A stretch of 38,440 nucleotides of DNA, from the IMG/VR virus record IMGVR_UViG_2663762939_000006. The stretch is one strand, 5' to 3'. Both the position numbers and the translations under genes were made by a program. The DNA comes from a virus. Its lineage: Duplodnaviria > Heunggongvirae > Uroviricota > Caudoviricetes. This document shows positions 1 to 38,440 of this stretch, one piece after another. How positions within the stretch are numbered: position 1 is the first letter of the stretch; every line of letters starts with the position of its first letter. Under the pieces are notes generated by a model. It was not told the origin of the DNA. It did no database searches and saw only the letters and a program-made list of their open reading frames with translations.

Positions 1-1149
1 TTAGATGCTTTTTAACGACGCGAACAGTGCCGCCCATTCGCTATCGGCGCGATAAAAGACCGGCGGCTTGCCGATGGGCGCATTAACGGTCACTTCCCCG
101 CCCCGGAATGCTTCACCCGTCCAGGCATGGACCCAGTTATCCTCCGGCAGATAGAGCGTCCAGTCGCTACGGCCTTCTTCATGCACCGGAGCGACCAGAA
201 TGTCGCGGCCTAACAGGTACTGATATTTCAGGGTGTAGGTCTGCGCGTCGTCTTCGTAATGCAGGAACAGCGGGCGCATGACCGGCAGACCGGACTTCGC
301 ATTCAGCGCGACGGCCTCTTTCAGATAAGGTTTCAGGGTGGTGAAGACGGTGGTCATACGGGCGAAATGGGCGATGGTTTCCGCGTCGCCGTCAAACTGC
401 CAGTTGTCGCCAGGACGGTTACCTTCGTGGGTGCGCATCATCGGCGTGAAGGCGCTGAAATCGCACCAGCGCAGCAGCAGCTCTTTGCTGCGCTTCATCT
501 CAAACAGGGTGGTGTAACCGCCAATGTCGCTGTGATGCAGGCCATGTCCGGTCATTGCCAGCGACAGCGCCGCCGGGACAACCGACGCCAGGCCATCGTC
601 GAGACTCCAGTCGACGTTCTGGTCGCCCGCCCACATCATGGTGGAGTATTTCTGGCTACCGGTAGAACCGGCGCGCATAAAGAAGAGGATCTCGCCGAGC
701 TTGCCCGTTTCTTCAAGGGCTTCGTAGTTACATTTCGCCCACAGCGCAGGCCAGGCGTTATGCATAATTTCCGCGCTGACGCCGTTATGCAGGTACGTGT
801 CGGTGGGCAGATACTCGCCGAAGTCAGCCATCCAGCCGCCGCAGCCAAGTTCAATCATGTTCTTTTTGATCACTTCCTTGAACCAGGCGTAGGCTTCTGG
901 ATTGGTGAGGTCGACAACGCCGCCATAGAACTCGCCAAACTCCACCAGATAGTCGCCGCCAGAGGCATCTTTTGCCAGATAACCGCGCTTTGCCGCCTCT
1001 TCGCAGAGATCTTTATCGCTGGCTACATACGGGTTGATATAGGCCAGGAACTGCACGCCCTCTTTGTTCCACTGCTTAATACGTGAGTCCAGTTGCGGAT
1101 AGTTTTCGCTGTTCCACTTCCAGTTGATGCGCCGCGCGATAAATGCACT
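1..1149 (-). pseudogene. yihQ: 3' portion of a GH31 glycoside hydrolase gene (YihQ/sulfoquinovosidase-like); upstream half missing, in-frame stop at 1150-1152
   Basis: ORF 1..1056 translation carries GH31-like motifs (GGWMADFGEYLP); frame stays open upstream to 1149 (..NWKWNSENYPQLD..) then stops; only ~380 codons present where ~680 are expected from memory. Confidence 0.55.
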
Positions 1150-1202
1150 CTATCTTGTGCGATAAATGGCATCCACGCGGCGTTTCATTATTTGAAAAAG
1201 AA

Positions 1203-1775
1203 TTACATTTCAGGTTGCGTTATGACAGTCCCAACAGGGTGGTAGCGGTAGATCGTTGACAGTCCAATATCATAGATAATTGCCAGCCGCTTTCTGTCAT
1301 ACCCTTTCTGGAGCAATCTTGCGATCTGCTCATGCTGCTCCTTCGTCAGTTTCGGGCGACGTCCTCCAACTCTCCCTTGTGCTCGCGCAGCAGCCAGTCC
1401 TGCCAGCGTGCGCTCAACTATCAGTTCACGCTCCATTTCTGCCAGTGCACCCATCATATGAAAAAAGAACCTTCCCATCGGAGTGCTGGTATCGATTGAA
1501 TCCGTCAGACTGCGAAAATTGACACCTTTTGCGCGTAGCTCTTCTGTGAGAGCAATGAGGTGTTTCATTCTTCTACCCAACCGATCCAGCTTCCAGACCA
1601 CCAATGTATCCCCTCTTTTAAGGCACTTTAAAGCGCGTTTCAGGCCTGGTCGTTCCGACTTGGTTCCGCTCATTTTGTCCTCAAAAATCTGTTCACATCC
1701 TGCGCACATTAATGCATTGCGTTGCAAATCTGTGTTTTGGTCATTTGTTGACACACGTATGTAGCCAATCAGCAT
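1203..1775 (-). CDS. gin: serine recombinase, DNA invertase of the Gin/Pin/Cin/Hin family
   Basis: Translation from ATG at 1773-1775 begins MLIGYIRVSTNDQNTDLQRNAL.. (catalytic Ser motif), closely matching Gin/Pin as recalled; SD AAGGGAG upstream; stop TAA at 1203-1205. Confidence 0.9.
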   Translation of the reverse strand: MLIGYIRVSTNDQNTDLQRNALMCAGCEQIFEDKMSGTKSERPGLKRALKCLKRGDTLVVWKLDRLGRRMKHLIALTEELRAKGVNFRSLTDSIDTSTPMGRFFFHMMGALAEMERELIVERTLAGLAAARAQGRVGGRRPKLTKEQHEQIARLLQKGYDRKRLAIIYDIGLSTIYRYHPVGTVITQPEM

Positions 1776-1829
1776 TAAAAATACTCCCTTTTGAGTGGTT
1801 AAAGTACTGAGATAATGTGGGGAGGATTT

Positions 1830-1855
1830 GAGAGATAAACGTTGGTTTGGGGGAA
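1830..1855 (+). other. candidate 26-bp invertase crossover site R3 (gix/hix-like), inverted relative to R1 and R2
   Basis: GAGAGATAAACG TT GGTTTGGGGGAA; shares half-site GGTTTGGGGGAA and TT core with the other two copies; lies ~55 bp upstream of gin as gixR does in Mu. Confidence 0.6.
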
Positions 1856-2308
1856 GGCTCTGCATTGCCTGTTGGTGTACCGGTTCCATGGCCCACCGCC
1901 ACACCGCCAGCAGGCTGGTTACAGTGCAACGGAGCTACGTTCACCAAAGAACAATATCCTGTTCTGGCCAGAGTCTACCCGACCCTCCGTCTTCCCGATT
2001 TGCGCGGTGAGTTTATCCGTGGATGGGACGGTGGTCGCAAGGTTGATACCGGGCGTACGGTACTTTCATTTCAGGAAGGGACTATCGTATCCGGTTTTGA
2101 TGATAATAATACCGGAGATATCAGTTCGCTCGGCTCTACACAATACGGATTTGGTGACGCTTTAACCTCTAATCAACTGGGGGTCATAAATGGCAAAAAG
2201 TGGATATTTGATGCATCCTCTAAAGGTGCACAAAGATATGACTGGTGGGCTTATGTATCAGCTCGCCCCCGCAATATCGCATTTAACTATATCGTGAGGG
2301 CGGCGTGA
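1847..2308 (+). CDS. alternative tail-fibre C-terminal cassette Sv3 (no ATG of its own; opens with the shared GEGSALPVGVPVPWPTATPP repeat)
   Basis: ORF starts at TTG inside the repeat; N-terminal ~65 aa identical or near-identical to an internal segment of the tail-fibre gene; ends ..RPRNIAFNYIVRAA like the other cassettes. Confidence 0.7.
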   Translation: MGEGSALPVGVPVPWPTATPPAGWLQCNGATFTKEQYPVLARVYPTLRLPDLRGEFIRGWDGGRKVDTGRTVLSFQEGTIVSGFDDNNTGDISSLGSTQYGFGDALTSNQLGVINGKKWIFDASSKGAQRYDWWAYVSARPRNIAFNYIVRAA

Positions 2309-2314
2309 TACCGT

Positions 2315-2929
2315 TCAACTGGCAAGTGCCAGTGGTGCTTCCGGCCAGCTGATTTCAGGTGCCGTGCTGATATCCAGTGCGTTCAGCTCGTCGATATAAT
2401 CCAGCACGGCGTTCAGTTTTGCCGTTTCTTCTGGTGTCAGACTGCGACCAGCACGCAGTTTGAGGTTGATAAGATCGACGGACGCCATCGCCTGTTTCAC
2501 CCGTTGCTGGCGTTGCTGTCTGGCAACCTCCAGTTCTGCGGTTCGCTGCCGTTCAGTATCGGTTACCCACGCCTCACCGTTCCAGGTATCCCATGGCGTG
2601 GCTGGCTGTTTTGTGGTGGTGTCCGCCGGGTAATCACCCGGTTGGGTAATCAGAACGGGGTTACCGTTCTCCGTGCTGTATACCGTCTCGCCGCGGTGAT
2701 CAGGCACATGCTCCCACCCGTTCAGCGTGGCAGTCCGGCAAACCACGTAACCCGAAATTGCCTCCGGCGGTGCATCGGCGCACGAATGTGCCGGAGTACC
2801 CACCCCAAGGGCGAGATACTCCACAGAGGATGAGGTGTATTCCCGGGTTTCCTCGTCATAGTGATATACAGTGATATCGCCCGCTACAGTGGCGATACCG
2901 TTTTCATCCAGAACTGCAGTGTTACTCAT
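2315..2929 (-). CDS. tail fibre assembly chaperone (Tfa / Mu U-like)
   Basis: ATG at 2927-2929 overlaps the Sv2 stop (TAATG); C-terminal region ..LTPEETAKLNAVLDYIDELNALDISTAPEISWPEAP is typical of the conserved Tfa chaperone domain. Confidence 0.75.
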   Translation of the reverse strand: MSNTAVLDENGIATVAGDITVYHYDEETREYTSSSVEYLALGVGTPAHSCADAPPEAISGYVVCRTATLNGWEHVPDHRGETVYSTENGNPVLITQPGDYPADTTTKQPATPWDTWNGEAWVTDTERQRTAELEVARQQRQQRVKQAMASVDLINLKLRAGRSLTPEETAKLNAVLDYIDELNALDISTAPEISWPEAPLALAS

Positions 2930-3441
2930 TAAACTGCCCTCACAATGTAATTAAGTGCAATGCTACGGGGTCTGACAGTGATACCCTTCGCATACCCGCT
3001 TCTGATAGAGGTCAGAATAGTAGCCTGCATACCATTGTCTGACATTGCTATGACAGGATCGCTGAATGTTGTCCCGTCCGGCATTTTAAAGCTGCCCTCA
3101 CGAAGGTCTGTAATGGAATCTTCATTGTTGAATCCCATGCCGACTATCCCCGAGGTTCCCGTAGTGTCCTGGTTATAATAATCCAGCATTGCTGTTCTTA
3201 ACAGCGTTGCCCCTTGTGCGGACAGCAACTTACGTCCTGTATCAACTTTGCGCCCGTCGTCCCATCCACGGATAAACTCACCGCGTAAATCGGGAAGACG
3301 GAGGGTCGGGTAGGCTCTGGCCAGAACAGGATATTGTTCTTTTGTAAAGGCGCGCCCGTCGCACTTTAACCAGCCTTCTGGCGGTGTGGCGGTGGGCCAT
3401 GGAACCGGTACACCAACAGGCAATGCAGAGCCTTCCCCCAA
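2929..3441 (-). CDS. alternative tail-fibre C-terminal cassette Sv2 (promoterless, same orientation as the expressed fibre)
   Basis: Begins at TTG within the shared repeat 9 bp after the tail-fibre stop; ends ..NYIVRAV; followed by tfa. Confidence 0.7.
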   Translation of the reverse strand: MGEGSALPVGVPVPWPTATPPEGWLKCDGRAFTKEQYPVLARAYPTLRLPDLRGEFIRGWDDGRKVDTGRKLLSAQGATLLRTAMLDYYNQDTTGTSGIVGMGFNNEDSITDLREGSFKMPDGTTFSDPVIAMSDNGMQATILTSIRSGYAKGITVRPRSIALNYIVRAV

Positions 3442-3458
3442 ACCAACGTTTAGGCCGC
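3433..3458 (-). other. candidate 26-bp invertase crossover site R2 (direct orientation relative to R1)
   Basis: On the minus strand GCGGCCTAAACG TT GGTTTGGGGGAA; ~75 bp around it is identical to R3 in inverted orientation. Confidence 0.55.
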
Positions 3459-4577
3459 CCTGACAATGTAGTTAAAGGCAATATTTCGTGGACGGGTTTC
3501 CCTCCCGCCAGTATTACCGATACTCCCTCGCGAATGAAGTGTTGGTGATGGGGTCAGACTCCCTCCTGTATTTGTGGCATCAAGTCCTCGTCCTTGTGTG
3601 TATGTTTTTTTGAAAATCGCAGCCAGTTCCCATTCATCTTTTGTGTCGTAACCATCATTGGCAACAACAATATGACGGTGTTTCTCAATCATTCCGCTCT
3701 GGCTGCTTAGCAGGGCACGCCCGGTGTCAATCTTTCGTCCGTCATCCCATCCACGGATAAACTCACCGCGCAAATCGGGAAGACGGAGGGTCGGGTAGAC
3801 TCTGGCCAGAACAGGATATTGTTCTTTGGTGAACGTAGCTCCGTTGCACTGTAACCAGCCTGCTGGCGGTGTGGCAGTGGGCCACGGAACAGGTACACCA
3901 ACGGGCAGCGCCGAGCCTTCCCCCAAACCAAGGTAATTGAGGACATCTTTTATACTGCCCTTAGCGATAATAGCGCGACCAATAGCTGTAAGGGTTGCCA
4001 GCGCTGCGCGGTCTGCTCCGGTAAAATAAGGCAACCGATCTGCTGCAGTGGCAAGTCCTGCCAGAGCAGTGAGCGTGGCATCTGCCGGTTGTTTTCCGTT
4101 TGCCAGATCGTATGCAGCCTTGACCGCTTTCGGTGTGGCGGCCAGTATTTCAGACGTGCTGTTGATGGCACTGCTCAGTTGTACGGTGCCTTTTGCCGTC
4201 AGCGAGGCAGCAGGCACTCCCGTTATCTGACTCCACGGGTGAGTGTGGCTGACGGGCGCCTTGCCGGCTGCAAGGTCGTATGCAGCCTTGACGGCTTTTG
4301 GTGTGGCGGCCAGCGTTTCAGAGGTGCTGTTGGTGGCACTGCTCAGTTGGGTGAACCCCTTAGCTGTCAGTGTCGCGTCCGGGTGGTTACGGGAACGTAC
4401 GTGTTCAGCCAGTGACTGTGCGGCTTCCTCCGTTTTTTTCTTCAGCCATTTCGTCCTGTTTGCCAGTTGCCGGGGGGCTCGATTTGATATCCCGTCTGCA
4501 CCACCCAGAACCGGATCTGATGTCTCCAGTTGATAGATATTTTCTTCCCACTTTTCTGTTTCATTCAGGTTTCCCAT
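3450..4577 (-). CDS. tail fibre protein (Mu S / P2 H-like) currently fused to cassette Sv1
   Basis: N-terminus ..NETEKWEENIYQLETSDPVLGG..RQLANRTKWL typical of Mu/P2/lambda side-fibre N-termini; ATG at 4575-4577 with SD GGGAG; stop TAA 3450-3452. Confidence 0.85.
   Translation of the reverse strand: MGNLNETEKWEENIYQLETSDPVLGGADGISNRAPRQLANRTKWLKKKTEEAAQSLAEHVRSRNHPDATLTAKGFTQLSSATNSTSETLAATPKAVKAAYDLAAGKAPVSHTHPWSQITGVPAASLTAKGTVQLSSAINSTSEILAATPKAVKAAYDLANGKQPADATLTALAGLATAADRLPYFTGADRAALATLTAIGRAIIAKGSIKDVLNYLGLGEGSALPVGVPVPWPTATPPAGWLQCNGATFTKEQYPVLARVYPTLRLPDLRGEFIRGWDDGRKIDTGRALLSSQSGMIEKHRHIVVANDGYDTKDEWELAAIFKKTYTQGRGLDATNTGGSLTPSPTLHSRGSIGNTGGRETRPRNIAFNYIVRAA
3918..3943 (-). other. 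candidate 26-bp invertase crossover site R1 inside the tail-fibre gene (constant/variable boundary)
   Basis: On the minus strand TCCTCAATTACC TT GGTTTGGGGGAA; about 17 of 26 positions match the Hin hixL site TTATCAAAAACCTTGGTTTTCAAGAA as recalled. Confidence 0.6.
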
Positions 4578-4579
4578 AA

Positions 4580-5158
4580 TCAACTGCTCCCGTGGTTATA
4601 ACTGCCATCATGGATGGCTGTATTGTTATAGCGAATGGCCACAGACTGATACTCCAGGCTGGCCAGATGGCAGCGGGCCGGTGCAAATGCAGCCAGCGTC
4701 TGACGCAGCATCGCGGCCTGATCGTTAGTAATGGGCTGTTTCAGAATAACGCGATAAACTGCCCAGGCGGCTGCATCTCCATGAACAAACAGTCCGTTAT
4801 AGCTGCGATTGCCGTCGTAACTGAGACGACCTGTGCCTTCAATCAGATCCACTTCACCAAAGCCAAAACGGCGGATAACTTCCCGGATTGACCACGGCGT
4901 CCCTTTATACCGGTGCAGTTCGATGGCTGCTTTTATAAGCATGCGGCGAACATCGTCCGATTCCGCCAGCTCCCAGCCATCGCCAGACAGTGAGAACTGC
5001 TCGCCCAGCCATGGCAGCGCGGAACTGTCGACGATATCGACGAGAAAGACCATCAGTACGCTCAGGTCGATGTTATCCAGCCGTCCTGCCAGTCTTCCCA
5101 GCGTCCTGAGACTGATATCACCCTCAAGCGGTGGCGGGAGTTGTAATGGCTCAGTCAT
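4580..5158 (-). CDS. tail protein (Mu gp48 / P2 gpI-like)
   Basis: Position between baseplate J and tail fibre; start ATG overlaps upstream stop (ATGACTGA); size and composition fit the family. Confidence 0.65.
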   Translation of the reverse strand: MTEPLQLPPPLEGDISLRTLGRLAGRLDNIDLSVLMVFLVDIVDSSALPWLGEQFSLSGDGWELAESDDVRRMLIKAAIELHRYKGTPWSIREVIRRFGFGEVDLIEGTGRLSYDGNRSYNGLFVHGDAAAWAVYRVILKQPITNDQAAMLRQTLAAFAPARCHLASLEYQSVAIRYNNTAIHDGSYNHGSS

Positions 5159-6254
5159 CAGACACTCCAGTCATGTTAAGAGTGATTGCCGTACAGTTTG
5201 CCCATTCGTTTTCTGCCACCACCCGCAGTGCCGGTGTCACCAGTTCAACCTGGTACACCCCGGAAACGGACAATGCACTGATAATCTGGCTGGGGACAAT
5301 ATCGCGCCCCAGCGTGGCGGCACGTGATGCCACCCAGTTCTGTATGGCGCTGTTAGCGGCATCTTTTACAGACCTGGCATCCTGATCACGATAGATCGTA
5401 ATCCTGGCTTCAATGGTGTAATCCACCTTCACTGGTGTTTTAGCCCGCACTGTATCAGTGAGTGGCCTGACTTTCTCATCAGAGCAGAAACTCTCTACCA
5501 GCGTGAGAACACCGCCGTCCGGCAGACCGGTACTGAGCAGCGGATACAGATCTACGGTCCCGGGAACCGGGGAAAGCACAGCAACATCGACAATGTTGGG
5601 ATGGGCCTGCATGGCATGAAAGCGGTATGCGCCACGGCTTCCGGCATTGGTGAATGACTCCGGGGCCAGCCTGATACGCTCCCGGAGCCTGTCATCGTCT
5701 TCCTGTTCTGAACCGCCGGAACTGGCCGTCAGATTGCTCACCAGCAGGTCGACGTTATCAATCTCATCGAGTAACTGACTGACCTGCGCAGGTTGCCAGC
5801 CGTTACCAGCGGTACCGGGTTCGGTACAGGTGGACGTGACATTGACCAGCAGCAATCCGGCCTTCAGTACCACATCTGTATCGGTGGCAAAAATAACGCT
5901 GTCGGAAGCGCTGACGCGGGTGCCTGCCGGGATCAGCACATCAATGGCCAGTGCCTCATCTACGGAGAACTGGAGCGTGGTGGTGGCAGGCTGCGCGGCA
6001 AGACGGTATACACCAACCAGTTCACCGAGGTAATCAATCATCGGCTCACGGGCAAAGGCGACCAGATTCTGCTTTGCTGCCTCCTGTACCGCAACCCTGA
6101 CCAGCATTTCGCGATAGGCCCACAGATCAATCAGCAGACGTTCTGCCTGTGCCGGGTACAGCGTTTTGCCGGTATCCGCTTCATACTTCGCAATCATTTC
6201 TGCCGTGATTTTGTCGGCATCGCGTTCAATAAAATCGGGTTCTGTCAGCGCCAT
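5151..6254 (-). CDS. baseplate J-like protein (Mu gp47)
   Basis: 367 aa, translationally coupled; position and size conserved in Mu/P2 baseplate modules. Confidence 0.7.
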   Translation of the reverse strand: MALTEPDFIERDADKITAEMIAKYEADTGKTLYPAQAERLLIDLWAYREMLVRVAVQEAAKQNLVAFAREPMIDYLGELVGVYRLAAQPATTTLQFSVDEALAIDVLIPAGTRVSASDSVIFATDTDVVLKAGLLLVNVTSTCTEPGTAGNGWQPAQVSQLLDEIDNVDLLVSNLTASSGGSEQEDDDRLRERIRLAPESFTNAGSRGAYRFHAMQAHPNIVDVAVLSPVPGTVDLYPLLSTGLPDGGVLTLVESFCSDEKVRPLTDTVRAKTPVKVDYTIEARITIYRDQDARSVKDAANSAIQNWVASRAATLGRDIVPSQIISALSVSGVYQVELVTPALRVVAENEWANCTAITLNMTGVSDD

Positions 6255-6592
6255 AGCAGCTCCTGAGTCCGGGTCTGTCCGTCTGAGCCTTTCCAGCTCA
6301 CCCGGAGCGTAAGATGTTCGCCGTCGACGGCGGGTTTAACTGACATAAGCTGGCAGCGGGGCTCCCAGCGCCGGATGGCATCGACGGATTCGCGCACCAC
6401 ATGCGGAATGGCCCGGTCTACAGGCCAGTCGATATAAAGATGCAGATTGCTGCCGAACTCCGGGCGATGCGGGTCGCTGCCGCGGGGAGTCCGCAGGATA
6501 ATTTGAATCGCCTGCCGGATATCATCCAGCCCCCGGACAATTTCGCCGGGAGCCTGCAGGGCTGGTTGCCAGAATACTGAGGTTGTTTTCAT
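6245..6592 (-). CDS. baseplate wedge protein, GPW/gp25 family (Mu gp46)
   Basis: 115 aa; ..PRGSDPHRPEFGSNLHLYIDWP.. typical of gp25/GPW fold proteins. Confidence 0.7.
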   Translation of the reverse strand: MKTTSVFWQPALQAPGEIVRGLDDIRQAIQIILRTPRGSDPHRPEFGSNLHLYIDWPVDRAIPHVVRESVDAIRRWEPRCQLMSVKPAVDGEHLTLRVSWKGSDGQTRTQELLWR

Positions 6593-6646
6593 GGGGGCAG
6601 TATTGCCCCCGTGCGGGAACGCTGATATTAAAGGCGTTTAAAAAGC

Positions 6647-7243
6647 TCAGTGGGAGTGGTGGCTGGAGTTTTCGCCATCAGACAACATACTGCCCGTGGC
6701 ATGGGCATTCCCTTTAATCTCGATATTGCCATGGATGGTCGCGGTAACACCTTCACCACCAGAACCCGCCATGCCTCCTTCGTAAATCAGTTTACCCCTG
6801 ACACGCAGATCTCCGGTAAGTTCGGTTTCCGGTGCGTCAATCGTGGCTTTCTGTGTTTTCAATACCACATCAGCACCACACTCAATGACAATATGCTCAA
6901 TGCCGCCCCGGATGATCAGAGTGTGCGTCTTCCGGTTGTAGCTGTACTCTGCACCATCAGCAAACCGGGTTCCCCGGATATTTTTGTCACTGAACGGTGG
7001 TTTATCGACGTCTGAATACACCGCGCCCAGAATAACACCATCCTCGCCGTTGGCATCGAGCAGCACCTCAACCTGCTCCCCCACGTCAGGGAGCCAGTAA
7101 TCTTTGTTATCCTGGGTATTGCGCTGCAGCACGTTAAGCCAGTTTGTGCGCAGGTTATCGCATTCAGGCAGACGAACGCGGGCCTGAACCCTGTCGGCAT
7201 CAACGGCACTGACCGTACCGACCTGACGAGTGACACCAGTCAT
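6647..7243 (-). CDS. baseplate assembly protein V / central spike (Mu gp45)
   Basis: 198 aa; gpV-like N-terminal OB region and Gly-rich C-terminus; position. Confidence 0.7.
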   Translation of the reverse strand: MTGVTRQVGTVSAVDADRVQARVRLPECDNLRTNWLNVLQRNTQDNKDYWLPDVGEQVEVLLDANGEDGVILGAVYSDVDKPPFSDKNIRGTRFADGAEYSYNRKTHTLIIRGGIEHIVIECGADVVLKTQKATIDAPETELTGDLRVRGKLIYEGGMAGSGGEGVTATIHGNIEIKGNAHATGSMLSDGENSSHHSH

Positions 7244-8394
7244 TTTTTCTTCTCCTTAATCACCGTCGATGTACTGCCATCCGGGTGATAAACCGTGAGT
7301 TTCTGAGTTTTTTGTTTTTTCCCTCTTGTGACTGGCCCCCGTGCCACTTCCAGCTCTGTGGTGTAGCCGCTGTTACGGTCAAACGCATGGCGGGCAGTGG
7401 TTATGAGCCATGGCCCGGATAACTGCCCAAAACCCACCAGTTCAATTTTGTTGCCTGCTGTCAGTTGAGGTGTTCCCGTCAGCGTCAGGGAGCCGTTCTG
7501 CTGGTATTCGTTATGTCTGGCCAGTGCTGAATCCGCTTTAATCCGGGCACTGTCCGGGTCGCTGACGCGGCTGTTAACTTTAAGTGAGTCAGCGCTGGTA
7601 ACCTTACCACCTTTGAGCTTTTTGTCGCTTTCACGGGTACCACCATCAGCTTCGTAGACGATCAGTTTTTTACTGCTGCTTTTCTGGTGTTTTACCTTTG
7701 CAGATTTATAGACCCGGTTGATGGTGTCACGCAGGGAAAAGCGGGCCACATCCTGCGGTTTTAACTGCCTGACCGGCTCCTGACTGCGCAGTGTGGCCAG
7801 ATGAGAAAAAATCAGCTGGTCACTGACCACTTTCACTGCATAACCATACTCGCTGGCCAGCCGGCGCAGAAAACCCACGTCGGTTTCAGCATACTGGGTC
7901 ACCCGGTCGATTCTGATGGACTCAATGCTGCCCACCAGTTTCAGCCGGTGCTTTCTGGCAATCCGCCCCGCAACAGCTGCCAGCGTGGTGTTCTCAAAAC
8001 CACGGCTGGATTTAGTCCGCAGAGCACTGTTAACCGAGGTGGCCACCCCACGGATAGCGACAACGGACGCGGGCGAACTCACTTCGATCTCGTCTATTGA
8101 GAATGTACCGCAGGACAGCAGTTTCTCGCCCTGATAACCCATTTTCAGCGTCAGCGTGTCACCCTTGCCCGGATACCACTTATCCAGCCAGCGGCCATCG
8201 GTGTCGTCCAGCTCCACCTCAATGGTATCGGACTCATTTTTGATGTTATCGCTCCAGGTCACACGGGTGACATAAGGCGCGATATCAGAGGTGATGTTTT
8301 TCTGCAGATACCACAGAGTGAATACCGGCGTCAGCACATCGCTGACGCCGGTTAACGCTGATGTGGCTTGCGCAGTACTGTTTATCTCAGCCAT
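7240..8394 (-). CDS. tail/baseplate hub protein (Mu gp44 / P2 gpD-like)
   Basis: 384 aa; position between DNA-circulation protein and spike; lysine-rich C-terminus. Confidence 0.65.
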   Translation of the reverse strand: MAEINSTAQATSALTGVSDVLTPVFTLWYLQKNITSDIAPYVTRVTWSDNIKNESDTIEVELDDTDGRWLDKWYPGKGDTLTLKMGYQGEKLLSCGTFSIDEIEVSSPASVVAIRGVATSVNSALRTKSSRGFENTTLAAVAGRIARKHRLKLVGSIESIRIDRVTQYAETDVGFLRRLASEYGYAVKVVSDQLIFSHLATLRSQEPVRQLKPQDVARFSLRDTINRVYKSAKVKHQKSSSKKLIVYEADGGTRESDKKLKGGKVTSADSLKVNSRVSDPDSARIKADSALARHNEYQQNGSLTLTGTPQLTAGNKIELVGFGQLSGPWLITTARHAFDRNSGYTTELEVARGPVTRGKKQKTQKLTVYHPDGSTSTVIKEKKK

Positions 8395-8594
8395 GGGGCA
8401 ATATCCTCTTCTGTACGGGCATCTTCAGCCTCAATCACCGGGATCAGTAACAACAACCCGGAGGGCAGCACCGGCGTGATGGCCACGTGCGGATTGGCTG
8501 CAATAATCCGGGGATAGCCCAGCGGGTCACCGTAGTACTGCCATGCCAGCGAATCCCAGCGCTCTCCGTCACGGGTAATATGTTCAAGAAACAT
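8382..8594 (-). CDS. tail protein X-like (LysM-like small tail protein)
   Basis: ..WDSLAWQYYGDPLGYPRIIAANPH..LPSGLLLLIP resembles the P2 gpX family; ATG at 8592-8594 overlaps the upstream stop (TGATG). Confidence 0.6.
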   Translation of the reverse strand: MFLEHITRDGERWDSLAWQYYGDPLGYPRIIAANPHVAITPVLPSGLLLLIPVIEAEDARTEEDIAPWLR

Positions 8595-9478
8595 CACACA
8601 CTCCTCGTCAGTATTCTGGCGGCCATTGCACTTAATCCCGGAGACATGCGGTTGAATGCTGTGCCGGCGGCGTTAAGCTGCCCGGAAACGGTATCCAGAG
8701 CACCTGCAATATTTCTTTTGTCCACACCACTCAGCGCAGACTGTGCCTGCTGTACATACGTGGCTGCTTCGCTGGCTGTTCTGGCCAGACTGATGGCATC
8801 GGGCATGGATTCAGAGAGTGCGTTAAACGCCGGAACACTTTTCCCCAGAGCCCCGGAGATATTACCCAGTCCGCTCATCAGCCCCGGCACACGGGTCAGT
8901 GCGACAACGGGGTTATCCTTCATTTTCTGTGTCACCCGAACGGCGCTGATAGTGGTCTGGAGTACAGACTGCGCCTGTTTCGCATAGTTGACGCCGTTGC
9001 GGATGAACTGCGCCACCCCTGAAGGCGAAGGAATGGCACCGGAGACCGCCCCGACACCCGGGAGCTTCGTGCGTATTGCCGGTGGTTGCAGAGGATTTTT
9101 CGGGTCACCGGTGTATTCCCGGAGAGACACGGTGGCACTGACAGCCAGCACGTTGCCGGTATTGTCAGTCTGCTCGCTGGTTGCAGTCACATCGGTAATC
9201 ACGAACCAGCCGCGATAGTCACCGTTGCCGAAGACCAGCGCCAGTGCCTGATGGGCTTTCATGGCTGTTCGCAGTCTCGCCAGCTCCACATCGGGTACAC
9301 AATAATGCTGATGGAAAACCAGAGTTATCTGGATTTCGTCCAGCCTGTCGCCGACGAACTGCAGGCCAGGCTTACCCCCGATGCGGGCATGCTCCGCATA
9401 ATCGACGCCGAACGTGGCCTCGAAGCCGTCCCAGTAGGTAATCAGCTCAAACTCAATATCACCCAGTACGGCAAACAT
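8594..9478 (-). CDS. DNA circulation protein (Mu N-like)
   Basis: 294 aa directly downstream of tape measure, overlapping stop/start; position as in Mu. Confidence 0.6.
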   Translation of the reverse strand: MFAVLGDIEFELITYWDGFEATFGVDYAEHARIGGKPGLQFVGDRLDEIQITLVFHQHYCVPDVELARLRTAMKAHQALALVFGNGDYRGWFVITDVTATSEQTDNTGNVLAVSATVSLREYTGDPKNPLQPPAIRTKLPGVGAVSGAIPSPSGVAQFIRNGVNYAKQAQSVLQTTISAVRVTQKMKDNPVVALTRVPGLMSGLGNISGALGKSVPAFNALSESMPDAISLARTASEAATYVQQAQSALSGVDKRNIAGALDTVSGQLNAAGTAFNRMSPGLSAMAARILTRSV

Positions 9479-12400
9479 CAGCGGTACTCCTTACGTTGTT
9501 TCTGAGCCAGCAGACGCTCCAGCATTTTTTCCAGCTCATGCAGACTCATATTCAGGGCACCAGTCAGTCCTGCAGGCGCTGTGGTTTCCCTGCCATTGAG
9601 GAAAAACTGAGGATTAAAGCTGACCTGGATACCACCAGACGTTCCACCGCCGGTTGCAGCTGCACCACGGCCTGAATATCCGGCAGCCATGATTTCAGGC
9701 GAGGGGATACGGGGAACATCCGGTGTCATCTCATTTGCCAGACGTTGCCCTGGTAAAATCGATGCCCGGGTGGAGAGCGGGATAGCGGGCATGGAAGACA
9801 AACTATTGATTACGGCTCCGATCGCATTTTTAGCAGACGACATAAACCCATTGATATCGGGCAACGGCATACTGAAGCGAACACCTGAAGTGTTATCCCG
9901 TATTTCTGGCCCCTGAATGCTCACGGGCATTCTGGGGAGCAGTTCACTGGCCATTCGCTGCCCGGCCAGAGCTGCAAGCGGAGTGGTCCGCTGCAGGCCA
10001 ATGGCGGCCCCCTGCGCGATATTGTCACCAAAGCCCATAAACACGCGGCTCGGCGAATGAATGCCCAGCTTTTCGCTGAACCAGCCACTGATGCTGTCGC
10101 CCATTCCGGTTACACTGGATTTGAGCGACTCCCATTTGTTTTTGATACCGTTAATCAGACCGTCGACAAGATGGCCACCGAAGTCGGTGAACTTTGCCGG
10201 CAGATCAACACCAAGATATTTCAGCGCAGCTGCAAAGGCTTTATAGAGCAGACCTGCCGGCGACCAGTTAATCAGCAGCTTACCAGTTCCCGCGATACCG
10301 CCGTTAAAGGCTTCCTGAATGTCAGCCCAGCACTGTTTAAACCAGCTACTGATGCTGTCACCCATTCCGGTTACACTGGATTTGAGCGACCCCCATTTGT
10401 TTTTGATACCGTTAATCAGACCGTCGATAAGATGGCCACCGAAGTCGGTGAACTTTGCCGGCAGAGCAACGCCGAAATATTTCAGCGCAGCCGCAAAGGC
10501 TTTATAGAGCAGGCCTGCCGGCGACCAGTTAATCAGCAACTTACCAATTCCCACAATGCCGCCGTTAAAGGCTTCCTGAATGTCAGCCCAGCGCTGTTTA
10601 AACCAGCTACTGATGCTGTCACCCATTCCGGTTACACTGGATTTGAGCGACCCCCATTTGCTTTTGATACCGTTAATCAGACCGTCGATAAGATGGCCAC
10701 CGAAGTCGGTGAACTTTGCCGGCAGAGCAACGCCGAAATATTTCAGCGCAGCCGCAAAGGCTTTATAGAGCAGGCCTGCCGGCGACCAGTTAATCAGCAA
10801 CTTACCAATTCCCACAATGCCGCCGTTAAAGGCTTCCTGAATGTCAGCCCAGCGCTGTTTAAACCAACCACTGACAGCCCCCCAGTTGCGGTAGATAAGG
10901 TAAGCTGCTGTCGCGACAGCGGTGATAACGAGACCGATGGGATTCATCATCAGCGCTCGCCCAATCCAGAGAACGGCACGTGCAGCGCTCATAAAACCGC
11001 GAACGAGGCTGCCCGCCAGAACTTTGCTGAGTTTCAGTCCTCCGCTGGTCAGTCGGCTGAATCCAGTGACAAGCCAGCGTAATTTGCCACCTTCTCCGAG
11101 TGCGGTAGTCAGTCGATGCCAGTTGGTCCGGAGTAAAACAGTAGTTTTCCAGACGTTCACAAAGGGGGAAATAAGGAGATTCAGCCCCAGTTTGAGACCA
11201 ACAGTCGCTATCTTAATCGCAAGGAGCGCACTGATGAGCTTAAAAGCCCCACTGACAAATTGCGGGTGAGTCGCTACCCAGTGTTTTGTCCCCTGAATGA
11301 GTGGGAGCAGTTCCTGAGTCAGAGAAATAAAAGATGGAGCTAATTGATCGCCCAGCGTAATTGCCAGATCGCGACTGCTGACCATAAGTGTTTTAGTGGC
11401 TTCAAGGGGAGATTTCAGCCGCTGATCATAAGCACTGGCAAGCAAATCGTTATCCGCAGCCCTGAGAGCACCGGCACGGATCTCTCGATATCTGTCCATG
11501 TTGGCCAGCATCGGGCGGATAAATGCCATGACCTGCATATCCGCGAACATATCGCCCAGACCAAAGTTTTTCGCCAGAGCCTGAAGTGCCTCATCTCTTG
11601 CCGTATCATTCTTTATTTTCATGGCTGATTTGAAGCCGGCCAGCGCTTCGGGGCTTTTGGCATTGAGGTAACGTTCTATAACACTCAACATCCCTTCAAT
11701 CGGAGAGATCCCCGCAGCTTTATAACTCGCAATAGATCCCTGCAAATCAATACCCAGATCAGCAAACTGTTTCTGAGTATCGCGGGCAAAAATTTTGGTA
11801 AGAAAGTTTTTAAAATTATTGGCTGCTTCGTCGGTGGAACCTGCACCGATTTTTGCTATCTGGAGACTGGCCCCGATTTCAGCAACAGCCTCTTTTCCAC
11901 TGGCAAGACCCGCCATCATTGGGGCCAGGGACTGCATCCACTTGACCTGATCCGGGATTTCAAATGACCCCTGGTCACCGGCATAAGCCATAATATTCTG
12001 AACGGCACCAAAATCTCTGGCCGCACCTTTCAGGGAGTTTTGCCAGACTGCGGCCACTTTTGCCCAGTCCTGAGCAGACGTGCGTGTTGCCGTTGCCGCG
12101 CGGGCAATATCCGGCATCAGAAAACCGATATCTGACACATTATCAATATTGTCGCTGATGAGTGAACCCACCGCCTCCTGCAGCTCATCCTGATACTGAT
12201 TGTATTTAAGCGCCCAGCCTTTTATCTGTCCGGCAAGTGCATCCCGCGTTTTATTGTCATATTTTGCGGTGATCGACATATCAATCATTTTGTCCTGAAA
12301 AGACATGGACTGCTGAACGGCAGGGGAAACCGTATGATAAACAGTCTGTGCCATGCCATACGCTTCAATCCCCTGACCATACAGCGCCATGCGGTTAGCT

Positions 12401-12690
12401 TTCAGCGCATCACTGGTAGCGGATGCCGCTGACAGACGGCGCTGCTGGCGCTCAATTTGCTCCATGGTGCGGCTTACCCGCAGCAGCTCGCTGTTGAGAT
12501 GCTGCATCCGGGAAGAACCCAGTTGACCATAACGTTCTGTTGCACGGGTTAAAGCGTTCTGACGTTCCTGCAGGCGGCGTGAGGTATCGCTCAGGGAATC
12601 AAGCGCACGGCGGGTACCGCTCATTGCAGAACGGAATGTGCTGCCAATCATCCCGCCGATAACAACGCCGACTGAAAACTGTCCCGACAT
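9478..12690 (-). CDS. tail tape measure protein
   Basis: 1070 aa, Ala/Gly-rich with predicted coiled-coil and TM-like segments; three internal ~87-aa tandem repeats; follows the chaperone pair. Confidence 0.85.
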   Translation of the reverse strand: MSGQFSVGVVIGGMIGSTFRSAMSGTRRALDSLSDTSRRLQERQNALTRATERYGQLGSSRMQHLNSELLRVSRTMEQIERQQRRLSAASATSDALKANRMALYGQGIEAYGMAQTVYHTVSPAVQQSMSFQDKMIDMSITAKYDNKTRDALAGQIKGWALKYNQYQDELQEAVGSLISDNIDNVSDIGFLMPDIARAATATRTSAQDWAKVAAVWQNSLKGAARDFGAVQNIMAYAGDQGSFEIPDQVKWMQSLAPMMAGLASGKEAVAEIGASLQIAKIGAGSTDEAANNFKNFLTKIFARDTQKQFADLGIDLQGSIASYKAAGISPIEGMLSVIERYLNAKSPEALAGFKSAMKIKNDTARDEALQALAKNFGLGDMFADMQVMAFIRPMLANMDRYREIRAGALRAADNDLLASAYDQRLKSPLEATKTLMVSSRDLAITLGDQLAPSFISLTQELLPLIQGTKHWVATHPQFVSGAFKLISALLAIKIATVGLKLGLNLLISPFVNVWKTTVLLRTNWHRLTTALGEGGKLRWLVTGFSRLTSGGLKLSKVLAGSLVRGFMSAARAVLWIGRALMMNPIGLVITAVATAAYLIYRNWGAVSGWFKQRWADIQEAFNGGIVGIGKLLINWSPAGLLYKAFAAALKYFGVALPAKFTDFGGHLIDGLINGIKSKWGSLKSSVTGMGDSISSWFKQRWADIQEAFNGGIVGIGKLLINWSPAGLLYKAFAAALKYFGVALPAKFTDFGGHLIDGLINGIKNKWGSLKSSVTGMGDSISSWFKQCWADIQEAFNGGIAGTGKLLINWSPAGLLYKAFAAALKYLGVDLPAKFTDFGGHLVDGLINGIKNKWESLKSSVTGMGDSISGWFSEKLGIHSPSRVFMGFGDNIAQGAAIGLQRTTPLAALAGQRMASELLPRMPVSIQGPEIRDNTSGVRFSMPLPDINGFMSSAKNAIGAVINSLSSMPAIPLSTRASILPGQRLANEMTPDVPRIPSPEIMAAGYSGRGAAATGGGTSGGIQVSFNPQFFLNGRETTAPAGLTGALNMSLHELEKMLERLLAQKQRKEYR
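10060..10865. repeat. three tandem ~261-bp in-frame repeats inside the tape measure gene
   Basis: Unit starts at ~10081, 10342 and 10603 (CCAGC[C/T]ACTGATGCTGTC.CCCATTCCGG..); copies 2 and 3 nearly identical, copy 1 slightly diverged; 261-bp period preserves frame. Confidence 0.85.
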
Positions 12691-12765
12691 AGTGGTTAAC
12701 CTCCGGGGAAGGTGAAAAGACGTGAGGGGATAACGCAGAACAGCCGCTACTGGCGGCTGTCTGTA

Positions 12766-12862
12766 CTATGATTTGTCGCCGTACTCGCTTTTGATTTGCT
12801 CTTCAGCCTGCTCCAGCCACATCTCCAGATCGTCAGTATCGAGGGCATCAATCTCCCCCGGC
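12766..12862 (-). other. frameshift extension of the tail assembly chaperone (GT/E'-like long product), in the +1 (= -2) frame
   Basis: Second ORF overlaps the 3' end of the chaperone ORF and extends 82 nt past its stop; G5 run GCC GGG GGA GAT TGA at 12848-12862 is a candidate slip site. Confidence 0.5.
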
Positions 12863-13183
12863 TGAAACCGGAACCATCTCGCCAGCAGCCCCTGCGCCTG
12901 CGTCAGCGCCCTGGTTGCTCTCACCCATCCCCGTGATGAGCTGAAATCGTTTCTGTAACTGCAGGTAATCAGCCAGATCCATATTGTCGAGATCTTCCGG
13001 GAGAAGACCAGTACTGCGGGCAATCAGCGGTTCGTCCCAGTCTGCCGGGTTTTTGCTGATTTTGCGCACCTGCTTCAGGTCTTTTACCGTCAGGCGTTTC
13101 AGTTCAACCAGCTCAATTCTGGTGCCTGCAGCAGTGGTGAAGGGATAAGACAATTTAAAAGTATCGGATGGGGTCTGTGACAT
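12848..13183 (-). CDS. tail assembly chaperone (G/E-like, short product)
   Basis: ATG at 13181-13183 with SD AGGAG; acidic C-terminal part; sits between tube and tape measure. Confidence 0.7.
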   Translation of the reverse strand: MSQTPSDTFKLSYPFTTAAGTRIELVELKRLTVKDLKQVRKISKNPADWDEPLIARSTGLLPEDLDNMDLADYLQLQKRFQLITGMGESNQGADAGAGAAGEMVPVSAGGD

Positions 13184-13280
13184 GATTGTGCTCCTGTGTA
13201 AGTTCAGGGCAGTATGTCGGGAGAAGCGCGTGACGGATATTAAAGGAGATTAAGAAGAAGGGGCCGGAGCCCCTGTGATG

Positions 13281-13562
13281 TCAGCAAGTGCGAAACCCCT
13301 TGCAGTTACGCAGGAAAGCGATGAGAAGCGTCTTTCCCTCAGATTTGCCGATGCCGGAGAACCAGTGGTCGGGAGGCTCCCATGCTTCAATCAAATCCGC
13401 CAGTTTGCGGGCCTTTGAACGTGTGCAGTCAATCGGGTCATTGGTTTTACGGGTATTAAAAAGGGTTTCCACCCCCGGAATATCAAGGAGGGTAAACCAC
13501 GTACCATTTGACATGCCCAGTGCCGCACATCGTCCTCCTTTATCCGTCAGTTCAACACTCAC
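13281..13562 (-). CDS. hypothetical small protein downstream of tail tube
   Basis: 93-aa ORF tightly packed after the tube gene, but an equally long antisense ORF exists; coding status uncertain. Confidence 0.3.
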   Translation of the reverse strand: MSVELTDKGGRCAALGMSNGTWFTLLDIPGVETLFNTRKTNDPIDCTRSKARKLADLIEAWEPPDHWFSGIGKSEGKTLLIAFLRNCKGFRTC

Positions 13563-13564
13563 CG

Positions 13565-14086
13565 TCAGCCCCCGATATTGATACGGTAGTCAGTCAGTTG
13601 ATCAACACCGCCGACCCGGAAGATGTTGGCCAGATAGTCCAGTTGCAGCAGCTCTTCACCATCCAGTACCTGTCTGATATACGTGCAGGTGAAGCTACTG
13701 GAGAACTCGGCGTTCTCGTGCTGTTTGAACGTCCCCAGCGGGTTCTTCTTGAACATAATCGTCAGGAAGGTGACCAGCGGGATTTCGTCAATCAGCCCCT
13801 GCGAGCTGTAGCGCTGGACGCTGGAACGACACTGCAGTGCCAGCGACCTGTACGGGTTCGCGGCAGACAGCATCGCATCGCGGTAAAAGCTGTTCCATTT
13901 GATTTCGCCTTCCAGCTTGTCAAAACCAGCCGGGAGTTCCACCTTACCCACCATCCCCAGCGCCTTGTGTTCCTGCATAATCATGGAGACATCGGGGAGT
14001 TTGACTTCCTCAGCCCGTCCCAGCAGGTTAGTACCATCCAGATAGATGTTGGCATTCGTGATGCGGTTTATCTCAATCTTTGACAT
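13565..14086 (-). CDS. tail tube protein (Mu M-like)
   Basis: 173 aa immediately downstream of sheath, overlapping stop/start; conserved sheath-tube order. Confidence 0.75.
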   Translation of the reverse strand: MSKIEINRITNANIYLDGTNLLGRAEEVKLPDVSMIMQEHKALGMVGKVELPAGFDKLEGEIKWNSFYRDAMLSAANPYRSLALQCRSSVQRYSSQGLIDEIPLVTFLTIMFKKNPLGTFKQHENAEFSSSFTCTYIRQVLDGEELLQLDYLANIFRVGGVDQLTDYRINIGG

Positions 14087-15513
14087 CAGTTGCCCCCTTT
14101 CAGGGTTAACAGGTATTCCGAGGTGATCTCAGTCTCAAACGTCAGTCGCTCCAGCGGCGGTGGTGGCGTATATTTGTAGCTCAGCAACAGGTGCCCGGCG
14201 GCCAGCTCCGTCTCCGGATTGCGGGCCGGATCAAACCAGCAACGGAAGCCCAGTACCGCACCATCACCAGTCATTTTGCGACCGTAGGCGTTGACCGACT
14301 CCGTCAGTGCATCAATCAGCGCCTGAGTAATCGGCATGTCGATGTACTGCTGGCTGAAATAACGAATGGACTCGTTGATCACATCACCGGTGCGGCGAAC
14401 GTTCTCAAAGTTACGCATATGGGTGACCGTTGGCCATGCTGCCGTCCGGTTACCCCACAGACGAAGGCCGCTGCCGTAACTGCTGAATACCGTGGTGATC
14501 CCCTGTTCGTTAAGCAGGTTCACCTCACTCTGCGGGTCATCAATCATCGCGGACAGCTGGCGCTCCACGCCGGTGATCCCCAGAATCTCCTGATTGGAGG
14601 ATGACCACCAGTAGCCCTTGTCCAGATCGACTCTGGCACGCAGACCTGCTGCACGCTGGCTGAGCGGCTCCAGACGCTCTGTGTTTGTCACCGGGTCATA
14701 TACCTTCACATGCGGATAGCACAGACGGACGCGGTCGGAGCTGGTATTGAAGTTGATGGTGCCTTCCGGGCCACGACCTGCCAGAGCCTGTGCAAAGGTG
14801 GTACCGACAGGCGCATCAATGTAGGTTATCGCGCCCAGCTTCTCTGCCATGGCGATAAGCTCAACTGCGACACTCTTCTGGGTGCAGAACACCGGCGCAA
14901 TCAGAATTTTGGCGAAATAGCCGTACAGGTTGAAGCTGTCGTTAAGCAGCTTCATGCCGGTTCGGTTTCCGGCGCTGTTCACCCCGCCGATGATGTCCGC
15001 CGCAGTCACCTTCGACGGGTCCGCGTACTCATAGCTCACCTTCACGCTGCCACCGGCCTCAATAGCCTTGCCCAGGTTCGTGAGCACACCCGCCTGCGCA
15101 TCAACACGGTAGTCCGTGTTCGCCGTGTGGGTGGTGCTGCCTTCACTGTTTTTCACCACCACATTAGCGACAACCGGATGCGCCAGTCTGGCCTGCCCTG
15201 TCGATTTGTCAAAGGTAACCACCTCATCCTCGATCGCCGTTTTATGTTTCGCCGGGTCGAGGACGTTAATGACCAGAACGGTGCCTGCACCATGGTCATA
15301 AATCGCATCCAGCGCCTGCGGAATGGTAAAGCCGGTGAACTGGCTGCCAAATGCCGCTGCGTCTTTCTCAGACAGGCACTGTACCAGCGTATTGACATCC
15401 CCCATCGGGGCGGTACCAATCAGGCCAATAACGGCAGATTTCACCGTTTTAACCGGGCGGGCTCCGTTTTCCACCTCAATGGTTTCGGGACCATGCAGAT
15501 AGTTAGCTGCCAT
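14086..15513 (-). CDS. contractile tail sheath protein (Mu L-like)
   Basis: 475 aa; size, position and sequence character typical of myovirus sheath. Confidence 0.8.
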   Translation of the reverse strand: MAANYLHGPETIEVENGARPVKTVKSAVIGLIGTAPMGDVNTLVQCLSEKDAAAFGSQFTGFTIPQALDAIYDHGAGTVLVINVLDPAKHKTAIEDEVVTFDKSTGQARLAHPVVANVVVKNSEGSTTHTANTDYRVDAQAGVLTNLGKAIEAGGSVKVSYEYADPSKVTAADIIGGVNSAGNRTGMKLLNDSFNLYGYFAKILIAPVFCTQKSVAVELIAMAEKLGAITYIDAPVGTTFAQALAGRGPEGTINFNTSSDRVRLCYPHVKVYDPVTNTERLEPLSQRAAGLRARVDLDKGYWWSSSNQEILGITGVERQLSAMIDDPQSEVNLLNEQGITTVFSSYGSGLRLWGNRTAAWPTVTHMRNFENVRRTGDVINESIRYFSQQYIDMPITQALIDALTESVNAYGRKMTGDGAVLGFRCWFDPARNPETELAAGHLLLSYKYTPPPPLERLTFETEITSEYLLTLKGGN

Positions 15514-15754
15514 GGGCGTCCTCCGTTTTCACTTCGCTGTCACTGCTGCTTCTGCGCTTTGGTGACTGCACAGCCGGTGTGACGGCGGGTTTAGTATCTT
15601 CTGGTTCCGGCGTCAGATGCTTCAGCGCCACCAGTACCTTCACGTAGTCATGCTCCTCCGGCAGGGAAACCGTCTTCCCCGGCCAGAGCAGGATTTCGGT
15701 TCCGTCCGACAGCGTGACGCCGCTGGCCGGGCCGGAATAGCGGTATTCTTTCAT
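15503..15754 (-). CDS. hypothetical virion/assembly protein (Mu gp38-like position)
   Basis: Small ORF coupled to neighbours (ATG at 15752-15754 overlapping upstream stop). Confidence 0.5.
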   Translation of the reverse strand: MKEYRYSGPASGVTLSDGTEILLWPGKTVSLPEEHDYVKVLVALKHLTPEPEDTKPAVTPAVQSPKRRSSSDSEVKTEDAHGS

Positions 15755-16218
15755 CACTCGCTTTCCTCATAGTTCACTTCGGTTAACAGCGGGCCGGACG
15801 GTAAATCGCTGTCTTCGATAAAGATGCTTTCAGTCGCGAAGTCGAGGGCGTATTGCCACAGCCCCCTGACTTCACCGATAAACACCTCGCGGGTCAGCCA
15901 GATACGGCAGCGGCACCCGGGCGGGGTGTGGCCACCGAGAATGCGGCGGACAGCATCCAGGACATTAATCGCCCCTTTTTTACCGTTGAGCTGGCGGAAG
16001 ACCACCGTGACGCAGAGCTGGATAGTCTGAGACTGGATCACCGCACCGGTATCATCCGGCCTGTCAAAGCGCGAACCGGCATAGCTCAGCAGCAACGCGC
16101 CAACCGGATGGTTCAGGCGATATTCAGCCGGTTTCTCCGGGAAGTACTCCACCTGCAGTTGCGGCAGCTTCTCGCGTAACCGGGCCAGCACCGCATCAAG
16201 GACGGGCAGAACGTTCAT
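15754..16218 (-). CDS. head-tail joining/tail completion-like protein (Mu gp37-like position)
   Basis: 154 aa, translationally coupled in the head-tail connector region. Confidence 0.5.
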   Translation of the reverse strand: MNVLPVLDAVLARLREKLPQLQVEYFPEKPAEYRLNHPVGALLLSYAGSRFDRPDDTGAVIQSQTIQLCVTVVFRQLNGKKGAINVLDAVRRILGGHTPPGCRCRIWLTREVFIGEVRGLWQYALDFATESIFIEDSDLPSGPLLTEVNYEESE

Positions 16219-16664
16219 CAGTATTTCTCCAGTAAACCGTCACGACCGCCGAAAGTGGCCGGGCGACTGCGTACACGAAACTCGCCAGGCTCAGGCACAT
16301 CTTTCTGAGTGGACGGCAGCCCCAGCGTGAGCCTGTTATCACGTAACTCCCTGAGTTGCCGCAGCGCTTCTTTGTGGTCATCCTTCACCGTATCCGGGAG
16401 GTCACCTTCCGGGCGGCGGGCGTAGAGCCGGTAACGGACCAGCGTGATGGCAATGTCCCGCAGAACAGTCGGTATCTCTGCCAGTGGCAGGATATAGCGT
16501 CCGCGCAGATGGGCATCAATCAGCTCGTCGGCATAGCGGATACAGCTGTCCACCACACGGGTATTCACTGTTGCAGGCGAGTCGAAGTCCATCTCTTCAC
16601 TGGTGAGTTCGATAAGCGTCCGCTCCGGCACCTGCGCAAGCAAATCCTCCAGGGTGCAGTACAT
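16218..16664 (-). CDS. head-tail connector-region protein (Mu gp36-like)
   Basis: ATG at 16662-16664 two nt after upstream stop; the longer 202-aa ORF would overlap the preceding gene by 160 nt. Confidence 0.5.
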   Translation of the reverse strand: MYCTLEDLLAQVPERTLIELTSEEMDFDSPATVNTRVVDSCIRYADELIDAHLRGRYILPLAEIPTVLRDIAITLVRYRLYARRPEGDLPDTVKDDHKEALRQLRELRDNRLTLGLPSTQKDVPEPGEFRVRSRPATFGGRDGLLEKY

Positions 16665-16665
16665 G

Positions 16666-17004
16666 TCACACCCCGCGCAGGATACGAATGACGTCGCCTT
16701 CACCCCCGGCTTCATCAAGTGCAATACCACAGGATTTACCGTCGCCGGACTGCGGCACGGCTCTGGCCTGAGCATCTGACTGAACAGCCACACCACGGCT
16801 GACAGCGGCCCCGGCCTCGACAGCAATAATGCCCAGAACGCTCACCGGCGTGCTGTCGCCGGTAACAGCATCCACTTCGGCAACCCCGAGCGCTGCGGCA
16901 CCGGCTTTACAGGGGGTATTATCTGCCCCGACAAAACGCTGCTGTGCCAGTGCTGCCCCTGCCGTTACGGTTGTGATCAGAATGACCTGCTGAGTGGTTC
17001 CCAT
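16666..17004 (-). CDS. small Ala/Gly/Val-rich virion protein (Mu gp35-like position)
   Basis: ATG at 17002-17004 with strong SD AAGGAG; directly after major head gene. Confidence 0.5.
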   Translation of the reverse strand: MGTTQQVILITTVTAGAALAQQRFVGADNTPCKAGAAALGVAEVDAVTGDSTPVSVLGIIAVEAGAAVSRGVAVQSDAQARAVPQSGDGKSCGIALDEAGGEGDVIRILRGV

Positions 17005-17013
17005 AACGCCTCC

Positions 17014-17967
17014 TTATTTACTGATACCGGTAATGAGATACCCGGCATCGCCACCAACCACGGCGACTTTGTAGATATCGGTATAACGGCAGTACTTCAC
17101 CTTGCCACCGGCTCCGTCGTATTTGTCGGCAACAGGCATCCCCTTACGACGCAGGGTGTAGCCGAAGGACGGCTCGTTCTCGTCCGCGCTGTCCGCCCCC
17201 GGCTGCGGTTTGCCGACATAGTGCAGCATCAGATTGTCTCCCCAGATATCCGCCGGCACGCTGTTCTTATCCATTGCCGCTTTCATGGACGGCAGGGAGA
17301 CTGGGGCACCGATGACGATCTCTTCGATCTGAAAGAGGTCCTGCAGGATTTCTGTGGTGATGCGCTTGCGTTCGTTGGCTCCGATGGCGGCCTGAATCGC
17401 CGGGTGGAACTTCAGCAGCGCCATCACGCCGGCCCCCATGGTCATCAGGTTAGGACGCAGCCCCGTGGCCGTACGGACCGCTTCCATACCGGCTTCAATC
17501 ACCCCGATGGGGTCCCCCTTACCACCGGCCCAGCGATCACTGGCTGTCAGTTTTTTGACGTGCCCGGTACGGTAGACCTTTTCATCCTGAGCCAGACGGG
17601 CAGCGATAAGTTCACGGCGCAGGTTCACGCCATTCGTGGCGCGACGGATGGCCTTGCTCTCTTCGTTAAACATGGACTCCGCCTGCTCGCGATAGTCCAC
17701 CGGCGCAGCCAGATCGTGTTCACCCAGCACCAGGTCCAGCGTGCCTGTTTTTTCACGGACCAGAACATTGCTGTCCGTCCCGACGGCACGCTCGGTGTCA
17801 TATTCCACAAAGGCGGTTTTCCCGAAGGTCGGTACACGCACGCCTTCCTTGTCCGTCAGCACGACGGGGAAAATACGTTCGCCGATGAATGCGGCATTTT
17901 TATAGCCACGGGCGATACTGGTCAGTACCGGATCAACGACACGTTTACCTTTTAAGTAATCAGACAT
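17014..17967 (-). CDS. major head subunit (Mu T-like)
   Basis: 317 aa; strong SD AAGGAG; follows protease/scaffold gene as in Mu. Confidence 0.8.
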   Translation of the reverse strand: MSDYLKGKRVVDPVLTSIARGYKNAAFIGERIFPVVLTDKEGVRVPTFGKTAFVEYDTERAVGTDSNVLVREKTGTLDLVLGEHDLAAPVDYREQAESMFNEESKAIRRATNGVNLRRELIAARLAQDEKVYRTGHVKKLTASDRWAGGKGDPIGVIEAGMEAVRTATGLRPNLMTMGAGVMALLKFHPAIQAAIGANERKRITTEILQDLFQIEEIVIGAPVSLPSMKAAMDKNSVPADIWGDNLMLHYVGKPQPGADSADENEPSFGYTLRRKGMPVADKYDGAGGKVKYCRYTDIYKVAVVGGDAGYLITGISK

Positions 17968-17981
17968 GCTCTCTCCTTAAA

Positions 17982-19097
17982 TTACAGGCAGCGTGCGACA
18001 GCAGCCTCATAGCTGATGCCTTCTTTTTTGGACAGGGCCACTGCTTTCTGATGCAGGGCCAGACGCTCAGGATCGGCTTCCGCAAACTCTGCCACATCCA
18101 CCTTCACCGTGTCGCCGACACGCTCTTTTGTGGCCTGTTCGGCGAAATTCATCACCGGCTCCCCGTCGGAGAGCAATGAACGAAAGGCGGTGGCCAGCGG
18201 TGTGCGGCTTTCCCCCTCAGCAAACTCCACCGGCTTGTCGCCACCGGCGACGGCATCCAGCAGGGCAACCACCACGGAGGAGGCGCGGGGAGCCAGACGG
18301 CCCTCTGCGACCAGTTTTTCTGCAAAGGCCACATTGTCCTTATGCAGTTGCTCCTGTCTGACCTGTGCATCACGCGCATCGCGATCAGCAGCCTGCTGCT
18401 TCAGGCGGCGGTTCTCCTCCTGAAGGGCTTCAATCTCTTCTTTTGTCATCGATGATTCCTCGTTACTTGCGGAAGACGGCCCCGGGCCTGTCTCACTGAA
18501 TTGTGCACCTGCTGCATCCTGCGACAGTGTGTCGCGGTACGCCTCTTCGCGCAGACTGTTGAGCTGCCATTCCGGCAGGACTTTTTCTGCCTCGTCCAGA
18601 CTGAAGCGGGCGATCAGAAAATCGCGCAGCTTTCCCCACAGGGAGGCATTCGTGATGGCCTGCCAGTCGGCGAACTCCACCACACCTTCTTCCTGCTCAC
18701 TGAAGGACACCTGTTTCAGCCCCTTGACGGAAGGTGGCTGTGCCCCGAGAAAGCCCACATGGCGAAGGTAGAGCACGCCGGGCTTCGGATTGGACGGTGA
18801 ATCCGGGAGGTAGAAAGAGGCGGACACTTTTTTGAATCGTCCGTCGGTGACCATCTCAGCAAACTGCGGGTCCAGCTGGGCAGGCTCTGCCATCAGATCG
18901 ACGCCGCTGAGCGACAGGGCTTTCACCCAGCCCCACGCCGGGTCTTCCGTTCTGGGATGACCAATCACGAGTGGTGCTTCATGGACGGACGGGTCATAGG
19001 CTTTCACGCAGGCGGCAAGATCGTCTGGCGTGAACGGCAGTTTTTTGCCGTGCATATCGGTATGAGTACCGGCTTTAAAAATGTGAATGGCTGACAT
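17982..19097 (-). CDS. head maturation protease/scaffold (Mu I-like)
   Basis: 371 aa; N-terminal protease-like region and acidic/coiled-coil scaffold-like C-terminal half. Confidence 0.75.
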   Translation of the reverse strand: MSAIHIFKAGTHTDMHGKKLPFTPDDLAACVKAYDPSVHEAPLVIGHPRTEDPAWGWVKALSLSGVDLMAEPAQLDPQFAEMVTDGRFKKVSASFYLPDSPSNPKPGVLYLRHVGFLGAQPPSVKGLKQVSFSEQEEGVVEFADWQAITNASLWGKLRDFLIARFSLDEAEKVLPEWQLNSLREEAYRDTLSQDAAGAQFSETGPGPSSASNEESSMTKEEIEALQEENRRLKQQAADRDARDAQVRQEQLHKDNVAFAEKLVAEGRLAPRASSVVVALLDAVAGGDKPVEFAEGESRTPLATAFRSLLSDGEPVMNFAEQATKERVGDTVKVDVAEFAEADPERLALHQKAVALSKKEGISYEAAVARCL

Positions 19098-19311
19098 TTT
19101 GCTGTCCCGCGTTATGTTGTCGGAGACAGTTTGTGAGAAATGCAGGCCCGGCGATTTTAATCTGCTTTAGAAAACATCAGGGGAGAAGGACAGGGAAAGC
19201 AATGCGGTGAACCGGAGGCGGTTATAAAACAGAGGCTGTAAAGCCTTTATAAAGGTAATACAGCCCCTCATTCGCTGGCAATGATAAATCACCCGCCTGA
19301 AGAGAGAAAAC

Positions 19312-19770
19312 TCAGCGACGGGCCGCTGATTCAAGATGGCGGACAATGGTATCGAGGATGGGGATTACCACTTCAGGCTGTAGTTCTCCATCCCCCGTCA
19401 CCGGCAGGAACGGGCGGGCCGGAAGTTCAACAGACTCATTACGCCCCGTTTTACCCCCGAACTGGTGAATGGCACCGTAAACAACGTTGGTCCCCACAAC
19501 AGCCTGCCGGTCGTCATGGTCGGTTGATACTGACCCCATCAGACGCCCGGTATCCTGCAGTGTCTGCCCGTCACGTTCTTCCGCTGCCAGCGAGGGGATC
19601 CACCCCGGACGCCCCTCATCAAGAAAGTTAAACTGTGTTTCCGCCAGCAGGGTTCCGGCGATTTTGCGCATCGCGGGCTCCAGGTCTGTGGCAGCAAGAT
19701 CCAGCGCACGGAGGCTCCGGCGCAGGGATTTATCGTTAATGGTGATACTGACCAGGTTATCGGAAGCCAT
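19312..19770 (-). CDS. virion morphogenesis protein (Mu G family)
   Basis: 152 aa with ..VVYGAIHQFGG.. motif typical of the Mu G family. Confidence 0.75.
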   Translation of the reverse strand: MASDNLVSITINDKSLRRSLRALDLAATDLEPAMRKIAGTLLAETQFNFLDEGRPGWIPSLAAEERDGQTLQDTGRLMGSVSTDHDDRQAVVGTNVVYGAIHQFGGKTGRNESVELPARPFLPVTGDGELQPEVVIPILDTIVRHLESAARR

Positions 19771-19772
19771 TG

Positions 19773-20594
19773 TTATCCTCTCAGTTCCTGTTGTGCCAGT
19801 GGCTGAAGCGTACCCTGATAGCGGGCCAGGTCGGGACGGTATGCTGCCCCCGGTGCATAAGACCAGCCGACGTCGGTGGTCACCTTCGTGGTGCCGGTAT
19901 TAAAGGTGGCCACGTTCCGCATTTCGCCGGTTTTCTCTGAGACCAGTTTCAGTTCCTGGCCCATGGCAGAGCCGGAGCTGATAACCTTCAGGCCACGGGC
20001 ACGTACATCCGCCGCACTCAGGGCAATCACACTACAGCGGCAGCGCCAGCCGTTCGGCGGGTAAAATGCCTGCCAGAACGGGTCATCCCAGCGCAGCACC
20101 AGACCATGCAGCGCCAGATGGCTCCTGCGGGTATGGCTGTCGTTGATGCCGGTATACATCCAGTACGGCCTGTCGTCGACGTTTTCCATCTGTTCCGCCC
20201 AACGACCGGCGCTGTAGAGTACGGACATATTGGTGCGAAAGATGGTATCGAGCCGCCACGGACTGCCCTGCTGAATGGTGACCGGCTTACCCGTTACCGG
20301 GTCAGTCGTGTCACGTGGTCCCCACCATCCCTTACGCTTCAGCACCGGCTCCAGCTCCTGCCGGAACCAGCGATCGGTTTTTCCTTCATCGACAGCCTGC
20401 TGCAGTGCCCCGCGAATATCTTCCAGGATATCCAGGCGGGTCACTTTAGCAACGGTAAAGGCGCGGGCATGGGCCTCCTGCCACATTTCTTCCCAGTCCC
20501 AGGTAATCTGATACCCTTTGGACTTCAGGTAACTGACTGCCCGCTTCGGGGGAAGCGTCATGCAGTACGCCAGTTCAGCCGTTGTCACGCTCAT
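19773..20594 (-). CDS. head morphogenesis protein (Mu F / SPP1 gp7 family)
   Basis: First ATG of the ORF at 20592-20594 (track start 20621 is TTG); family-typical size; overlaps portal 3' end by 20 nt. Confidence 0.7.
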   Translation of the reverse strand: MSVTTAELAYCMTLPPKRAVSYLKSKGYQITWDWEEMWQEAHARAFTVAKVTRLDILEDIRGALQQAVDEGKTDRWFRQELEPVLKRKGWWGPRDTTDPVTGKPVTIQQGSPWRLDTIFRTNMSVLYSAGRWAEQMENVDDRPYWMYTGINDSHTRRSHLALHGLVLRWDDPFWQAFYPPNGWRCRCSVIALSAADVRARGLKVISSGSAMGQELKLVSEKTGEMRNVATFNTGTTKVTTDVGWSYAPGAAYRPDLARYQGTLQPLAQQELRG

Positions 20595-22071
20595 GCAGAC
20601 GTCCCCAGATATTTGCCACAAAGAGAATACGGGCCAGCCGTTCCTGCAGATCGTCCGTGTTCATCTGAGGGTAGAGCTCCGCCAGTTCGCCCAGCAGCTC
20701 AGTCGGGTTAACCCCGTTTTCGACCCGCTTAAACAGAGGTGCCAGGACGGGTTCCAGCGTGCCATTTAACACACCTCCGTTCATCAGAATGTCCAGCGCG
20801 TCGTCAAGCTGCTGCTGAGCCTGAATATCGGCATCAATCGCCTCGGCAAATGACAGCGGCAGCATGTTATTCTGGCGTTCCGACGGTGGTGTCTCGTCAA
20901 TATCGCCGTCCTGCAGCTGGTACTCACGCTTAAAGTATTGCGGGGTCAGACGCAGACCCGCCCGGGTGAGTTTTTCGTCGCGGGTGGCGCGGGTGTCATC
21001 AATGGTCTCCTGTTCCCACATGGCCCAGACCGGACACGGCACATCGCCGAAGTTCAGGGTGACCACCGTTCTGATAACCTGATTCACTGCTGCCTGAATG
21101 ATGTCCGCATCCGCATCGCGGATATCAGCCGTTACCTCCAGCCCGGCCTGTGCAGAGGCCTTGTTACTGTTCGCTTCCGTGGTCTGATTCTGACCAAGTA
21201 ATGCAATGGAGATCTCACTGCGTGACAGTGTGATCAGCTCGCGGAATACCTCGCTGCTGTCCGCCTTACCATCCGCGGCTTTGAGTTCGATGCTGCTGTC
21301 ATCGGGGATGGCGGCCACCGCGTCCTCCACCATCTGCTCCATGGAGTCCAGCAGTTTTTCAATCTCTGCATCATTTGCACCCCTCGGGTGCTTACCGATC
21401 ACCCACGGGGAGCCAAACTTTTCGGCAAAGCGGAGCCAGAATTTCATCCCGCCTTTCTTGAAGGCGACCGGCCAGAAGCACATGGACAGGTCCGGGAAAC
21501 CGTAAGGATTGTCATACGAGGCATCCTGTGCCGGCACCACGAATTTTGACGGTGACAGCAGCTCACCCTCCACACCCGCATCACGCGCCCGGAAGCGCAG
21601 GCAGTTGTCCGTATCAAACTGAAACCACTCAGGCGGTTTGCCGACAATATCCGTCACTGCCCACGCCCTGACCGAACGGCCCCACATGATTTCACAGGGC
21701 TGATACCCGTAGAGCACGGCATCACTCATCTCACCGATGATGCGGGACAGATCCAGATCGTCGAGCATGTCGCGGATGAAACGGAAGACCCGGGCAGAAG
21801 CGTGACCGCGCTCCAGTCCACGCTCCAGTGATTTGAGCGCTGCTTTACGTCTGCGGATACAGCCCCCAACCAGCGGGTCGGTGCGCAGTTCGCGGTAGAT
21901 ACGGATATCCCGTCCCTGAGCCTTGAGAATGGGATCAGGATTGGGCAGATACATGCCCAGTCCGTAAAAGTCGATCGCGCGGCTGCGGGAGGCAATCTGC
22001 GCGGTCAGTGATTTCTGAGGCTCAGAAAAAGCAACAAATTCATCGGGTGAAACCCAGATACCCCTCGCCAT
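20575..22071 (-). CDS. portal protein (Mu gp29-like)
   Basis: 498 aa directly downstream of terminase large subunit, overlapping stop/start. Confidence 0.75.
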   Translation of the reverse strand: MARGIWVSPDEFVAFSEPQKSLTAQIASRSRAIDFYGLGMYLPNPDPILKAQGRDIRIYRELRTDPLVGGCIRRRKAALKSLERGLERGHASARVFRFIRDMLDDLDLSRIIGEMSDAVLYGYQPCEIMWGRSVRAWAVTDIVGKPPEWFQFDTDNCLRFRARDAGVEGELLSPSKFVVPAQDASYDNPYGFPDLSMCFWPVAFKKGGMKFWLRFAEKFGSPWVIGKHPRGANDAEIEKLLDSMEQMVEDAVAAIPDDSSIELKAADGKADSSEVFRELITLSRSEISIALLGQNQTTEANSNKASAQAGLEVTADIRDADADIIQAAVNQVIRTVVTLNFGDVPCPVWAMWEQETIDDTRATRDEKLTRAGLRLTPQYFKREYQLQDGDIDETPPSERQNNMLPLSFAEAIDADIQAQQQLDDALDILMNGGVLNGTLEPVLAPLFKRVENGVNPTELLGELAELYPQMNTDDLQERLARILFVANIWGRLHERDNG

Positions 22072-23594
22072 CAGAATCCCTCCAGCATACGGGCCGCCTG
22101 ACGACGACGGCGTGAGCTTGCCTTCACCGGCCCTTTGTTAATTTCACGGCTGGCGAAATACGCCAGCGCCAGTGCGATGGCTGAATCCCCGTGACGTTTA
22201 CCACCATCAGCCTTTGCTTTTGAGCGTTGCTCCGGCACGCGGGGGACACCGTTCACCACCTGAACGGCCCGCAGGTCATCCAGTGTGTCTTCATCCTTTG
22301 GTAAGTCCACCAGGTTACCGTCTTCCAGTGCAGCTTTGACCGGAGGCATATGCTCCCGGTACCAGCCTTCGGTTGGCATCACCTGCTGAACCCGGCCGGA
22401 GCCGTAGCGCTGCATGGCGTATTCAGCCAGATAGGCACCATTACCACGGGCATCAAACGCTGCACCCAGCAGACCGGGCAGGCCATCCATCAGATACCAG
22501 GTGATTTGCTCCTGCTGCCTGAACGGCACGTTACGTAACTCCAGTACGAATGGCACGCGTCGTATCAGGTTCTTCTCCTGCAACAACGGGTAGTCCACCG
22601 ACAAATCCCCGCTACGGCCAAAGTCACGCCCCAGAAAAGAGCGGGCACCAGCGGGGAGCGCCTCCAGTAATGGTTTCAGATGCTCATCAAGCCAGTCCTG
22701 CGTCTCGCGGAAGCGAACCTCATCAGACAGCAGTTCATAACCTTCCTTGCAGGTCAGACGCAATACCGGCGTATCAGCGGACATGCGGGACTCTATCAGG
22801 GCTCGGGACAGCCAGGCACCGCCACCGTTGGCCGGAATACAGTCAAGCTCTTCGGATGCACCGGCACCGTAGAATTTGTACACCGACGCCATCCAGGCCT
22901 GCTCGGATGCCTCCGACCATTCCTTCCCGGTGCGCAGACAAACGCGCCGGAACAGCCCCTCAGATACGGCTTCCCGGAAAGTAATGCGATGTACGCTGCC
23001 TCCCTGACGTCCGGCACGGATATCCCCGATAAGCGTATTGAACGGATTGTCGTCACCGTCATGGGTGGAGATAACGCGTACCTTTCCCCCCCAGATAAGC
23101 ATCGCCAGCGCCGCTTTCAGCAGTTCGTCCAGTTGCTCATGGAACGCCGCTTCGTCGATAACAATAATACCCTGACGGCCACGCAGGTTAGACGGGCGGC
23201 TGGAGAGCGCAACAATACGAAAGCCGGAGTCAGGAAATTTGATGGTGTAAGTCCTGATGTGTTTGTCGTCGTCGTCCTCTTCCCAGAATCCTTCTTCAAT
23301 TTCACTGGCCGCATAGTTGAATGCCCGTGCCCACATCGCACACGCCTGAATGTATTCGACGGTCATGTCCTGGTTATAAGCGATGTAATACACATTCATC
23401 CCGCCTGCTGGCGCAGAAGAGGCGGCGGTCAGTACGTTATCGGATGCCTCAGCCCATGTAATACCGGTACGACGGCTCTTTTCTATCACCTTAAGCGGAG
23501 AGGCATCTGCCACCCAGCGCTGCTGGTAGGGCAACAGAACGGGAGGGGCCTTATAACTCGCGGTGTCAGGAATGTGCGGCGGCAGCTCCGTCAT
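22071..23594 (-). CDS. terminase large subunit (Mu gp28-like)
   Basis: 507 aa; ATPase-like N-terminal and nuclease-like C-terminal regions; position. Confidence 0.75.
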   Translation of the reverse strand: MTELPPHIPDTASYKAPPVLLPYQQRWVADASPLKVIEKSRRTGITWAEASDNVLTAASSAPAGGMNVYYIAYNQDMTVEYIQACAMWARAFNYAASEIEEGFWEEDDDDKHIRTYTIKFPDSGFRIVALSSRPSNLRGRQGIIVIDEAAFHEQLDELLKAALAMLIWGGKVRVISTHDGDDNPFNTLIGDIRAGRQGGSVHRITFREAVSEGLFRRVCLRTGKEWSEASEQAWMASVYKFYGAGASEELDCIPANGGGAWLSRALIESRMSADTPVLRLTCKEGYELLSDEVRFRETQDWLDEHLKPLLEALPAGARSFLGRDFGRSGDLSVDYPLLQEKNLIRRVPFVLELRNVPFRQQEQITWYLMDGLPGLLGAAFDARGNGAYLAEYAMQRYGSGRVQQVMPTEGWYREHMPPVKAALEDGNLVDLPKDEDTLDDLRAVQVVNGVPRVPEQRSKAKADGGKRHGDSAIALALAYFASREINKGPVKASSRRRRQAARMLEGF

Positions 23595-24133
23595 GATACC
23601 ACCCCCAGAATTTCCCGGCGCAGTGCCTGTACGGCTTCCGCAGAGAGCCCGCCCTTACGGGCAATTTTCTCGGCGGCAGCGGCAGCACGTTCAACCCTCT
23701 CTCTGACTTCTGCCTGATAGCGCTTGAGGTTGACCGAGGCGCGGGTCAGTGTGGCGATATTTTTTGAAGCCGTTGCCAGCAGTTTTGCCCGGGCGAAGGG
23801 ATCGTCGTTTTCCCGCGACTCCTGCAGGCGCATCAGGATATCCGTCATTTCGGTCTGGACGAGGGTTATCAGCCCGGCTGAACGGTCATCAGGATCGTCT
23901 CCGGCCTCCCGGGCAAGCAGACGCGCTGCCTCGGTTGCCGCCCGCACCCGGGCCAGTTGCTGCTCCATTTTGTAGCCAAACCGCTGCAGGGAAGAGCGGG
24001 TGATGCTGTACCCCTTTTCCTTCAACAGACTTTCAAGCTCTGCATAGCCGGTGAAATTATTCTCCGTCAGTGCCCGCTCAAGCCAGCGACGGACCTCCTT
24101 CGGCAGAGAATCAATGCTGCTGCGACGTCCCAT
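23591..24133 (-). CDS. terminase small-subunit-like protein (Mu gp27-like)
   Basis: ATG at 24131-24133 (track start 24139 is GTG); N-terminal ..RRSSIDSLPKEVRRWL.. DNA-binding-like region. Confidence 0.6.
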   Translation of the reverse strand: MGRRSSIDSLPKEVRRWLERALTENNFTGYAELESLLKEKGYSITRSSLQRFGYKMEQQLARVRAATEAARLLAREAGDDPDDRSAGLITLVQTEMTDILMRLQESRENDDPFARAKLLATASKNIATLTRASVNLKRYQAEVRERVERAAAAAEKIARKGGLSAEAVQALRREILGVVS

Positions 24134-24135
24134 AA

Positions 24136-24447
24136 TCACTCACTCCAGTATTTTTCCGGGCGGGCAATACCGGGGCCGCATTCCACGGTGTATTCCACAA
24201 TATCCACACCAAGGCGACTCAGATCGGCAAACCAGTCACCGGAAGGCCTCTTCTCCAGTTCCACCATCTTGCGATCTGCCAGGTAATCAAGCTCACGGCG
24301 CAGCTCCAGTTGCGTGGTGTCCGGGTAGATGGCGCGGGACACTTCCAGCAGCAGCGTCTCGCTGGCGGTATAAGGGCGGGTTTTGTTCAGGGCAACCAGC
24401 AGACTCCAGCGCAGGGATTCGCGGCGTACCCGGGTAATATCGACCAT
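24136..24447 (-). CDS. hypothetical protein (Mu gp26-like position)
   Basis: 103 aa with SD GGAGG; between lysis cassette and terminase. Confidence 0.5.
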   Translation of the reverse strand: MVDITRVRRESLRWSLLVALNKTRPYTASETLLLEVSRAIYPDTTQLELRRELDYLADRKMVELEKRPSGDWFADLSRLGVDIVEYTVECGPGIARPEKYWSE

Positions 24448-24773
24448 TATTGACCTCCGGTATTGCGGTACTGCTGTACCACTTCCAGTTTGTTGTAGAG
24501 CGCGTCCAGTTTGGCCTCGATGACTGTCTGGCCACGGATATAATCCTCGCGACGGACATAATTCAGCGGTAAATCCGCTTTAAATCGCATAAATTCTTTT
24601 TCCAGTTCGCCCCAGTTGGAGGCGGACTGTTGCAGGGCCTGCTCAAGGGAGGCGAATCGTGCCGCCTGGCGTTCTTCTGTTTTACTGAACAACCATTTGG
24701 CGAGCCCTCCCACAAACCCCATGAAGGTGAGCAAAAAACTCACCACCGTCCAGAATTCAACCTGCAGTGTCAT
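24447..24773 (-). CDS. small membrane protein (lysis-associated, Mu gp25-like position)
   Basis: N-terminal TM helix (FWTVVSFLLTFMGFVGGLAKWLF); ATG overlaps Rz stop (ATGA). Confidence 0.5.
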   Translation of the reverse strand: MTLQVEFWTVVSFLLTFMGFVGGLAKWLFSKTEERQAARFASLEQALQQSASNWGELEKEFMRFKADLPLNYVRREDYIRGQTVIEAKLDALYNKLEVVQQYRNTGGQ

Positions 24774-25381
24774 TTCTGTAATCCTTCCCGTTCATCCAGT
24801 AGCGCGTTTATCTGGTTTCGCCAGCGACGACATTGCCCTGCGTTGTCGATGATGTTGGCAAGGACGTCAAGCTGGGAGACACCCGAATTGCGTAACCGGG
24901 CGTCAGCGGTTTCAGGTTGCCCGGTCGCTGCGCCAGTGCCGGTGCCAGCGGCGGCAACTGAGTCTGAATGACCGGTGTCGACGGATGCGTTGTCGTATCC
25001 GAGTGCGGCGTTGTACTGGCGCACGAAACCGCGAGTAAACACGCACTCAATGGGATGGCTCTTACCTTTTTCATCAATCCAGCGCTGTGTGACATCGTTA
25101 ATTTGCCCCTGTAGTTGTTTGTTCTGGTCCTCCAGTTGAGCAATCTGCTCAAGATAACCAGCTTCAGCCCGTTGCCCGGCGGCTACCTGCTCCTGATAAC
25201 GCTCAGACCATGCGCGCAACGCCGCCACCTCACGCCGGGCCTGTTCTGCCCGGTATCCGTCAAAATCCGCCTGCAGGCGGCTGAGCGCCGCCTGACCGTC
25301 AGCGGAGGCCCGGTCGTGGCCTGTGCTGTATCCCAGCCACCAGATCGCCAGCAGGAAGGTGTTCAGGAGAATGGCCAGCAT
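24770..25381 (-). CDS. i-spanin (Rz-like)
   Basis: ATG at 25379-25381 followed by N-terminal TM (LAILLNTFLLAIWWLGY) and coiled-coil-rich periplasmic part; contains an embedded lipoprotein ORF. Confidence 0.65.
   Translation of the reverse strand: MLAILLNTFLLAIWWLGYSTGHDRASADGQAALSRLQADFDGYRAEQARREVAALRAWSERYQEQVAAGQRAEAGYLEQIAQLEDQNKQLQGQINDVTQRWIDEKGKSHPIECVFTRGFVRQYNAALGYDNASVDTGHSDSVAAAGTGTGAATGQPETADARLRNSGVSQLDVLANIIDNAGQCRRWRNQINALLDEREGLQK
24808..25074 (-). CDS. o-spanin (Rz1-like) embedded in the +1 frame of the Rz-like gene
   Basis: Embedded ORF with MKKVRAIPLSACLLAVSC lipobox-like signal then a Pro-rich mature region; start inferred. Confidence 0.55.
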   Translation of the reverse strand: MKKVRAIPLSACLLAVSCASTTPHSDTTTHPSTPVIQTQLPPLAPALAQRPGNLKPLTPGYAIRVSPSLTSLPTSSTTQGNVVAGETR

Positions 25382-25409
25382 AATGACCCGCCACGGCAGC
25401 GACCGTAAC

Positions 25410-26147
25410 TTACGTACCCACACAGCTTGCCCCTCCCCATGAGAGATAACGCGGGGCCAGCGTGAACAGGATGCGCTGGGGATAATGACGGTTCTCCCGC
25501 CAGCTGGCAGTGCTGCGTCCGGCATTCACCGTGGCGACATGACCAAACCAGCGGGTGCTGTCCAGCCCTTTTTGTGATGCAAGCCGCCTGTCCCGCTGTA
25601 CCCAGCCCAGACCACCGTTATAGCCCGACAGTGTCATGGCCATACGCTCGCAGTCACTGGCGGCGCTGACGCGCTGCCACAGCCAGCGGTCATAGCTGAC
25701 CAGCGCCCGGATGGCCCATGCCGGATTAAATGGCTCACGGCTGTTAAGCCCCGGCATCAACTGACTTATCCAGTCGGCGGTGGCGGGCATGAACTGCGCC
25801 AGTCCCTGAGCGCCAACCGGCGAGATCGCATCAGGTCGCCAGCCGCTTTCCTGATGCAGTTGCGCAGCGAAATCAGCCACCGGCGCAGACAGTCCCCATT
25901 CAAGCCGGGCATTACGGATCACATCATCGCGATACTGCAGCGCTGCCTGCGGAGGCTGCGCTGCGCGGGCCTGACTGAAGAAGCCGCCACACCAGAGCAA
26001 CATTGCGACAAAGAATACCCGTGCCATATGAACCAGAAAGGTCCCGGCGCGGACTGACAGGCGTTCGGTTCTGATGAAGACCCTAAAGGCTTCGAAAGCC
26101 AGTTTCAGGGACATGCATACAATCCAGGTGATCTGCGGCCAGTTCAT
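25410..26147 (-). CDS. lytic transglycosylase-type endolysin (SLT domain), signal/SAR-anchored
   Basis: ..AQLHQESGWRPDAISPVGAQGLAQFMP.. SLT-like motif; hydrophobic N-terminus; ATG at 26145-26147 two nt after holin stop (alternative ATG 26027). Confidence 0.7.
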   Translation of the reverse strand: MNWPQITWIVCMSLKLAFEAFRVFIRTERLSVRAGTFLVHMARVFFVAMLLWCGGFFSQARAAQPPQAALQYRDDVIRNARLEWGLSAPVADFAAQLHQESGWRPDAISPVGAQGLAQFMPATADWISQLMPGLNSREPFNPAWAIRALVSYDRWLWQRVSAASDCERMAMTLSGYNGGLGWVQRDRRLASQKGLDSTRWFGHVATVNAGRSTASWRENRHYPQRILFTLAPRYLSWGGASCVGT

Positions 26148-26149
26148 GA

Positions 26150-26500
26150 TTAAAGCCCCATCGCAACAGCCAGACAGACCGCTGCAACAATCAGTGCACG
26201 GCGGATTAACGCAGCAGAAAACACCAGGTGAAGGCCGGTCTGTACCGGGAAACGCCCATCAGCCATCAGCCTGTCGTCATGTTTCAGGTACTGACCGGGA
26301 CGGGCTTTGGGGAAGAGCGAACGGTCAAGCCAGTAACCCAGCACTGCTGCCAGCGTGATGAGTGCCAGCTTGTAGATCACAACAGGCAACTGCTGTGGTG
26401 AGACCAGAGCGATGGTGCCCAGCAACAGCACTGAGGTCAGCAGCCAGCCGCTGAGGCGAGGTTTTTTAACAGGGGGAATGAATTTTTTCAGGTTTTTCAT
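26150..26500 (-). CDS. holin-like membrane protein
   Basis: ATG at 26498-26500 with SD AAGGAG; three predicted TM segments; first gene of the lysis cassette. Confidence 0.55.
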   Translation of the reverse strand: MKNLKKFIPPVKKPRLSGWLLTSVLLLGTIALVSPQQLPVVIYKLALITLAAVLGYWLDRSLFPKARPGQYLKHDDRLMADGRFPVQTGLHLVFSAALIRRALIVAAVCLAVAMGL

Positions 26501-26630
26501 GTGTGTCTCCTTGTCTGGTGGAGACAGCATCACAAATACAGGGCGCGAAGGATTTTAAAGCGCGTTAAGAGAGCCGGGGATACGGGATGTGCAGGATAAA
26601 CGATGAATTATTCACAGAGGAGAATACGAT

Positions 26631-27374
26631 ATGACGCAGACACTGAATCCGGTCATCACTGTCACCGTGTCCGGTCCTGTGGGCAGCGGTAAAAGTTACA
26701 TATTGGCGCGGATAGAGGAAGTGGTGAAACAGGAATTCGGGGGCAGCGTCATTGTCGATGCTGCAGACGTAGATGATGAGCGGCGTATGAGTGGCGATGA
26801 TCTGACGACCTGGCAGAAGCCACGGGGTGGCACAGTGATCAGGCTGGAGGAATACACGGGACAGGGCCTGTTGTCATACGGCGAGGAGCGTATCTGTCGG
26901 ACGAATGAGCTGCTGGATGTTATATGCCCCACGGGCCGGCAACCCTGGATACTGCCCGATGCACTGCATGCCACCATTGCGGCACTGATGACAGTTTACG
27001 ATCAGGAGCTGCTCATGAAGGAGCTACGTAAACTCACCGGTCAGCCAACAGAATGTTTTTCTGCCCCGAAGTACGGGAAACAGGAACACATCCCGGTGAA
27101 CACGCTCCCCGTTAACCAGCCTCCCCGGTTCTTCGACGAATACATTCTGACACCGGAAAATAAAGCTGAGCACGAAGAGATCAAAGCGGCGTTGTTCCGG
27201 GAAATCAGGAAGATTGCTGAAATGCAACTGGGGGGCGGGCTGGACAGAGTGATGGCGAGAGGAGAATGGGAGTCGCTGTTTGAAAGAGTTTCCCCGGAAT
27301 TACTTCCCCTCGCACTGGCTATCGGGATTATGCAGACAGCGGATAAACCTCACTTACGTTCATTAAACACGTAA
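26631..27374 (+). CDS. P-loop NTPase (Walker A GPVGSGKS at residues 15-22), possibly small kinase-like; function unknown
   Basis: ATG 26631 with SD GAGGAG; divergent from the late operon; N-terminal Walker A then VIVDAAD. Confidence 0.6.
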   Translation: MTQTLNPVITVTVSGPVGSGKSYILARIEEVVKQEFGGSVIVDAADVDDERRMSGDDLTTWQKPRGGTVIRLEEYTGQGLLSYGEERICRTNELLDVICPTGRQPWILPDALHATIAALMTVYDQELLMKELRKLTGQPTECFSAPKYGKQEHIPVNTLPVNQPPRFFDEYILTPENKAEHEEIKAALFREIRKIAEMQLGGGLDRVMARGEWESLFERVSPELLPLALAIGIMQTADKPHLRSLNT

Positions 27375-27754
27375 CGCATAATCCGGGATACGCATTCAGC
27401 GATGACTGCATTTTCACCGGTTTTTACTGCATCCAGAAGTGACTCTTTAAATGGTGCGGGCCGGGGCTGCAGAAGGGTCGGCGTGGCATTGAGCAGACGG
27501 AGCGTTTTTTCCGTGAGGACGACATCAGCCGCTCCCACAGCCAGCAACTGAGAGTAACGAATATAGCTGTTATCCCGAAGCCATATCAGCGTATCAATAA
27601 AATACCGGCACTTTTTCTGGTCGTGATCAACCTGGTCCGGGATATCGAAAAAACCAGAATAAATCAAAACCTGAGGTGCCGGATGCGTGTTCAGTAATCG
27701 GCAGAATATTTTGCCGGTGAGTGCATAAAAATCATCATTTAAGGAGTGCATCAT
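27350..27754 (-). CDS. hypothetical protein (134 aa)
   Basis: 134-codon open frame unlikely by chance; start ATG shares the palindromic TCATGA with the plus-strand gene; weak SD. Confidence 0.4.
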   Translation of the reverse strand: MMHSLNDDFYALTGKIFCRLLNTHPAPQVLIYSGFFDIPDQVDHDQKKCRYFIDTLIWLRDNSYIRYSQLLAVGAADVVLTEKTLRLLNATPTLLQPRPAPFKESLLDAVKTGENAVIAECVSRIMRYVFNERK

Positions 27755-27968
27755 GAATCCCCGATTAACGTTAACAGAACATCAGCGCCGTGCTGAAGCA
27801 GTGAACAATGTTCTGGAAGATATTATCCGGTTACATCGCGGAGAACTGAGTGTCTGTCGTGCCGCTTTTCATTTTCAGGGAATACAAAAGCAGTTTGATA
27901 CTTCTGTTTTTGCAGAAGGTATTACTTATGCCCTGGACCGGATAAGGTCAGAAAATCGCCCCGGATAA
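27753..27968 (+). CDS. hypothetical small protein (71 aa)
   Basis: ATG 27753 preceded by strong SD AAGGAG at 27741-27746. Confidence 0.6.
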   Translation: MNPRLTLTEHQRRAEAVNNVLEDIIRLHRGELSVCRAAFHFQGIQKQFDTSVFAEGITYALDRIRSENRPG

Positions 27969-28157
27969 TCCCTAAACCACATTAACAGAAATCCCACTAT
28001 CCCTGCCGCATCATGAAAGAACGACCAGCCCGGAACCCGAAATCCGGGCTGGCCATCGTCCCACAGGAATGCACTGTGAGCCGACCGAGGTTCAGTCAGT
28101 CTCGCGAGACCAGACTAGCCTGCCATATTTTTAGTAATTGTAAAAGGCTTACAGATT

Positions 28158-28922
28158 ATGAAAATGCAGACATTACCCATCGTTCCATGGATTGGTGGCA
28201 AACGCCGCCTTGCAAAACACATTCTGCCGCTGTTTCCGGCGCATGAATGTTATGTGGAGCCGTTTTGTGGGGCAGCAGCGCTCTATTTTCTTAAGACACC
28301 CGGCAAGATCGAAGTCATTAATGATATCAACGGTGAACTGGTGAATCTGTACCGGGTGGTAAAGCATCACCTGGAAGAATTTGTCCGCCAGTTCAAATGG
28401 GCGCTGGTCAGCCGTCAGATCTACAAATGGCTGCAGATCACCCCGGAAGAAACACTGACGGATATCCAGCGTGCGGCACGGTTCTACTACCTTCAGAAGC
28501 AGGCGTTTGGCGGCAAGGTGGCAGAGCACAGCTTCGGTACCTCCACCACATCCCCGCCACGCTTCAACCTGCTGCGTATTGAAGAAGAACTGTCAACAGC
28601 ACACCTGCGGCTTTCCAGAACAGTCATAGAACACATGGACTGGCAACAGTGCATTGAGCGTTATGATCGTCCGCACACACTGTTCTACTGCGACCCACCG
28701 TACCTGGGTACGGAAGGCTATGGTGTGGATTTTCCTGAAGGGAACTACTCGCGGCTGGCAGAGCTGGCCCGGTGCATCAGAGGAAAAATGATAATTTCGG
28801 TGAACGATATCCCACAGATGCGCGAGGTGTTCACTGGACTGAACATACAGACAGTGAACATCAACTACAGTCTGGCGGGGAAATCCACGCCGCGCCGTGA
28901 ACTGGTAATCTGCAACTTCTGA
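28158..28922 (+). CDS. DNA N6-adenine methyltransferase (Dam-like, D12 class)
   Basis: N-terminal ..KRRLAKHILPLFPAHECYVEPFCGAAALYF.. and catalytic DPPY motif (YCDPPYLGTEGYG). Confidence 0.85.
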   Translation: MKMQTLPIVPWIGGKRRLAKHILPLFPAHECYVEPFCGAAALYFLKTPGKIEVINDINGELVNLYRVVKHHLEEFVRQFKWALVSRQIYKWLQITPEETLTDIQRAARFYYLQKQAFGGKVAEHSFGTSTTSPPRFNLLRIEEELSTAHLRLSRTVIEHMDWQQCIERYDRPHTLFYCDPPYLGTEGYGVDFPEGNYSRLAELARCIRGKMIISVNDIPQMREVFTGLNIQTVNINYSLAGKSTPRRELVICNF

Positions 28923-28952
28923 AACAAAACCGGAAAGCACAATGCTTTCCGG
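28922..28952 (-). terminator. rho-independent terminator downstream of the repressor gene
   Basis: 9-bp GC-rich stem CCGGAAAGC/GCTTTCCGG with 5-nt loop, followed on the minus strand by TTTTGTTT. Confidence 0.6.
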
Positions 28953-29038
28953 TAAACCAAACAACTTCCACTATGTCACTGGCGATGTTTTCTGAAAGCA
29001 TCCAGATCAACCACCTGTCCTTTGTGTCCAGGTCAAAA

Positions 29039-29377
29039 TCAGCCTGCGAGTTTGCTTGGTTTGGGTTGAATGAAGACTTTGCCGACCTCAAGAATTGCCC
29101 TCCGTTGTTCGGGGCTCATTTCGTCGAATGCATCCATTAACTCTTTCTTTTCTTGTGACACATAAGGTGCAACAACAGGCTGACTCCGCACCCCAGTAAC
29201 TACATACAAAATATCTACACCGATTTCTGATAGTGCAGATAACTGCACTGCAGTAGGAGAAGTGCGATCTTTTTCCCAATCAATGAAAGTTCTCTTTGCC
29301 ACACCTATAGCATCAGCCAACCCTTGCTGTGTAAGAGATAGACGCTCTCTTTCTTCTTTAATACGTAACCCGATCAT
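29039..29377 (-). CDS. XRE-family HTH repressor (immunity repressor candidate); start ambiguous (29377, 29452/29455 or 29530)
   Basis: MIGLRIKEERERLSLTQQGLADAIGVAKRTFIDWEKDRTSP is a classic XRE helix-turn-helix; divergent from the Ner-like gene. Confidence 0.7.
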   Translation of the reverse strand: MIGLRIKEERERLSLTQQGLADAIGVAKRTFIDWEKDRTSPTAVQLSALSEIGVDILYVVTGVRSQPVVAPYVSQEKKELMDAFDEMSPEQRRAILEVGKVFIQPKPSKLAG

Positions 29378-29401
29378 GTGAGTTTTTCTGCACTCTTTAA
29401 G

Positions 29402-29430
29402 TTGACTGGTGAGGTAATCTGCACCATAAT
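29402..29430 (+). promoter_or_regulatory. sigma70-type early promoter (-35 TTGACT, 17-bp spacer, -10 CATAAT) with overlapping imperfect palindrome
   Basis: Near-consensus hexamers 48 bp upstream of the Ner-like ATG; TGGTGAG-N6-TGCACCA palindrome spans the spacer. Confidence 0.6.
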
Positions 29431-29477
29431 CTATCACACATAAGGCAAACATCATTGCATCAACAAAGGAGACAACG

Positions 29478-29666
29478 ATGACTGCAGAACAAGTCAAAGC
29501 TCTCTTCCGCCAGCGCGGGATCACTTTCACCCGCTGGGCAGAAGAAAACGGCTACAACCGCAATGAGGTATACCGCGTTCTCAATGGGCAGACCAAAGCC
29601 CGTTACGGTAAATCCCATGAAATCGCCGTGAAGTTGGGGCTGAAATCAACAGCTCAGGCAGCCTGA
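29478..29666 (+). CDS. ner: Ner/Nlp-like small DNA-binding regulator
   Basis: SD AAAGGAGA then ATG 29478; ..GYNRNEVYRVLNGQTKARYGKSHEIAVKLGL aligns with Mu Ner ..GYAPTTLANALERHWPKGEQIIANAL as recalled. Confidence 0.6.
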   Translation: MTAEQVKALFRQRGITFTRWAEENGYNRNEVYRVLNGQTKARYGKSHEIAVKLGLKSTAQAA

Positions 29667-29712
29667 AGATTTTGAGTCTTTGTAAAAGGTTATCACATAT
29701 CGCAAAAGAGGT

Positions 29713-30027
29713 ATGCAGATGAGTAAGACGAATGTTTCAAGCTCCGGCAGTCGCATCCTCCGGGTACTCAAAGCGCTGCGCGGTCATGCCCTGAACGGTA
29801 TTTCCAACGGTGAACTGGCGGCAGCACTGCACGAGTCACCGGCAAACATCAACCGGGCACTCAACACCCTCATTGAAGAAGGGTTGGCCCTGAAACTGGA
29901 AAACGGGCGTTTCGCGCCGGGCATCCAGTTACTGCAGATCGCTATGGCCCACAGTAACGAGATGGCACGTGCACAGGATCGCATTAACGAAATCAACCAA
30001 CGTGTCATTTCAGGTAGTCGTTTGTAA
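29713..30027 (+). CDS. small winged-helix DNA-binding protein (IclR/MarR-like HTH)
   Basis: ..ILRVLKALRGHALNGISNGELAAALHESPANINRALNTLIEEGLA.. wHTH pattern; SD AAGAGG. Confidence 0.5.
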   Translation: MQMSKTNVSSSGSRILRVLKALRGHALNGISNGELAAALHESPANINRALNTLIEEGLALKLENGRFAPGIQLLQIAMAHSNEMARAQDRINEINQRVISGSRL

Positions 30028-30037
30028 GGAGTAATAA

Positions 30038-30949
30038 ATGGGACGCACCAAATCACCGATTAACACTGAACTGAACGCCGAGGTACCGCTGTCGGATGAT
30101 CTCAATGTCAGTCTGAACGCCATGACACAGCATCGTATGGAGATCATGCAGCAGTTTGGCGATGGTCAGCCCTATGAGCGTGATCGCATAGTTCATGAGG
30201 CTCGGTTTTATATGGCACAGAGCGCTGAGGCCATGCTGGAAGCAGGTAAACGACTTATTATTCTCAAAGAAAATGAACCTCACGGGGACTTTGTTGGAAT
30301 TGTAGAAGAACAACTTGGTCTGCATGTGCGCGCAGCACAACGAATGATGAAAGCATCTTTGAAATACCTTTCACCAAAACTAGAGCCAAAAGCGACAACG
30401 TTGTCGCTTTTAGGTAAGGCAAAATTATTTGAACTTGTTGCTGAAGATGACGACGACCTTGCTGAACTGGCCGACGGTGGCACAGTTGCCGGACTGACGC
30501 TTGACGATGTTGATCGCATGTCAGTACGTGAATTGCGTCAGGCCCTGCGCGAAGCGCGCGAAACCAACGCAGCACAACAGCGCGTACTCGCCGACAAAAA
30601 TGAAAAAATAGACTCACTCTCCACCAGACTGGAGAAGAAATCCCGTATTCAGCCACCTGAGCCTGATGAAGAGGTGAAGAAACTGCGGGCAGAAGTGACC
30701 GCGTTAGCGGTTGAGGCGGAATCTGCCATCGCCGTTCGACTGTCCAGCGCTTTTGAGACGCTGTGCGCATATTGTGCTGAAAACATGATTGATACCCCCA
30801 GAGACTTCATGGCAGGCCTGGTCTGTCAACTGGAAAGCACAGCGCGTAGCCTGCGCTCCACATTTGACCTGCCGGACGAGCCAACAGGCAATGCAGCGCC
30901 TTCATGGCTGACTGAGCCGACGCCACAGATTAACGGGCTGGAGGCATAA
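30038..30949 (+). CDS. hypothetical early protein (303 aa, coiled-coil-rich)
   Basis: SD AAGGAG, ATG 30038; immediately upstream of transposase. Confidence 0.5.
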   Translation: MGRTKSPINTELNAEVPLSDDLNVSLNAMTQHRMEIMQQFGDGQPYERDRIVHEARFYMAQSAEAMLEAGKRLIILKENEPHGDFVGIVEEQLGLHVRAAQRMMKASLKYLSPKLEPKATTLSLLGKAKLFELVAEDDDDLAELADGGTVAGLTLDDVDRMSVRELRQALREARETNAAQQRVLADKNEKIDSLSTRLEKKSRIQPPEPDEEVKKLRAEVTALAVEAESAIAVRLSSAFETLCAYCAENMIDTPRDFMAGLVCQLESTARSLRSTFDLPDEPTGNAAPSWLTEPTPQINGLEA

Positions 30950-30952
30950 CCA

Positions 30953-32722
30953 ATGAATGCTGCCCTGACTGAACGACTGGTTTATGTCGCCCGCGCGGCA
31001 CGTGACGCGGGGCATGGTAAACGCGGTGCAATATACGACGCTGCCTGTGCTGAACTTGGCATGTCCCGCGCCACTCTGCTGCGCAGGCTGAAGGAGGTCT
31101 CTGTGACTGATAAACGCAAAAAACGCGCCGATGCCGGGCGCAGCGCCCTGACCCGCGACGAAGCCGCGCTGATATCTGCCACACTGCGTGAGGCCACCCG
31201 CAAGAACGGTAAGCGTCTCTATTCCATCGCAGATGCAGTGGAAACCCTGCGGGCTAACGGCTTTATCACCGCAGGCAGAACAGATGAAACCACCGGTGAG
31301 TTTTTCCCGTTGTCCGAAGATGCCATCAGCCGAGCCCTGCGTAACTATGGCCTGCACCCGGAACAACTGGATGCCCCTGCGCCGCATACCGAAGTGGCCA
31401 GTCTGCATCCCAATCATGTCTGGCAGATTGATGCCTCTCTCTGCACGCTTTACTACCTGAGCAATGGACACAAAGGGCTGCAGGTGATGGACAGCGCGAA
31501 GTTCTACAAGAACAAACCCGCTAACCTTGCCCGTATCGCCAGTGACCGCGTGTGGAGTTACGAGATTACCGACCATGCCAGCGGCTGGATTTACGTTGAG
31601 TATGTGACGGGTGCGGAATCCGGTGAGAACCTGTGTTCTGTGCTTATCAACGCCATGCAGGAGCGTGGCGGCGCAGACGTGCTGCACGGCGTGCCAAAAA
31701 TACTCTATCTCGACCCCGGCTCGGCAAACACCGCGGGTATGACGAAAAACATGTGCCACTCACTGGGCATTGACCTGATAGCGCACAAGCCGCATAACGC
31801 CCGCGCCACCGGACAGGTGGAAAAGGCGCGTGACATTATCGAACGCAAGCTGGAGCCGGGTCTGAAGTTCCGGCCGGTTCACAGTCTGGAAGAACTCAAC
31901 GCGCTGGCCGCGAAATGGCGCAGCCACTTTAACGCCACGGCTGTTCACAGCCGCCACGGTAAAACCCGCACGGATATCTGGCTGAAGATTACTGCTGAGC
32001 AGCTGAAAAAAGCGCCTTCCGTTGAGGTATGCCGTGAACTGGCTGTGGCGGCACCAGAACTCCGCAAAGTCACGCCAAAACTTCGTGTCTCGTTCCGGGG
32101 CACTGAATTTGACGTATCAACGGTACCGGGCGTACTGGTTGGTGAAAAACTGATGATTACCCGTAACCCGTGGCGCAGCGATGTGGCACAGGTGGTTCTG
32201 ACCGGTGAGGACGGCCACGAGACGTTCTTCCTGGTCGAAGAGGTCAGAAAGAACGAGTTTGGCTTTGCTGAAGGCGCGGCGGTATTTGGCGAAAGTTACA
32301 AAGCCCTGCCGGAAACCCCGGCGCAGATGGCGGCAAAAGAAACCGAAGCGCTGGTCACCGGTACAGACAACGCCGCAGATGCAGCTGCCGCACGCAAGGC
32401 GAAGGCGCTGCCGTTCGGCGGGCGGCTTGACCCGTATAAACATATCGACGACACCACACTTCCGGCCTATATGCCGAAGCGTGGTCAGGCCTCTGACGTA
32501 CGCGGGCCGCGCACTGAACAACGTCCCATGACTCATGTGGAGGCCGCGAAAGCCCTGCGCGATAAGTTCAGCGCCGACGGCCTTACCTGGACGCCGGAAC
32601 ATTACCGCCAGTTAACGGCACAGTACCCGGACGGCGTACCGGAAGCCGCACTGGATGAAGTCATGGCCACGCTGACCACACCGGCCCGCAGCAGTGTTAT
32701 CAGCATTGTTAACGGCAACTGA
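30953..32722 (+). CDS. DDE transposase (Mu A-like, integrase-core fold)
   Basis: 589 aa; ..HVWQIDAS.. and ..LYLDPGSANT.. acidic-residue blocks consistent with a DDE/rve core; followed by a B-like ATPase. Confidence 0.8.
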   Translation: MNAALTERLVYVARAARDAGHGKRGAIYDAACAELGMSRATLLRRLKEVSVTDKRKKRADAGRSALTRDEAALISATLREATRKNGKRLYSIADAVETLRANGFITAGRTDETTGEFFPLSEDAISRALRNYGLHPEQLDAPAPHTEVASLHPNHVWQIDASLCTLYYLSNGHKGLQVMDSAKFYKNKPANLARIASDRVWSYEITDHASGWIYVEYVTGAESGENLCSVLINAMQERGGADVLHGVPKILYLDPGSANTAGMTKNMCHSLGIDLIAHKPHNARATGQVEKARDIIERKLEPGLKFRPVHSLEELNALAAKWRSHFNATAVHSRHGKTRTDIWLKITAEQLKKAPSVEVCRELAVAAPELRKVTPKLRVSFRGTEFDVSTVPGVLVGEKLMITRNPWRSDVAQVVLTGEDGHETFFLVEEVRKNEFGFAEGAAVFGESYKALPETPAQMAAKETEALVTGTDNAADAAAARKAKALPFGGRLDPYKHIDDTTLPAYMPKRGQASDVRGPRTEQRPMTHVEAAKALRDKFSADGLTWTPEHYRQLTAQYPDGVPEAALDEVMATLTTPARSSVISIVNGN

Positions 32723-32732
32723 GGAGGGAAAC

Positions 32733-33899
32733 ATGCTGGTACTGAAGCAGCAACTGAAAGAGGCCCGTATTCCACAGGCGGTGGTGGCGAGAGCTGTCGA
32801 TGTTTCTGAGGCCACGCTGGCCCAGATTGTGAATCATAACGCGTGGCCCCGCACCAGCCCCGGAGAAGTGCGCCGGCGTCTTGCGTCCTGGCTGGAAAGT
32901 CAGGGGATTGATACAACGAAGAGTTTTGATGCTGTACAGGGCGCGGCCACGCCCCGTACAGCGGGTACCACAGATAAAACGAGCCTCAGTGAGGAAGAGA
33001 ATATGTTACTCAAAAAACAGGTGTTATTTCCAGCAACCAAAAAAGCGTTTGGTCTTTTCCGTGACCCGTTCGCCGACGAAGCCATTCAGGGTTCTGATGA
33101 TGTGTTCACCACCCCGGACATTCGCTACGTGCGTGAGGCGTTGTACCAGACAGCCCGTCATGGTGGGTTTATGGCCGTCATCGGTGAGTCCGGTGCGGGT
33201 AAATCCACGCTGCGCCGCGACCTGACTGAACGTATCAACCGCGAGAATGCGCCGGTAATTGTTATCGAGCCATACATCATCGCTATGGAAGACAACGATG
33301 TGAAAGGGAAAACCCTGAAGGCAGCAGCGATTGCCGAAGCCATTATCAGTACCATCGCACCACTGGAAAGCATCAGACGCAGTCAGGACGCCCGCTTTCG
33401 CCAGTTGCATCGCGTCCTGAAAGACAGCAGCCAGGCGGGGTTCAGCCACGTTCTGGTGATTGAGGAGGCCCACAGTCTGCCTATTCCGACACTGAAACAC
33501 CTCAAACGCTTTTTTGAGCTGGAGTCCGGTTTCAAAAAACTGCTGTCCATCGTGCTGATTGGCCAGCCGGAACTGGCGACAAAACTGTCTGAACGCAATA
33601 TGGAAGTCCGTGAAGTCGTTCAGCGCTGTGAGGTGGTCGAACTTCTGCCTCTGGACAATAACCTTGAAGAGTTTCTGACGTTCAAACTGCAACGGGCCGG
33701 TAAACAACTGACGGACATTATGGACGCCAGCGCAGTGGATGCCATACGTGCCCGCCTGAGCAATCCGGGAAGTCATCGTAAAAATATGGTCAGCCTGCTG
33801 TATCCGCTGGCCGTCAGTAACCTGGTAATAGCCGCCATGAATCTGGCCGCTGAAATCGGGGTTCCACAGGTCAACGCTGACGTTGTCAAAGGGGTTTAA
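32733..33899 (+). CDS. transposition ATPase (Mu B-like AAA+ with N-terminal HTH)
   Basis: ATG 32733 after SD GAGGAGGG; Walker A GESGAGKST; N-terminal DNA-binding-like segment. Confidence 0.75.
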   Translation: MLVLKQQLKEARIPQAVVARAVDVSEATLAQIVNHNAWPRTSPGEVRRRLASWLESQGIDTTKSFDAVQGAATPRTAGTTDKTSLSEEENMLLKKQVLFPATKKAFGLFRDPFADEAIQGSDDVFTTPDIRYVREALYQTARHGGFMAVIGESGAGKSTLRRDLTERINRENAPVIVIEPYIIAMEDNDVKGKTLKAAAIAEAIISTIAPLESIRRSQDARFRQLHRVLKDSSQAGFSHVLVIEEAHSLPIPTLKHLKRFFELESGFKKLLSIVLIGQPELATKLSERNMEVREVVQRCEVVELLPLDNNLEEFLTFKLQRAGKQLTDIMDASAVDAIRARLSNPGSHRKNMVSLLYPLAVSNLVIAAMNLAAEIGVPQVNADVVKGV

Positions 33900-33901
33900 T
33901 A

Positions 33902-34171
33902 ATGAAATCCACCACAGGTATCAACCAGCAAATCAGCAAAGTGCAGTCAGCCATTATGGCGCTTAAGGCGACGAACACGGATGTACAAAGCATCACCATC
34001 AGGGGTAACAAACCTGTCATCCGCGTTTCCCGGAGTGCGCATTGCATGCGCATGCTTGAGCAGGGAAAGGCCTGTTATCTGTATACCGGTCATGACCACA
34101 GGGGACATTTCCGTCAGGGCGTTTTCGAACTGCACGGCTGTCGCGTCGTGTGGCCGGAATCTTTGTGGTAA
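33902..34171 (+). CDS. hypothetical small protein (Cys/His-containing)
   Basis: ATG 33902 abutting B stop (TAATAATG). Confidence 0.45.
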   Translation: MKSTTGINQQISKVQSAIMALKATNTDVQSITIRGNKPVIRVSRSAHCMRMLEQGKACYLYTGHDHRGHFRQGVFELHGCRVVWPESLW

Positions 34172-34198
34172 TCAGCACAACAGGAGGAGTCATAAAAT

Positions 34199-34729
34199 AT
34201 GGCAAAAAGTACAAAAGGGGCAAAACGTATCAAAGCCGCAGCAGCACTCTGGGTGCCGGGGACACGCGAAGAGGTCATTGAGGGAATCAGACTGCTTGGT
34301 GACGCGCAACGTGAACTGGTCAGGGCTGAAACAGAAATGAATGACACCATTGGCGACATCACCGCACGTTATGCCCCGCTCACCGAGAGCCTGAAAAAAC
34401 GCATGGCCGAACTGCAGTCCGGTATTCAGACATGGTGTGAGGCACACCGTAATGAACTGACCGGCAACGGGAAGGTGAAGTTCGCTAACCTCACCACCGG
34501 CGAGGTGCAGTGGCGAAACCGTCCGCCATCAGTCAGTATCCGTGGGGCGGATAATGTTATTGAATTACTGAGACGTCTGGGGCTTGAGCGCTTTATCCGT
34601 GTAAAGGAGGAAATAAATAAAGACGCCATCCTGAATGAAAAGGACGCCGTGAAAAATATTCCCGGTATTACCATAAAAAGTGATATTGAGGATTTTTCAA
34701 TAATTCCTTTTGAGCAGAATGTGCAGTAA
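34199..34729 (+). CDS. gam: Gam-like host-nuclease inhibitor (DNA-end binding)
   Basis: SD AGGAGG; 176 aa; N-terminal Lys-rich ..RIKAAAALWVPGTREEV.. then coiled-coil, as in Mu Gam. Confidence 0.7.
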   Translation: MAKSTKGAKRIKAAAALWVPGTREEVIEGIRLLGDAQRELVRAETEMNDTIGDITARYAPLTESLKKRMAELQSGIQTWCEAHRNELTGNGKVKFANLTTGEVQWRNRPPSVSIRGADNVIELLRRLGLERFIRVKEEINKDAILNEKDAVKNIPGITIKSDIEDFSIIPFEQNVQ

Positions 34730-34825
34730 AAACAGCATATAAGCTATTTAAAACAGCCTTTTCTTTTTTATTCCGGCATCAGCGCCGTGGGCTTCTGCAC
34801 GCCGGAAACAGAGGAGAATTAAATC

Positions 34826-35020
34826 ATGATATTTAAATGTATTCAGTGCGAGAGGGATATAACAGCCCTGCGTTTTCACAGCGCCATCGCCGTGATGTCC
34901 GGTAAGTACCACGTACCTGCAGTACGCGTCACCCTGGTCTGTCCGTACTGCAGTCAGCATTTTTCGGCAGACGTGCCCGTCATGGAATTCTCCCGCCCTG
35001 ACAGGGAGGACTCGCAATGA
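34826..35020 (+). CDS. small zinc-ribbon protein (CxxC...CxxC)
   Basis: CIQC and CPYC pairs; SD GAGGAG. Confidence 0.5.
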   Translation: MIFKCIQCERDITALRFHSAIAVMSGKYHVPAVRVTLVCPYCSQHFSADVPVMEFSRPDREDSQ

Positions 35021-35289
35021 TTACCCCACAGGAAGCACGACAGCGCACCCGAACCCTTGTTGAACACTATGTCAACGAGTGTGAATGCCGCGACCTCACC
35101 GATGTGAAGCACGTCCTGACGGCGCTAATCAGCATGACCGCTCAGGCCATTGTGGCGACCAACGGAAAGGCGGCTGCCCTGCAGGTACTGGTGAACACAC
35201 TCACCCACACGGCAGAGCACGATGTGCCGTACCGGATGGAAACCACTGCAGAAGGCGGCCTGCACATCACCGTCGACCGGAAACACTGA
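35017..35289 (+). CDS. hypothetical protein (90 aa)
   Basis: ATG overlaps upstream stop (ATGA); SD GGGAGGA. Confidence 0.45.
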   Translation: MITPQEARQRTRTLVEHYVNECECRDLTDVKHVLTALISMTAQAIVATNGKAAALQVLVNTLTHTAEHDVPYRMETTAEGGLHITVDRKH

Positions 35290-35298
35290 GGGCGCGGC

Positions 35299-35604
35299 AT
35301 GACACGGAACACCGAACTCACCCGCACCGCCCTCTACCGTCTGGCCCTGCAGCGTTTCGGGCCGGACGCACAGGCCCTGAAACTGACAGAAGAGGCCGCT
35401 GAACTGGCGGCCAGTGCCGCCCGCAACCTGAACGGACAGGGCAGCGAAAGTGACCTCGCGGCAGAGCTGGCAGACGTGGAAATCATGACAGAGCAGCTGC
35501 GCCTTCAGGGAATGGACCGGCTGATTGACTTCCACAAACAGAAAAAACTGGAACGCCTTGCCGCACGGCTGGGCGTCATGTACACCGGAGATACTGAACA
35601 ATGA
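35299..35604 (+). CDS. MazG-like nucleotide pyrophosphohydrolase domain protein
   Basis: ..LTEEAAELAASAAR.. and ..AAELADVEIMTEQL.. resemble the EExxE / ExxD metal-binding helices of MazG-family proteins. Confidence 0.5.
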   Translation: MTRNTELTRTALYRLALQRFGPDAQALKLTEEAAELAASAARNLNGQGSESDLAAELADVEIMTEQLRLQGMDRLIDFHKQKKLERLAARLGVMYTGDTEQ

Positions 35605-36284
35605 CAGACCAGGATAAACACATTGAGAAACTGAAAAAGTTGCTGGCGCTGGCCGCATCCGGCAACCCTCACGAGGCCGCTCTGGCACTGCGCCGTGCCC
35701 GTAAACTGATGGATGTTCACGGCATCACACATTCCGACATCGCCATGAGTGATATTGATGAAACCATCAGTCACTACTGGCCGACAGGCAGCCTCCGTCC
35801 ACCGCGCTACATGCTGGGCCTGATGAACATCATCCGCGAGGCATTTGGTGTTAACTCCATCATTCACCCCGGCACATATCCGGGTGTGGGGTTCTACGGC
35901 AACCGGGAACGGGCTGCACTGGCTGCGTACACCTGGGAAGTGCTGGCCCGCCAGCTGAAAAAGGCGCGTCAGCAATATATCAGCGCACAGAACAAAAGAA
36001 TAAAAACTGCCACCCGTACCAGCCGTGGTGACCAGTTTGCTGAAGGCTGGGTGCTGGCCGTTATCAGTGAAATACAGTCCTTCGCCCTGACCGATGACGA
36101 ACGTGAACTGATGCAGCAGTGGCTGGAACATAAATACCCGCAGACGCAAACCACCAGGGCGCGTAAACCGGGAAGAAGCCGCAATGGCGACGCCTCGCGC
36201 TATGCGGGGTTTCTTGAAGGGCAGAACGTCAGACTGCACCGCCCGGTCAGTGGGCAGGAACAACAGAAACTGGAGGCCAGATGA
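35601..36284 (+). CDS. hypothetical protein with DUF2786-like N-terminus
   Basis: ..KHIEKLKKLLALAASGNPHEAALALRRARKLM.. ; translationally coupled. Confidence 0.45.
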   Translation: MTDQDKHIEKLKKLLALAASGNPHEAALALRRARKLMDVHGITHSDIAMSDIDETISHYWPTGSLRPPRYMLGLMNIIREAFGVNSIIHPGTYPGVGFYGNRERAALAAYTWEVLARQLKKARQQYISAQNKRIKTATRTSRGDQFAEGWVLAVISEIQSFALTDDERELMQQWLEHKYPQTQTTRARKPGRSRNGDASRYAGFLEGQNVRLHRPVSGQEQQKLEAR

Positions 36285-36511
36285 TTACGCTATCAGGTAA
36301 AAGCCGGAAATTAAAAGCCTGCCGAATATCTGCCAGATACCTTTTTGCCCGCGCCTTTTTTAAGAACGTCAGGCCGGGGATCACAATTGGTGTTATTGCC
36401 GGACGCGAACAGGTTGAAAAATACATGTCAGGTGCATGGTGGAATAACGACCCTGTCATTGCTGCCCGTAATATTCATATCAGTTGGGGGGATATTCAGA
36501 ATGACGGCTGA
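36281..36511 (+). CDS. hypothetical small protein (76 aa)
   Basis: ATG 36281 overlaps upstream stop; SD GGAGG. Confidence 0.4.
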   Translation: MITLSGKSRKLKACRISARYLFARAFFKNVRPGITIGVIAGREQVEKYMSGAWWNNDPVIAARNIHISWGDIQNDG

Positions 36512-36716
36512 ATCTGTTGTATGTGCCCTGTTCTGGTATTGTTTTGTCGGTTGGTGTACTGCTGAACTGCACCGCCGTTCAGGGTTTTATTCACGTTACA
36601 GTGGTGCTGGCTACTGGATTAGCTGGTCGGTGATGTTCCTGTGCTGGCCTGTGGCGCTTCCTTTATATGTCGATTATATCGGTGGCGCAGGTAAAAGGAG
36701 CAACGATGATGACTAA
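36501..36716 (+). CDS. small membrane protein (two predicted TM helices)
   Basis: ATG 36501 overlaps upstream stop; hydrophobic segments VVCALFWYCFVGW and WSVMFLCWPVALPLYV. Confidence 0.45.
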   Translation: MTAESVVCALFWYCFVGWCTAELHRRSGFYSRYSGAGYWISWSVMFLCWPVALPLYVDYIGGAGKRSNDDD

Positions 36717-37158
36717 ACAACGTCTTATCCAGCTCATTCATATTGCCCGTAATGAACTGGGTATGGATGAAGACACCTACCGCCAGATGTTACAGGGGCT
36801 GACCGGTAAAGCCTCAACCAAAGGAATGGATACCACACAACTAAACTGCGTGCTGGAATCCATGAAAAGGAAAGGCTTTCGCGTTAAGCCTGCCGGAAAA
36901 GCCAGCTCCGGTTTACCGCTGGATAACCATCCGCAGTCCAGGAAAATCCGTGCGCTATGGCTTGAAATGGCTGCTGCCGGCATTGTTCGTGACCGTTCAG
37001 AAAATGCATTAGCGCGGTGGATCAAGCGGGAAACGGGCATCAGCGCCCTGCGCTGGCTCAGTACTGAACAGGCAAGCAGTGTTATTGAGAAACTGAAGAA
37101 GTGGCAGCGCAGAGCTGCGGGAGTCAAACATGAGCGACCTGAATCAGTTTCGAAGTAA
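36706..37158 (+). CDS. gemA: GemA-like regulatory protein
   Basis: SD AAAAGGAG, ATG 36706; ..LIQLIHIARNELGMDEDTYRQMLQGLTGKAS.. resembles the Mu GemA family. Confidence 0.6.
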   Translation: MMTKQRLIQLIHIARNELGMDEDTYRQMLQGLTGKASTKGMDTTQLNCVLESMKRKGFRVKPAGKASSGLPLDNHPQSRKIRALWLEMAAAGIVRDRSENALARWIKRETGISALRWLSTEQASSVIEKLKKWQRRAAGVKHERPESVSK

Positions 37159-37528
37159 AGGGCCGGAACTCCTGGTGGAGCTGGCACAGCATACCTCTGA
37201 GACCGTTCGCGAGATTATTGATATTGAGCCCGCAATTGCCGACCAGATTGGTCAGGCCGTCGCGAACCGAATGATGCAGGTCTGGGGCGGGCAAAATGTT
37301 TATTTCCCGATGGGCATGGTATGGAAGGTCAGTCAGCGCGACCGGGAAATCTTCAGGGAGTTTAACGGACGCAACCACCACGAACTGGCCCGCAAGTTTG
37401 GTGTTTCGCTTCAGTGGGTCTACAGCGTGGTTAAGCGGGTCAGAAAAGAAGAACTGGATCGGATGCAGGGCAGGTTGTTTGATGAAGATCTGCCAGAGGA
37501 GACGAAAGACGTTAACAAATCCAGATAA
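37130..37528 (+). CDS. mor: Mor/C-family transcription activator
   Basis: 132 aa; C-terminal HTH ..NHHELARKFGVSLQWVYSVVKRVRKEE.. typical of the Mor/C family; last gene of the early operon as in Mu. Confidence 0.7.
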   Translation: MSDLNQFRSKGPELLVELAQHTSETVREIIDIEPAIADQIGQAVANRMMQVWGGQNVYFPMGMVWKVSQRDREIFREFNGRNHHELARKFGVSLQWVYSVVKRVRKEELDRMQGRLFDEDLPEETKDVNKSR

Positions 37529-37573
37529 TTCCTGCTTGTTAAAGTCCTTTCAAAAATCTCCTTATTGTATAAA

Positions 37574-37604
37574 AGCACGGTAGACCCCTTACCGTGCTTT
37601 TTTT
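37574..37604 (+). terminator. rho-independent terminator after the Mor-like gene
   Basis: 9-bp stem AGCACGGTA/TACCGTGCT, 7-nt loop, then TTTTTT. Confidence 0.8.
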
Positions 37605-37642
37605 ATGCTCTCTCTTTAGTATTCAGGATGCAGGGAGAAAAT

Positions 37643-38275
37643 ATGTTTGACGTTTCGTTGTTAAATCTGCCATGGGCAACACTGGTGACCCTGACCAGTG
37701 GCTATATTGGGTATTTTATTGCGAATGTGGGACTGAAGGATCACCACAAGCCCATTGAGGTGACTTTTTCTTCGCTGATTTTTGGCCTGACAGCAATGAT
37801 GGCTTACCAGGCTGTTATGTGGGCAGGTCTGAATGCCTGGCTGGCAACACCACCAGCACTTCTGTGTGCCGTTACATGCGGTGCGTGGTGGCGCAGGTAC
37901 GGTCGCAAATGGATGTACAGATTACTGTGGAATAATGATATTTCATGGTCTGACGATACCAGCTCAGCATGGCAGGCAATGTTTGATCAAACAGGCTTCA
38001 GCGTTACCGAGGTCAGAGTGATTCTTCGCGATGGTTCCGGTATGATGTCACGGCTGCCAGGGAACTTTGAAGAGTGGCCTAACGGTCCGTTTACCCTGGG
38101 GAATAAAGGCGATATGGTTCTTTACGTCACGCACAGCAGCCCTTCAGGCAGTAACGAATGGGAAGAGTATAAAGGCGTGGTTGATAAGTACTGGGGAGCT
38201 CTGGCAACCTATATTCCAGCAGATCAGATTGCCAGAGTGGAGATCAGGCGCGTTCGTGCAACGAACGATGAATGA
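37643..38275 (+). CDS. membrane protein of unknown function (3 predicted TM helices plus ~130-aa C-terminal domain)
   Basis: ATG 37643 with SD GGGAG (the track's upstream start lies inside the terminator); hydrophobic N-terminal third. Confidence 0.55.
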   Translation: MFDVSLLNLPWATLVTLTSGYIGYFIANVGLKDHHKPIEVTFSSLIFGLTAMMAYQAVMWAGLNAWLATPPALLCAVTCGAWWRRYGRKWMYRLLWNNDISWSDDTSSAWQAMFDQTGFSVTEVRVILRDGSGMMSRLPGNFEEWPNGPFTLGNKGDMVLYVTHSSPSGSNEWEEYKGVVDKYWGALATYIPADQIARVEIRRVRATNDE

Positions 38276-38278
38276 TGT

Positions 38279-38440
38279 TTATTTTTTCCCTGGGGCAGGG
38301 GCTGCCGGCATAGTGGTTTTATTGGCAGAGGAAGACGATTCTCCTTTTCTACCGGAATCGCGCTCGAACGTCACGATGTGCTTGCTTTTGGGCTTTTCTG
38401 AGTAATCCAGGCTATCATGCTTATTGTTTTGAGTAGTCAT
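38279..38440 (-). CDS. small Lys/Ser-rich hydrophilic ORF (53 aa in window; may extend past window end)
   Basis: ATG at the last three bases of the window, stop TAA 38279-38281; convergent with the membrane protein gene. Confidence 0.3.
   Translation of the reverse strand: MTTQNNKHDSLDYSEKPKSKHIVTFERDSGRKGESSSSANKTTMPAAPAPGKK

Follow-up and report, generated by a model that had tools for sequence, protein, structure and literature searches.

Right end of a prophage, very probably of the BcepMu/B3 transposable type, inside yihQ of Escherichia coli

The stretch of DNA analysed here (IMG/VR record IMGVR_UViG_2663762939_000006; 38,440 nt, in the following called the window) begins in a bacterial gene and continues into the genome of a tailed phage, which raises the questions of where exactly the host gene stops, what kind of element starts there and by which route it was integrated. 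A sequence-only reading had taken the locus for the right end of a Mu-type prophage that had transposed into a GH31 (yihQ-like) gene. The location of a prophage right end inside yihQ was confirmed, both by the identity of the host gene and by the prophage end with gin that adjoins it. Concerning the kind of element, positions 1125–1202 very probably represent the right terminus (attR) of a transposable prophage of the BcepMu/B3 type, which was integrated in E. coli yihQ by DDE transposition.

The host gene and the breakpoint

The host part of the window consists of a single feature:

1..1124, minus strand: 3′ fragment of yihQ, comprising the last 374 codons and the stop of a 678-codon gene and cut inside the TIM-barrel domain

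This 3′ part of yihQ (sulfoquinovosidase, GH31) showed 100% identity with the gene of strain 7/2. Positions 1..1125 matched yihQ in 3890 of 5426 complete E. coli genomes (95–100% identity), and the match ended at base 1125 in all 26 yihQ alignments that were listed. The intact gene reads ...CCACTTCCAGTT / CCACATTACGCG and the window ...CCACTTCCAGT / TGATGCGCCGCGCGATAAATG, the slash marking the breakpoint, which was located at 1124/1125; the yihQ alignments reach 1125 because the terminal T of the prophage happens to equal the next base of yihQ. A break at about 1149 had been proposed previously, but the listed yihQ and prophage-end alignments meet at 1125, 24 nt further to the left. The open reading frame on which that proposal was based does exist and extends as far as a stop at 1150–1152. 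However, its codons at 1126–1149 (SAFIARRI) are phage DNA and not yihQ, the translation of the intact gene reading ...GKRVMWNWKW at this place, and the frame reaches 1149 only through the absence of a stop from these eight phage-derived codons.

Pfam matches of the fragment were obtained for the GH31 TIM-barrel (PF01055) and for the C-terminal domain (PF21365). For the barrel, which begins at residue 267 of intact YihQ, the match to the profile (328 positions) starts at position 54 in the case of the fragment vs. position 23 for the intact protein. As the fragment begins inside the barrel domain, it is a truncated yihQ and not a naturally short homologue. The comparison with an intact gene that had been suggested as a check thus both placed the breakpoint and excluded a naturally shorter gene, the intact gene having 678 codons and the barrel being cut.

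Of the 678 codons of yihQ, ~304 precede the insertion. Since the insertion splits the GH31 barrel, yihQ should be inactivated and the YihQ enzyme, the first enzyme of sulfoquinovose catabolism, should be lost. Polar effects on yihP and yihO, which are located downstream of yihQ on the same strand, are likely. For annotation, yihQ can be flagged as presumably inactivated by insertion in this strain. The yihQ insertion was absent from all complete E. coli genomes in the collection (n = 5426).

Gene content of the prophage and affiliation of its transposase

The following features were identified in the prophage part of the window:

1125..38440, no strand: prophage body, leaving the window; left end predicted ~196 nt beyond 38440, total length ~37.5 kb
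1203..1775, minus strand: gin-type serine DNA invertase, 190 aa (Pfam Resolvase and HTH_7), reading toward the prophage end
1836..3934, no strand: invertible tail-fibre region with three ~220-nt repeats, alternative fibre C-termini and a fibre-assembly gene
1836–2067 (plus strand), 3221–3452 (minus strand) and 3717–3934 (minus strand): the ~220-nt repeats of the fibre region
28158..28922, plus strand: D12-class N6-adenine DNA methyltransferase, Dam-like (PF02086, E = 5e-29)
30953..32722, plus strand: DDE transposase TnpA of the Tn552/B3/BcepMu lineage, 589 aa (Pfam rve only; phrog_310, transposase)
32733..33899, plus strand: AAA+ transposition ATPase, TnpB/MuB analogue, ExeA-like (AAA_22; phrog_296, 'DNA transposition protein')
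37130..37528, plus strand: Mor-family late-gene activator (PF08765, E = 1e-43), near the left end like BcepMu gp01

The late genes form a minus-strand block of ~1.2–27.7 kb that contains gin, the invertible fibres, P2-like baseplate, tail and sheath genes, Mu-like head genes and lysis genes. It is followed by the Dam-like methylase, the sole DNA-modification gene seen in the window, and by a repressor-like HTH gene. The plus-strand early block (~29.7–37.5 kb), the extent of which was taken from the annotated early block of relatives through mor at 37130–37528, comprises small regulators, the transposase, the ExeA-like AAA+ gene, gam, gemA/gp16 and mor and reads toward the left end. The early operon is read in the opposite direction to the late genes, contrary to the gene order of Mu. 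In relatives, the AAA+ gene is annotated as a 1167-nt ExeA family protein immediately after the transposase, and its equivalent in BcepMu is gp08.

As had been read from the letters, gin is the last gene before the right end. The distance from its stop to the end of the prophage is 78 nt, where 54 nt had been counted. That this leaves no room for com and mom holds for 78 nt as well, and searches with Mu Com and Mom gave noise only in the window (tblastn, E ≥ 0.6). That com/mom are missing is nothing unusual, since the annotation of BcepMu lists none either, and it looks normal for BcepMu-type phages.

Positions 4166–38440 were shown to be collinear with, and 99.5% identical to, the prophage integrated into sfaA of strain GN05064 (38.3 kb). 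Within the fibre region, the segment 2264–3494 was inverted compared to GN05064, with collinear flanks. The last 1040 nt of the window showed 100% identity with GN05064 and stop 196 nt before the left terminus of that prophage.

A tblastn search of TnpA against 50,697 phage records gave 69 matches. The 40 matches listed were BcepMu/B3-type phages, and no Mu record was found among these 40 of the 69. TnpA showed 98.8% identity to Escherichia phage PhiKM, 68.3% to BcepMu gp09 and 56.8% to TnpA of Pseudomonas phage B3, with 98–100% of the length covered for BcepMu and B3. Pfam detected no Mu-specific domain in the transposase, only the rve core. The transposase of BcepMu is of the Tn552/IS1604 family and unrelated to MuA, and TG...CA ends are found in the BcepMu group (PMC2771037, PMC2628397). 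With a transposase of the BcepMu/B3 type, related to Tn552 (PMC2771037), the Mu-type identity assigned earlier had to be given up.

The right terminus, its insertion sites and the target duplication

A 296-nt query from the right end (1125–1420) was found in 597 of 5426 complete E. coli genomes, and the alignment started at 1125 in every listed match. The host genes under the listed matches included sufB, torZ, malE, srlE, ssuB, yeiB, MaoC-like genes and genes of other prophages; moreover, the same prophage splits sfaA in strain GN05064, and lysC of another prophage is also a host site. In five insertions, the sequence was constant from TGATGCGCC inward, and the base just outside was t, t, t, a, and a. 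As the base at position -1 varies between insertions, the terminus is the T of the TG at 1125, which fixes the exact prophage boundary for annotation. The six complete relatives described below end in ...ATCA, so that the element has TG...CA termini; such ends are common to the Mu and the B3/BcepMu groups and do not discriminate between them.

The diversity of insertion sites bears on the mode of integration. The P2-like tail module and the serine recombinase gene that adjoins the end could suggest that, like prophages of the lambda or P2 type, the element entered an att site in yihQ by means of an integrase. However, the same end is joined to many host genes without shared flanking sequence, the recombinase is a small Gin-type invertase that serves the invertible fibre segment, and none of the complete relatives examined has a gene annotated as a tyrosine integrase or a large serine integrase. 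Site-specific integration is refuted by insertion sites that are too diverse, and we regard it as having practically no chance of being correct. Occurrence of the same end in many host genes, together with the duplications given below, supports the transposition-mediated integration that had been deduced from the position of the end inside a gene.

The right terminus contains the following elements:

1125..1167, plus strand: conserved right terminus (attR core), 5′-TG and two direct boxes 23 bp apart
1136..1144, plus strand: outer box GCGATAAAT, nt 12–20 from the terminus
1159..1167, plus strand: inner box GCGATAAAT, nt 35–43 from the terminus, the GCGATAAATGG of the sequence-only reading
1168..1202, no strand: non-conserved spacer from the inner box to the gin stop, including CGTTTCATTATTTGAAAAAG at 1181–1200

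Scanned as GMGATAAAT, the box GCGATAAAT had only two occurrences in the 38-kb window, at 1136 and 1159 (0.27 expected by chance; two copies were reached in 2 of 100 shuffles). Five ends were aligned without gaps:

Window, right end: TGATGCGCCGCGCGATAAATGCACTCTATCTTGTGCGATAAATGG
E. coli left end, type A: TGATCAGACATGAGATAAATGAAGGGGGATCCGTGAGATAAATAA
E. coli left end, type B: TGATTAGACTTGAGATAAATGACAGGGAATAAGTGAGATATTTAT
BcepMu left end: TGAAGAGAGGTGAGATATTTCCAAGGGAGAACGCGCGATATTTCC
BcepMu right end: TGAAGCGCGGCGCGATATTTCAGCACGTCGACGCGCGATAAATTC

The five ends shared 17 invariant positions (T1 G2 A3 G7 G12 G14 A15 T16 A17 T20 G33 G35 G37 A38 T39 A40 T43), and no invariant column was present among them past nt 43 from the terminus. 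The shared pattern is a TGA terminus and two direct copies of G[CA]GATA[AT][AT]T, 23 bp apart, at nt 12–20 and 35–43. From their conservation, position and spacing, the two boxes are presumed to be TnpA binding sites. The ends of Tn552 likewise have two 23-bp repeats. An inverted copy of the 1144–1200 sequence had been expected at the left end; the E. coli left end does carry an inverted copy, which is imperfect and corresponds to 1125–1167. No promoter-like or terminator-like signals were detected in a scan of 1000–2000, and no Rfam matches at E ≤ 1 over 900–2000.

The likeness to Mu that had been seen in this region was found to be limited. The resemblance of GCGATAAATGG to Mu attR is real, but it is confined to the 9-mer CGATAAATG, which lies inside R2 in Mu. 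The second motif, CGTTTCATTATTTGAAAAAG (nt 57–76 from the end), had been interpreted as a Mu transposase end-site; it has six mismatches to the Mu consensus by hand count and is located past the last invariant column. The 22-nt Mu end-site consensus YGTTTCAYTNNAARYRCGAAAR had no match with three or fewer mismatches anywhere in the window, and its 9-nt head YGTTTCAYT was not enriched (3 in the window vs. 1.4 expected).

Duplications of 6 bp are reported for B3 and for Tn552-family transposases vs. 5 bp for Mu (PMC8705779). Given the BcepMu/B3 type of the element, the duplication to look for is therefore one of 6 bp and not the 5 bp that had been expected. Six complete independent insertions of relatives (37.6–38.3 kb, TG...CA ends) were compared, and exact 6-bp direct repeats flanked the element in all six:

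sfaA: 38,341 bp, GGAAGT
lysC of another prophage: 37,595 bp, ATTATT
sufB/sufC: 38,199 bp, CCATCA
torZ/cmoB: 37,556 bp, CACCGA
malE: 38,340 bp, GAAGGT
ssuB: 38,284 bp, TCTCGA

A true Mu-type (MuA) right end with R-site-like motifs and a 5-bp duplication, from which com/mom had been lost, can be weighed against these results. Such an end would agree with the TG terminus, with the first seven nt (TGATGCG vs. TGAAGCG in Mu attR), with the position of CGATAAATG at 36–44 nt from the end vs. 35–43 nt in Mu, and with an invertase sharing 76% identity with Mu Gin (over 181 aa). Against it stand the transposase without Mu-specific domains and without Mu among the tblastn matches listed, the unmatched end-site consensus, the 6-bp duplication in 6/6 relatives, the inverted early operon and the P2-like tail genes. 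The features specific to Mu were thus all lacking, namely the MuA-type transposase, the end-site consensus, a 5-bp duplication (6 bp in the relatives), com/mom and the orientation of the Mu genes, and those of the BcepMu/B3 group were found: the TnpA lineage with an adjacent AAA+ gene, the inverted early operon, the terminal repeats and insertion sites that are essentially random between lysogens. The tests of transposase, consensus, duplication and gene order refute a MuA-type end, which we consider highly improbable.

For the BcepMu/B3-type prophage in yihQ, the copy of the target duplication adjacent to the right end can be predicted from the relatives:

1119..1124, no strand: predicted copy of the 6-bp target duplication, TCCAGT; the second copy is expected after the left end, outside the window

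Integration could then have proceeded as follows, the chemistry being taken over by analogy from Mu, B3, and Tn552. TnpA (30953–32722) would bind the two 9-bp boxes, 23 bp apart, at each end (here 1136–1144 and 1159–1167) and pair both ends, and the target would be captured with the AAA+ partner (32733–33899). The 3′-OH of the terminal ...CA on each strand would be joined to target phosphates staggered by 6 bp, and gap repair would duplicate these 6 bp, predicted to be TCCAGT at 1119–1124. The left junction is accordingly predicted to read ...CATTTATCTCATGTCTGATCA, followed by TCCAGT and upstream yihQ (TCCACATTACGCG...; TCCACATTACGCGTTTGCC).

The chief residual doubt concerns whether the left junction is intact in the source genome. 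The right junction could be real and the source prophage nevertheless rearranged or truncated, by transposition-mediated inversion or deletion or by recombination with a second copy, in which case the left end would not be flanked by the other half of yihQ and a simple duplication would be missing. Up to three copies of the right end were found per genome, solo ends are present on plasmids, and deleted remnants are known, e.g., IPCEC31, which is located in srlE/srlA and yields no duplication. Exact-pattern searches of genome and metagenome contig collections for the predicted left and the observed right junction gave no match, so that the left junction was not found in any collection scanned. 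On the other hand, apart from the invertible fibre region, the visible 37.3 kb agree in order with a complete copy, at 99.5% identity, and this agreement extends to within 196 nt of the position where the end is expected. A rearranged source prophage is therefore considered unlikely.

Copies of the right end in phage-plasmids and comparison with known systems

The terminal 78 nt together with gin and the fibre cassette were also present, from the exact TG, in P1-like phage-plasmids of ~92–96 kb. The solo ends in these phage-plasmids adjoin what is left of the resident cin-like invertase gene, a truncated 5′ portion; one junction (L013) follows MLIGYIRISTN and another (L011) follows MLIGYIRISTNDQNTAL. 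A diverged copy, which likewise starts at the exact TG and adjoins such a truncated cin-like 5′ portion, was found in the Punavirus phage vB_EcoM-673R5 beside a decayed second invertase gene. Three different junction positions were thus observed among the phage-plasmids and the Punavirus phage, and the solo-end region ceases to be homologous to the window within the fibre gene. The junctions fit a route in two steps, in which the transposable phage would first insert into cin and recombination in the homologous fibre gene would then delete the other ~34 kb, with the plasmid invertase and host-range cassette being swapped. Alternatively, a single insertion may have been followed by end-adjacent deletions. 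Tentatively, the right end, together with gin and the tail-fibre cassette, may have been transferred repeatedly as a module, although we consider this somewhat less likely than the contrary, and TnpA provided in trans might still act on a solo end. These solo-end/cin junctions are a by-product of the analysis and only mildly new.

Compared to Mu attR, the present end is alike in DDE transposition, TG...CA ends, two closely spaced transposase sites (here presumed) next to the terminus, an AAA+ target-capture partner, the location of gin beside the right end and the 9-mer CGATAAATG at a nearly identical distance. It differs in that the DNA-binding and C-terminal transposase domains specific to Mu are lacking, the end-site consensus is not found, the duplication in its relatives is 6 instead of 5 bp, com/mom are missing and the early genes are inverted.

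With Pseudomonas phage B3 and Tn552 the prophage shares the transposase lineage (57% identity to B3 TnpA), the 6-bp duplication (as seen in its complete relatives), TG...CA ends and the inverted early operon (PMC8705779, PMC5977238). However, B3 has a siphovirus-type flexible tail and other structural genes, and Tn552 is a small transposon and not a phage.

The similarity to Burkholderia phage BcepMu (Bcepmuvirus; NC_005882.1) extends over most of the organization. Both contain a Tn552-related rve transposase (68% identity) with an ExeA-like AAA+ partner, a mor/gemA/tnpB/tnpA early block directed toward the left end (BcepMu genes 1–13 vs. late genes 17–52), and a Mu-like head and P2-like contractile tail in collinear order. 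In addition, they share TG...CA ends with the same boxes at nt 12–20 and 35–43, and neither has com/mom. BcepMu carries the acyltransferase gene gp53 at its right end, whereas gin and a multi-site invertible tail-fibre region are found here; furthermore, the E. coli prophage contains a Dam-like methylase and differs in its host, E. coli. Enterobacterial relatives of BcepMu, 'SalMu' among others, were reportedly described by Summer et al. in 2004.

Phage PhiKM (PQ738613.1) and the prophages in 597 complete E. coli genomes, e.g., those of GN05064, AR_0085, HSP60, cS51a, Esc31, and KE21, represent essentially the same element with an identical right terminus. Identity to the E. coli relatives was 98.8% for the transposase, 98% for the structural region and 99.5% for the whole prophage (GN05064). 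The differences concern the insertion site (yihQ) and the orientation of the fibre segment; the left end is of type A (two extra small genes), while some E. coli copies are of type B. As near-identical copies are present in ~11% of complete E. coli genomes and in the isolated phage PhiKM, the element is already known and adds nothing new to transposition biology. The locus is an ordinary insertion of this known element, and the site in yihQ is its only new aspect.

Solo right ends in P1-like phage-plasmids

The right terminus of the prophage, together with gin and the fibre cassette, was found as a solo end in P1-like phage-plasmids of ~92-96 kb (26 PLSDB records), and a diverged form of the same solo end was present in the Punavirus phage ON470615.2. 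The stretches compared were:

1125-4335, window prophage
5971-9177, phage-plasmid NZ_CP022228.3
2471-2611, phage-plasmid NZ_CP150992.1
2259-3388, Punavirus phage ON470615.2

In every case, phage-plasmids and Punavirus phage alike, the solo end was shown to start with the exact TG and to adjoin a truncated 5′ part of the resident cin-like invertase gene, at three junction positions that all differed. Homology to the window stopped in the interior of the tail-fibre gene. The exact TG start, the cin-like junctions and this limit of homology suggest that the element transposed into cin and that recombination (or end-adjacent deletions) came afterwards, a route that would exchange the invertase and host-range module of the phage-plasmid.

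Remnants and decay

A 145-nt fragment of a type A left end (nt 10-154 of the end, 89.7% identity) was found at 2501-2644 of NZ_CP022731.1, with the terminal 9 nt missing. There were ~30 similar plasmid and chromosome matches. On large plasmids of ~145-295 kb, many of which came from poultry isolates, and at some sites in chromosomes, the fragment adjoins debris of IS3 and IS1. It resembles what is left of an earlier insertion after decay.

In strain IPCEC31, a prophage remnant of ~13.6 kb (NZ_AP026783.1, 201-13830) was found in srlE. It contained internal deletions, a head gene was joined to the baseplate gene, its transposase was cut and joined to srlA, and the left end was gone. This remnant shows that prophages of this type decay in situ by deletion.

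Variable genes in the prophage

37565-38275, +, gene for a 210-236-aa protein, between mor and the left end
start at 38440, -, small ORF (162 nt), between mor and the left end
9478-12690, tape-measure gene

Left ends of type A (E. coli GN05064, AR_0085, Esc31, and KE21) carried both the gene for the 210-236-aa protein and the 162-nt ORF, and those of type B (HSP60 and cS51a) lacked the two; this site is an accessory, moron-like position. The protein appears to contain hydrophobic, membrane-like stretches and had no Pfam match, its sole match being phrog_12870 (function unknown).

The tape-measure gene contained an internal tandem duplication of ~260 nt (10079-10874), with self-matches at a 261-nt offset versus GN05064, and its length varied between relatives (2691, 2952, and 3213 nt).

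Fibre inversion and DNA methyltransferase compared with Mu and BcepMu

1836-2067, +, ~220-nt repeat, copy 1
3221-3452, -, repeat copy 2
3717-3934, -, repeat copy 3
1847-2308 (+), 2315-2929 (-), 2929-3441 (-), 3450-4583 (-), fibre-region ORFs
28158-28922, +, D12-class N6-adenine methyltransferase (Dam-like), between lysis genes and immunity region

The three repeat copies (two direct, one inverted) belong to an invertible region that encodes three alternative fibre C-termini, yet only one fibre-assembly gene. Segment 2264-3494 lay in the opposite orientation in the prophage of GN05064, which is collinear elsewhere; relatives had further arrangements. The region is a multi-site Gin system, in contrast to the simple two-state G segment of Mu.

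The Dam-like methyltransferase, kept in all E. coli relatives examined, is possibly a functional stand-in for anti-restriction modification such as Mom; the annotation of BcepMu contains no equivalent.

Follow-up and report, generated by a model that had tools for sequence, protein, structure and literature searches.

The segment between the invertase gene and the constant part of the tail-fibre gene in the window (the whole 38,440-nt stretch of DNA that was analysed) is best explained, with high confidence, as a mini-shufflon: a multiple-inversion switch of the Gin type with three sites, acting on the receptor-binding tip of an E. coli prophage tail fibre. Crossover sites, reading frames, natural isomers and the point of exchange were all observed in the present analysis, and inversion in growing cultures has been demonstrated by others on close relatives. 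The switch is real and functional, but its design is already known from the three-repeat module of EPEC (2014) and from Min (1990-92). The features of the locus are listed in Table 1.

Table 1. Positions of genes, cassettes, crossover sites and invertible segments in the window
Feature	Position	Strand	Description
Gin-family serine DNA invertase (gin)	1203..1775	-	190 aa; catalytic Ser9 in MLIGYIRVSTNDQ; C-terminal HTH
Presumed Fis-bound recombinational enhancer	1619..1681 (approximate)		5' part of the invertase gene
Crossover site R3 (gin-proximal)	1830-1855	+	GAGAGATAAACG TT GGTTTGGGGGAA; core 1842-1843
Small invertible segment B	1830..3458		R3 to R2, 1,629 bp; Sv3, U, Sv2
Large invertible segment A+B	1830..3943		R3 to R1, 2,114 bp
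Cassette Sv3	1844..2308	+	Silent alternative fibre C-terminus; Pfam Collar 7e-16
Tail-fibre assembly protein (U/Tfa-like)	2315..2929	-	Pfam Caudo_TAP 5.5e-28; PHROG 105 'tail fiber assembly' 5e-88
Cassette Sv2	2929..3444	-	Silent alternative fibre C-terminus; Pfam Collar 3e-16
Crossover site R2 (internal)	3458-3433	-	GCGGCCTAAACG TT GGTTTGGGGGAA; core 3445-3446
Cassette Sv1	3450..3929	-	C-terminus now fused to Sc and expressed; Pfam Collar 2.4e-15
Crossover site R1	3943-3918	-	TCCTCAATTACC TT GGTTTGGGGGAA; core 3930-3931; within the fibre gene, at the Sc/Sv boundary
Sc, constant 5' fibre part	3930..4577	-	216 codons, ends ...KDVLNYL; start ATG 4577-4575

A repeat search of the window revealed three repeats of 218-232 nt with 87-93% identity between the invertase gene and the constant fibre part. 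They appear as one direct pair, 3232-3449 and 3717-3934 (87% identical), and two inverted pairs, 1836-2067 with 3221-3452 (232 nt, 90% identical) and 1839-2056 with 3717-3934 (218 nt, 93% identical). Translated in frame, all three encode GLGEGSALPVGVPVPWPTATPP...RGEFIRGWD, and each starts with a 26-bp gix/pix-like site made of a variable left half, a TT core and the right half GGTTTGGGGGAA. An earlier, sequence-only reading of this region had described the three repeat copies encoding ..RGEFIRGWD and, opening each of them, a 26-bp hix/gix-like site with a common sequence and a TT core; both descriptions were borne out. The strands also agree with its view that R1 and R2 are direct and that R3 is inverted relative to both. 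Its placement of R2 at 9 bp past the fibre stop codon was in error: the repeat-encoded ORF (TTG at 3441) begins there, while the 26-bp R2 overlaps the stop codon TAA (3452-3450), which lies inside its left half. The pattern TTGGTTTGGGGGAA, with two or fewer mismatches, occurs exactly three times in the window, at R1, R2 and R3, against a chance expectation of 0.33 per window, and none of 100 shuffles gave three occurrences. Position by position, the three sites align with those extracted from the Mu and K-12 records, namely Mu gix (TTATCCAAAACC TC GGTTTACAGGAA) and e14 pixL/pixR (pixR, TTTTCATAAACG TT GGTTTGGGAGAA), so that the kinship with gix, hix and cix on which the sequence-only reading had staked its case holds against real Mu gix and e14 pix. 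R3 matches exactly the 'Phi2_3prime' site that PacBio sequencing delimited in EC958 (PMC4134206 Table 3), and the left half of R1 is identical to the 'Phi2_5prime' site of the same strain.

Sc contains Pfam Phage_fiber_2 repeats (1e-38) and is preceded by a P2 gpI-like gene at 4580-5158. Sc terminates precisely at a 26-bp crossover site, and each promoterless cassette starts with the TT core and common right half-site; the next ~215 nt code for a gp37-like collar domain's conserved N-terminal half. Sv1, which together with the left half of R2 makes up segment A (485 bp), shows homology to the fibre tip of T4 gp37 (2XGF, E 1e-17), which extends to a His-x-His motif and the C-terminal NIAFNYIVR. 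The layout of Sv3 is a collar half from the repeat at 1836-2067, then a unique tip and then a conserved RPRNIAFNYIVRAA end. All three Sc-Sv fusions are in frame across ...NYL/GLGEGS.... A promoter scan found no sigma-70-like promoter in 1100-4700, weak negative evidence that fits expression by gene fusion. With Sc outside the segment and in-frame promoterless 3' cassettes, the locus is of the gene-fusion type of Mu G and P1 C and not a Hin-type promoter flip.

Judging from its sequence, the invertase adjoining the segment is an intact, full-length Gin homologue, with matches to Pfam Resolvase (8e-51) and HTH_7 (1e-12), to PHROG 125 'DNA invertase' (1e-94) and to the Mu Gin structures 4m6f and 3uj3 (phmmer E about 1e-93 to 2e-93, residues 1-181). 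Its active-site Ser9 sits in RVSTNDQ. The gene list of the window has no tyrosine recombinase beside the invertible segment; the recombinase is a serine resolvase/invertase, and the locus is thus not an R64-type shufflon, in which Rci acts on sfx sites. Over its first 300 nt, the invertase gene gives a gap-free alignment with Mu gin and e14 pinE. In Mu, Hin and Cin, it is the 5' portion of the invertase gene that carries the Fis-bound enhancer, and at the same positions as in Mu there are two 15-mers resembling Fis sites, GAGGACAAAATGAGC with its centre at gene nt 101 and GCGCTTTAAAGTGCC near nt 147 (located by eye), with a spacing of 46 bp by our count versus the canonical 48 bp. The enhancer is listed as presumed because these matches from the Fis-motif scan are weak and degenerate. 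By homology, the switch may depend on Fis and the enhancer. It should be mentioned that inversion could also be driven in trans by a second invertase present in the cell.

The invertase would cut the TT cores of two inverted sites and then rotate the strands, probably within a Fis/enhancer invertasome. Two overlapping inversions, of A+B and of B, would be open in any state, linking four isomers in a cycle. The window is isomer I1 (gin. Sv3> <U <Sv2. <Sv1. Sc), and I2 is I1 with B flipped; the fibre is Sc-Sv1 in both. I3 (gin. Sv1>. Sv3> <U <Sv2. Sc) has the fibre Sc-Sv2, and I4 (gin. Sv1>. Sv2> U> <Sv3. Sc) has Sc-Sv3. From the window state, Sv3 would be expressed after one large inversion and Sv2 after two: R2xR3 alone would flip the Sv2-U-Sv3 block and leave the expressed fibre unchanged, and a second, large inversion would then bring in Sv2. 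The sequence-only reading had predicted at least three fibre C-termini through R1xR3 and R2xR3. The three C-termini stand, as four isomers and three fusions have been found, but R2xR3 by itself is silent and does not change the fibre. With an invertase that depends on an enhancer, deletion by R1xR2, a mere possibility in that reading, should be disfavoured. The single Tfa gene in the segment lies directly downstream of Sv2 and is co-oriented with the fibre operon in I1 and I3 only, which casts some doubt on the assembly of the Sc-Sv3 fibre in I4. No sequence relatives of Tfa were found in the PDB, and which tips need it we infer rather than observe.

In complete genomes, a single chromosomal locus, that of the ST131 prophage Phi2 next to aroA, was found in all four isomeric forms: I1 in AR_0086, AZ 189 and S5, I2 in Ecol_656, I3 in EC958, ST131 (CP103710) and R8, and I4 in FDAARGOS_1266 and AH19F006. 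The use of R2 is evident from I2, I3 and I4 in these related genomes. For the window's own alleles, FORC_031 has the I3 arrangement, with a gin/Sv1 junction 100% identical over 874 bp. Exact-sequence look-up showed that all three fusions on the window's own Sc are present in public E. coli assemblies: the native 375-aa Sc-Sv1 is WP_075288365.1, the 387-aa Sc-Sv2 is found verbatim as HCN7779624.1 and HDK0720772.1, and the 370-aa Sc-Sv3 is found verbatim on four public contigs. With three sites, overlapping segments and four isomers seen, the locus belongs to the multi-site serine-invertase type of p15B Min.

A census of junctions was carried out over 5,426 complete E. coli genomes, using four queries built so that non-cognate isomers fall below 80% coverage, and 19 loci were fetched. 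Relative to Sv1, segment B is common in either orientation, with the L2/Sv2 junction in 185 genomes and the L2/Sv3 junction in 205; the Sc/Sv1' junction was found in 156 and the gin/Sv1' junction in 286. At the 80% coverage threshold these counts take in related modules, and the two totals of the census differ (390 vs 442). Isomer typing from BLAST coverage, piece count and span was rejected as ambiguous, I1 and I3 both spanning 2,695 bp. The two-site relative AHB1 is either an R1xR2 deletion product or an ancestor, its junction being without a discriminating polymorphism.

Close examination of nine loci representing the four isomers found 0 differences within each cassette's 230-nt repeat, no matter which left flank lay next to it, with the GGTTTAGGAGAA variant always accompanying Sv2. 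Polymorphism starts at +6 of the right half-site, and the exchange interval is 7 nt or less, including the core. Cassette repeats that stay unchanged on any flank indicate exchange at the core rather than by homologous recombination. It is therefore very unlikely that the isomers come from RecA-dependent recombination between the 215-230-nt repeats instead of from the invertase at the 26-bp sites. The length and the 87-93% identity of the repeats would suffice for homologous exchange, but its crossovers would scatter along 215 nt and give chimeric repeats, whereas the repeats in the nine loci are intact even though they differ from one another by ~12%. Some conversion among repeats does occur, as implied by the mosaic structure in the window, where R2 equals R3 over the first ~100 nt from the site and R1 equals R3 over ~nt 80-200, and by seven differing positions (nt 17-53) between the Sv3 repeats of the window and FORC_031.

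Two further readings concern how much of the locus works. Many such prophages are defective, with IS66 in gin of one relative and a disrupted Sc in EC958 Phi2, and the window's copy might likewise be a fossil of the right architecture, frozen by a silent invertase, a lost enhancer function or a defective prophage. We consider this improbable, since gin is full length with its catalytic serine and HTH, the core and right half are perfect at all three sites, the fibre ORF is intact, identical alleles occur as another isomer in FORC_031, and the public assemblies hold every fusion on the window's Sc. An ordinary two-state switch resembling the G segment, with only R1 and R3 functional and R2 plus Sv2 a dead relic of duplication, deserves almost no weight, the least of the alternatives: I2 and I3 are common yet unreachable from I1 without the internal site, the Sc-Sv2 fusion exists verbatim with the window's Sc, and a 'small inversion' was separately quantified at the homologous EPEC locus (PMC4272514). 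It would agree with the EC958 paper, which gave just two crossover sites and one 2,067-bp inversion (PMC4134206), and with the left half of R2 being the least consensus-like at its outer positions. Returning to the three-site multiple-inversion switch, we infer that the window's own copy is currently active.

In strain 4/0, a precise reciprocal exchange is seen between two prophages 44 kb apart, and the same module was found behind different invertases and fibre shafts. These two observations indicate that an inter-element reaction occurs at least occasionally. An Sv1-type cassette, bounded 5' by a right half-site and 3' by a left half-site, could potentially leave as a circle by R1xR2 and then enter any compatible site. 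A tentative and on balance doubtful extension is that the sites serve as a currency shared by Mu-like, P2-like and P1-like elements living in one host, through which tips are traded and host chromosome segments are inverted by site-specific recombination. If true, phages would trade fibre tips by site-specific rather than homologous recombination.

With this switch, one prophage would hedge among three receptor specificities, provided that the three tips confer different host ranges. The module is common: of 5,426 complete E. coli genomes, some 150-290 have junctions of this kind, those of the pandemic ST131 lineage among them, and all four arrangements are seen. There are practical consequences as well: silent cassettes are often annotated as 'incomplete phage tail protein', mixed isomers can give spurious contigs in assemblies, and for engineering it is the expressed tip that governs the prediction of host range for phages or tailocins.

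The same design is published for the P2-like prophage of EPEC O127:H6 E2348/69, where three inverted repeats give four variants that coexist and three C-termini, as confirmed by PCR (Goldberg et al. 2014, Genome Med 6:112; PMC4272514). We compared this module (NC_011601.1 1891695-1893703) directly with the window over 1889500-1897500. Both have three ~215-bp repeats starting with ACCTTGGTTTGGGGGAAGG, a TT core with the GGTTTGGGGGAA right half at three sites, four isomers with three alternative C-termini, and the same gene order, in which a single tfa lies between two convergent cassettes and a serine invertase is adjacent. The EPEC inversions, a large one of 2,009 bp and a nested small one of 1,577 bp sharing one end, compare with 2,114 and 1,629 bp here. 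However, the EPEC element is a true P2-like prophage whereas that of the window is a Mu-like transposable prophage, the invertase genes are only ~74% identical at the nucleotide level, the repeats are ~70% identical, and the cassette alleles differ, one EPEC cassette being 82% identical to the window's Sv1 but located at another position.

A close relative in sequence is EC958 Phi2, in which PacBio reads from a single culture showed a 2,067-bp segment in either orientation (Forde et al. 2014, PLoS One 9:e104400; PMC4134206). This locus, which adjoins aroA, is 97% identical to that of the window (99.5% nt identity for the invertase gene, 97-99% for Sv2, U and Sv3), and the two have identical gin-proximal sites and identical left half-sites at Sc. 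It differs in its Sv1 allele and the 3' half-site of that allele (GGCATAGAAACG), in the GGTTTAGGAGAA right half of its Sv2 and in an Sc annotated as disrupted, and only the two outer sites were reported (PMC4134206).

R64-type shufflons and the Rin system of Bifidobacterium phages also use one recombinase and multiple inversions to choose among C-termini of an adhesin or receptor-binding protein. In contrast to the serine invertase and 26-bp dyad sites of the window, Rci of R64 and Rin are tyrosine recombinases acting on short asymmetric sites (PMC6109161). The Mu G/Gin, P1 C/Cin and e14 P/Pin systems share with the window a homologous invertase, 26-bp sites of the same layout, fusion of Sc to alternative Sv and an invertase gene directly flanking the segment; e14 pixR and the start of the stfE cassette (GLGEGSALPVG...) are directly homologous to those of the window. 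These systems have two sites, two cassettes, two isomers and a tfa per cassette (U and U', TfaP and TfaE), whereas the window has a third site at the end of Sv1 and one tfa. The Min system of p15B, a P1-like plasmid studied by Sandmeier, Iida and Arber in 1990-1992, reportedly reaches hundreds of isomers with its six mix sites. A Gin-family serine invertase, more than two crossover sites, overlapping segments and one variable fibre gene, in which alternative 3' cassettes complete a constant part, characterize Min (PMC6109161, PMC5786510). The locus in the window operates in the manner of Min on a smaller scale, with three sites and four isomers, and is not the six-site Min region. The novelty over classic Mu G that the sequence-only reading had implied does not hold, multi-site versions having been published already. 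Conceptually, the locus offers nothing beyond Min (1990-92) and the EPEC module (2014), to which the present work adds only increments: the cross-genome census, the mapping of the exchange to the core, and a third site in EC958 Phi2 that is absent from its report.

The repeat search of the window identified three repeat copies, each 218-232 nt long, next to gin, the gene of a Gin-type serine invertase. When compared in the same orientation, each copy starts with a 26-bp element composed of a left half, TT and GGTTTGGGGGAA; these elements are the crossover sites R1, R2 and R3, the last being gin-proximal. The sequence-only reading that each of three repeats opens with a 26-bp site is borne out. 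With up to 2 mismatches, TTGGTTTGGGGGAA has three occurrences in the 38,440-nt window, only at R1-R3, against a chance expectation of 0.33, and three occurrences were reached in 0 of 100 shuffles. R2 had been placed 9 bp after the fibre stop codon. This spacing is correct for the start of the repeat-encoded open reading frame, but the 26-bp site itself overlaps the stop, with the TAA (3452-3450) inside its left half.

Coordinates of repeats, crossover sites and genes of the fibre-switching locus (window positions)
Feature	Position	Strand	Remarks
Inverted repeat pair	1836-2067 / 3221-3452	plus / minus	90% complementary
Inverted repeat pair	1839-2056 / 3717-3934	plus / minus	93% complementary
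Direct repeat pair	3232-3449 / 3717-3934		87% identical
R1	3943-3918	minus	TCCTCAATTACC TT GGTTTGGGGGAA
R2	3458-3433	minus	GCGGCCTAAACG TT GGTTTGGGGGAA
R3	1830-1855	plus	GAGAGATAAACG TT GGTTTGGGGGAA
P2 gpI-like gene	4580-5158	minus	
Tail-fibre gene	4577-3450	minus	375 aa
Sc, constant fibre part	4577-3930	minus	Phage_fiber_2 repeats
Sv2, promoterless Collar-domain cassette	3444-2929	minus	after R2
tfa (U), tail-fibre assembly gene	2929-2315	minus	Caudo_TAP
Sv3, third Collar cassette	1844-2308	plus	starts at R3; convergent with tfa
gin, serine recombinase gene	1775-1203	minus	190 aa; 55 bp beyond R3

Reference sites were taken out of the deposited Mu and K-12 records, and R1, R2 and R3 were aligned position by position with Mu gix (TTATCCAAAACC TC GGTTTACAGGAA), e14 pixL (CTCTCGAAAACC TT GGTTTGGGAGAA) and e14 pixR (TTTTCATAAACG TT GGTTTGGGAGAA). 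The sites did align, and their proposed likeness to the gix/hix/cix class stands. The TT core is common to the e14 sites and all three sites of the window, and the stfE cassette of e14 opens with a GLGEGSALPVG coding sequence, as do the window cassettes.

The Collar domain of the tail-fibre gene lies past R1. Distally the fibre shows homology to the tip of T4 gp37 (2XGF, E 1e-17), in a match that spans the N-terminal collar part, a His-x-His motif and, at the very C-terminus, NIAFNYIVR. The length of the repeat, which greatly exceeds that of a crossover site, is explained by this homology: it encodes the conserved N-terminal collar half common to the three tips, with the variable receptor-binding part inserted after it. 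A promoter scan of 1100-4700 found no sigma-70-like promoter in the segment, which fits expression through fusion to Sc. Resolvase and HTH_7 domains and the catalytic serine are present in the recombinase, which matches Mu Gin crystal-structure sequences over residues 1-181 (E 2e-93). The remainder of the window belongs to a Mu-like transposable prophage, with rve transposase, AAA+ protein, Mu-type portal, sheath and tape-measure protein; it adjoins a truncated host gene at about 1140, and at 38440 the window stops within the prophage. The truncated gene (1-1140) encodes a glycoside hydrolase that we take to be yihQ-like. Near this end, at about 1134 and 1160, GCGATAAATG occurs twice; it is similar to CGATAAATGC, the motif bound by the transposase at the right end of Mu. 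It should be mentioned that the early and late regions are convergent, since the rve transposase and AAA+ genes (30038-33899) are on the plus strand and the late/tail genes (4580-24139) and gin on the minus strand; in Mu itself, in contrast, early and late regions run the same way.

Each site consists of a flank-specific left half and a cassette-borne right half, and Sv1, the cassette ending the fibre gene in the window, also has a left half (L2) at its 3' end. Consequently, only four arrangements, I1 to I4, keep three proper sites. They would be linked in a cycle by a large (2,114 bp here) and a small (1,629 bp) inversion, and all three fusions (Sc-Sv1, Sc-Sv2 and Sc-Sv3) are in frame. The proposal that R1xR3 and R2xR3 inversions give at least three fibre C-termini is supported, but R2xR3 alone is phenotypically silent; from the window's state, Sv2 would be expressed only after a second inversion. 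It is noted that the single tfa for three cassettes points the same way as the fibre operon in I1 and I3 alone and is antisense to it in I2 and I4, so that Sv3 (and Sv1 in I2) would lack co-transcribed Tfa. Such tips either fold unaided or Tfa has its own promoter.

Predicted isomers and their occurrence at the aroA-adjacent prophage (> and < mark cassette direction)
Isomer	Arrangement	Fibre	Genomes
I1 (window's state)	gin. Sv3> <U <Sv2. <Sv1. Sc	Sc-Sv1	AR_0086, AZ 189, S5
I2	gin. Sv2> U> <Sv3. <Sv1. Sc	Sc-Sv1	Ecol_656
I3	gin. Sv1>. Sv3> <U <Sv2. Sc	Sc-Sv2	EC958, ST131 (CP103710), R8
I4	gin. Sv1>. Sv2> U> <Sv3. Sc	Sc-Sv3	FDAARGOS_1266, AH19F006

The module has matches in 1,063 of 5,426 complete E. 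coli genomes, with at least 80% query coverage in 232, and the four isomers were found at one fixed chromosomal position, that of the aroA-adjacent prophage (Phi2 of ST131). In this lineage the three left halves always remain at gin, at Sc and at the 3' end of Sv1, while the variant right half GGTTTAGGAGAA always accompanies Sv2. The three repeats differ by ~12% from each other, and in 9/9 loci every cassette's 230-nt repeat shows 0 differences regardless of the joined flank. The unchanged repeats confine the exchange to at most 7 nt around the core, which is the signature of site-specific, not homologous, recombination. The three repeats of the window are mosaic (1856-1935, 3353-3432, 3717-3917): R2 equals R3 for roughly 100 nt starting at the site, and R1 equals R3 over about nt 80-200. 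The Sv3 repeat of the window differs from that of FORC_031 (locus positions 5892-6092) at 7 positions (nt 17-53), although no difference is seen in the unique part of Sv3. These patterns suggest that gene conversion has acted in patches close to the crossover sites.

FORC_031 is isomer I3 of the window's own alleles, with a gin/Sv1 junction 100% identical over 874 bp. An exact-sequence look-up in public E. coli assemblies recovered all three fusion proteins on the window's Sc: Sc-Sv1 (WP_075288365.1), Sc-Sv2 (HCN7779624.1, HDK0720772.1) and Sc-Sv3 (four contigs). Four junction queries, built so that non-cognate isomers fall short of the 80% coverage threshold, matched 185 (L2/Sv2), 205 (L2/Sv3), 286 (gin/Sv1') and 156 (Sc/Sv1') complete genomes, indicating that both inversions are polymorphic at comparable frequency; the totals are unequal (390 vs 442) because related modules pass the threshold too. 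In strain S5 (NZ_CP107137.1 4796690-4806627), an I1 locus, the invertase gene is split by the IS66-family element ISEc23, providing a natural 'locked' control. The similarly named UTI isolates 4/0, 4/4, 4/1-1 and 2/0 (NZ_CP023849, CP023826, CP023844, CP023853), from Sweden and apparently a single study, differ in junction type at roughly one place in the chromosome (around 1.00-1.06 Mb), a hint that switching occurs over short periods.

The analysis itself establishes the three sites with their shared asymmetric core, the intact Gin homologue, the in-frame cassettes, the isomers found in nature and the point of exchange. By analogy with the invertase family, the enzyme would cut at TT with a 2-nt stagger and its subunits would then rotate, within an invertasome assembled on a Fis-bound enhancer. 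Such an enhancer aligns the sites for inversion (PMC3798978). The first 300 nt of the invertase gene align to Mu gin without gaps, and Fis-like 15-mers (a degenerate motif) occur at equivalent positions, which is only suggestive of the predicted enhancer. If the enzyme is enhancer-dependent like wild-type Gin, deletion between the direct sites R1 and R2 is expected to be rare; we consider it unlikely. A two-site relative, AHB1, can be read as a deletion product or as an ancestor.

In strain 4/0 (NZ_CP023849.1 997409-1007066 and 955000-1001500), the aroA-adjacent prophage and a P2-like prophage lying about 44 kb away show a precise reciprocal exchange between the gin-proximal site of the former and the Sc site of the latter, inverting aroA-serC-pflB-dmsABC and most of the P2-like prophage. 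At both junctions, Sc2/TT/Sv3 and gin/TT/cassette-of-P2-like, repeat and cassette match with 0 differences. The exchange looks like an invertase-mediated inter-prophage chromosomal inversion, but could be an assembly artefact. This one inter-prophage event supports the second half of a broader idea, which we regard as rather improbable, that sites in common allow prophages and phage-plasmids of one cell to exchange fibre tips and, now and then, to invert DNA of the host. The three-cassette module (Sv2, U, Sv3, 95-100% identity) also lies behind quite different fibre shafts. It is found on a 94-kb P1-like phage-plasmid, pF374-2 (NZ_OY754373.1 65616-75272), and in true P2-like prophages whose invertase is of a second type (WP_001375851.1, 74% nt identity) and whose gin-side half-site, AAAACGAAAACG, differs.

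We have compared the locus with published systems. 'Three partially homologous IRs' were described by Goldberg et al. 2014 in a P2-like prophage of EPEC E2348/69, where one large and one small inversion give 'three alternative carboxyl termini', four PCR-confirmed variants coexist in culture, and Table S1 lists coordinates and a 215-bp repeat starting ACCTTGGTTTGGGGGAAGG (PMC4272514). TT core, right half-site, gene order and single tfa are as in the window, but at the nucleotide level the repeats are about 70% and the invertases about 74% identical. For EC958 Phi2, Forde et al. 2014 observed the segment in both orientations in PacBio reads and listed two sites only, GAGAGATAAACGTTGGTTTGGGGGAA and TCCTCAATTACCTTGGTTTAGGAGAA, as its ends (PMC4134206); the former is identical to R3. 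A third, internal site, GGCATAGAAACG TT GGTTTGGGGGAA, lies between Sv1' and Sv3 (2480-2505 of NZ_HG941718.1 1003500-1010500); it is absent from their Table 3 and was overlooked. p15B Min follows the same general principle: a single invertase of the Gin family serves more than two sites, and a variable fibre gene is assembled. The initial observation is confirmed and its interpretation as a multi-site fibre switch supported; the three-site design is already published, and the window holds a further copy of this known system, here on a Mu-like prophage.

Follow-up and report, generated by a model that had tools for sequence, protein, structure and literature searches.

Three copies of a ~200-bp repeat open the three interchangeable tips of a tail-fibre gene next to a DNA invertase gene in the 38,440-nt stretch of viral DNA analyzed here (the window), and parts of these copies are identical to one another while other parts have diverged. 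The locus raises the question of which process exchanged sequence between the copies, and whether the invertase could have done so itself. A sequence-only reading had taken the third copy, R3, to be a mosaic of the other two and had interpreted the pattern as the trace of cassette shuffling by past exchanges within the repeats.

Organization of the locus

The features of the locus are compiled in Table 1. The invertase aligned to the Mu Gin structures 3UJ3/4M6F over residues 1-181 (E 1e-93), including the YxRVSTxDQ motif, and the same protein (WP_000904922.1) is annotated in the related loci L001, L002, L083 and L103-L108. The 5' 389 nt of its gene, the part in which Din-family systems have a Fis-dependent recombinational enhancer, are 74% identical to gin, with nt ~135-150 well kept in terms of identity. 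Three crossover sites of 26 bp, each with two 12-bp half-sites around a 2-bp core, share the same inner half and the same TT core, and their alignment to Mu gix (TTATCCAAAACC-TC-GGTTTACAGGAA) falls on the boundary annotated for the G segment. The pattern GGTTTGG[GA]GGAAGG matched three times in the window, each time at one of these sites. The starts 1830, 3458 and 3943 given for the three copies in the sequence-only reading coincide with the exact outer edges of the sites. Throughout, offset 0 denotes the G of GGTTTGGGGGAA (or GGTTTGGGGGAAGG), which corresponds to positions 1844 (R1), 3444 (R2) and 3929 (R3).

Table 1. Features of the tail-fibre switch in the window
Feature	Positions	Strand	Basis or remark
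Gin/Pin-type serine DNA invertase, 190 aa	1203-1775	-	Pfam Resolvase 8e-51, HTH_7 1e-12
Crossover site 1, invertase-proximal	1830-1855	+	outer half GAGAGATAAACG, core TT 1842-1843, inner half GGTTTGGGGGAA
Crossover site 2	3433-3458	-	outer half GCGGCCTAAACG (includes the V2 stop codon), core TT 3445-3446, inner half GGTTTGGGGGAA
Crossover site 3	3918-3943	-	outer half TCCTCAATTACC (end of the constant part), core TT 3930-3931, inner half GGTTTGGGGGAA
Repeat R1	1836-2067	+	
Repeat R2	3221-3452	-	
Repeat R3	3717-3934	-	
Head of R1, collar-domain coding start of V0, matching the other two copies in turn	1844-2029	+	pairwise alignment
Breakpoint interval (13 bp without differences among the three copies, offsets 54-66), R1	1898-1910	+	
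Breakpoint interval, R2	3378-3390		
Breakpoint interval, R3	3863-3875		
Window-specific base in head of R2, offset 44	3400	-	mismatched in all five close relatives (position 1556 of segment X)
Cassette V0, silent alternative tail-fibre C-terminus	1844-2308	+	ORF 1847-2308; Pfam Collar 7e-16
Tail-fibre assembly protein (tfa) gene, 204 aa	2315-2929	-	Pfam Caudo_TAP 5.5e-28
Cassette V1 with head of R2 (3259-3444), upstream of tfa; silent alternative C-terminus	2929-3444	-	ORF 2929-3441; Collar 3e-16
Cassette V2 with head of R3 (3745-3929), presently fused in frame to the constant part	3450-3929	-	Collar 2e-15
Constant N-terminal part of the tail-fibre gene	3932-4583	-	Pfam Phage_fiber_2 repeats 1e-38

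Cassette V0 comprises a collar domain and a tip of ~90 aa ending in ...RPRNIAFNYIVRAA. Both V0 and V1 are in-frame cassettes without a promoter, while a 377-aa ORF (3450-4583) runs through site 3 into V2. The switch has a single tfa gene, downstream of V1, and genes matching Tail_P2_I and Baseplate_J precede the constant part. Neither the fibre nor the tfa protein received a family name from NCBIfam. To judge from these features, the locus is a Gin-type, three-site tail-fibre host-range switch. The type of invertase, the 26-bp sites with a common core, the inversion described below and the fusion of alternative C-termini each place it in the Din family, and the presence of three crossover sites makes its arrangement Min-type (more than two sites). 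The constant 5' portion of the fibre gene (4583 to 3932, minus strand) ends in a crossover site. In the proposed mechanism, the invertase (1775 to 1203) recombines this site with the two others, placing one of the three C-terminal cassettes behind it, V2 at present and V1 or V0 following inversion. With two sites pointing one way and one the opposite way, four isomers result.

Profile searches of the gene content revealed Mu-like functions (rve, AAA_22, Phage_Mu_Gam and Portal_Mu). The insertion disrupts an alpha-glucosidase gene (PRK10426), and the prophage neighbours other genes in L001, L002, L083 and L103-L107. The DDE transposase, AAA+ helper, Gam and portal genes as well as the insertion site that differs from host to host indicate a transposable, Mu-like prophage, which belongs to the family of the E. 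coli EC958 prophage Phi2. Relatives L002-L004, which adjoin aroA, fit the EC958 Phi2 arrangement and carry V3 in place of the window's V2. No record in the phage collection spanned at least 80% of the switch, the best being the unannotated 'Escherichia phage 503046' at 79%, and an exact-pattern scan of viral contigs for family members yielded only 16 loci, several of them already in the set. Among E. coli genomes, ~230 contain 80% or more of the locus.

Segmental identity among the repeat heads

Pairwise alignment supported the existence of the three copies, which are 87-93% identical to each other, and located a single sharp switch of identity. From offset -8 to 66 (75 bp), R1 and R2 exhibited no differences (1836-1910 versus 3452-3378), while R3 departed from both at 11 positions, four in the outer half-site and seven in the head. 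From offset 54 to 184 (131 bp), R1 was identical to R3 (1898-2028 versus 3875-3745) and R2 departed at 13 positions, nine of which were non-synonymous. Beyond offset 184 all three copies diverge. The last informative site shared by R1 and R2 was at offset 53 and the first shared by R1 and R3 at offset 67, and the differences of 0/75 and 0/131 compare with 7/60 and 13/125 in the alternate pairings. Since R2 and R3 differ in both blocks, it is R1, and not R3 as originally proposed, that matches the other two copies in turn. The identity of R3 and R1 over the following ~130 bp was borne out, while that of R3 and R2 over the first ~75 bp holds for the protein only, as GLGEGSALPVGVPVPWPTATPP is encoded by all three copies. 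At the nucleotide level it is R1 that equals R2 there.

The informative sites sorted perfectly into the two blocks, hereafter A and B: the first seven all exhibit one pattern and the remaining 13 the second, and at none do R2 and R3 agree against R1. Such sorting of 20 sites is expected by chance with P = 2/C(20,7) = 2.6e-5 (2e-5 by permutation). Uniform divergence without a switch, the outcome that would speak against exchange, was thus not observed, and a chance arrangement, or uniform divergence combined with convergent mutation, is of negligible probability, with nothing in its favour except the small number of sequences. The seven differences of R3 in block A (offsets 17-53) were all synonymous, which also argues against chance and indicates that the shared identity of this block does not reflect selection at the protein level. 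Segmental identity with sharp break points on a diverged background is the pattern by which gene conversion is recognized, and it is present in these heads.

Assembly or polishing could in principle homogenize parts of the repeats through multi-mapped reads or mixed isomers, and mixed isomers are known to mislead assemblies at loci of just this kind (PMC4134206). On the other hand, the V0 and V2 heads were identical in the independent complete genomes L001, L105 and L107, which have other chromosomal insertion sites and differ in their isomer states, with only the V1 head off by one base. An artefact is therefore hardly credible. The V2 head of L104, at another insertion site, likewise matched that of the window.

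Position of the invertase exchange and changes in the heads

For the same three cassettes, three of the four possible inversion isomers were found in complete E. coli genomes: state 1 in the window and L001, state 2 in L107, and state 4 in L103, L105 and L108. State 3, with the constant part fused to V0, was present in relatives but not in the window's cassette set. Overall, the constant part continued into V0 in L083, L091 and L100 and into V1 in L103, L105, L108 and L004, while V2 stood alone beside the invertase in L083, L103, L105 and L108. Closer comparison of the isomers L103, L105 and L107 revealed that the outer half of site 2 stays put while the heads permute. The outer half-sites are fixed and each ~185-bp head travels whole with its cassette; L003 and L004 exhibited the same fixed outer half-sites and intact heads. 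The nearest distinguishing positions confine the point of exchange to the interval from offset -3 to offset +5. These genome comparisons indicate that inversion takes place with exchange at the site, and the bracket is consistent with exchange inside the 26-bp site, at a TT core located at the 5' extreme of each repeat. Inversion of EC958 Phi2 was observed experimentally as alternative PacBio contigs (PMC4134206).

These observations bear directly on whether the mosaic is a by-product of cassette shuffling by the invertase, with site-specific exchange inside the repeats leaving the breakpoint. The enzyme is demonstrably active in this family, as evident from the isomers and from PMC4134206. 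However, every junction between pairs of isomers lay at offsets -3 to +5 with the heads whole, and the break points vary between loci. Serine invertases make their cuts at a core of 2 bp and then rotate without branch migration, and thus cannot place a junction 54-66 bp away. Because the exchange maps to the 26-bp site, the invertase cannot set a breakpoint 54-66 bp inside the head, and because the breakpoint lies there, a different process, homologous recombination or gene conversion, is needed. We regard an origin in invertase action as very unlikely. The shuffling suspected earlier is therefore real, as seen in the three isomers, but it is not what the mosaic records. A candidate quasi-site for the invertase at the breakpoint was rejected: the interval GCCACACCGCCAG is unlike the site, and the only site-core matches in the window are the three described above.

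Comparison of the same locus in related prophages was informative with regard to this other process. Over 2,780 bp, near-identical relatives differed from the window only by one conversion tract of seven sites and one converted base, both in the heads and both at most 55 bp from the core. L103 and L108 differed from the window at eight positions over this length, seven of which fell in the V0 head at offsets 17-53 and were all turned to the state of the V2 head. In these loci the V0 head now matches the neighbouring V2 head, 485 bp distant, without any difference, and the V2 head itself was unaltered. Seven co-ordinated changes within 37 bp, against a background of one difference per 2,780 bp, speak further against chance, and the alteration of the recipient but not the donor marks the event as non-reciprocal. 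The eighth difference, in the V1 head at offset 44, corresponds to base 3400, the sole difference of the window from L001 and L107 over the 2,780 bp. It shifts R2 to the state of R1 and results in the identity of R2 and R1 over 75 bp. This base could be a mere point mutation; a random hit on a distinguishing site that produces the state of the partner is estimated at ~0.3%.

Across ~30 loci, block A, block B and the variable tip occurred in reassorted combinations. Past exchange within the repeats, as originally proposed, is essentially correct, since recombination inside them is needed to explain the block structure. Each of the four A x B gametes was observed. V1 was found with at least six and V4 with at least five A/B combinations, and V0 with either B type. 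V2 invariably carried the alpha type of block B, and V1 the beta type in nearly all cases, while V0 and the A blocks vary. Hybrid A haplotypes break at offsets 38-44 (L001), 26-35 (L014) and elsewhere in L007 and L083. As the break points vary, homologous rather than site-specific exchange is favoured.

We therefore consider it probable, at about 0.8, that the mosaic was generated by homologous, at least partly non-reciprocal, recombination between the repeat heads of an invertase-driven host-range switch, a reading that comes from comparison of sequences. The gix alignment and the isomer bracketing place strand exchange by the invertase in the TT core, where each repeat starts. The ~185-bp repeat past each site would be dispensable for the enzyme; it is the conserved phage-tail-collar coding start of the cassette. 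Since the heads are long and similar, they would be substrates for general homologous recombination, in which patches are copied from head to head (gene conversion) or swapped with related phages, and the end points would vary. The identity of R1 to R2 for 75 bp and then to R3 for 131 bp would be the footprint of such events. The agent was presumably the host RecA pathway or a phage recombinase. With regard to the older A/B junction of R1, this copy could either be the recombinant (one event) or have donated its sequence to R2 as well as R3 (two events).

The blocks might instead have been imported from other phages or plasmids by homologous recombination between elements, with the conserved collar head and the likewise conserved ...NIAFNYIVRAA end serving as handles. 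Head-block alleles and cassette types are shared widely across loci. Relatives also differ in cassette content, with V3, V4 or V6 replacing V2 or V0 and four cassettes in L083, and V2-like tips occur in O157 pinE prophages as well as ~96-kb P1-like plasmids. Likewise, no clear excess of identical blocks within loci relative to between loci was detected in a small, phylogenetically non-independent sample (p=0.95 for block A and p=0.03 for block B), for which reason no predominance of conversion within the locus is claimed. Exchange with other phages may be as important. On the other hand, the two latest events have the donor state in the same locus and in otherwise identical DNA, and import as the general explanation is possible but unlikely. 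Import is itself a sub-case of homologous recombination and may hold for the older R1 junction.

We tentatively suggest, as a doubtful but possible extension, that the heads and the ...RPRNIAFNYIVRAA ends abutting the next site are handles, kept homologous by conversion, for capturing and donating receptor-binding tips from a pool common to Mu-like prophages, pinE-type prophages and P1-like plasmids. The result would be a two-tier system with homologous recombination for acquisition and editing and the invertase for switching of expression. A sharper version is that conversion may be stimulated near the crossover site, given the location of both recent events. In the favoured reading, two recombination processes act on one host-range locus, with the invertase selecting the expressed tip and general recombination in the collar-coding heads editing and reassorting the cassettes and probably permitting gain or loss of tips. 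For annotation and assembly, the ~200-bp heads are partly identical and isomers of a single prophage vary between genomes, and calls of 'partial tail protein' pseudogenes at such loci represent silent cassettes. This type of host-range switch is already well known and the current understanding of Din-type switches is unchanged; the result is solid but ordinary.

Relation to known inversion systems

In phage Mu there are two sites and 34-bp repeats, and the two long Sv parts come with two cognate tfa genes (U and U'). The window resembles the Mu G segment in its Gin-like invertase adjoining the segment at the phage end (E 1e-93), its 26-bp sites with a GGTTT...GAA inner half, the fusion of C-termini at the crossover site and the transposable nature of the phage. 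Unlike Mu, it exhibits three sites, ~200-bp coding repeats, cassettes of ~150-170 aa and one tfa gene, and its early genes are on the strand opposite the late genes. In the Min system of p15B, a Din-family invertase acting on more than two sites permutes several tail-fibre 3' cassettes. That system has six sites on a plasmid prophage, in contrast to the three sites on a Mu-like chromosomal prophage in the window. In the Cin/C segment of P1, the crossover sites mark the outer termini of long coding inverted repeats of 0.6 kb. P1-like arrays of 5-9 heads exhibited only ~70-74% identity in the head. For both p15B Min and P1 Cin, mosaic cassettes have reportedly been discussed by Sandmeier, Iida and Arber as evolution by recombination.

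As in gene conversion and concerted evolution of repeats, short patches would be copied non-reciprocally between dispersed repeats with variable ends; unlike in programmed diversification, conversion in the window appears to be a by-product of coding homology.

A counterpart from the same prophage family is the tail-fibre switch of Phi2 in EC958 (ST131), described by Forde et al. 2014 (PMC4134206). The outer half-sites TCCTCAATTACC-TT and GAGAGATAAACG-TT are identical in Phi2 and the window, with the Phi2_3prime crossover site identical to the sequence of window site 1 and the Phi2_5prime site to the outer half and core of site 3. Both loci have a ~200-bp imperfect inverted repeat past the sites, Phage_fiber_2 repeats in the constant part and a Collar domain in the invertible part. 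The passages covered give Phi2 two sites and one invertible segment of 2,067 bp and do not treat block-wise identity of its repeats, whereas the window and its relatives have three sites and L083 four. A prophage 'shufflon' of EPEC E2348/69 (Goldberg et al. 2014, PMC4272514), by its description, is also similar in organization: it has three partially homologous inverted repeats, two inversions and four co-existing, PCR-validated variants, each reachable from two others. It is described as lying in a P2-like prophage, in contrast to the Mu-like one analyzed here, and its state graph is exactly that derived for the window.

Identity blocks in the cassette heads

A repeat search of the window identified three copies with pairwise identities of 87-93%, R1, R2 and R3, which contain the collar-coding heads of the alternative tail-fibre cassettes V0, V1 and V2, respectively. 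When these were anchored on the motif GGTTTGGGGGAAGG (offset 0: positions 1844, 3444 and 3929), two clean blocks were found to hold all of their nucleotide differences. Across offsets -8 to 66 (75 bp, block A) no difference was observed between R1 and R2, while R3 was distinct at four outer half-site positions and at seven positions at offsets 17-53, all synonymous. Across offsets 54 to 184 (131 bp, block B) R1 and R3 were without difference and R2 was distinct at 13 positions, nine of them non-synonymous, the encoded protein being AGWLQCNGATFT...RVYP in R1 and R3 and EGWLKCDGRAFT...RAYP in R2. No site pairing R2 with R3 was present before offset 187, and beyond offset 185 all three copies were mutually divergent. 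R1 is the copy that matches each partner in turn, since in neither block are R2 and R3 identical. For an order in which seven sites with one pattern precede 13 with the other, P = 2/C(20,7) = 2.6e-5 (permutation, 2e-5).

The sequence-only reading had R3 identical to R2 over ~75 bp and to R1 over the next ~130 bp. The second identity was recovered as described, while the first is wrong in nucleotides: the identical pair there is R1/R2, and all three copies encode GLGEGSALPVGVPVPWPTATPP in this segment, a three-way identity at the protein level only. The segmental switch itself thus holds, but not with the pairing originally given.

Coordinates of features in the window
Feature	Position	Strand	Basis or description
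R1 repeat	1836-2067	+	Repeat search, ~220 bp
R2 repeat	3221-3452	-	Repeat search, ~220 bp
R3 repeat	3717-3934	-	Repeat search, ~220 bp
Serine recombinase ORF (pin)	1203-1775	-	Resolvase and HTH_7 domains
Cassette V0, headed by R1	1844-2308	+	In-frame, promoterless, collar head
Tail-fibre assembly gene (tfa), sole copy	2315-2929	-	Caudo_TAP; 3' of V1
Cassette V1, headed by R2	2929-3444	-	In-frame, promoterless, collar head
Cassette V2, headed by R3	3450-3929		
Tail-fibre protein ORF, 377 aa	3450-4583	-	Phage_fiber_2 repeats in N-terminal part
rve transposase	30953-32722	+	Domain match
AAA+ helper	32694-33899	+	Domain match
Gam	34199-34729	+	Domain match

Crossover sites and inversion isomers

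The locus is a Din-family tail-fibre switch (Mu Gin/G, P1 Cin/C, e14 Pin/P, p15B Min) and belongs specifically to the EC958 Phi2 prophage family. Its recombinase matches the Mu Gin structures 3UJ3 and 4M6F (E 1e-93). The first 389 nt of the gene, the part where an enhancer of the Din systems would lie, are 74% identical to gin in DNA. Past the site at 3918-3943 the fibre ORF, with Tail_P2_I, Baseplate_J, W-like, V-like and GPD-like genes upstream, continues through R3, a phage-tail-collar domain and a tip of ~96 aa. V0 and V1 both end in ...RP(R/S)NIA(F/L)NYIVRA(A/V). RefSeq calls the silent cassettes "phage tail protein, incomplete; missing N-terminus" pseudogenes in L001-L002, L083, L104 and L107; they are intact promoterless alternative 3' ends.

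Every repeat opens with a 26-bp site in which a TT core separates a 12-bp outer half from the inner half GGTTTGGGGGAA, and these sites align to Mu gix (TTATCCAAAACC-TC-GGTTTACAGGAA) exactly at the annotated G-segment boundary. The crossover sites tabulated for EC958 as Phi2_5prime and Phi2_3prime have exactly the outer halves TCCTCAATTACC-TT and GAGAGATAAACG-TT (PMC4134206), and the same source describes Phi2 inversion, observed as alternative PacBio contigs. Genome comparison revealed one cassette set, with the same V0, tfa and V2 protein accessions, in several arrangements: state 1 (pin, V0>, <tfa <V1, <V2-Sc, where Sc is the constant part of the fibre gene) in the window and L001, state 2 (pin, V1> tfa>, <V0, <V2-Sc) in L107, and state 4 (pin, V2>, V0>, <tfa <V1-Sc) in L103, L105 and L108. 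State 3, with V0 fused to the constant part, was found in L083, L091 and L100. In states 1, 2 and 4 all three outer half-sites were fixed and the heads travelled with their cassettes, the nearest distinguishing nucleotides bracketing the exchange point at offsets -3 and +5; the same pattern of fixed outer half-sites and mobile heads was seen in aroA-linked relatives (L003 versus L004, L010 and L011). Three sites with the window's polarity give four states, each linked to two others, a logic PCR-validated at a three-IR prophage locus of EPEC (PMC4272514).

Compared with the four-cassette, four-site switch of E. coli A24 (V0, V1, V3, V2; L083, NZ_CP028751.1 1900177-1908471), V3 is absent from the window type and V2 from the aroA-linked type. 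The middle outer half-sites, at the ends of V2 and V3, fit loss of a single cassette by deletion between direct-repeat sites or heads. In E. coli MS 21-1 (L106, NZ_CP146670.1 3539449-3546743) an otherwise identical switch carries an inserted IS21-family element (ISEc10 istA/istB) within its cassette region, which splits V0.

There is a single tfa for three cassettes: states 1 and 4 place it downstream of the fibre gene and co-oriented with it, and states 2 and 3 reverse it. Either Tfa is dispensable for the V0 and V2 tips, or tfa is expressed independently, or the fibres of states 2 and 3 are defective. In the O157 pinE prophage L084 a tfa gene directly follows a V2-like tip. The fibre constant part (3932-4583, tandem copies at 4093-4202 and 4261-4370) differs in length among otherwise near-identical prophages, the whole fusion protein comprising 377 aa in the window, 531 aa in L104, 599 aa in L001 and L107, and 643 aa in L103 and L108. 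The window's Phage_fiber_2 repeat stretch matches L001 four times, and the length variation appears to reflect the copy number of this ~168-bp repeat.

Homologous exchange among the heads

The mosaic identity is a real and statistically solid footprint of homologous exchange among cassette heads. A serine invertase cleaves DNA at the 2-bp core, and the exchange proceeds by rotation with no branch migration. The block junction lies 54-66 bp into the head, far from the core, and its 13-bp interval contains no site-like sequence; the mosaic thus needs a process besides the invertase. Past exchange inside the repeats, as first proposed, is upheld, but a reading of the mosaic as a trace of invertase shuffling was rejected on the position of this junction and on variable break points.

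Near-identical relatives were compared with the window over 2,780 bp, made up of the invertase side, segment X and cassette V2. A single base separates the window from L001 and L107, at position 3400 (offset 44 in the V1 head); only the window has the R1 state there, making R1 = R2 perfect (75/75). L103 and L108 differed at this base and at seven more, which lie without exception at offsets 17-53 in the V0 head and give it the V2-head state, while the V2 head itself, 485 bp off in direct orientation in this isomer, was unaltered. The change is the non-reciprocal replacement of a patch, in other words gene conversion.

Comparison with the same locus in related prophages, also proposed in the sequence-only reading, revealed that blocks A and B and the variable tip reassort independently among ~30 loci of the family. 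At least six head combinations were seen with V1 and at least five with V4 (a tip of relatives); V0 was joined to either B type, V2 to A0 or A1. Each of the four A x B gametes was present, and hybrid A haplotypes varied in where they break. Variable break points and non-reciprocity are hallmarks of homologous rather than site-specific recombination; the former accounts for the block mosaic of the heads, while the invertase moves whole cassettes at the sites.

In block B, alpha was always found in V2 and beta nearly always in V1, a pattern favouring R1 (V0) as the candidate recombinant in the older event, although two conversions with R1 as donor could also have produced this junction. The older events may instead reflect exchange with co-resident relatives, as O157 pinE prophages and P1-like plasmids carry V2-like tips as well and identical blocks were not clearly commoner within than between loci. 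As a footprint of homologous exchange, the mosaic adds modestly to a well-described system and is not a new mechanism.

Prophage type and comparison with Mu

In contrast to Mu, the locus has three sites (four elsewhere), ~200-bp coding repeats, short cassettes and one tfa gene; P1 has coding repeats too. Invertase relatives (84-86% identical) in L071, L068, L078 and L081 of IMG/VR adjoin arrays of 7-9 collar-type heads ~440-520 bp apart, i.e. tandem tfa-less cassettes, with heads just ~70-75% identical to those of the window.

The remaining window genes include a Mu-type portal, sheath, rve transposase, AAA+ helper and Gam. The prophage splits an E. coli YihQ-like alpha-glucosidase gene, of which window 1-1137(-) corresponds to PRK10426 positions 306-680, the only part of the model present; the invertase-side junction is near 1138-1200, and the window ends at 38440 within phage DNA, the other prophage end lying outside. 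In other E. coli genomes the element neighbours lambda J, aroA, mdfA, yeeA/sbmC, flgA, yegT, potG or clbH. The Mu-type gene set and the differing insertion sites mark the element as a transposable, Mu-like prophage. In Mu the early and late genes run in one direction, whereas here the early genes, including transposase, helper and Gam (30038-37528(+)), oppose the head, tail and invertase genes (1203-27754(-)), diverging from a central region; a D12-class adenine methyltransferase is encoded at 28158-28922.

Follow-up and report, generated by a model that had tools for sequence, protein, structure and literature searches.

Three tail-fibre tips and a single tfa gene in a Min-like invertible segment of a BcepMu-like prophage

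Related inversion systems and the layout of the locus

The Min multiple DNA inversion system of plasmid p15B was reportedly described by Sandmeier, Iida and Arber in 1990-1992. A segment that is 99% identical to p15B min is carried by pMCR_SCKP-LL83 (PMC5786510). In Phi2 of EC958, an ST131 strain, alternative alleles were recognized by Forde in 2014 from PacBio reads and were assembled as a separate contig; the reads showed that the Phi2 crossover sites recombine, and Phi2 was pictured as having two sites in mirror image with a cognate downstream gene for each allele (PMC4134206). In Mu and in P1-type segments each fibre tip has its own tfa, and the same was found in the P2-like relatives that were checked, namely, pro483, 'P2 magyaro', Omnitron, and Kp4847-2, where tips and tfa genes are paired 1:1.

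The DNA analysed here is a stretch of 38,440 nucleotides from a tailed virus (IMG/VR record IMGVR_UViG_2663762939_000006), referred to as the window. An earlier note on it had reported that three receptor-binding tip cassettes share one tail-fibre assembly gene, and had held this up against the paired cassettes of Mu and P1. The observation of three tips and a single tfa, within 1830-3943 of the window, is confirmed, and every statement that the note made about the sequence holds. Its interpretation is partly supported. Mu and P1 were the wrong comparator; the regions that fit are those of the p15B Min type, in which a single tfa goes with 4, 6, or 9 collar cassettes. The best explanation of the element is that it is a three-site, four-isomer Min-type (p15B-like) switch, carried by a transposable, BcepMu-like prophage that belongs to the EC958 Phi2 family. 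Table 1 lists its features.

Table 1. Features of the invertible segment and its neighbours, with positions in the window
Feature	Position	Strand	Description	Basis
Serine DNA invertase	1203..1775	-	Pin/Min/Gin family; last gene at this prophage end	
Crossover site R3	1830..1855		GAGAGATAAACG TT GGTTTGGGGGAA; inverted relative to R1 and R2	Pattern search
Inverted repeat arm	1836..2067		Encodes the conserved collar N-terminal half of Sv3	Repeat search
Sv3	1847..2308	+	Tip, silent in the window isomer; no tfa behind	Pfam Collar E=7e-16
Gap	2309..2314		6 nt between the convergent Sv3 and tfa stops	Read from sequence
tfa	2315..2929	-	Sole tail-fibre assembly gene	Pfam Caudo_TAP PF02413 E=5.5e-28 over aa 79-199
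Sv2	2929..3441	-	Tip, silent in the window isomer	Pfam Collar E=3e-16
Crossover site R2	3433..3458		TTCCCCCAAACC AA CGTTTAGGCCGC	Pattern search
Sv1	3450..3930	-	Tip now fused to Sc	Pfam Collar E=2.4e-15
Crossover site R1	3918..3943		TTCCCCCAAACC AA GGTAATTGAGGA; inside the expressed fibre gene	Pattern search
Sc	3931..4577	-	Constant 5' part of the tail-fibre gene; Phage_fiber_2 repeats	Pfam PF03406 E=1e-38

Inversion exchanges three collar tips

The invertase gene adjoins the invertible segment and its product has the Pfam domains Resolvase (PF00239, E=8e-51) and HTH_7 (PF02796, E=1e-12). Its identity is 99% to the invertase of a P1-like plasmid module (L095) and 84% to that of a p15B-min-like region (L096). 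Between the invertase start and R3 an extended -10-like sequence, TGAGATAAT, was seen by eye at 1808-1816 (+), pointing into the segment. It is specific to the EC958 Phi2 family, and it overlaps a sequence on the opposite strand that may just as well be the -10 of the invertase itself; that it is a promoter into the segment is speculation.

The crossover sites R1, R2, and R3 are all 26 bp long and have the same core dinucleotide (AA/TT) and the half-site TTCCCCCAAACC in common, and every cassette begins at one of them. The outer half-site of R2 contains the Sv1 stop codon. R3 is exactly the EC958 'Phi2_3prime' site, R1 is nearly identical to 'Phi2_5prime', and the sites also agree with the consensus. 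Each site lies at the end of one of three repeats of about 220 nt that are 87-93% identical, two of them direct (3717-3934 and 3232-3449) and one inverted (1836-2067), and this inverted arm is 90-93% complementary to 3221-3452 and 3717-3934.

The intact fibre gene, at 3450-4577 (-), codes for 377 aa and Sv1 is its 3' end. Compared to the fibre of ECAMP047, Sc is without four copies of a 56-aa repeat. The collar domain (PF07484) is present in all three tips, with E-values from 2e-15 to 3e-16. In Sv1 the collar is followed by a 72-aa insert with an HRH motif and then by RPRNIAFNYIVRAA, and Sv3 is built in the same order with a 67-aa variable insert, its stop codon being at 2306-2308. Sv1 is identical in ECAMP047 (L007), and P1-like plasmids carry an insert that is 89% identical to that of Sv1.

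The Pin/Min-type invertase recombines the inverted sites R1 and R3, R2 and R3, and the products of these events, and with each inversion one of the three collar tips, which are gp37-like, is joined to the constant shaft in frame. Four isomers are predicted and all four have been deposited in E. coli genomes. Isomer A (Sc-Sv1, Sv2, tfa) is found in the window and in L001, and isomer C (Sc-Sv2-tfa) in L004, both with tfa in the sense orientation. In isomer B (Sc-Sv3 converging on tfa; L093) and isomer D (Sc-Sv1, then Sv3, converging on tfa; L007) the tfa is antisense. Use of R2 is implied because isomers D and C require recombination there. In strain 83972 inversion is the sole difference between two assemblies, and in-frame fusions of Sc to Sv2 (L006) and of Sc to Sv3 (L005) have been annotated as intact genes. 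A junction query was matched in 799 of 5426 complete E. coli genomes, roughly one in seven, and the census of junctions in complete E. coli genomes gave 327 of Sc|Sv2, 200 of Sc|Sv3, and 18 of Sc|Sv1. Thus the three tips are exchanged by inversion and, with the invertase, the inverted 26-bp sites inside an ORF, and inversion itself all found, the locus is a tail-fibre switch of the Din family (Gin/Hin/Cin/Pin/Min).

A single tfa and the supply of chaperone

The Tfa protein matches PF02413 with a score of 98.2 bits against a gathering cut-off of 22.1 and is of the 'long' form, in which a collar-associated N-terminal domain (about aa 1-78) is followed by the Caudo_TAP C-terminal region. A PDB sequence search with Tfa gave no meaningful match, and in a single-sequence AF2 model (pLDDT 51) just two C-terminal helices (123-158 and 165-183) reached about 75. 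As the earlier note had read from the sequence, only Sv2 is directly followed by tfa, with TAATG coupling in which the Sv2 TAA and the tfa ATG share one base (TTTAATGAG, - strand); neither Sv1 nor Sv3 is coupled to it, and Sv3 and tfa converge with their stop codons exactly 6 nt apart. A spacing of 5-6 nt between the Sv3 and tfa stops recurs in L005, L094, and L095. The note was also right that tfa becomes antisense after an inversion between R1 and R3, of which L093 and, in a two-cassette form, L005 are natural examples.

No second tfa-like frame was found by profile search. A six-frame Pfam scan of 1150-4000 gave none at E<=1, tblastn of Tfa against the whole window gave none, and neither did a local Tfa HMM run with filters off on six-frame segments of the whole window at E<=10, where the runner-up had E=0.63. 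The chaperone-like domains that the note had suggested looking for in Sv1 and Sv3 did not appear either, and a different chaperone or an intramolecular chaperone domain in these tips was rejected because Pfam gives the Collar domain alone in each. The note had further stated that the expressed Sv1 has no tfa. This is misleading: no tfa lies immediately behind Sv1, but the Sv1 stop is followed, 521 nt downstream on the same strand, by tfa. Since this tfa has its own ribosome-binding site, a GAGGG Shine-Dalgarno 7 nt 5' of the ATG, and since no terminator intervenes, Sv1 is not chaperone-less in the window isomer. Terminators were not found above shuffle expectation, and there is no terminator-like hairpin in 2929-3450 on the - strand, that is, from Sv1 to tfa.

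Hashemolhosseini reportedly found in 1996 that lambda Tfa can substitute for gp38 in the assembly of gp37. The collar profile matches the T4 gp37 tip in the PDB (2XGF, E=3.7e-26) as well as 9CUY (1.6e-26) and 1OCY (2e-7), and T4 gp12 is among the proteins matched. Sv1 and Sv3 do not fall in a fibre class known to fold without a chaperone, as the collar class, with T4 gp37 and phiR1-37 Gp298, needs one. Gp298, with 38% identity to Sv3 over residues 25-152, trimerises only with its Caudo_TAP partner Gp297, which stays bound (PMC13030884). That the collar tips are a chaperone-free class was rejected on account of this requirement and of the coupled long Tfa in 65 of 97 collar tips.

The N-terminal domain of the long Tfa was present in 67 of 72 Tfa proteins encoded directly behind collar tips and in 0 of 34 other Tfa proteins. 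Its identity hardly followed that of the inserts (Spearman 0.15, equal to the value for the C-domain), and in 13 pairs the N-domains are at least 80% identical while the inserts are at most 30% identical, as in L031/L044 with 98% versus 24%. Since the collar class needs a chaperone and the N-domain is linked to the collar and independent of the insert, the best reading is that of one shared Tfa. The N-domain would go with the scaffold made up of the conserved collar and the C-terminal strand and not with the receptor-binding insert, and if so one copy could serve all the cassettes and a chaperone for every tip would be unnecessary. We infer from these comparisons that Tfa probably serves every cassette. 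The whole reading, a switch together with a single shared, tip-agnostic collar-class Tfa, we consider on balance probable, with much room for doubt. A counterpoint comes from the structural model for Mu and Pam3, in which the Tfa N-domain binds the distal fibre tip; in the window tips this distal position would be taken by the variable insert.

Alternatively, Tfa could be specific to Sv2, with Sv1 and Sv3 folding and trimerising without any Tfa, so that nothing is missing. Several observations agree with this. In other Enterobacterales, outside the EC958 Phi2 family, tfa is missing directly behind 32 of 97 collar tips, so that some tips may manage without a chaperone; of the four closest homologues of the Sv3 type, three (Xenorhabdus L014-L016, insert identity 61-64%) are tfa-less; the P2-like fibre L032 has a sheath gene and no tfa directly behind it; in invertible segments of Photorhabdus (L047) and Arsenophonus (L053) tips outnumber the tfa genes, or tfa is absent; and the 200 E. 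coli genomes in the Sc|Sv3 state have tfa antisense. However, many 'lone' collar genes are orphans with no phage context around them and may be non-functional, the Sv3 relative Gp298 forms no trimers without its partner, and tfa does accompany tips of the Sv3 type and of the ST131 Sv1' type in L017, L036, and mEp043. The lack of co-variation of the Tfa N-domain with the inserts also argues against an Sv2-specific chaperone, and we consider this explanation unlikely, although it deserves to be taken seriously. It is more doubtful still that the tfa-less cassettes are non-productive, with particles of isomers B and D fibre-defective and poorly adsorbing, either as a tolerated cost of shuffling or through decay, meaning the loss of partner tfa genes. 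It would agree with this explanation that homologous two-cassette segments of P2-like phages retain one tfa per tip, and that the SD-like GTGAGGGCG, which precedes tfa in relatives, is still present at the 3' end of Sv3 with no gene behind it. Also in its favor, the fibre gene is annotated as a pseudogene in ST131 copies and the few Sv3 substitutions among family members are mostly non-synonymous, but the substitution counts are too small for inferring selection: the cassettes differ within the family by 0-19 nt substitutions, and a good many of these lie within the recombining repeat, which makes dN/dS uninformative. On the other hand, the cassettes are all intact open frames, bar one that is frameshifted in L094, and the prophage occupies four insertion sites (a GH31 gene in the window, next to aroA, in rstB, and beside clbH), which points to recent transposition by a viable phage. 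Moreover, the design with one tfa is kept in L094 and L096 even though Tfa is just 56% identical there and the cassettes are unrelated, and independent decay would not reproduce a design conserved across such divergent modules.

A shared Tfa, which remains our preferred reading, places different demands on the four isomers. In isomer A, tfa would be read from the fibre transcript past the untranslated Sv2, by way of its own ribosome-binding site, and in isomer C it would likewise be read off the fibre transcript, behind Sv2. A search for sigma-70 consensus promoters in 1100-4700 gave 0 sites versus 3.0 expected in shuffles. Because tfa is antisense in isomers B and D and there is no consensus promoter, shared use is demonstrably possible in isomers A and C alone, half of the four. 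For B and D, weak transcription coming into the segment from the side of the invertase might yield Tfa, or another prophage might provide it, or else the tip might fold without Tfa at reduced efficiency. That the antisense isomers receive Tfa in trans, encoded by other prophages or phage-plasmids resident in the host, has in its favor that several tfa genes are common in an E. coli genome, this tfa being matched by blastn in 2869 of 5426 genomes, in up to 7 places per genome, and that long collar-class Tfa proteins with N-domains 52-100% identical are encoded on co-resident P1-like plasmids and P2-like prophages. We nevertheless think it very improbable as the explanation, since the other prophages would need to be induced simultaneously and since the median number of matching places in a genome is one, at the nucleotide-level sensitivity of blastn, which means that many hosts are without a second close copy of tfa.

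The orientation of tfa could also act as a second layer of the switch, which would then set the tip and, in addition, the presence or absence of a chaperone or adhesin cap. The Tfa proteins of Mu and phiR1-37 remain on the fibre tip and participate in receptor binding, and by analogy the number of adsorption phenotypes would rise from three to four: Sv1 would carry Tfa in A but not in D, Sv2 would carry it in C, and Sv3 would be without it in B. We see only a small chance that this is so; if it is true, the same logic extends to the Min arrays of 4-9 cassettes. Isomers A and D are natural near-isogenic forms with the same Sv1 tip and with tfa sense in one and antisense in the other, and they bear on whether Tfa is needed. 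A collar-class Tfa whose N-domain disregards the receptor-binding insert is a testable rationale for the layout, and if one Tfa folds any collar tip, host-range engineering of phages and tailocins would be simpler because the insert of about 60-85 aa alone would be swapped and the chaperone kept.

Comparison with known systems

With Mu G, P1 C, and the pro483-type segments the element shares an adjacent invertase, sites inside the fibre ORF, and in-frame swapping of the 3' part, and the arm of the pro483 type with a collar tip and a long Tfa is homologous to that of the window, the Tfa proteins being 57% identical. Those segments have two cassettes, each with a tfa (U and U', or a long and a short Tfa), whereas six-frame searches found one Caudo_TAP for the three cassettes here. 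T4 gp37 (with gp38/gp57A) and phiR1-37 Gp298/Gp297 have tips of the same fold class and a Caudo_TAP-type partner, but their pairing is strictly 1:1 with no inversion, the inserts in the window are far shorter (56-84 aa), and the HxH motif is found in Sv1 alone among the window tips.

EC958 Phi2 belongs to the same element family and its fibre is likewise made of Phage_fiber_2 and Collar, with an invertible segment of about 2.07 kb compared to 2089 bp from R1 to R3 in the window. It differs in its first cassette, which is Sv1' where the window has Sv1, and in its insertion next to aroA instead of in the GH31 gene. The description of Phi2 (PMC4134206) mentions neither an internal third site nor four isomers nor a single tfa.

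The closest likeness is to Min-type modules. On P1-like plasmids the module has 96-97.6% nucleotide identity over 90% of 1203-3945 of the window, and the overall range of identity to P1-like phage-plasmids is 96-99%. The putative link to p15B min itself (X62121) is through L096, the region of pMCR_SCKP-LL83, whose invertase is 84% identical to that of the window. Common to the window and these modules are an adjacent Pin/Min-type invertase (84-99% identical to that of the window), more than two 26-bp crossover sites with the common half-site GGTTTxGGxGAA inside the tail-fibre gene, and an array of 3' cassettes of about 150 aa with collar domains in both orientations. In L094, L095, and L096 there is also exactly one tfa, which overlaps one cassette and converges on another with a gap of 5-6 nt, and the ratio of cassettes to tfa is 4:1 in L095, 6:1 in L094, and 9:1 in L096. 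The differences are that the carrier here is a BcepMu-like transposable prophage with a P2-type baseplate, while Min is on a P1-like plasmid, and that there are three cassettes and four isomers here compared to six or more cassettes in Min. Judged from these arrangements, a single chaperone gene appears to be the normal design of multi-cassette inversion switches and no oddity of the window, and the apparent anomaly is gone: shuffling fibre genes of the Min type have, as a rule, fewer chaperones than tips.

The inversion switch and its carrier prophage

The switch at the fibre locus is real and active. Each of three ~220-nt repeats ends in a 26-bp site, TTCCCCCAAACC-AA-N12; compared with the Phi2 prophage of E. 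coli EC958, R3 is identical and R1 nearly so, and the ~2.07-kb segment of Phi2 was separately assembled from PacBio reads in alternative orientations (PMC4134206). Three crossover sites predict four isomers, and all four are present among the deposited genomes. Strain 83972 has a two-cassette form (Sv2-tfa and Sv3) that lies in opposite orientations in its two independent assemblies. When junction-specific queries were run against 5426 complete E. coli genomes, the constant fibre part (Sc) was joined to the tip cassette Sv3 in 200, to Sv2 in 327 and to Sv1 of the window type in 18, and ~222 further genomes, mostly ST131, resembled isomer A in arrangement but had another cassette in first place. 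In the draft of Escherichia sp. MOD1-EC7003, 1-1.7-kb contigs (L026, L024, L041) break at collar cassettes, consistent with a mixed isomer population of a related multi-cassette segment.

Features of the fibre locus in window coordinates
Feature	Position	Strand	Remarks
Truncated host GH31 gene	1-1056	-	left end of window
Serine invertase	1203-1775	-	Resolvase and HTH_7 domains
R3 crossover site	1830-1855		inverted
Sv3 tip cassette	1847-2308	+	Collar domain
tfa	2315-2929	-	Caudo_TAP, E=5.5e-28
Sv2 tip cassette	2929-3441	-	Collar domain
R2 crossover site	3433-3458		direct relative to R1
Intact tail-fibre gene	3450-4577	-	Sv1 is the last 160 codons
R1 crossover site	3918-3943		26-bp
P2-type gpI and baseplate J genes	beyond fibre gene, left 4.6 kb of window

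Predicted isomers and where each is found
Isomer	Arrangement	Locus
A	Sc-Sv1 / Sv2-tfa / <Sv3	window, L001
B	Sc-Sv3> <tfa <Sv2 <Sv1	L093
C	Sc-Sv2-tfa <Sv3 <Sv1	L004
D	Sc-Sv1 / Sv3> <tfa <Sv2	L007 (ECAMP047)

Each cassette is made of the conserved N-terminal half of the collar (Pfam Collar, E about 1e-15), an insert of 67-84 aa that is unrelated between cassettes, and a conserved C-terminal RPR(N/S)IA(F/L)NYIVRA(A/V). The fibre shaft is polymorphic in length (window 3931-4577, minus strand, versus 2537-4336 in L007): the window fibre of 376 aa equals the ECAMP047 fibre of 599 aa minus exactly four 56-aa tandem repeats, which contain TAKGTVQLSSAINSTSE…SHTHPWSQITGVPAASL. In the ST131 copies the fibre gene is annotated as a pseudogene.

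The carrier prophage is a BcepMu-like transposable phage, and as is expected for such a phage, members of its family in other strains occupy other sites: near aroA, within rstB and beside clbH. The prophage ends at 1057-1200, and the N-terminal part of the host GH31 ORF is lost at about 1056-1125; this junction has two copies of GCGATAAATG(C/G), resembling Mu-type terminal transposase-binding repeats. A strong terminator-like hairpin, AAAAGCACGGTAGACCCCTTACCGTGCTTTTTTT (37560-37595), stands behind the early-region genes, close to the right-hand end of the window.

One tfa for three tips

The single chaperone gene is a family trait and not an anomaly. The earlier note had described one tfa for three tips, Sv2 overlapping tfa by TAATG, and stop codons of Sv3 and tfa 6 nt apart, and all of this is exactly so in the sequence. 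No second tfa was found by a six-frame Pfam scan of 1150-4000 (E<=1), by tblastn of Tfa against the window, or by a local Tfa HMM run with filters off on all six-frame segments of the window (next best E=0.63). The segment is fully taken up by four reading frames, leaving no room for another gene. The interpretation that the earlier note gave of these facts was only partly supported. The expressed Sv1 was said to lack a tfa, but in isomer A tfa lies 521 nt downstream of Sv1 on the same strand, and no terminator-like structure was found between them. The tfa gene has its own Shine-Dalgarno, GAGGG, 7 nt before the ATG and encoded by the conserved ...VRA codons of the preceding cassette. All cassettes end in such conserved codons, GT(G/C) AGG GC(A/G), which double as the Shine-Dalgarno of a tfa behind them (2930-2945, 2294-2308 and 3450-3465); Sv1 and Sv3 have kept them with no gene behind. 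The predicted antisense placement of tfa to the fibre gene holds in isomers B and D and not in A and C.

How the tips may be chaperoned

T4 gp37 requires gp38 and gp57A, and gp38 can be replaced by lambda Tfa. The collar profile matches the receptor-binding tip of gp37 (2XGF, E=3.7e-26) and also gp12. Among 79 loci of other Enterobacterales, 65 collar tips have a Tfa directly behind them and 32 do not, the latter including Xenorhabdus and Yersinia orphan short fibre genes, a P2-like fibre with the sheath gene directly behind, and Photorhabdus and Arsenophonus invertible segments in which tips outnumber Tfa. For the ST131 cassette type, a Tfa is present in both mEp043 and L036. This pattern argues that the collar class is normally, not invariably, chaperone-coupled. 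In L014, L016, L052, L055 and L079 (Xenorhabdus, Yersinia, Photorhabdus), stand-alone fibre genes of 230-290 aa, with one fibre repeat and a collar tip, sit amid housekeeping genes, and no tfa, invertase or phage gene lies within 6 kb of them. The nearest homologues of the Sv3 insert are found in this group.

The simplest reading of the sequences is that one tip-agnostic Tfa may be shared. The N-terminal ~78 residues of the window Tfa form a domain present in 67 of 72 Tfa directly after a collar tip and in 0 of 34 elsewhere. In 52 distinct tip-Tfa pairs, identity of this domain shows almost no correlation with that of the insert (Spearman 0.15, as also for the C-domain); 13 pairs have N-domains at least 80% identical and inserts that cannot be aligned, and in L031/L044 the values are 98% and 24%. 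On this reading the N-domain would recognise conserved parts of the tip, namely the collar and the C-terminal strand, and the single tfa could then chaperone any cassette. In the published Mu and Pam3 model, the Tfa N-domain is positioned at the distal fibre tip.

Of three rival explanations, the likeliest is that Sv1 and Sv3 fold unaided. Sv3-type inserts occur without a Tfa in L014-L016 and with one in L017, and the phiR1-37 collar fibre Gp298, which matches Sv3, fails to form trimers in the absence of its Caudo_TAP partner, and this partner remains bound (PMC13030884). The next is that productivity is poor in isomers B and D, and the last that Tfa is supplied in trans from other prophages. 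As for transcription of tfa in isomers B and D, no consensus promoter was found in 1100-4700. An extended -10-like TGAGATAAT (1808-1816, plus strand), which that scan did not detect, is situated between R3 and the start codon of the invertase, points into the segment, overlaps a possible invertase -10 (CATTAT) on the opposite strand and is confined to the intergenic region of this prophage family; its role as a promoter into the segment is unsupported. Isomers A and D offer a natural comparison, having the same tip, Sv1, with tfa sense in one and antisense in the other.

Comparison with P2-like and Min-type systems

In two-cassette segments of P2-like phages (pro483, 'P2 magyaro', Omnitron, Kp4847-2) each tip has its own Tfa, a 'long' one of 200 aa with the collar tip and a 'short' one of 147 aa with the non-collar tip. 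P1-like phage-plasmids carry the module of the window again. In pCUVET20-PYO4.3 (L095, 3845-7020) Sv1 has 89% insert identity, Sv2 is 100% and Sv3 99% identical, tfa 94% and the invertase 99%; the ST131 cassette is present too, so that a single tfa goes with four cassettes and four sites. Over 90% of window 1203-3945, several further plasmids of ~92-96 kb are 96-97.6% identical. On p22AR0747A there are six collar cassettes and six half-sites, together with a single tfa of only 56% identity. pMCR_SCKP-LL83, whose segment is 99% identical to the p15B min region according to its authors (PMC5786510), carries nine collar cassettes, as many half-sites and a single tfa; in the isomer deposited, this tfa is antisense. 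These arrays indicate that one tfa with many cassettes is the layout that Min-type multiple-inversion regions have conserved. The locus in the window is a small three-cassette system of this type, of the EC958 Phi2 family, and differs in sitting in another phage backbone. The invertible module (invertase, cassettes, tfa) is 96-99% identical between the BcepMu-like chromosomal prophage and the P1-like phage-plasmids (L095, H134-H137), which implies that a host-range module has been exchanged horizontally in recent times between unrelated phage types.

Follow-up and report, generated by a model that had tools for sequence, protein, structure and literature searches.

Repeats inside a tape measure gene raise the question of whether the length of a phage tail can change in discrete steps in nature. 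In the 38,440-nt stretch of viral DNA analysed here, which we refer to as the window, one such gene carries three nearly identical copies of a long module. An initial annotation had proposed that these copies are a substrate for copy-number change by slipped recombination, and that tail length would shift with their number. Is the array a fixed property of this gene, or one state of a number that is still changing, and what would such changes mean for the tail?

The tape measure gene and its prophage

The array lies within an intact ORF on the minus strand (9478-12690) that encodes 1070 aa, is the longest of its region and has no internal stop. That this ORF is the tail tape measure gene, as the initial annotation had it, is borne out by a match to PF10145 PhageMin_Tail over aa 159-340, whose 74.6 bits exceed the cut-off of 33.2, and by its place between a gpE-type chaperone and gpU/gpD. 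No Pfam family other than PhageMin_Tail was matched by the protein. The same family is recorded, in precomputed annotation, on all of the 120 best-listed homologues, and homologues in RefSeq carry the name 'phage tail tape measure protein'. The tail genes, all on the minus strand, follow the order of sheath (14086-15513), tube (13565-14086), gpE-type tail assembly chaperone upstream of the tape measure gene (12848-13183; PF10109 Phage_TAC_7, 74.8 bits), tape measure, gpU-type tail protein immediately downstream (8594-9478; PF06995 Phage_P2_GpU, 133 bits) and gpD (7240-8394), which is that of a P2-type contractile tail cluster. A tail protein X is annotated in homologous loci.

The window also holds a Portal_Mu match of 303 bits, and Pfam matches place an rve (DDE) transposase at 30953-32722 and its AAA+ partner, an AAA_22 ATPase, at 32694-33899. 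Among phages, the nearest is Escherichia phage PhiKM (PQ738613, assigned to Bcepmuvirus by its record), with 97.9% identity at the tape measure gene. As the Mu-type portal, the rve transposase, the AAA+ partner and the closeness to PhiKM all point in this direction, the window can be assigned by its gene content to the BcepMu-like transposable prophages of E. coli. This Mu-like type of prophage is very common in E. coli; the tape measure gene has matches in 636 of 5426 complete genomes, and in 586 of the 5426 the match is full length. In EC958 (ST131), the homologue at 1013310-1016261 adjoins the invertible tail-fibre segment of prophage Phi2, which was described in that strain by Forde et al. 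(2014, PMC4134206); the term 'tape measure' is absent from their paper.

The 87-residue module

Tandem Repeats Finder, applied to positions 8000-14000, returned a single array at 10079-10874 with a period of 261, 3.0 copies, 96% matches, 0% indels and a score of 1459. An independent repeat search placed the starts of the copies at 10079, 10340 and 10601, a spacing of exactly 261 nt. The three in-frame 261-bp tandem repeats reported initially are therefore confirmed, the limits given for them (10060-10865) being off by about 10-20 nt. Since 261 is 3 x 87, the unit is 87 codons long and in frame with the tape measure ORF, and the reading frame is kept at every copy number. With 94-99.6% identity over a 796-nt repeat and no indels, a chance origin is out of question.

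The units of the gene are read on the minus strand, and units 1, 2 and 3 correspond to copies 3, 2 and 1 of the plus strand. Unit 1 (aa 609-695, 10606-10866), delimited by in-frame coordinates and diagnostic sites, belongs to what we call the alpha type. Sequence comparison assigned unit 2 (aa 696-782, 10345-10605) to the alpha type as well, and unit 3 (aa 783-869, 10084-10344) to a second type, omega. Units 1 and 2 differ by 1 nt and 1 aa (S69N), in agreement with the initial view that plus-strand copies 2 and 3 are near-identical and arose by a recent duplication. Unit 3 differs from both by 16-17 nt and 9 aa; of its nucleotide differences, 7 lie in codons that still encode the same residue and 10 in codons for which the residue changes.

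In addition to its three 261-nt units, the array on the minus strand contains 13 nt of junction homology (10862-10874, 12/13 matches by sequence comparison) encoding S-G-W-F. This motif closes every unit, appearing in the protein as ...AVSGWFKQ... and ...SISGWFSEK..., and for this reason the founding duplication probably took place at the junction.

Directly upstream of the array in the gene, the translation reads as a hydrophobic, membrane-segment-like stretch (aa 475-608, 10867-11268, minus strand), which is strongly conserved in relatives of 821 aa. The module is located in the C-terminal third of the tape measure protein, just past this segment. Gly, Ala, Leu and aromatic residues are abundant in the unit. 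We considered that it might be built from classical 11- or 18-aa aromatic repeats, and rejected this on the basis of autocorrelation with 1000 shuffles, in which W/F positions gave z = 0.3 at lag 11 and 1.0 at lag 18 and no lag was significant for W/F or W/F/Y positions within the unit. Lacking this periodicity, the module is not a classical short 'ruler' repeat. A single-sequence AlphaFold2 model of aa 589-900 was nearly all helix with a mean pLDDT of 43, and is thus little informative.

An ORF of 341 codons in the ORF list crosses the repeats on the plus strand (10057-11082). It overlaps the Pfam-supported gene on the minus strand and is most likely a shadow ORF; no plus-strand gene is annotated at the position of the array in the RefSeq loci examined.

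How many of the units are additions to the gene can be read from more distant relatives. In both E. coli JNEC-KY180 and Klebsiella phage KP12, the tape measure protein has 821 aa, is ~62-64% identical overall to that of the window and contains exactly one unit. Since these relatives carry a single copy, one unit is ancestral and native to the tape measure protein, and the excess in the window amounts to 174 residues, not to the about 260 extra residues put forward initially. Alignment further showed that a 71-aa segment of the window's protein (aa 910-980, 9751-9963, minus strand) is missing in the 821-aa relatives. It starts with GQRMASELLP, similar to the sequence GQRLANEMTP at aa 981, and has the look of a duplication in the same gene that is older and has diverged.

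To place the module in a wider family, we used the 87-aa unit as the query of an exhaustive phmmer search against 1.84 billion cluster representatives (E <= 1e-3), which matched 595 proteins. Among the listed matches of at least 700 aa, 71 of 94 have one near-full unit and 23 of 94 have two to four (21 with two, 1 with three and 1 with four). Where a listed family member has several units, identity between them ranges from 23 to 74%. As such diverged proteins with two to four units recur across the family, multiplication of the module is a recurrent and tolerated evolutionary route for these tape measure proteins, of which the E. coli case is a young one that is still segregating.

Copy number and recombination history in E. 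coli

Among 60 records sampled systematically, gene spans of 3213, 2952 and 2691 nt correspond to three, two and one unit. We counted copy numbers in the 5426 complete E. coli genomes by flank-only queries tuned to the fixed joining distance of the search tool. The one-unit allele was found in 16 genomes, with the span expected for one unit in 16/16; 467 genomes have an allele of at most two units and 584 one of at most three, which leaves at most about 2 of 586 genomes for alleles of four units or more. Systematic samples with ~55 full-length rows contained 39-40 two-copy, 12-14 three-copy and 1-2 one-copy alleles. From these samples, the two-copy state accounts for ~70% to three quarters of carrier genomes and the three-copy state for about a fifth to a quarter, percentages that are not event rates, as the census is dominated by clonal sampling and most two-copy alleles are of the ST131 type. 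Two or more prophages of this type are present in about 70 genomes, among them CD306 with one two-copy and one three-copy allele.

Consistent with these counts, most of the 120 best protein matches in a database of 5.8 billion sequences have a length of 896, 983 or 1070 aa, and none of the 120 is a four-unit protein. Short-read assemblies can collapse repeats, so that three-copy alleles may be under-counted and some of the one-copy proteins from draft or short-read assemblies may be collapse artefacts. Copy number appears to be bounded at three, and a model of purely neutral expansion and contraction does not account for the lack of alleles with four or more copies.

To follow how the units changed, we extracted them from 17 alleles, namely 16 from complete genomes and that of the window. 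Two parental unit types are defined by ~28 informative sites: alpha, which stands first in the array, and omega, which stands last. The units of the 17 alleles are mosaics of these two types, with reciprocal hybrids and several breakpoints. The arrangement alpha-alpha-omega is found in the window and in AF4. In M22546, the middle unit of three is instead an omega5'-alpha3' hybrid between alpha and omega, with its breakpoint at columns 64-84, and AH21B066, AVS0973 and 510016 have the same arrangement with the breakpoint at columns 58-62. Two-unit arrays are alpha-omega in A24, B1.H1.18, AH21E028, M9682-C1 and S1-ZIM, and hybrid-omega in EC958 and CD306b and in MS1737 and PKF11. Two alleles have a single unit, which is an alpha5'-omega3' hybrid with the breakpoint at columns 96-105 in MLI114 and omega-like in TUM14759. 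The hybrid of MLI114 is the reciprocal deletion product expected of misaligned exchange. Given the hybrid units, the reciprocal products and the differing breakpoints, the pattern in the 17 alleles implies at least six separate events of unequal exchange or conversion. Many further mosaic patterns are seen at the protein level among 120 database representatives.

That these events are recent is shown by the flanks. TUM14759, with one copy, and EC958, with two, match at every one of 1501 flanking nucleotides, and the window, with three copies, differs from the two-copy AH21E028 at 4 of 1501 positions. M22546 and AF4 have 3 mismatches in 1501 nt, yet their middle units differ. One-, two- and three-copy alleles are found together in a third group of flank haplotypes. 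As identical or near-identical flanks bear different copy numbers, the changes in copy number are both recent and recurrent. A comparison of copy number across related prophages had been proposed beforehand, and its outcome is one, two or three copies that differ despite near-identical flanks; a pattern in which all relatives carry three diverged copies was not seen among the E. coli relatives. With one to three copies in E. coli and hybrid units with different breakpoints, the initial suggestion that the array is a substrate for copy-number change has held up well.

Tail length and known tape measure repeats

We consider it likely that the array is a young and still polymorphic multiplication of a native 87-aa tape measure module in a BcepMu-like prophage with a P2-type contractile tail. 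What is directly established, and what this explanation builds on, is the repeat itself, its variation in copy number, the presence of recombinant units and the single copy of distant relatives. An ancestral gene with one module would have been turned into a two-unit gene by a founding duplication, for which the S-G-W-F microhomology bracketing the module suggests the probable site. The two units would then have diverged by ~6.5% into the alpha and omega types. Repeated misaligned homologous exchange between 261-nt units (unequal crossover, gene conversion or replication slippage) could since have expanded and contracted the array within one to three copies, each change being in frame; the route may have been RecA-dependent crossover or slippage. 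The alpha-alpha-omega array of the window would be a one-step expansion of an alpha-omega allele like that of AH21E028.

The tape measure protein occupies the lumen of the tail tube and fixes the point at which polymerisation of tube and sheath stops. In some phages, the extreme ends of the protein contribute nothing to length, and the C-terminal position of the module speaks to that extent against a simple effect on the tail. For each internal unit of 87 aa, ~12.6-13 nm of extra tail would be expected (87 aa x 0.145-0.15 nm), and the 896-, 983- and 1070-aa alleles would specify three discrete tail lengths. The rise of one tube or sheath ring is ~4 nm, and we estimate that the increment per unit would be roughly three rings. 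We infer this effect of copy number on tail length from the scaling in lambda, T4 and TP901-1.

It is conceivable, though we think it rather improbable, that the one- to three-copy alleles are a maintained polymorphism of tail length and not the result of drift, with ~13-nm steps under selection and three units as a hard limit. The steps would then match the thickness of the host capsule or O-antigen across E. coli lineages, and the ceiling of three units would be set by tail assembly or stability. Were this the case, a widespread ExPEC prophage would offer a tractable natural system for studying why tail length matters.

We find it similarly doubtful that the copy-number changes are real and without phenotype, drifting neutrally either in a decaying prophage remnant or in a module that lies outside the measured length. 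This reading would fit with the largely clonal census and with RefSeq, which marks several three-copy alleles as fragments of pseudogenes. However, the pseudogene calls are annotation artefacts, and we reject them as evidence of decay, as the ORFs are intact at 1070 aa; the tape measure frame is open across the fetched gene in the 16 complete-genome alleles and in the window, two of the loci ending just before the 5' end. A near-identical genome has, moreover, been deposited as the phage isolate PhiKM. In other lineages, duplicates of the module have been kept through 26-77% divergence, which argues for function, and deletions in the hydrophobic and repeat regions of the TP901-1 tape measure shortened the tail (PMC5099701).

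Less probable again is the reading that the module mainly acts as a domain within the C-terminal part that is ejected, for example as a periplasm- or membrane-spanning segment of the DNA conduit, so that copy number would tune penetration of the envelope instead of, or besides, length. In some phages, the C-terminal part of the tape measure protein does serve membrane penetration. The position of the array directly after the conserved hydrophobic stretch and the composition of the unit, in which Gly, Ala, Leu and aromatic residues abound and the 11- or 18-aa 'ruler' periodicity is lacking, would be in line with such a role, and the C-terminal repeats and hydrophobic regions of TP901-1 have been assigned roles in infection (PMC5099701). 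On the other hand, PhageMin_Tail is the sole Pfam match on the protein and the structure model, at a pLDDT of 43, is uninformative. A role in penetration would also be compatible with our main explanation, since residues within the lumen of the tube should still add length.

Finally, we reject as most improbable an artefact of assembly or sequencing in a repeat-rich region. Repeats of this size do break or collapse in short-read assemblies, and the PhiKM record is interrupted by a sequencing gap right where the repeat lies. Three-copy alleles of the same spacing, however, are present in some hundred or more complete genomes that are independent of each other; their arrays are built in at least three different ways, each interpretable as a product of recombination, and their units bear distinguishing substitutions.

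It is well established that the length of the tape measure sets that of the tail. That the number of tandem repeats in tape measure proteins varies by duplication and loss is already known, as is the idea that tail length changes by this route (Belcaid, Bergeron and Poisson 2011, PMC3271669), and the authors of work on TP901-1 proposed that such repeats make duplication and deletion easier in nature (Mahony et al. 2016, PMC5099701). The scaling of 0.145 nm per aa in TP901-1 agrees with that of 0.15 nm in lambda, and engineered deletions and duplications alter tail length proportionally (PMC5099701; PMC3271669). Engineered changes of this kind are cited for gpH of lambda (Katsura and Hendrix 1984) and for the tape measure of TP901-1 (Pedersen et al. 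2000), and PMC13585406 cites T4 gp29 (Abuladze et al. 1994) as a case of proportional change in a contractile tail.

The array of the window resembles the repeats described by Belcaid and co-workers and in TP901-1 in being in frame and in tandem, with a number that shifts by duplication and loss and a proposed role in facilitating changes of tail length. In those proteins, however, the units are short (11 or 18 aa) with periodic Trp or Phe, whereas the module here has 87 aa; its copies are 94-99.6% identical in DNA, and the polymorphism of one to three copies is found within one prophage type of one host species. As in the lambda gpH, T4 gp29 and TP901-1 constructs, gain or loss of an internal ruler segment is expected to scale the tail, but those are laboratory constructs with measured tails, while the alleles here are natural and known from sequence alone. 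Phi2 of EC958 and PhiKM belong to the same prophage type and have the same tail module, with tape measure genes 97.9-99% identical outside the array; Phi2 has two units, hybrid-omega, where the window has three. Coding repeats of the minisatellite or VNTR kind share with this locus the head-to-tail units, the copy polymorphism, the reciprocal hybrids and the concerted evolution of neighbours. They differ from it in that the range here is narrow (1-3), the unit is long (261 nt), and the gene is a structural ruler whose length is the presumed phenotype.

The locus is thus a clear natural example of a known route by which ruler length changes, and not a new kind of system. What is specific to it is the large 87-aa module, the polymorphism of one to three copies with recombinant units in one widespread E. 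coli prophage, and the apparent ceiling of three copies. Our full-text literature searches found no description of this polymorphism, and nothing specific on tape measure repeats in PhiKM or BcepMu. To our knowledge, there are few documented cases of natural, recent and stepwise variation in tail length inside one phage type.

The array also has a practical side. Intact three-copy genes are annotated as pseudogene fragments in RefSeq, and since short-read assemblies break or collapse at the array, calls of prophage 'intactness' and typing based on the tape measure gene can err at this locus. Near-isogenic alleles, some of them identical in their flanks, are present in sequenced clinical strains that include the ST131 strain with Phi2, and provide a test bed for the length of contractile tails in which the effect of ~13-nm changes on assembly and infection can be tested.

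Mosaicism and length variation of the tape measure protein

Judged from alignment A2, the tape measure protein is a mosaic relative to the 821-aa proteins of E. coli JNEC-KY180 and Klebsiella phage KP12 (L010 and L011), which carry one repeat unit each. The proteins are nearly identical over the first ∼100 residues and again from about residue 470 onwards, whereas aa 100-470, which include the Pfam domain, are much more divergent and retain few conserved columns. This pattern suggests that the middle of the gene was replaced by recombination.

The 821-aa relatives also lack a segment of 71 residues, aa 910-980 (window 9751-9963). This segment opens with GQRMASELLP..PEI, and a similar motif, GQRLANEMTP..PEI, is found at aa 981. 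The segment looks like a second in-frame duplication within the tape measure gene, older than the first and diverged.

Further in-frame length variants of this protein group cluster in and near the region of the 87-aa repeat. The homologous protein P0001 has a 101-aa duplication in a register different from that of the 87-aa unit; it takes in the hydrophobic segment together with the beginning of the unit. P0090 has a 12-aa duplication at the junction. Deletions were found as well: 22 residues (aa 540-561) in P0084 and S1-ZIM (L009, S1-ZIM-01-A), and 68 residues (aa 378-445) in P0106.

Annotation and assembly of repeat-bearing alleles

RefSeq (PGAP) labels the alleles at the homologous loci L012 (NZ_CP024228.1), L013, L014, L007 and L018 as pseudogenes, each in a single 'incomplete' piece or in two. 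The three-copy alleles labelled in this way have an intact ORF of 1070 aa, including that of a record 99.97-100% identical to the window. The two-copy allele of B1.H1.18 is likewise labelled a pseudogene although its ORF is intact (983 aa). It is probable that the extra unit breaks the protein-guided gene call and gives rise to these labels.

In the record of Escherichia phage PhiKM (L001, PQ738613.1; 3001-5866), a sequencing gap splits the tape measure gene precisely at the repeat array, so that its copy number is not readable there. The array is evidently a point of failure for short-read assemblies.

Neighbouring genes and the prophage end

Upstream of the tape measure gene, the 3' part of the gpE-type chaperone gene is overlapped by a second short ORF (12766-13023, minus strand) that is read in a different frame. 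The layout of this stretch (12766-13183) is the same as that expected of a P2-like E/E+E' programmed frameshift, which is putative here.

Window 1203-4583 is an invertible tail-fibre switch that resembles the G segment of Mu. At 1203-1904 on the minus strand it has a serine invertase gene with Resolvase and HTH_7 domains. This gene and a set of long inverted repeats (1836-2067 versus 3221-3452 and 3717-3934; 90-93% complementary) bracket genes for the C-terminal part of the tail fibre (Collar domain) and for fibre assembly. In prophage Phi2 of E. coli EC958, this switch was reported to be actively inverting (PMC4134206).

At the window edge, part of a gene for a family 31 glycosyl hydrolase (1-1056, minus strand) is presumably host chromosome beside the prophage end, so that the prophage boundary would fall near 1100-1200.

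Follow-up and report, generated by a model that had tools for sequence, protein, structure and literature searches.

The tail chaperone locus

[quoted passage not shown] The window (the whole stretch of 38,440 nt that was analysed) is an E. coli prophage, BcepMu-like (Bcepmuvirus), whose contractile tail module is of the P2 type, and PhiKM, which is 99.9% identical, is classified in Bcepmuvirus. The relevant parts of the tail module are as follows.

13565–14086, minus strand: tail tube gene of the P2 FII type (PF04985, E = 2.9e-53), upstream neighbour of the chaperone gene
12848–13183, minus strand: tail assembly chaperone gene, zero frame, 111 aa (ORF and translation), ending ...VSAGGD and a stop
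12941–13162, minus strand: conserved chaperone domain (PF10109, residues 8–81)
12741–12759, minus strand: GC-rich hairpin CAGCCGC-CAGTA-GCGGCTG, a few bases past the stop of the +1 ORF and before the tape-measure start
9478–12690, minus strand: tape measure protein gene (PF10145; synteny with BcepMu gp44 and P2 gpT), downstream of the chaperone pair

The gene at 12848–13183 is the equivalent of P2 gpE and lambda gpG. Its product matches Phage_TAC_7 (PF10109) with E = 5.5e-21 and 74.8 bits (Pfam cut-off 25), and carries the RefSeq name 'phage tail assembly protein'; an NCBIfam scan returned no matches for the chaperone, for both fusion models considered below or for P2 E+E′. Beyond the domain, the zero-frame tail of the chaperone is variable and its stop moves, giving proteins of 90, 104, 106, 109 or 111 aa among relatives. 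The chaperone pair lies between the tube and tape-measure genes, the classical position of G/GT pairs. Xu, Hendrix and Duda reportedly described, in 2004, G/GT-type frameshift pairs of tail chaperones and the −2 frameshift of Mu; their findings are taken here from the GenBank annotation of Mu and from PMC5009743, PMC3498833 and PMC2628397. A small extra ORF (13281–13562) sits between the tube and chaperone genes, and the folding of the hairpin at 12741–12759 is kept in nearly all relatives, with differing stem sequences.

Selection on the overlapping frame

A second ORF is open from 13023 to 12766 on the minus strand, overlapping the 3′ part of the chaperone gene. Its codons start at 0 mod 3 and those of the chaperone at 1 mod 3, so that the second frame is the +1 (equal to −2) frame on this strand. 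The initial annotation had placed the extension in this frame, unlike the usual −1 frame, and its coordinates and frame arithmetic are all correct; the overlapping +1/−2 frame and the sequence that it gave at 12862–12848 (minus strand; GCC GGG GGA GAT TGA, with five G at 12859–12855) are both confirmed.

12766–12942, minus strand: +1-frame segment after UUU_C, 58 codons and a stop (SSSRGWVRATRALTQAQGLLARWFRFQPGEIDALDTDDLEMWLEQAEEQIKSEYGDKS), E′/T-like extension
12787–12885, minus strand: weak match to Phage_P2_GpE (PF06528), residues 100–132 of the predicted fusion
12855–12859, minus strand: G5 run, part of the +1-frame codons CCG GGG GAG (Pro-Gly-Glu)

Related phages lacking an overlapping ORF at this place, together with the absence of a fusion peptide, had been named as evidence that would speak against a frameshift; the ORF is kept in 56 distinct relatives. 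Its amino acids are near-invariant across all of these while the nucleotides vary at the wobble positions of its own frame. The codon-position entropy of the 56 sequences passes from the zero-frame wobble to the +1-frame wobble just past the Phe codon discussed below, and, starting about 45 nt before the G5 run, the zero-frame third position hardly varies. Between alignment nt 79 and 123, the 28 extra codons counted in the zero frame bring 24 extra amino acids, and the 26 counted in the +1 frame bring 7. The synonymous excess in the +1 frame is seen equally in the 17 sequences that have the stop arrangement of the window. In these, the 42 nt ending at the G5 run (alignment nt 89–130) hold nine extra codon variants with no amino acid change in the +1 frame, and nearly all of the variants alter the zero-frame amino acid. 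This 42 nt stretch, before and including the run (LARWFRFQPGEID...), resembles the P2 E′ domain.

The PF06528 match of the extension is weak (E = 0.0015, 18.4 bits, under the 23-bit cut-off). BLASTP against P2 E+E′ aligned LARWFRFQPGEIDALDTDDLEMWLEQA with VAVIFHWPPSELYPMSLTELITWREKA (E = 0.07), the E′ of a Pasteurella phage reads AWWFGWNVSEIEQMTLDELSTWLEQANRQIK, and fragments of the +1 segment are labelled 'GpE family phage tail protein' by NCBI. Near-invariance of the protein, variation at its own wobble positions and the resemblance to P2 E′ together indicate that the +1 ORF is no chance ORF. A search for a conserved +1-frame start codon found, in the best column, one in 38 of 84 distinct sequences; as in G/GT pairs, the downstream ORF is coding and has no conserved start of its own. 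Antisense coding was also considered as the source of the periodicity, and rejected: the variable sites would fall on the first codon positions of the plus-strand ORF at 12796–12936, a pattern unlike that of coding sequence.

The interval of the putative shift and the UUU_C site

The sequence comparisons make a programmed frameshift the best explanation for the expression of the +1 extension. The slip can be narrowed down to a short stretch near 12946 by stops in relatives and by a +1-frame Trp that never varies.

12928–12960, minus strand: interval that should hold the shift, judged by close relatives, from the nearest +1-frame stop (relative L005) to the invariant +1-frame Trp
12925–12927, minus strand: +1-frame TGG (Trp), invariant in the enteric alignment (alignment A2, columns 35–37)
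12943–12949, minus strand: candidate +1 shift site CGA_UUU_C (E-site CGA 12949–12947, UUU of Phe-80 12946–12944, C 12943)

In L005 the +1 frame becomes open 14 nt ahead of UUU, and in Ralstonia phage YO107_2 and Pseudomonas phage Komp_PAO1_1 it does so 8 nt ahead; the upstream limit would move to 8 nt before UUU if the site is common to relatives L150 and L151. On the downstream side, the Trp sits 19 nt past the first U of UUU and is the earliest clear mark of selection on the +1-frame protein. Weaker downstream limits are set by the zero-frame stops at codon 91 (L032) and at about codon 89 (L133/L134). The BcepMu residues F-A-A-W, where a Trp comes soon after the Phe, align with F-S-S-S-R-G-W of the window.

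UUU_C is the sole conserved slippery element inside the bounded interval; it is in frame and precedes the G5 run by about 85 nt. Of the distinct chaperone ORFs, drawn from four subfamilies, 100/100 have TTT followed by C, a conserved slippery sequence of the kind expected of G/GT pairs. Included are 14/14 GC-rich BcepMu-family genes (in that family TTT makes up, as a rough background, about 23% of Phe codons), and UUU_C is present also in the Ralstonia and Pseudomonas phage relatives. A first motif search had located 142 loci, with TTT then C in all 142. The sequences share ancestry, so that the TTT counts are not independent trials, which is answered only partly by an internal control of 19 conserved degenerate codon columns, 18 of which vary synonymously, with only Phe-80 never doing so (78 distinct sequences). 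CGA, which by a rough estimate makes up about 9% of Arg codons in the background, precedes UUU in 55/56 and 26/26 enteric sequences. In the window, CGA_UUU_CAG (12949–12941) conforms to the UUU_Y type of +1 site, within the open +1 frame (13023–12766).

On this evidence tRNA-Phe probably slips +1 at this site, from UUU to UUC, to give a 138 aa E+E′-like fusion. The putative junction is placed by comparative genomics. The zero-frame codon in the A site is CAG or CAA, with CGC, CGT or CGG in BcepMu-type and P0107-like lineages and CUG in the Ralstonia phage; the site is thus without the stop or evidently rare codon that would provide the usual +1-stimulating pause. A conserved RNA structure around or downstream of the site was sought with RNAalifold in 34 diverse sequences and none was found (−1 kcal/mol, no covariation), and the single-sequence fold near the site is marginal (z = −2.1). 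A structural stimulator was rejected on these grounds, so no stimulator was identified beyond the tetranucleotide and the E-site CGA. It is speculation that this near-invariant, rare E-site codon may stimulate the shift.

Alternative sites and mechanisms

The initial annotation was right about the tail-chaperone pair and its +1/−2 extension, and its programmed shift is the best explanation; its choice of the G5 run as the shift site did not hold up. There, just before the chaperone stop, tRNA-Gly would re-pair +1 (GGG to GGG) or −2 (GGA to GGG) as in Mu, giving a fusion reading ...VSAG(G)EIDALD... (peptide ...EMVPVSAG(G)EIDALDTDDLEMWLEQAEEQIK), with the predicted peptides ...GADAGAGAAGEMVPVSAGEIDALDTDDLEMWLEQAEEQIK (+1) or ...SAGGEIDAL... 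(−2) and without ALTQAQGLLAR. The run exists in the window with the right phase for both re-pairings, the nearby stop and rare GGA codon could slow decoding at it, and the 17 relatives with the same stop arrangement keep it. The comparison with the Mu gp41 region that had been proposed was made, and is apt because the verified −2 shift of Mu, as annotated in its GenBank record, is at CGG_GGG_CGA, likewise a G5 run. The chaperone stop, however, lies upstream of the run in 33/56 distinct relatives, at codon 105 (TAG), 17 nt before G5; it is codon 91 in one relative and codon 110 in five, and in these five the run is broken (GGG TGA or GAG TGA). Altogether the run is broken in 10 of the 56: seven keep the +1-frame Pro-Gly-Glu (CCT GGG, CCA GGG, CCG GGT), synonymous changes in that frame, and three change the Gly codon (CCG AGT, CCT GTG). 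It is mostly absent from the more distant P0100 subfamily. The sequence CCG GGG GAG is accounted for by Pro-Gly-Glu coding, and strict purifying selection acts on the +1 frame over 42 nt or more up to and including the run, window-type relatives not excepted. The weak GpE match begins 8–9 residues upstream of the Pro-Gly-Glu that the run encodes, so that a fusion at G5 would cut that domain, losing its conserved LLARWFRFQP part. A shift at the run is therefore highly improbable.

A programmed +1 (or −2) shift upstream of the Trp at some place other than UUU_C, perhaps differing between subfamilies, is unlikely, though some observations fit it. Just past UUU_C, the +1-frame residues vary radically ([SRK][SKNT][SL][RLPQ]) where the zero frame keeps Thr-Gly, which also fits a shift a few codons further downstream, and subfamilies might use different sites. 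The candidate would be ACG_GGG_A (12934–12928), with tRNA-Gly moving from GGG to GGA: the wobble position of this Gly codon (12931–12929) is invariant in 56 close relatives, and clear +1-frame conservation begins right after this region, at Gly-Trp. Against it, the GGG is missing from the P0100 subfamily (CTT AGC ATG) and from BcepMu; re-pairing from GGG to GGA, GGC or GGT leaves a wobble mismatch; and the frozen wobble bases of CGA, UUU and CAG go unaccounted for. In the BcepMu and Pseudomonas relatives the Trp codon comes only 6 nt past UUU_C, leaving no other slippery site. Expression without any frameshift, the +1 ORF being translated separately from an internal start as a small 'GpE family' protein, is very unlikely. 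NCBI and other gene callers do report proteins of 40–86 aa in this frame, with assorted ATG, GTG and TTG starts, and the window has a GTG (12924–12922) just past a G-rich stretch; none of these starts is conserved in any column (maximum 38/84), +1-frame stops in other relatives separate the upstream ones from the rest of the ORF, and the conserved Gly-Trp lies upstream of most of them. The annotation of the homologous P2 system has E′ produced solely as the E+E′ frameshift fusion, and an internal start leaves the selection on UUU_C unexplained. It is barely credible that the fusion is made not on the ribosome but in the RNA or DNA, through slippage of a polymerase on a homopolymer. A one-base deletion does fuse the frames in some assemblies or gene calls; it falls within G5 in L011 and the proteins P0007 and P0009, and slightly upstream in L092. 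This indicates that the run is error-prone, at least in sequencing. Productive transcriptional slippage occurs on A or T runs of about 7–9 or more, and runs of three T or five G are far shorter; fused versions are rare, some come from draft or long-read assemblies, and a deletion in G5 would not use the conserved +1 frame upstream.

Other candidates were rejected. An RF2-like +1 shift at GUU_UAG, which follows a Shine-Dalgarno-like GAGGUG in the relatives with a 104 aa chaperone, is set aside because the +1 frame is already selected over 50 nt further upstream and the other classes have no such TAG. The G4 run GCA_GGG_GCU likewise has +1 selection upstream of it and is broken in several relatives (GGGCCT, GGGTCT, GGGACT, GGCGCT). 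In-frame fused proteins in databases (138–194 aa) result from single-base differences at several places and are uninformative on the natural junction.

Comparison with known frameshift systems

Phage P2 gpE/gpE+E′ shares with the window the gene order tube, E, tape measure, and the PF10109 domain (residues 7–85 in P2, 8–82 in the window). The extensions have in common the motif F-x-[WF]-[PQ]-P-x-E-[LI]...W-x-E-x-A, in addition to the weak PF06528 match; the fusion has 142 aa in P2 and a predicted 138 aa in the window, and both the shift of P2 and the candidate shift of the window fall on a Phe codon right where the chaperone domain ends. In P2 and in Pasteurella phage AFS-2018a the extension lies in the −1 frame, and P2 shifts −1 at T_TTT_TTG, whereas the window has its extension in the +1 frame, has no X_XXY_YYZ heptamer and offers the candidate tetranucleotide UUU_C; a P2-type shift on such a heptamer thus does not apply. 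Overall, the window shares very little sequence identity with P2 here (global alignment score 22.5), so the two Phe codons are not taken to be exactly equivalent. The chaperone profile gave no match to P2 gpE with hhalign (probability 0.07), and Pfam coordinates were used instead.

Mu, a transposable myovirus, also has a tail chaperone (gp41) with an extension in the +1/−2 frame. Mu gp41 matches PF10109 marginally and mainly PF23746 (Gp41_Mu, 116 bits), while PF10109 alone was reported for the window chaperone and PF23746 was not among its matches. The Mu extension has no similarity to E′, and its shift site is a G5 run near the stop; the window differs in that G5 is not conserved as a zero-frame element, and in the far-upstream position of the putative shift, where re-pairing is possible in the +1 direction only. 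The −2 re-pairing of tRNA-Gly on a G run, as in Mu, has no counterpart at UUU_C.

Burkholderia phage BcepMu gp41/gp42 belongs to the same genus-level group as the window and has the same gene order and +1 frame relationship. Its extension is homologous (QPSEIAELDMDDYWHWVDAAEREIK versus QPGEIDALDTDDLEMWLEQAEEQIK) and it has an in-frame UCC_UUU_CGC at the same Phe; the chaperones differ, with about 31% identity, and the linker in the BcepMu extension is longer. The gp42-gp43 slippage given in the BcepMu GenBank record was unsupported by this comparison.

UUU_Y sites prone to +1 shifting are described (PMC5009743, PMC3498833) for bacterial UUU_Ynn sequences, including Yersinia YopN-TyeA, and for influenza A PA-X (UCC_UUU_CGU). 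The window shares with them an in-frame UUU followed by C, at which tRNA-Phe can re-pair with the better-matched UUC, and strong synonymous conservation of the motif and the preceding codon; in the accounts cited, a downstream structure is not required. Unlike them, the A site has no rare or stop codon in most lineages, and the site is a candidate from sequence alone. Lambda gpG/gpGT, as described in PMC5009743, has a shared N-terminus, a fixed ratio of products, a position between the major tail and tape-measure genes and a −1 shift at G_GGA_AAG. It is a functional analogue, differing from the window in its siphovirus tail and −1 direction, with no detectable sequence similarity.

Proposed mechanism and significance

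We infer that the shift is ribosomal and goes +1 rather than −2. Most ribosomes would stay in the zero frame, making about 85 conserved residues and a dispensable variable tail, and a minority would shift +1 at CGA_UUU_C (12949–12943). Chaperones of 84 aa and 90 aa occur naturally, which suggests that a zero-frame stop just past codon 85 would be tolerated. The predicted fusion of 138 aa would read ...LQKRF followed by SSSRGWVRATRALTQAQGLLARWFRFQPGEIDALDTDDLEMWLEQAEEQIKSEYGDKS, with the tryptic peptides FSSSR, GWVR, ALTQAQGLLAR, WFR and FQPGEIDALDTDDLEMWLEQAEEQIK expected, and its C-terminal part would correspond to P2 E′ and lambda T. If the two products act like lambda gpG and gpGT, their common N-terminal domain would coat the tape-measure protein and the rare extension would recruit the tube protein, so that selection may maintain a fixed low ratio of the two products.

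The prophage family is common, occurring in 641 of 5426 complete E. coli genomes. Annotations of its tail genes routinely omit the fusion: the product is missing from the RefSeq and GenBank records checked, and the BcepMu reference record gives a different frameshift pair. The correct position of the shift would give the real sequence of an essential tail-assembly protein, of use in phage annotation, in the engineering of tailocin- or phage-like particles and in training frameshift predictors, for which few well-placed +1 examples exist.

Enteric members have CGA_UUU_CAR, and the UCC_UUU_CGC of BcepMu is almost the influenza PA-X cassette. Chances are even that the whole clade of P2-type chaperones in BcepMu-like phages and prophages of Escherichia, Salmonella, Klebsiella, Erwinia, Brenneria, Burkholderia, Ralstonia and Pseudomonas uses a minimal, structure-free +1 cassette (N_UUU_C), the direction of frameshifting having changed within the family. 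If so, PA-X-type shifting would gain a bacterial model, in which the E-site CGA (inosine-adenine wobble) would be a candidate stimulator. Programmed frameshifting in tail chaperones is of a known kind, to which the putative +1 UUU_C case of the window adds a member, and the established picture of tail chaperone function is unchanged by it. For recoding, it would mean widespread bacterial use of UUU_C for +1 shifting and a natural change of direction, in which the P2 and Pasteurella homologues reach a homologous E′ domain by −1 at about the same Phe and the BcepMu-like phages by +1.

Organisation of the tail chaperone locus

The predicted tail genes around the chaperone all lie on the minus strand, in the following order:

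14086–15513, minus, tail sheath gene (PF04984 and PF17482)
13565–14086, minus, tail tube gene (PF04985)
13281–13562, minus, small ORF (93 aa) between the tail tube and chaperone genes
12848–13183, minus, tail assembly chaperone, 111 aa (PF10109, E=5.5e-21, residues 8–81)
13023–12766, minus, +1 frame overlapping the chaperone gene (open reading frame)
9478–12690, minus, tape-measure gene (PF10145)

The Pfam title of PF10109 is 'Phage tail assembly chaperone proteins, E, or 41 or 14'. Codons of the chaperone gene begin at 1 mod 3 and those of the overlapping frame at 0 mod 3, placing the extension in the +1 (equivalently −2) frame, as the initial annotation had it. That annotation had correctly spotted a chaperone pair with a non-canonical extension; BcepMu gp41/gp42 show the same +1 relationship, and the extension is clearly homologous. 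The region shares 99.9% identity with Escherichia phage PhiKM (classified in Bcepmuvirus), and of 5426 complete E. coli genomes 641 carry it.

The 93 aa ORF is kept in PhiKM, Klebsiella phage KP12 and E. coli genomes, where it is labelled 'hypothetical protein'; its best match, to DUF7739, is weak and sub-threshold (24.7 bits vs a cut-off of 27). P2 and BcepMu have no annotated gene at this position. A terminator-like hairpin (AGGGGCTCCGGCCCCT then TCTTCTTAAT; 13259–13274, minus) follows the ORF, just 5′ of the chaperone gene. Another, GC-rich hairpin (CAGCCGC-CAGTA-GCGGCTG, then a T-rich stretch; 12741–12759, minus) lies a few bases past the +1-ORF stop, before the tape-measure start. A hairpin folds at this place in nearly all relatives, with differing stem sequences, pointing to conservation of an attenuator, a terminator or an element for mRNA stability between the chaperone pair and its downstream neighbour. 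The tape-measure gene carries a tandem repeat (10079–10874, minus) of 3.0 copies of a 261-nt unit (96% matches, 87 aa per unit). In one ST131 genome the gene is exactly 261 nt shorter (2952 vs 3213 nt), and the assembly in the PhiKM record is gapped at the repeat. Repeat number seems to differ between strains, and tail length presumably varies with it.

The G5 run in related elements

The sequence GCC GGG GGA GAT TGA is present at 12862–12848, and a shift by a Gly tRNA on its G5 run (12859–12855) had been proposed. Relatives from bacterial genomes (9 loci) and viral contigs (80 loci), together with phage records, gave 56 distinct sequences. Among these the zero-frame stop shifts in position: codon 112 in 17 (the window's arrangement), 105 in 33, 110 in five and 91 in one. 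The 33 codon-105 relatives have a TAG 17 nt upstream of the run, so that a zero-frame ribosome never gets to it. The run is broken in 10 of the 56 sequences; seven of these keep the +1-frame Pro-Gly-Glu (CCT GGG, CCA GGG, CCG GGT), and three alter the +1-frame Gly codon itself (CCG AGT, CCT GTG). In the more distant P0100 subfamily the run is mostly absent.

Codon-position entropy passes from zero-frame to +1-frame wobble soon after codon 80 and, starting about 45 nt before the run, third positions of the zero frame are essentially invariant. Over the 42 nt ending at the run, the 17 window-type sequences show nine extra codon variants in the +1 frame, including CGG/AGG/CGC (Arg), TTT/TTC and CAG/CAA, with no amino-acid change; nearly all the variants change the zero-frame residue. 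These results indicate that translation in the +1 frame is already under way well before the run. In that frame CCG GGG GAG is predicted simply to encode Pro-Gly-Glu, and the mechanism first proposed is almost certainly off by about 85 nt.

In an Erwinia tracheiphila genome (L011, a polished long-read assembly) and in proteins P0007 and P0009 (from read-archive assemblies), loss of one base from the G5 run joins the chaperone and +1 ORF into a single frame, the junctions reading ...SAGEIDAL... or ...PAGEIDAL...; in locus L092 the missing base lies just before the run. Homopolymer sequencing errors or genuine pseudogene-like variants may account for these cases.

A candidate shift site at UUU_C

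Upstream limits on the shift were set by +1-frame stops, and downstream limits by zero-frame stops. In one relative (L005) the opening of the +1 frame precedes the Phe-80 codon by 14 nt; in Ralstonia phage YO107_2 and Pseudomonas phage Komp_PAO1_1 it precedes the corresponding Phe by 8 nt. The zero frame stops at codon 91 in L032, and at about codon 89 in L133/L134. In the L032/P0026 variant a CAG to TAG change at codon 91 (12913–12911), silent in the +1 frame, cuts the zero-frame product to 90 aa (protein cluster on 914 contigs). Similar 84-aa chaperones occur in another subfamily (L133/L134), so that the zero-frame tail seems dispensable past about residue 85. An invariant Trp codon of the +1 frame (12927–12925), kept in the enteric families and aligning with a Trp in BcepMu, tightens the downstream limit. 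Within these limits the predicted shift must fall in 12960–12928; about 18 nt, centred on the Phe codon, would be left if the site is common to distant relatives.

The sole invariant run in this interval is TTT then C (12946–12943). A first motif scan found it in all 142 located loci, and it is present in 100 of 100 distinct ORFs for the chaperone, which span four subfamilies and include 14 of 14 GC-rich BcepMu-family genes, where the rough TTT background is ~23% of Phe codons. An internal control compared 78 distinct enteric sequences at the 19 conserved, degenerate amino-acid columns of the chaperone domain: 18 vary synonymously, and the Phe of UUU_C alone is frozen. In 55/56 and 26/26 enteric sequences the rare codon CGA comes directly before UUU, and might conceivably contribute from the E site. 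The site reads CGA_UUU_CUG in the Ralstonia phage, GUG_UUU_CGG in the Pseudomonas phage and UCC_UUU_CGC in BcepMu. No conserved RNA structure was found around or downstream of UUU_C, and no conserved +1-frame start codon.

In bacteria, UUU_Ynn has a particular tendency to +1 frameshifting, also where no stop codon is present, and is the likely YopN-TyeA frameshift site (PMC5009743). Binding of tRNA-Phe is better to UUC than to UUU, the basis of the influenza PA-X +1 shift at UCC_UUU_CGU (PMC3498833). A −2 slip at UUU_C would place the tRNA on GAU, with which it would not re-pair; re-pairing here is predicted to work as +1 only.

Shifting at codon 80 would give a fusion of 138 aa. Its residues 100–132 match PF06528 (Phage_P2_GpE) with E=0.0015, below the curated cut-off, and BLASTP aligned window LARWFRFQPGEIDALDTDDLEMWLEQA to P2 E′ VAVIFHWPPSELYPMSLTELITWREKA. 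Pieces of the +1 ORF carry the NCBI name 'GpE family phage tail protein', and the −1-frame extension of Pasteurella phage AFS-2018a contains AWWFGWNVSEIEQMTLDELSTWLEQANRQIK.

Proposed mechanism and relation to known systems

Probably, most ribosomes make the zero-frame product, a conserved ~85-residue domain with a variable tail whose stop position drifts, while a minority slip +1 on UUU_C to give the 138-aa E+E′-like fusion. By analogy with lambda gpG/gpGT (PMC5009743), the fusion would join the tape-measure protein to the tube protein. The sequence comparison establishes the frame relationship, selection on the +1 frame, the limits on the shift and the conservation of UUU_C; the exact junction, a ribosomal origin of the event, its efficiency and any part played by the CGA are inferred. 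The main alternative, which is unlikely, is a shift a few codons downstream of UUU_C, for example at ACG_GGG_A: the substitutions nearby fit such a site, but other subfamilies do not conserve it. Fusion at the G5 run would lose the first third of the E′-like domain; a shift there is conceivable at most as a minor extra event, confined to window-type phages, and very improbable even so.

Programmed frameshifting of tail chaperones is conserved across tailed phages and usually −1, and Mu has a verified −2 shift (PMC5009743; PMC3498833; PMC2628397) with an efficiency of about 2.2% (PMC3498833). The Mu site is CGG_GGG_CGA, and the product is annotated in the current GenBank record. The earlier comparison with Mu holds in that Mu also departs from −1, but does not extend to the G5 run as shift site. 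With Mu and BcepMu as precedents, a +1/−2 chaperone pair is not a new kind of thing.

The BcepMu record puts slippage between gp42 and gp43, which comparison does not support since gp41 is the chaperone and gp42 the E′-like extension. BcepMu gp43 (L004, AY539836, about 7065–7310, between gp42 and the tape-measure gene) is annotated as 'alternative gene42 C-terminus produced by ribosomal slippage'. Its translation is low-complexity, the strand opposite the tail genes encodes a hydrophobic, membrane-protein-like sequence (MNIQSIAEGITYTVIAIAGVVLAVWLFIELPWW...), and gp43 may be a mis-annotation. The P2-like AFS-2018a (L152, MH238466, locus 668–1100) has a homologous E′-type domain in the −1 frame and A_AAG_GGA near the chaperone gene end; its record annotates no frameshift product.

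For the enteric element, no slippage product is annotated in the RefSeq/GenBank records checked. The feature is best read, from comparative sequence, as a tail-chaperone programmed frameshift, +1 at UUU_C, which belongs to a known kind and at present lacks annotation. Taken alone its interest is modest; it gains somewhat as an example spanning a family, where homologous E/E′ genes are joined by a −1 shift in P2-like phages (E+E′ of P2 at T_TTT_TTG) and would be joined by a +1 shift in BcepMu-like phages.

Follow-up and report, generated by a model that had tools for sequence, protein, structure and literature searches.

The window, the whole 38,440-nt stretch of DNA analyzed here, carries a Mu-like prophage organized into two arms that point outward from a central block (Table 1). 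Prophage homology in other genomes begins at 1125, beside a fragment of host yihQ (sulfoquinovosidase), and the element extends over ~37.5 kb to ~196 bp past the window end, the far end being placed from the copy in ABU 83972. Its gin-side terminus harbors a pair of GCGATAAAT repeats, to which the transposase may bind. All long ORFs from 26500 down to ~1203 lie on the minus strand, as an earlier sequence-only reading had described for the genes from holin to gin. They follow the order holin, SLT endolysin, Rz, TerS, TerL, portal, F, G, I, T, sheath, tube, tape measure, baseplate and tail fibre, then a serine invertase, and constitute four operons (lysis–G, I–tube, tail assembly–V and W–tail fibres). 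GC and AT skew change sign near 26000, as expected because the coding strand changes, and GC content is reduced (0.48–0.52) between 27000 and 30000.

The central block is made up of three parts: the gene for the immunity repressor, a divergent promoter region of 100 bp and a slot with variable cargo. The repressor points leftward, divergent from the ner-like gene; its ORF could be extended to 29497 or 29530, and the start at 29377 is favored because the alignment with BcepMu gp17 runs from residue 2. A hairpin directly 3′ of its stop would keep transcription of the repressor apart from that of the cargo and late genes. Divergent control proper falls to the 100 bp at 29378–29477. The 26.5–29.0 kb interval is more than a control region: it carries four cargo genes (26631–28922), including a Dam methylase, and cassettes in this slot between repressor and holin differ in other E. 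coli copies. For the 247-aa orphan, a search of 1.84 billion representatives turned up 55 relatives, in which conservation is confined to residues 1–75, the only part modeled confidently by AF2; PDB fold comparison returned no match. The 134-aa protein matched nothing in Pfam, NCBIfam, PADLOC or PDB, and its start is overlapped by the start codon of the divergent 71-aa gene. Against TIGR00571 (dam), the methylase scored 117.3 (cutoff 114.85).

From 29478, plus-strand genes encode a ner-like protein of the BcepMu_gp16 family, an IclR-type HTH protein, a DUF3102 protein, an rve transposase and an AAA_22/ExeA-like B protein, followed by Gam, DUF2786, GemA and Mor. The rightward course from 29478 assigned earlier to repressor, ner, A, B, gam, gemA and mor is therefore correct for all but the repressor, which occupies the minus strand. 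Transposase A showed no significant similarity to MuA by BLASTP. Mor shares 56% identity with BcepMu gp01, 31% with Mu Mor and 35% with Mu C; a six-frame phmmer scan of the window yielded no second Mor/C-family ORF, in agreement with the earlier statement that no C-like activator follows mor. The Mor/C homologue of BcepMu is likewise the final gene before the genome end, and lacking a C-like gene is characteristic of the family. PhiKM lacks the cargo found here after mor, its phage end lying ~180 bp after that gene.

Table 1. Features of the window, with predicted regulatory sites
Feature	Coordinates	Strand	Evidence or detail
Host flank, yihQ fragment cut by prophage	1–1124	-	100% megablast identity to E. 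coli yihQ
gin-side prophage terminus	1125–1170	+	TG start, two GCGATAAAT repeats; same terminus in ABU 83972
Late arm: lysis cassette, packaging, head, P2-like tail, baseplate, tail fibres, gin	1203–26500	-	ORF map; collinear with BcepMu gp21–gp52; ABU 83972 RefSeq annotation
gin-type serine DNA invertase	1203–1775	-	77% identity to Mu Gin; serine-recombinase NCBIfam matches
Invertible tail-fibre segment	1836–3452		232-nt inverted repeats 1836–2067/3221–3452, arms 90% complementary
Predicted PW box TTAAACGCCTTTAATATC	6624–6641	-	-10 AATACT at 6599–6604
Predicted Ptail box TTAATCTCCTTTAATATC	13236–13253	-	Upstream of tail assembly gene; preceded by terminator-like hairpin
Predicted PI box CTAAAGCAGATTAAAATC	19153–19170	-	G–I gap, upstream of protease/scaffold gene
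Holin, first late-arm gene	26150–26500	-	Pfam Holin_2-3, E 1.5e-41; 53% identity to BcepMu gp21
Predicted Plys box TTAACGCGCTTTAAAATC	26551–26568	-	-10 GATGCT at 26526–26531
Cargo, 247-aa orphan	26631–27374	+	N-terminal 75-aa P-loop-like domain (GPVGSGKS); phrog_3787, function unknown
Cargo, 134-aa protein	27350–27754	-	phrog_2266, full-length match, function unknown
Cargo, 71-aa protein	27753–27968	+	phrog_4490, full-length match, function unknown
Cargo, orphan Dam-family N6-adenine DNA methyltransferase	28158–28922	+	Pfam MethyltransfD12, E 5e-29; PADLOC MTase_II
Terminator-like hairpin with T-run, directly 3′ of repressor stop	28929–28953	-	11-bp stem, 6 GC pairs (promoter/terminator scan)
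cI/Cro-type immunity repressor, BcepMu gp17 homologue	29039–29377	-	Pfam HTH_3; repressor PHROGs; 36% identity to gp17
Divergent early control region, 100 bp	29378–29477		Sequence read
Candidate early promoter Pe, TTGACT-17-CATAAT	29402–29430	+	10/12 consensus positions
ner-like small DNA-binding protein, first early gene	29478–29666	+	TIGR04111 BcepMu_gp16, 97.4 bits (cutoff 34); 46% identity to gp16
IclR-type HTH protein	29713–30027	+	
Transposase A, rve/DDE, BcepMu gp09 type	30953–32722	+	Pfam rve; 67–68% identity to BcepMu gp09
Transposition ATPase B, AAA_22, ExeA-like	32733–33899	+	Pfam AAA_22; 59% identity to BcepMu gp08
Gam host-nuclease inhibitor	34199–34729	+	Pfam Phage_Mu_Gam, E 1.7e-40; 61% identity to Mu Gam
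GemA	36709–37158	+	Pfam GemA, E 1.3e-40; 45% identity to BcepMu gp02
Mor, sole Mor/C-family activator, last conserved early-arm gene	37130–37528	+	Pfam Mor, E 1.1e-43
End-proximal cargo after mor	37643–38440		210-aa membrane-like protein, 37643–38275 (+), phrog_12870; 53-aa ORF, 38279–38440 (-); ABU 83972 RefSeq annotation

Synteny places the prophage with BcepMu, the arrangement it had been likened to: of the 50 BcepMu proteins, 36 have matches in the window, collinear but mirrored in order and strand, against only 10 of 54 for Mu, and the first early gene passes the BcepMu_gp16 model. BcepMu (Summer et al. 2004, summarised in PMC2771037) carries genes 1–13 on the bottom strand and 17–52 on the top strand, with control genes 16/17 at the interface and the lysis cassette next. 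The same plan is found here, with two divergent clusters and a gp16/gp17 interface followed by holin, SLT endolysin and Rz/Rz1. In both, the transposase is of the Tn552/IS1604 type, B is ExeA-like, the lone Mor/C homologue lies at the genome end and the tail genes are P2-like; both also have TG…CA ends, the BcepMu termini carrying GAGATATTT/GCGATATTT, similar to GCGATAAAT. Megablast gave no nucleotide match between the two; the BcepMu-type grouping is one of proteins and layout, not of genus membership by nucleotide identity. The E. coli element possesses a Mu-type gin and invertible tail-fibre segment, both missing from BcepMu (PMC2771037), whereas the gp53 acyltransferase of BcepMu is missing from the E. 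coli element. Gam stands in place of the gp03–gp06 block, the repressor–holin cargo consists of Dam and three orphans instead of gp18–gp20 and is mostly oppositely oriented, and the cargo after mor is extra. Over the central and early region, nucleotide identity reaches 95% with PhiKM (PQ738613; Bcepmuvirus in GenBank taxonomy) and 87% with Klebsiella phage KP12 (OM835952). The same lineage and layout, together with the four promoter boxes described below, recur in PhiKM, KP12, Phi06_2974 B, ABU 83972, EC958 and other ST131 prophages.

With Mu, the prophage has in common a replicative-transposition lifestyle, TG…CA ends, a short target duplication, a central G–I gap and a set of genes encoding Gam, GemA, a Mor/C-family protein, TerL (49% identity), portal, F, G and Gin; several late-operon promoters under a Mor/C-type activator would be a further likeness. 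Mu differs in its collinear plan, in which one strand carries everything from ner to gin and c occupies the left end, a contrast drawn earlier that agrees with the Mu record. It also has a two-step Mor→C cascade, com/mom, its own non-P2-like tail genes and no late-promoter box of the present type. Transposases of the Pseudomonas phage B3 group are 50–57% identical to that of the window, and the transposase gene is minus-strand within the first 5–9 kb in most B3-group records, B3 included. PMC4378225 describes the left arm of B3 as rearranged relative to Mu and D3112 and its tail as long, flexible and non-contractile, in contrast to the sheath-and-tube tail encoded here. Burkholderia phage KS10 resembles the window in that its early operon diverges from the genes for repressor, lysis and packaging (PMC2628397 Table 2), but its head and tail genes follow mor on the early strand, its transposase is of another kind, and TG…CA ends are lacking.

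A dyad box, YTAA-N6-TTAAWATC, occurs exactly four times in 38 kb versus 0.11 expected, a count for which the pattern was built from the same four sites, with independent support coming from relatives only. All four boxes are on the late strand and fall, with none elsewhere, in the late arm's four intergenic gaps; they center at about -42, and the distance to a -10-like nAtaCT hexamer downstream is 19 nt in each case. The predicted W transcription start is the ATG at 6592, so this mRNA would be leaderless; the geometry upstream of BcepMu gp49 matches that of PW. PhiKM has the same four box sites, and a box scan of Mu found none. In BcepMu, the four homologous gaps each hold a related box, with GTAAAGCCGATTAAAAGAC in the G–I gap, where a mere ~20 nt separate the PI box from the annotated start of gp32 downstream, and a degenerate Ptail box, TTAATCTGCGCTGAAAGT. 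The pre-holin box is kept in Pectobacterium, Dickeya, Brenneria, Burkholderia and others while its spacer diverges, and in a collinear relative (L037) a box immediately follows the mor stop codon. In Mu, the sites bound by Mor and C are imperfect dyad elements directly 5′ of a poor -35 (bioRxiv 10.1101/2025.05.02.651988). Conservation of the dyad box in relatives suggests that Mor activates the late genes directly.

We consider it highly probable that the window represents one BcepMu-type prophage with two outward arms, in which Mor would directly activate four late promoters; the promoters, the operator, the leaderless W transcript and the pairing of Mor with the boxes are predictions made from sequence. 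In the lysogen, the leftward repressor would silence Pe, and its own transcript would end at the adjacent hairpin. Upon induction, the early operon would be transcribed through to its end, yielding Mor, which would then work in trans on the four late promoters through their boxes, a single step substituting for the Mor→C cascade of Mu. As late transcription would need a diffusible activator and not read-through, relative arm orientation would be free, which would explain a mostly divergent family with collinear and mixed permutations.

The same layout might instead be combined with boxes that are not Mor's, so that the late genes are not directly Mor-activated; IHF or Fis sites, UP-like AT-rich elements or sites of a second phage regulator, such as the IclR-type HTH protein, would be options. 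The boxes are indeed AT-rich and in this resemble the sites that nucleoid-associated proteins bind, several DNA-binding proteins encoded in the early arm are uncharacterised, and the Mor assignment is a prediction from sequence. We nevertheless regard this alternative as unlikely: half-site spacing and placement just 5′ of a weak -35 fit the Mor/C description, the boxes are found at late operon starts only, and Mor is the only member of a known late-activator family in the element. Moreover, the box sequence shifts between clades, as expected of co-evolution with a phage protein and not of a conserved host factor.

Far less plausible is a reading in which two distinct mobile elements abut within 26500–29040, the left arm belonging to a late-gene or defective prophage and the right arm to a separate transposon of Mu type. 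The strand switch falls in this interval, the drop in GC content accompanies it, and the unrelated cargo genes there vary among genomes. However, a second prophage end, named earlier as the observation that would overturn a single divergent element, was sought in this interval and not found: terminus-type G[AC]GATAAAT repeats occur in the window only at 1136 and 1159. In ABU 83972, where the copy splits rstB, a single TG…CA end pair surrounds the entire 37.7 kb, and a 6-bp target duplication, ACAAAT, flanks both ends; the right terminus and target duplication of the yihQ copy, beyond the window, are presumed to be alike. The two copies are 100% identical over 24000–38440 and sit in different host genes, the two arms relocating together. 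PhiKM and KP12 phage genomes also include both arms, and the entire map is collinear with BcepMu. These findings refute the two-element reading: the window is nearly all of one BcepMu-type Mu-like transposable prophage of E. coli.

That the divergence reflects a local inversion or assembly artefact of a Mu-collinear prophage in a single genome is the least credible proposal, for although collinear relatives exist and gin appears to encode an active invertase, orientation is identical in 503 complete E. coli genomes and shared by PhiKM, KP12, BcepMu and most relatives across many genera, the sole long inverted repeats in 1125–5000 bound the tail-fibre segment, and neither arm of the ABU 83972 copy is bounded by any of the longest repeats found in it.

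The prophage is present in ~640 of 5,426 complete E. coli genomes as well as in the isolated phages PhiKM and KP12, and 24000–38440 is contiguous (at least 80% covered) in those 503 genomes and both phages. The two-cluster layout is already known: although real, it is ordinary, because publication of the BcepMu plan dates back to 2004. Scored by lysis and terminase genes that precede A and lie on the other strand, divergence was found in 64 of 68 relatives from ~40 genera of Beta- and Gammaproteobacteria, with collinear relatives of the same transposase family making up 4/68. Mor lies downstream of A on the same strand at every locus where it was found (72/72).

The prophage in the window is organized into two divergent arms. 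The ORF map and domain scans place the strand switch where the sequence-only reading had put it: the minus strand carries all long ORFs from 26500 down to ~1200 (the late arm), the plus strand carries every gene from 29478 to 37528 (the early arm), with a sign reversal of GC and AT skew near 26000. Scanning the whole window against Rfam and for tRNAs gave no hits. Three details of that reading need correction. The cI/Cro-type repressor, said to run rightward with the early genes, lies on the minus strand and is divergent from the ner-like gene; and the 26.5-29.0 kb interval, taken as a control region alone, contains four further genes. The control region is indeed central, but the true divergent region is the 100 bp at 29378-29477 rather than the whole interval.

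Features of the two arms, the central region and the predicted promoters (positions in the window)
Feature	Position	Strand	Remarks
gin-type invertase	1203-1775	minus	77% identical to Mu Gin
Sheath, tube, tape measure, P2-like baseplate and tail-fibre genes	late arm	minus	
TerS, TerL, portal, then head genes F, G, I, T	late arm	minus	
PW box (predicted)	6624-6641	late strand	upstream of baseplate gene W; -10-like AATACT
Ptail box (predicted)	13236-13253	late strand	upstream of tail assembly gene; -10-like CATACT
PI box (predicted)	19153-19170	late strand	upstream of protease/scaffold gene I; -10-like CAAACT
Rz	24770-25381	minus	
SLT endolysin	25410-26147	minus	
Holin	26150-26500	minus	
Plys box (predicted)	26551-26568	late strand	upstream of holin; -10-like GATGCT
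247-aa protein gene	26631-27374	plus	PHROG family of unknown function
134-aa protein gene	27350-27754	minus	PHROG family of unknown function
71-aa protein gene	27753-27968	plus	PHROG family of unknown function
Dam-family methyltransferase	28158-28922	plus	
Hairpin	28929-28953		11-bp stem and T-run
cI/Cro-type repressor	29039-29377	minus	
Pe (candidate early promoter)	29402-29430		TTGACT-17-CATAAT
ner-like protein, 62 aa	early arm	plus	passes NCBIfam TIGR04111 'BcepMu_gp16 family'
IclR-type HTH protein, DUF3102 protein	early arm, after ner-like gene	plus	
rve transposase (A), AAA_22/ExeA-like ATPase (B)	early arm	plus	
Gam, DUF2786 protein, GemA, Mor	early arm, distal part	plus	

If there were two adjacent elements, the interval 26500-29040 should contain a further prophage end, as the sequence-only reading had itself specified; none was found. 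The window has a single terminus, at 1125 (TGATGCGCCGCGCGATAAATGCACTCTATCTTGTGCGATAAATGG), bases 1-1124 being the interrupted E. coli sulfoquinovosidase gene yihQ, and its only terminus-type repeats (G[AC]GATAAAT) are those at 1136 and 1159, with none in the central region. In 503 complete E. coli genomes the central and early part forms one contiguous match (coverage of at least 80%), and the phage genomes PhiKM and KP12 contain it too. Some E. coli genomes have up to 3-4 matching places. Positions 24000-38440 are 100% identical to E. coli ABU 83972, where the whole element splits the sensor kinase gene rstB (5490-5573 and 43272-44498 of that locus) and has TG…CA termini with ACAAAT on each side, a 6-bp duplication if the ends are TG and CA. 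Judged from the ABU 83972 copy, the right terminus of the present copy would lie outside the window, ~196 bp past its end, and the sequence expected beyond 38440 is …CATTTATCTCATGTCTGATCA. The ABU 83972 locus was ruled out as a match along the entire window: there is no terminus at 936, the left part differs, and the terminus at 1125 lies in yihQ. Insertion into yihQ here and rstB in ABU 83972 gives two sites, as transposition predicts. TG…CA termini, a short target duplication and varied host sites, as in BcepMu-like transposable phages, are seen when the TG end at 1125 is taken together with the ABU 83972 copy.

We compared all annotated BcepMu and Mu proteins with the window by tblastn. Matches were obtained for 36 of the 50 BcepMu proteins, in exactly mirrored collinear order: gp01 (Mor), gp02 (GemA), gp08 (B), gp09 (A), gp10, gp12 and gp16 on the plus strand, and gp17 (repressor), gp21 (holin) and on through gp52 (tail fibre) on the minus strand. 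The head and P2-like tail genes gp21-gp52 keep their order on one strand at 29-76% identity. The transposase A is of BcepMu gp09 rather than MuA type, with 67-68% identity to gp09 over 98% of its length, a Pfam rve domain and Tn552/IS1604-like affinity; B is 59% identical to gp08, the holin 53% to gp21 and the repressor 36% to gp17. For Mu, only 10 of 54 proteins matched (Gam, GemA, Mor and C at the same ORF, TerL, portal, F, G, a short piece of S, and Gin). A showed no significant similarity to MuA in BLASTP (best E 0.46), and neither MuA nor MuB had a tblastn match in the window, which therefore lacks the transposase of a Muvirus.

The overall plan follows the same division. Two divergent clusters meet with the gp16 and gp17 homologues at the interface, followed by holin, SLT and Rz, bearing out the earlier guess of a BcepMu-type arrangement; BcepMu itself is built of two gene clusters in the same layout (PMC2771037). 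In Mu, by contrast, the genome is collinear, c standing at the left end and all genes from ner to gin sharing one strand, whereas here the early genes are on the plus and the late genes on the minus strand. Mu also uses a two-step cascade of Mor then C, together with com/mom, which has no counterpart here: C-specific, com and mom proteins had no tblastn match in the window beyond the shared Mor ORF. BcepMu, for its part, is described without a tail-fibre inversion system, whereas this prophage has gin and an invertible segment. A Mu-type gin and invertible tail-fibre segment (1203-3452) thus sit on a BcepMu-type backbone, and the inverted repeats of the segment span 232 nt each (1836-2067 and 3221-3452).

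Megablast of 24000-38440 matched PhiKM, KP12 and Phi06_2974 B, not BcepMu; PhiKM, 95% identical to the window, is filed under Bcepmuvirus by GenBank. Bcepmuvirus has been listed among the prophage genera of E. coli wound isolates, including ST131 strains (bioRxiv preprint), and ~12% of complete E. coli genomes, ABU 83972 and ST131 strains among them, carry the prophage. The sequence-only reading correctly recognised an architecture known from BcepMu, in one prophage that probably belongs to a described genus, is widespread in E. coli and has RefSeq annotation. As an architecture it adds nothing new; the value is for annotation, where the element should be classed as a BcepMu-type transposable phage disrupting host genes and not be taken for a rearranged Mu or two adjacent elements. 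The by-products are predicted Mor-dependent late promoters, a variable cargo hot-spot of uncharacterised genes between repressor and holin, and variation of arm orientation within the family, which could aid promoter annotation, searches for prophage defence or conversion genes, and transposable-phage engineering.

A transposase scan restricted to one genome per species yielded 80 loci from Enterobacterales, Burkholderiales, Neisseriales, Pseudomonadales and others. Late markers (holin, SLT, TerS or TerL) were within reach in 68, and in 64 of these they lie upstream of A on the opposite strand, indicating that the divergent layout is the norm for the transposase family and no peculiarity of the window. 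The other four (L037, L040, L044 and L068) are Mu-like: their lysis and terminase genes follow mor and share its strand. Every mor gene detected (72/72 loci) likewise follows A on A's own strand, and a repressor homologue is upstream and divergent wherever detectable (34/34). Other permutations are described in the literature: the left arm of B3 is rearranged relative to Mu and D3112 (PMC4378225), and KS10 has a further variant of the layout (PMC2628397).

Six-frame phmmer scanning of the window detected a single Mor/C-family ORF and no second Mor/C gene, so the proposal that no C-like activator follows mor holds. This Mor is 56% identical to BcepMu gp01, with Mu Mor (31%) and Mu C (35%) at roughly the same distance from it. 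The Mor/C gene is the last before the genome end in BcepMu and PhiKM; in the window, mor is followed by just two cargo ORFs and then the terminus.

Comparison of the intergenic gaps of the late arm revealed a shared box, YTAA-N6-TTAAWATC, in four of them, each followed after exactly 19 nt by a -10-like hexamer (nAtaCT). Allowing at most one mismatch, the pattern occurs at only these four sites in 38 kb, all on the late strand, against 0.11 expected by chance, although the count alone is circular because the pattern derives from the same four sites. Relaxing it to two mismatches added 7 sites against ~4 expected, none at an operon start, and these were discarded as noise. Relatives lend independent support to the predicted box. 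All four sites recur in PhiKM, and each of the four homologous gaps of BcepMu contains a related box: CTAAAGCCGATTAAAAGAC precedes the holin gene, GTAAAGCCGATTAAAAGAC gene 32 and TTAGCCGGCTTTAATATC gene 49, and the one preceding gene 41 is degenerate. Relatives from Pectobacterium, Dickeya, Brenneria, Lonsdalea, Burkholderia and Pandoraea keep the holin-upstream box and -10 region, with a diverged spacer in between. In L037, one of the Mu-like loci, a late-promoter box lies immediately 3' of the mor stop codon, and a PW-like box is found upstream of its early arm, on the other strand (positions 3723 and 15436 of that locus); this arrangement suggests operon-level shuffling. The pattern of the window is absent from Mu.

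The box contains a dyad, TTAA-N6-TTAA, centred near -42. The sites bound by Mu Mor and C are imperfect dyad-symmetry elements directly preceding a non-optimal -35 (bioRxiv 10.1101/2025.05.02.651988), and the putative promoters at the four late operon starts share these traits, combining a dyad, a poor -35 and a recognisable -10. At predicted PW (6592-6641) the -10 hexamer ends 7 nt before the W ATG, a geometry repeated at BcepMu gp49 (30774-30826 of the BcepMu locus), so the W transcript would be leaderless. The dyad position, the single activator and the boxes make a one-step cascade the most economical model: reading of the early operon to its distal end would yield Mor, which would then activate the four late operons in trans. 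Because such an activator is diffusible, arm orientation would have no effect, and a freely varying orientation would fit a family in which divergent, collinear and mixed layouts occur side by side. From sequence comparison, we consider it equally probable to hold or to fail that the single Mor-family protein of BcepMu-type phages directly drives a four-promoter late regulon via TTAA-N6-TTAAWATC, with one leaderless W transcript, and that arm orientation is selectively neutral, permitting coexisting permutations. In the literature searched, to which the original BcepMu and B3 papers did not belong, no published description of the box was found; the predicted Mor box with its four-promoter late regulon is the sole item here that is possibly new.

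In the early control region, the near-consensus sigma-70 sequence of Pe, a candidate promoter, faces the ner-like gene. The hairpin lies just after the repressor stop codon on its strand, suggesting that repressor transcription is probably a short isolated unit that does not reach the cargo or late genes. CTGCAC half-sites around Pe were considered as possible operators and set aside, a 6-mer being too frequent to evaluate.

The interval between repressor and holin, the cargo slot, varies from 1.3 to 4.6 kb among relatives. One other E. coli copy (L005, 6232-8862) has a gene annotated 'ABC transporter ATPase' and two hypothetical genes; another (L006, 3849-7302) encodes Dam, a 401-aa protein and a nucleoid-associated-protein homologue. 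These cassettes are co-directional with the repressor, and proteins of 328 aa and 193 aa from L005, and the nucleoid-associated-protein homologue and 401-aa protein from L006, are candidates for lysogen-expressed conversion or defence functions. In the window, the 134-aa and 71-aa protein genes are divergent with start codons overlapping at 27752-27755, leaving no intergenic promoter space, and the 3' ends of the 134-aa and 247-aa protein genes overlap by 25 bp. The 134-aa and 71-aa proteins have no assignment besides their PHROG families; for the 134-aa protein, Pfam, NCBIfam, PADLOC and PDB gave no match. In the 247-aa protein, residues 1-75 are conserved and P-loop-like (GPxGSGKS…IIDAPD…W..P), with unrelated C-terminal extensions in relatives; an exhaustive search of 1.84 billion representative proteins found 55 relatives sharing these residues, and a word search of 5.8 billion proteins found close E. 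coli relatives only. It gave a sub-threshold AAA_30 (Pfam) and a weak mads_8 (PADLOC) match; NCBIfam and PDB sequence searches were empty. Its AF2 model (mean pLDDT 59) is confident for residues 1-75 only, and a Foldseek search of the PDB returned no match below E = 4. Between mor and the terminus (37643-38440) lie a gene for a 210-aa membrane-like protein (phrog_12870) and a 53-aa ORF; both are absent from PhiKM, so the early arm seems to end in a second cargo slot.

The gap between head genes G and I (19098-19311, minus strand) contains a hairpin, GGCTGTATTACCTTTATAAAGGCTTTACAGCC, of which a 16-nt block, TTTATAAAGGCTTTAC, recurs unchanged in the BcepMu G-I gap (18725-18760 of the BcepMu locus), although the rest of that gap has diverged. 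The G-I gap is central in the window, BcepMu and Mu genomes, and in Mu it harbours the strong gyrase site. Possible roles for the block are those of a terminator, a gyrase site or an additional activator site.
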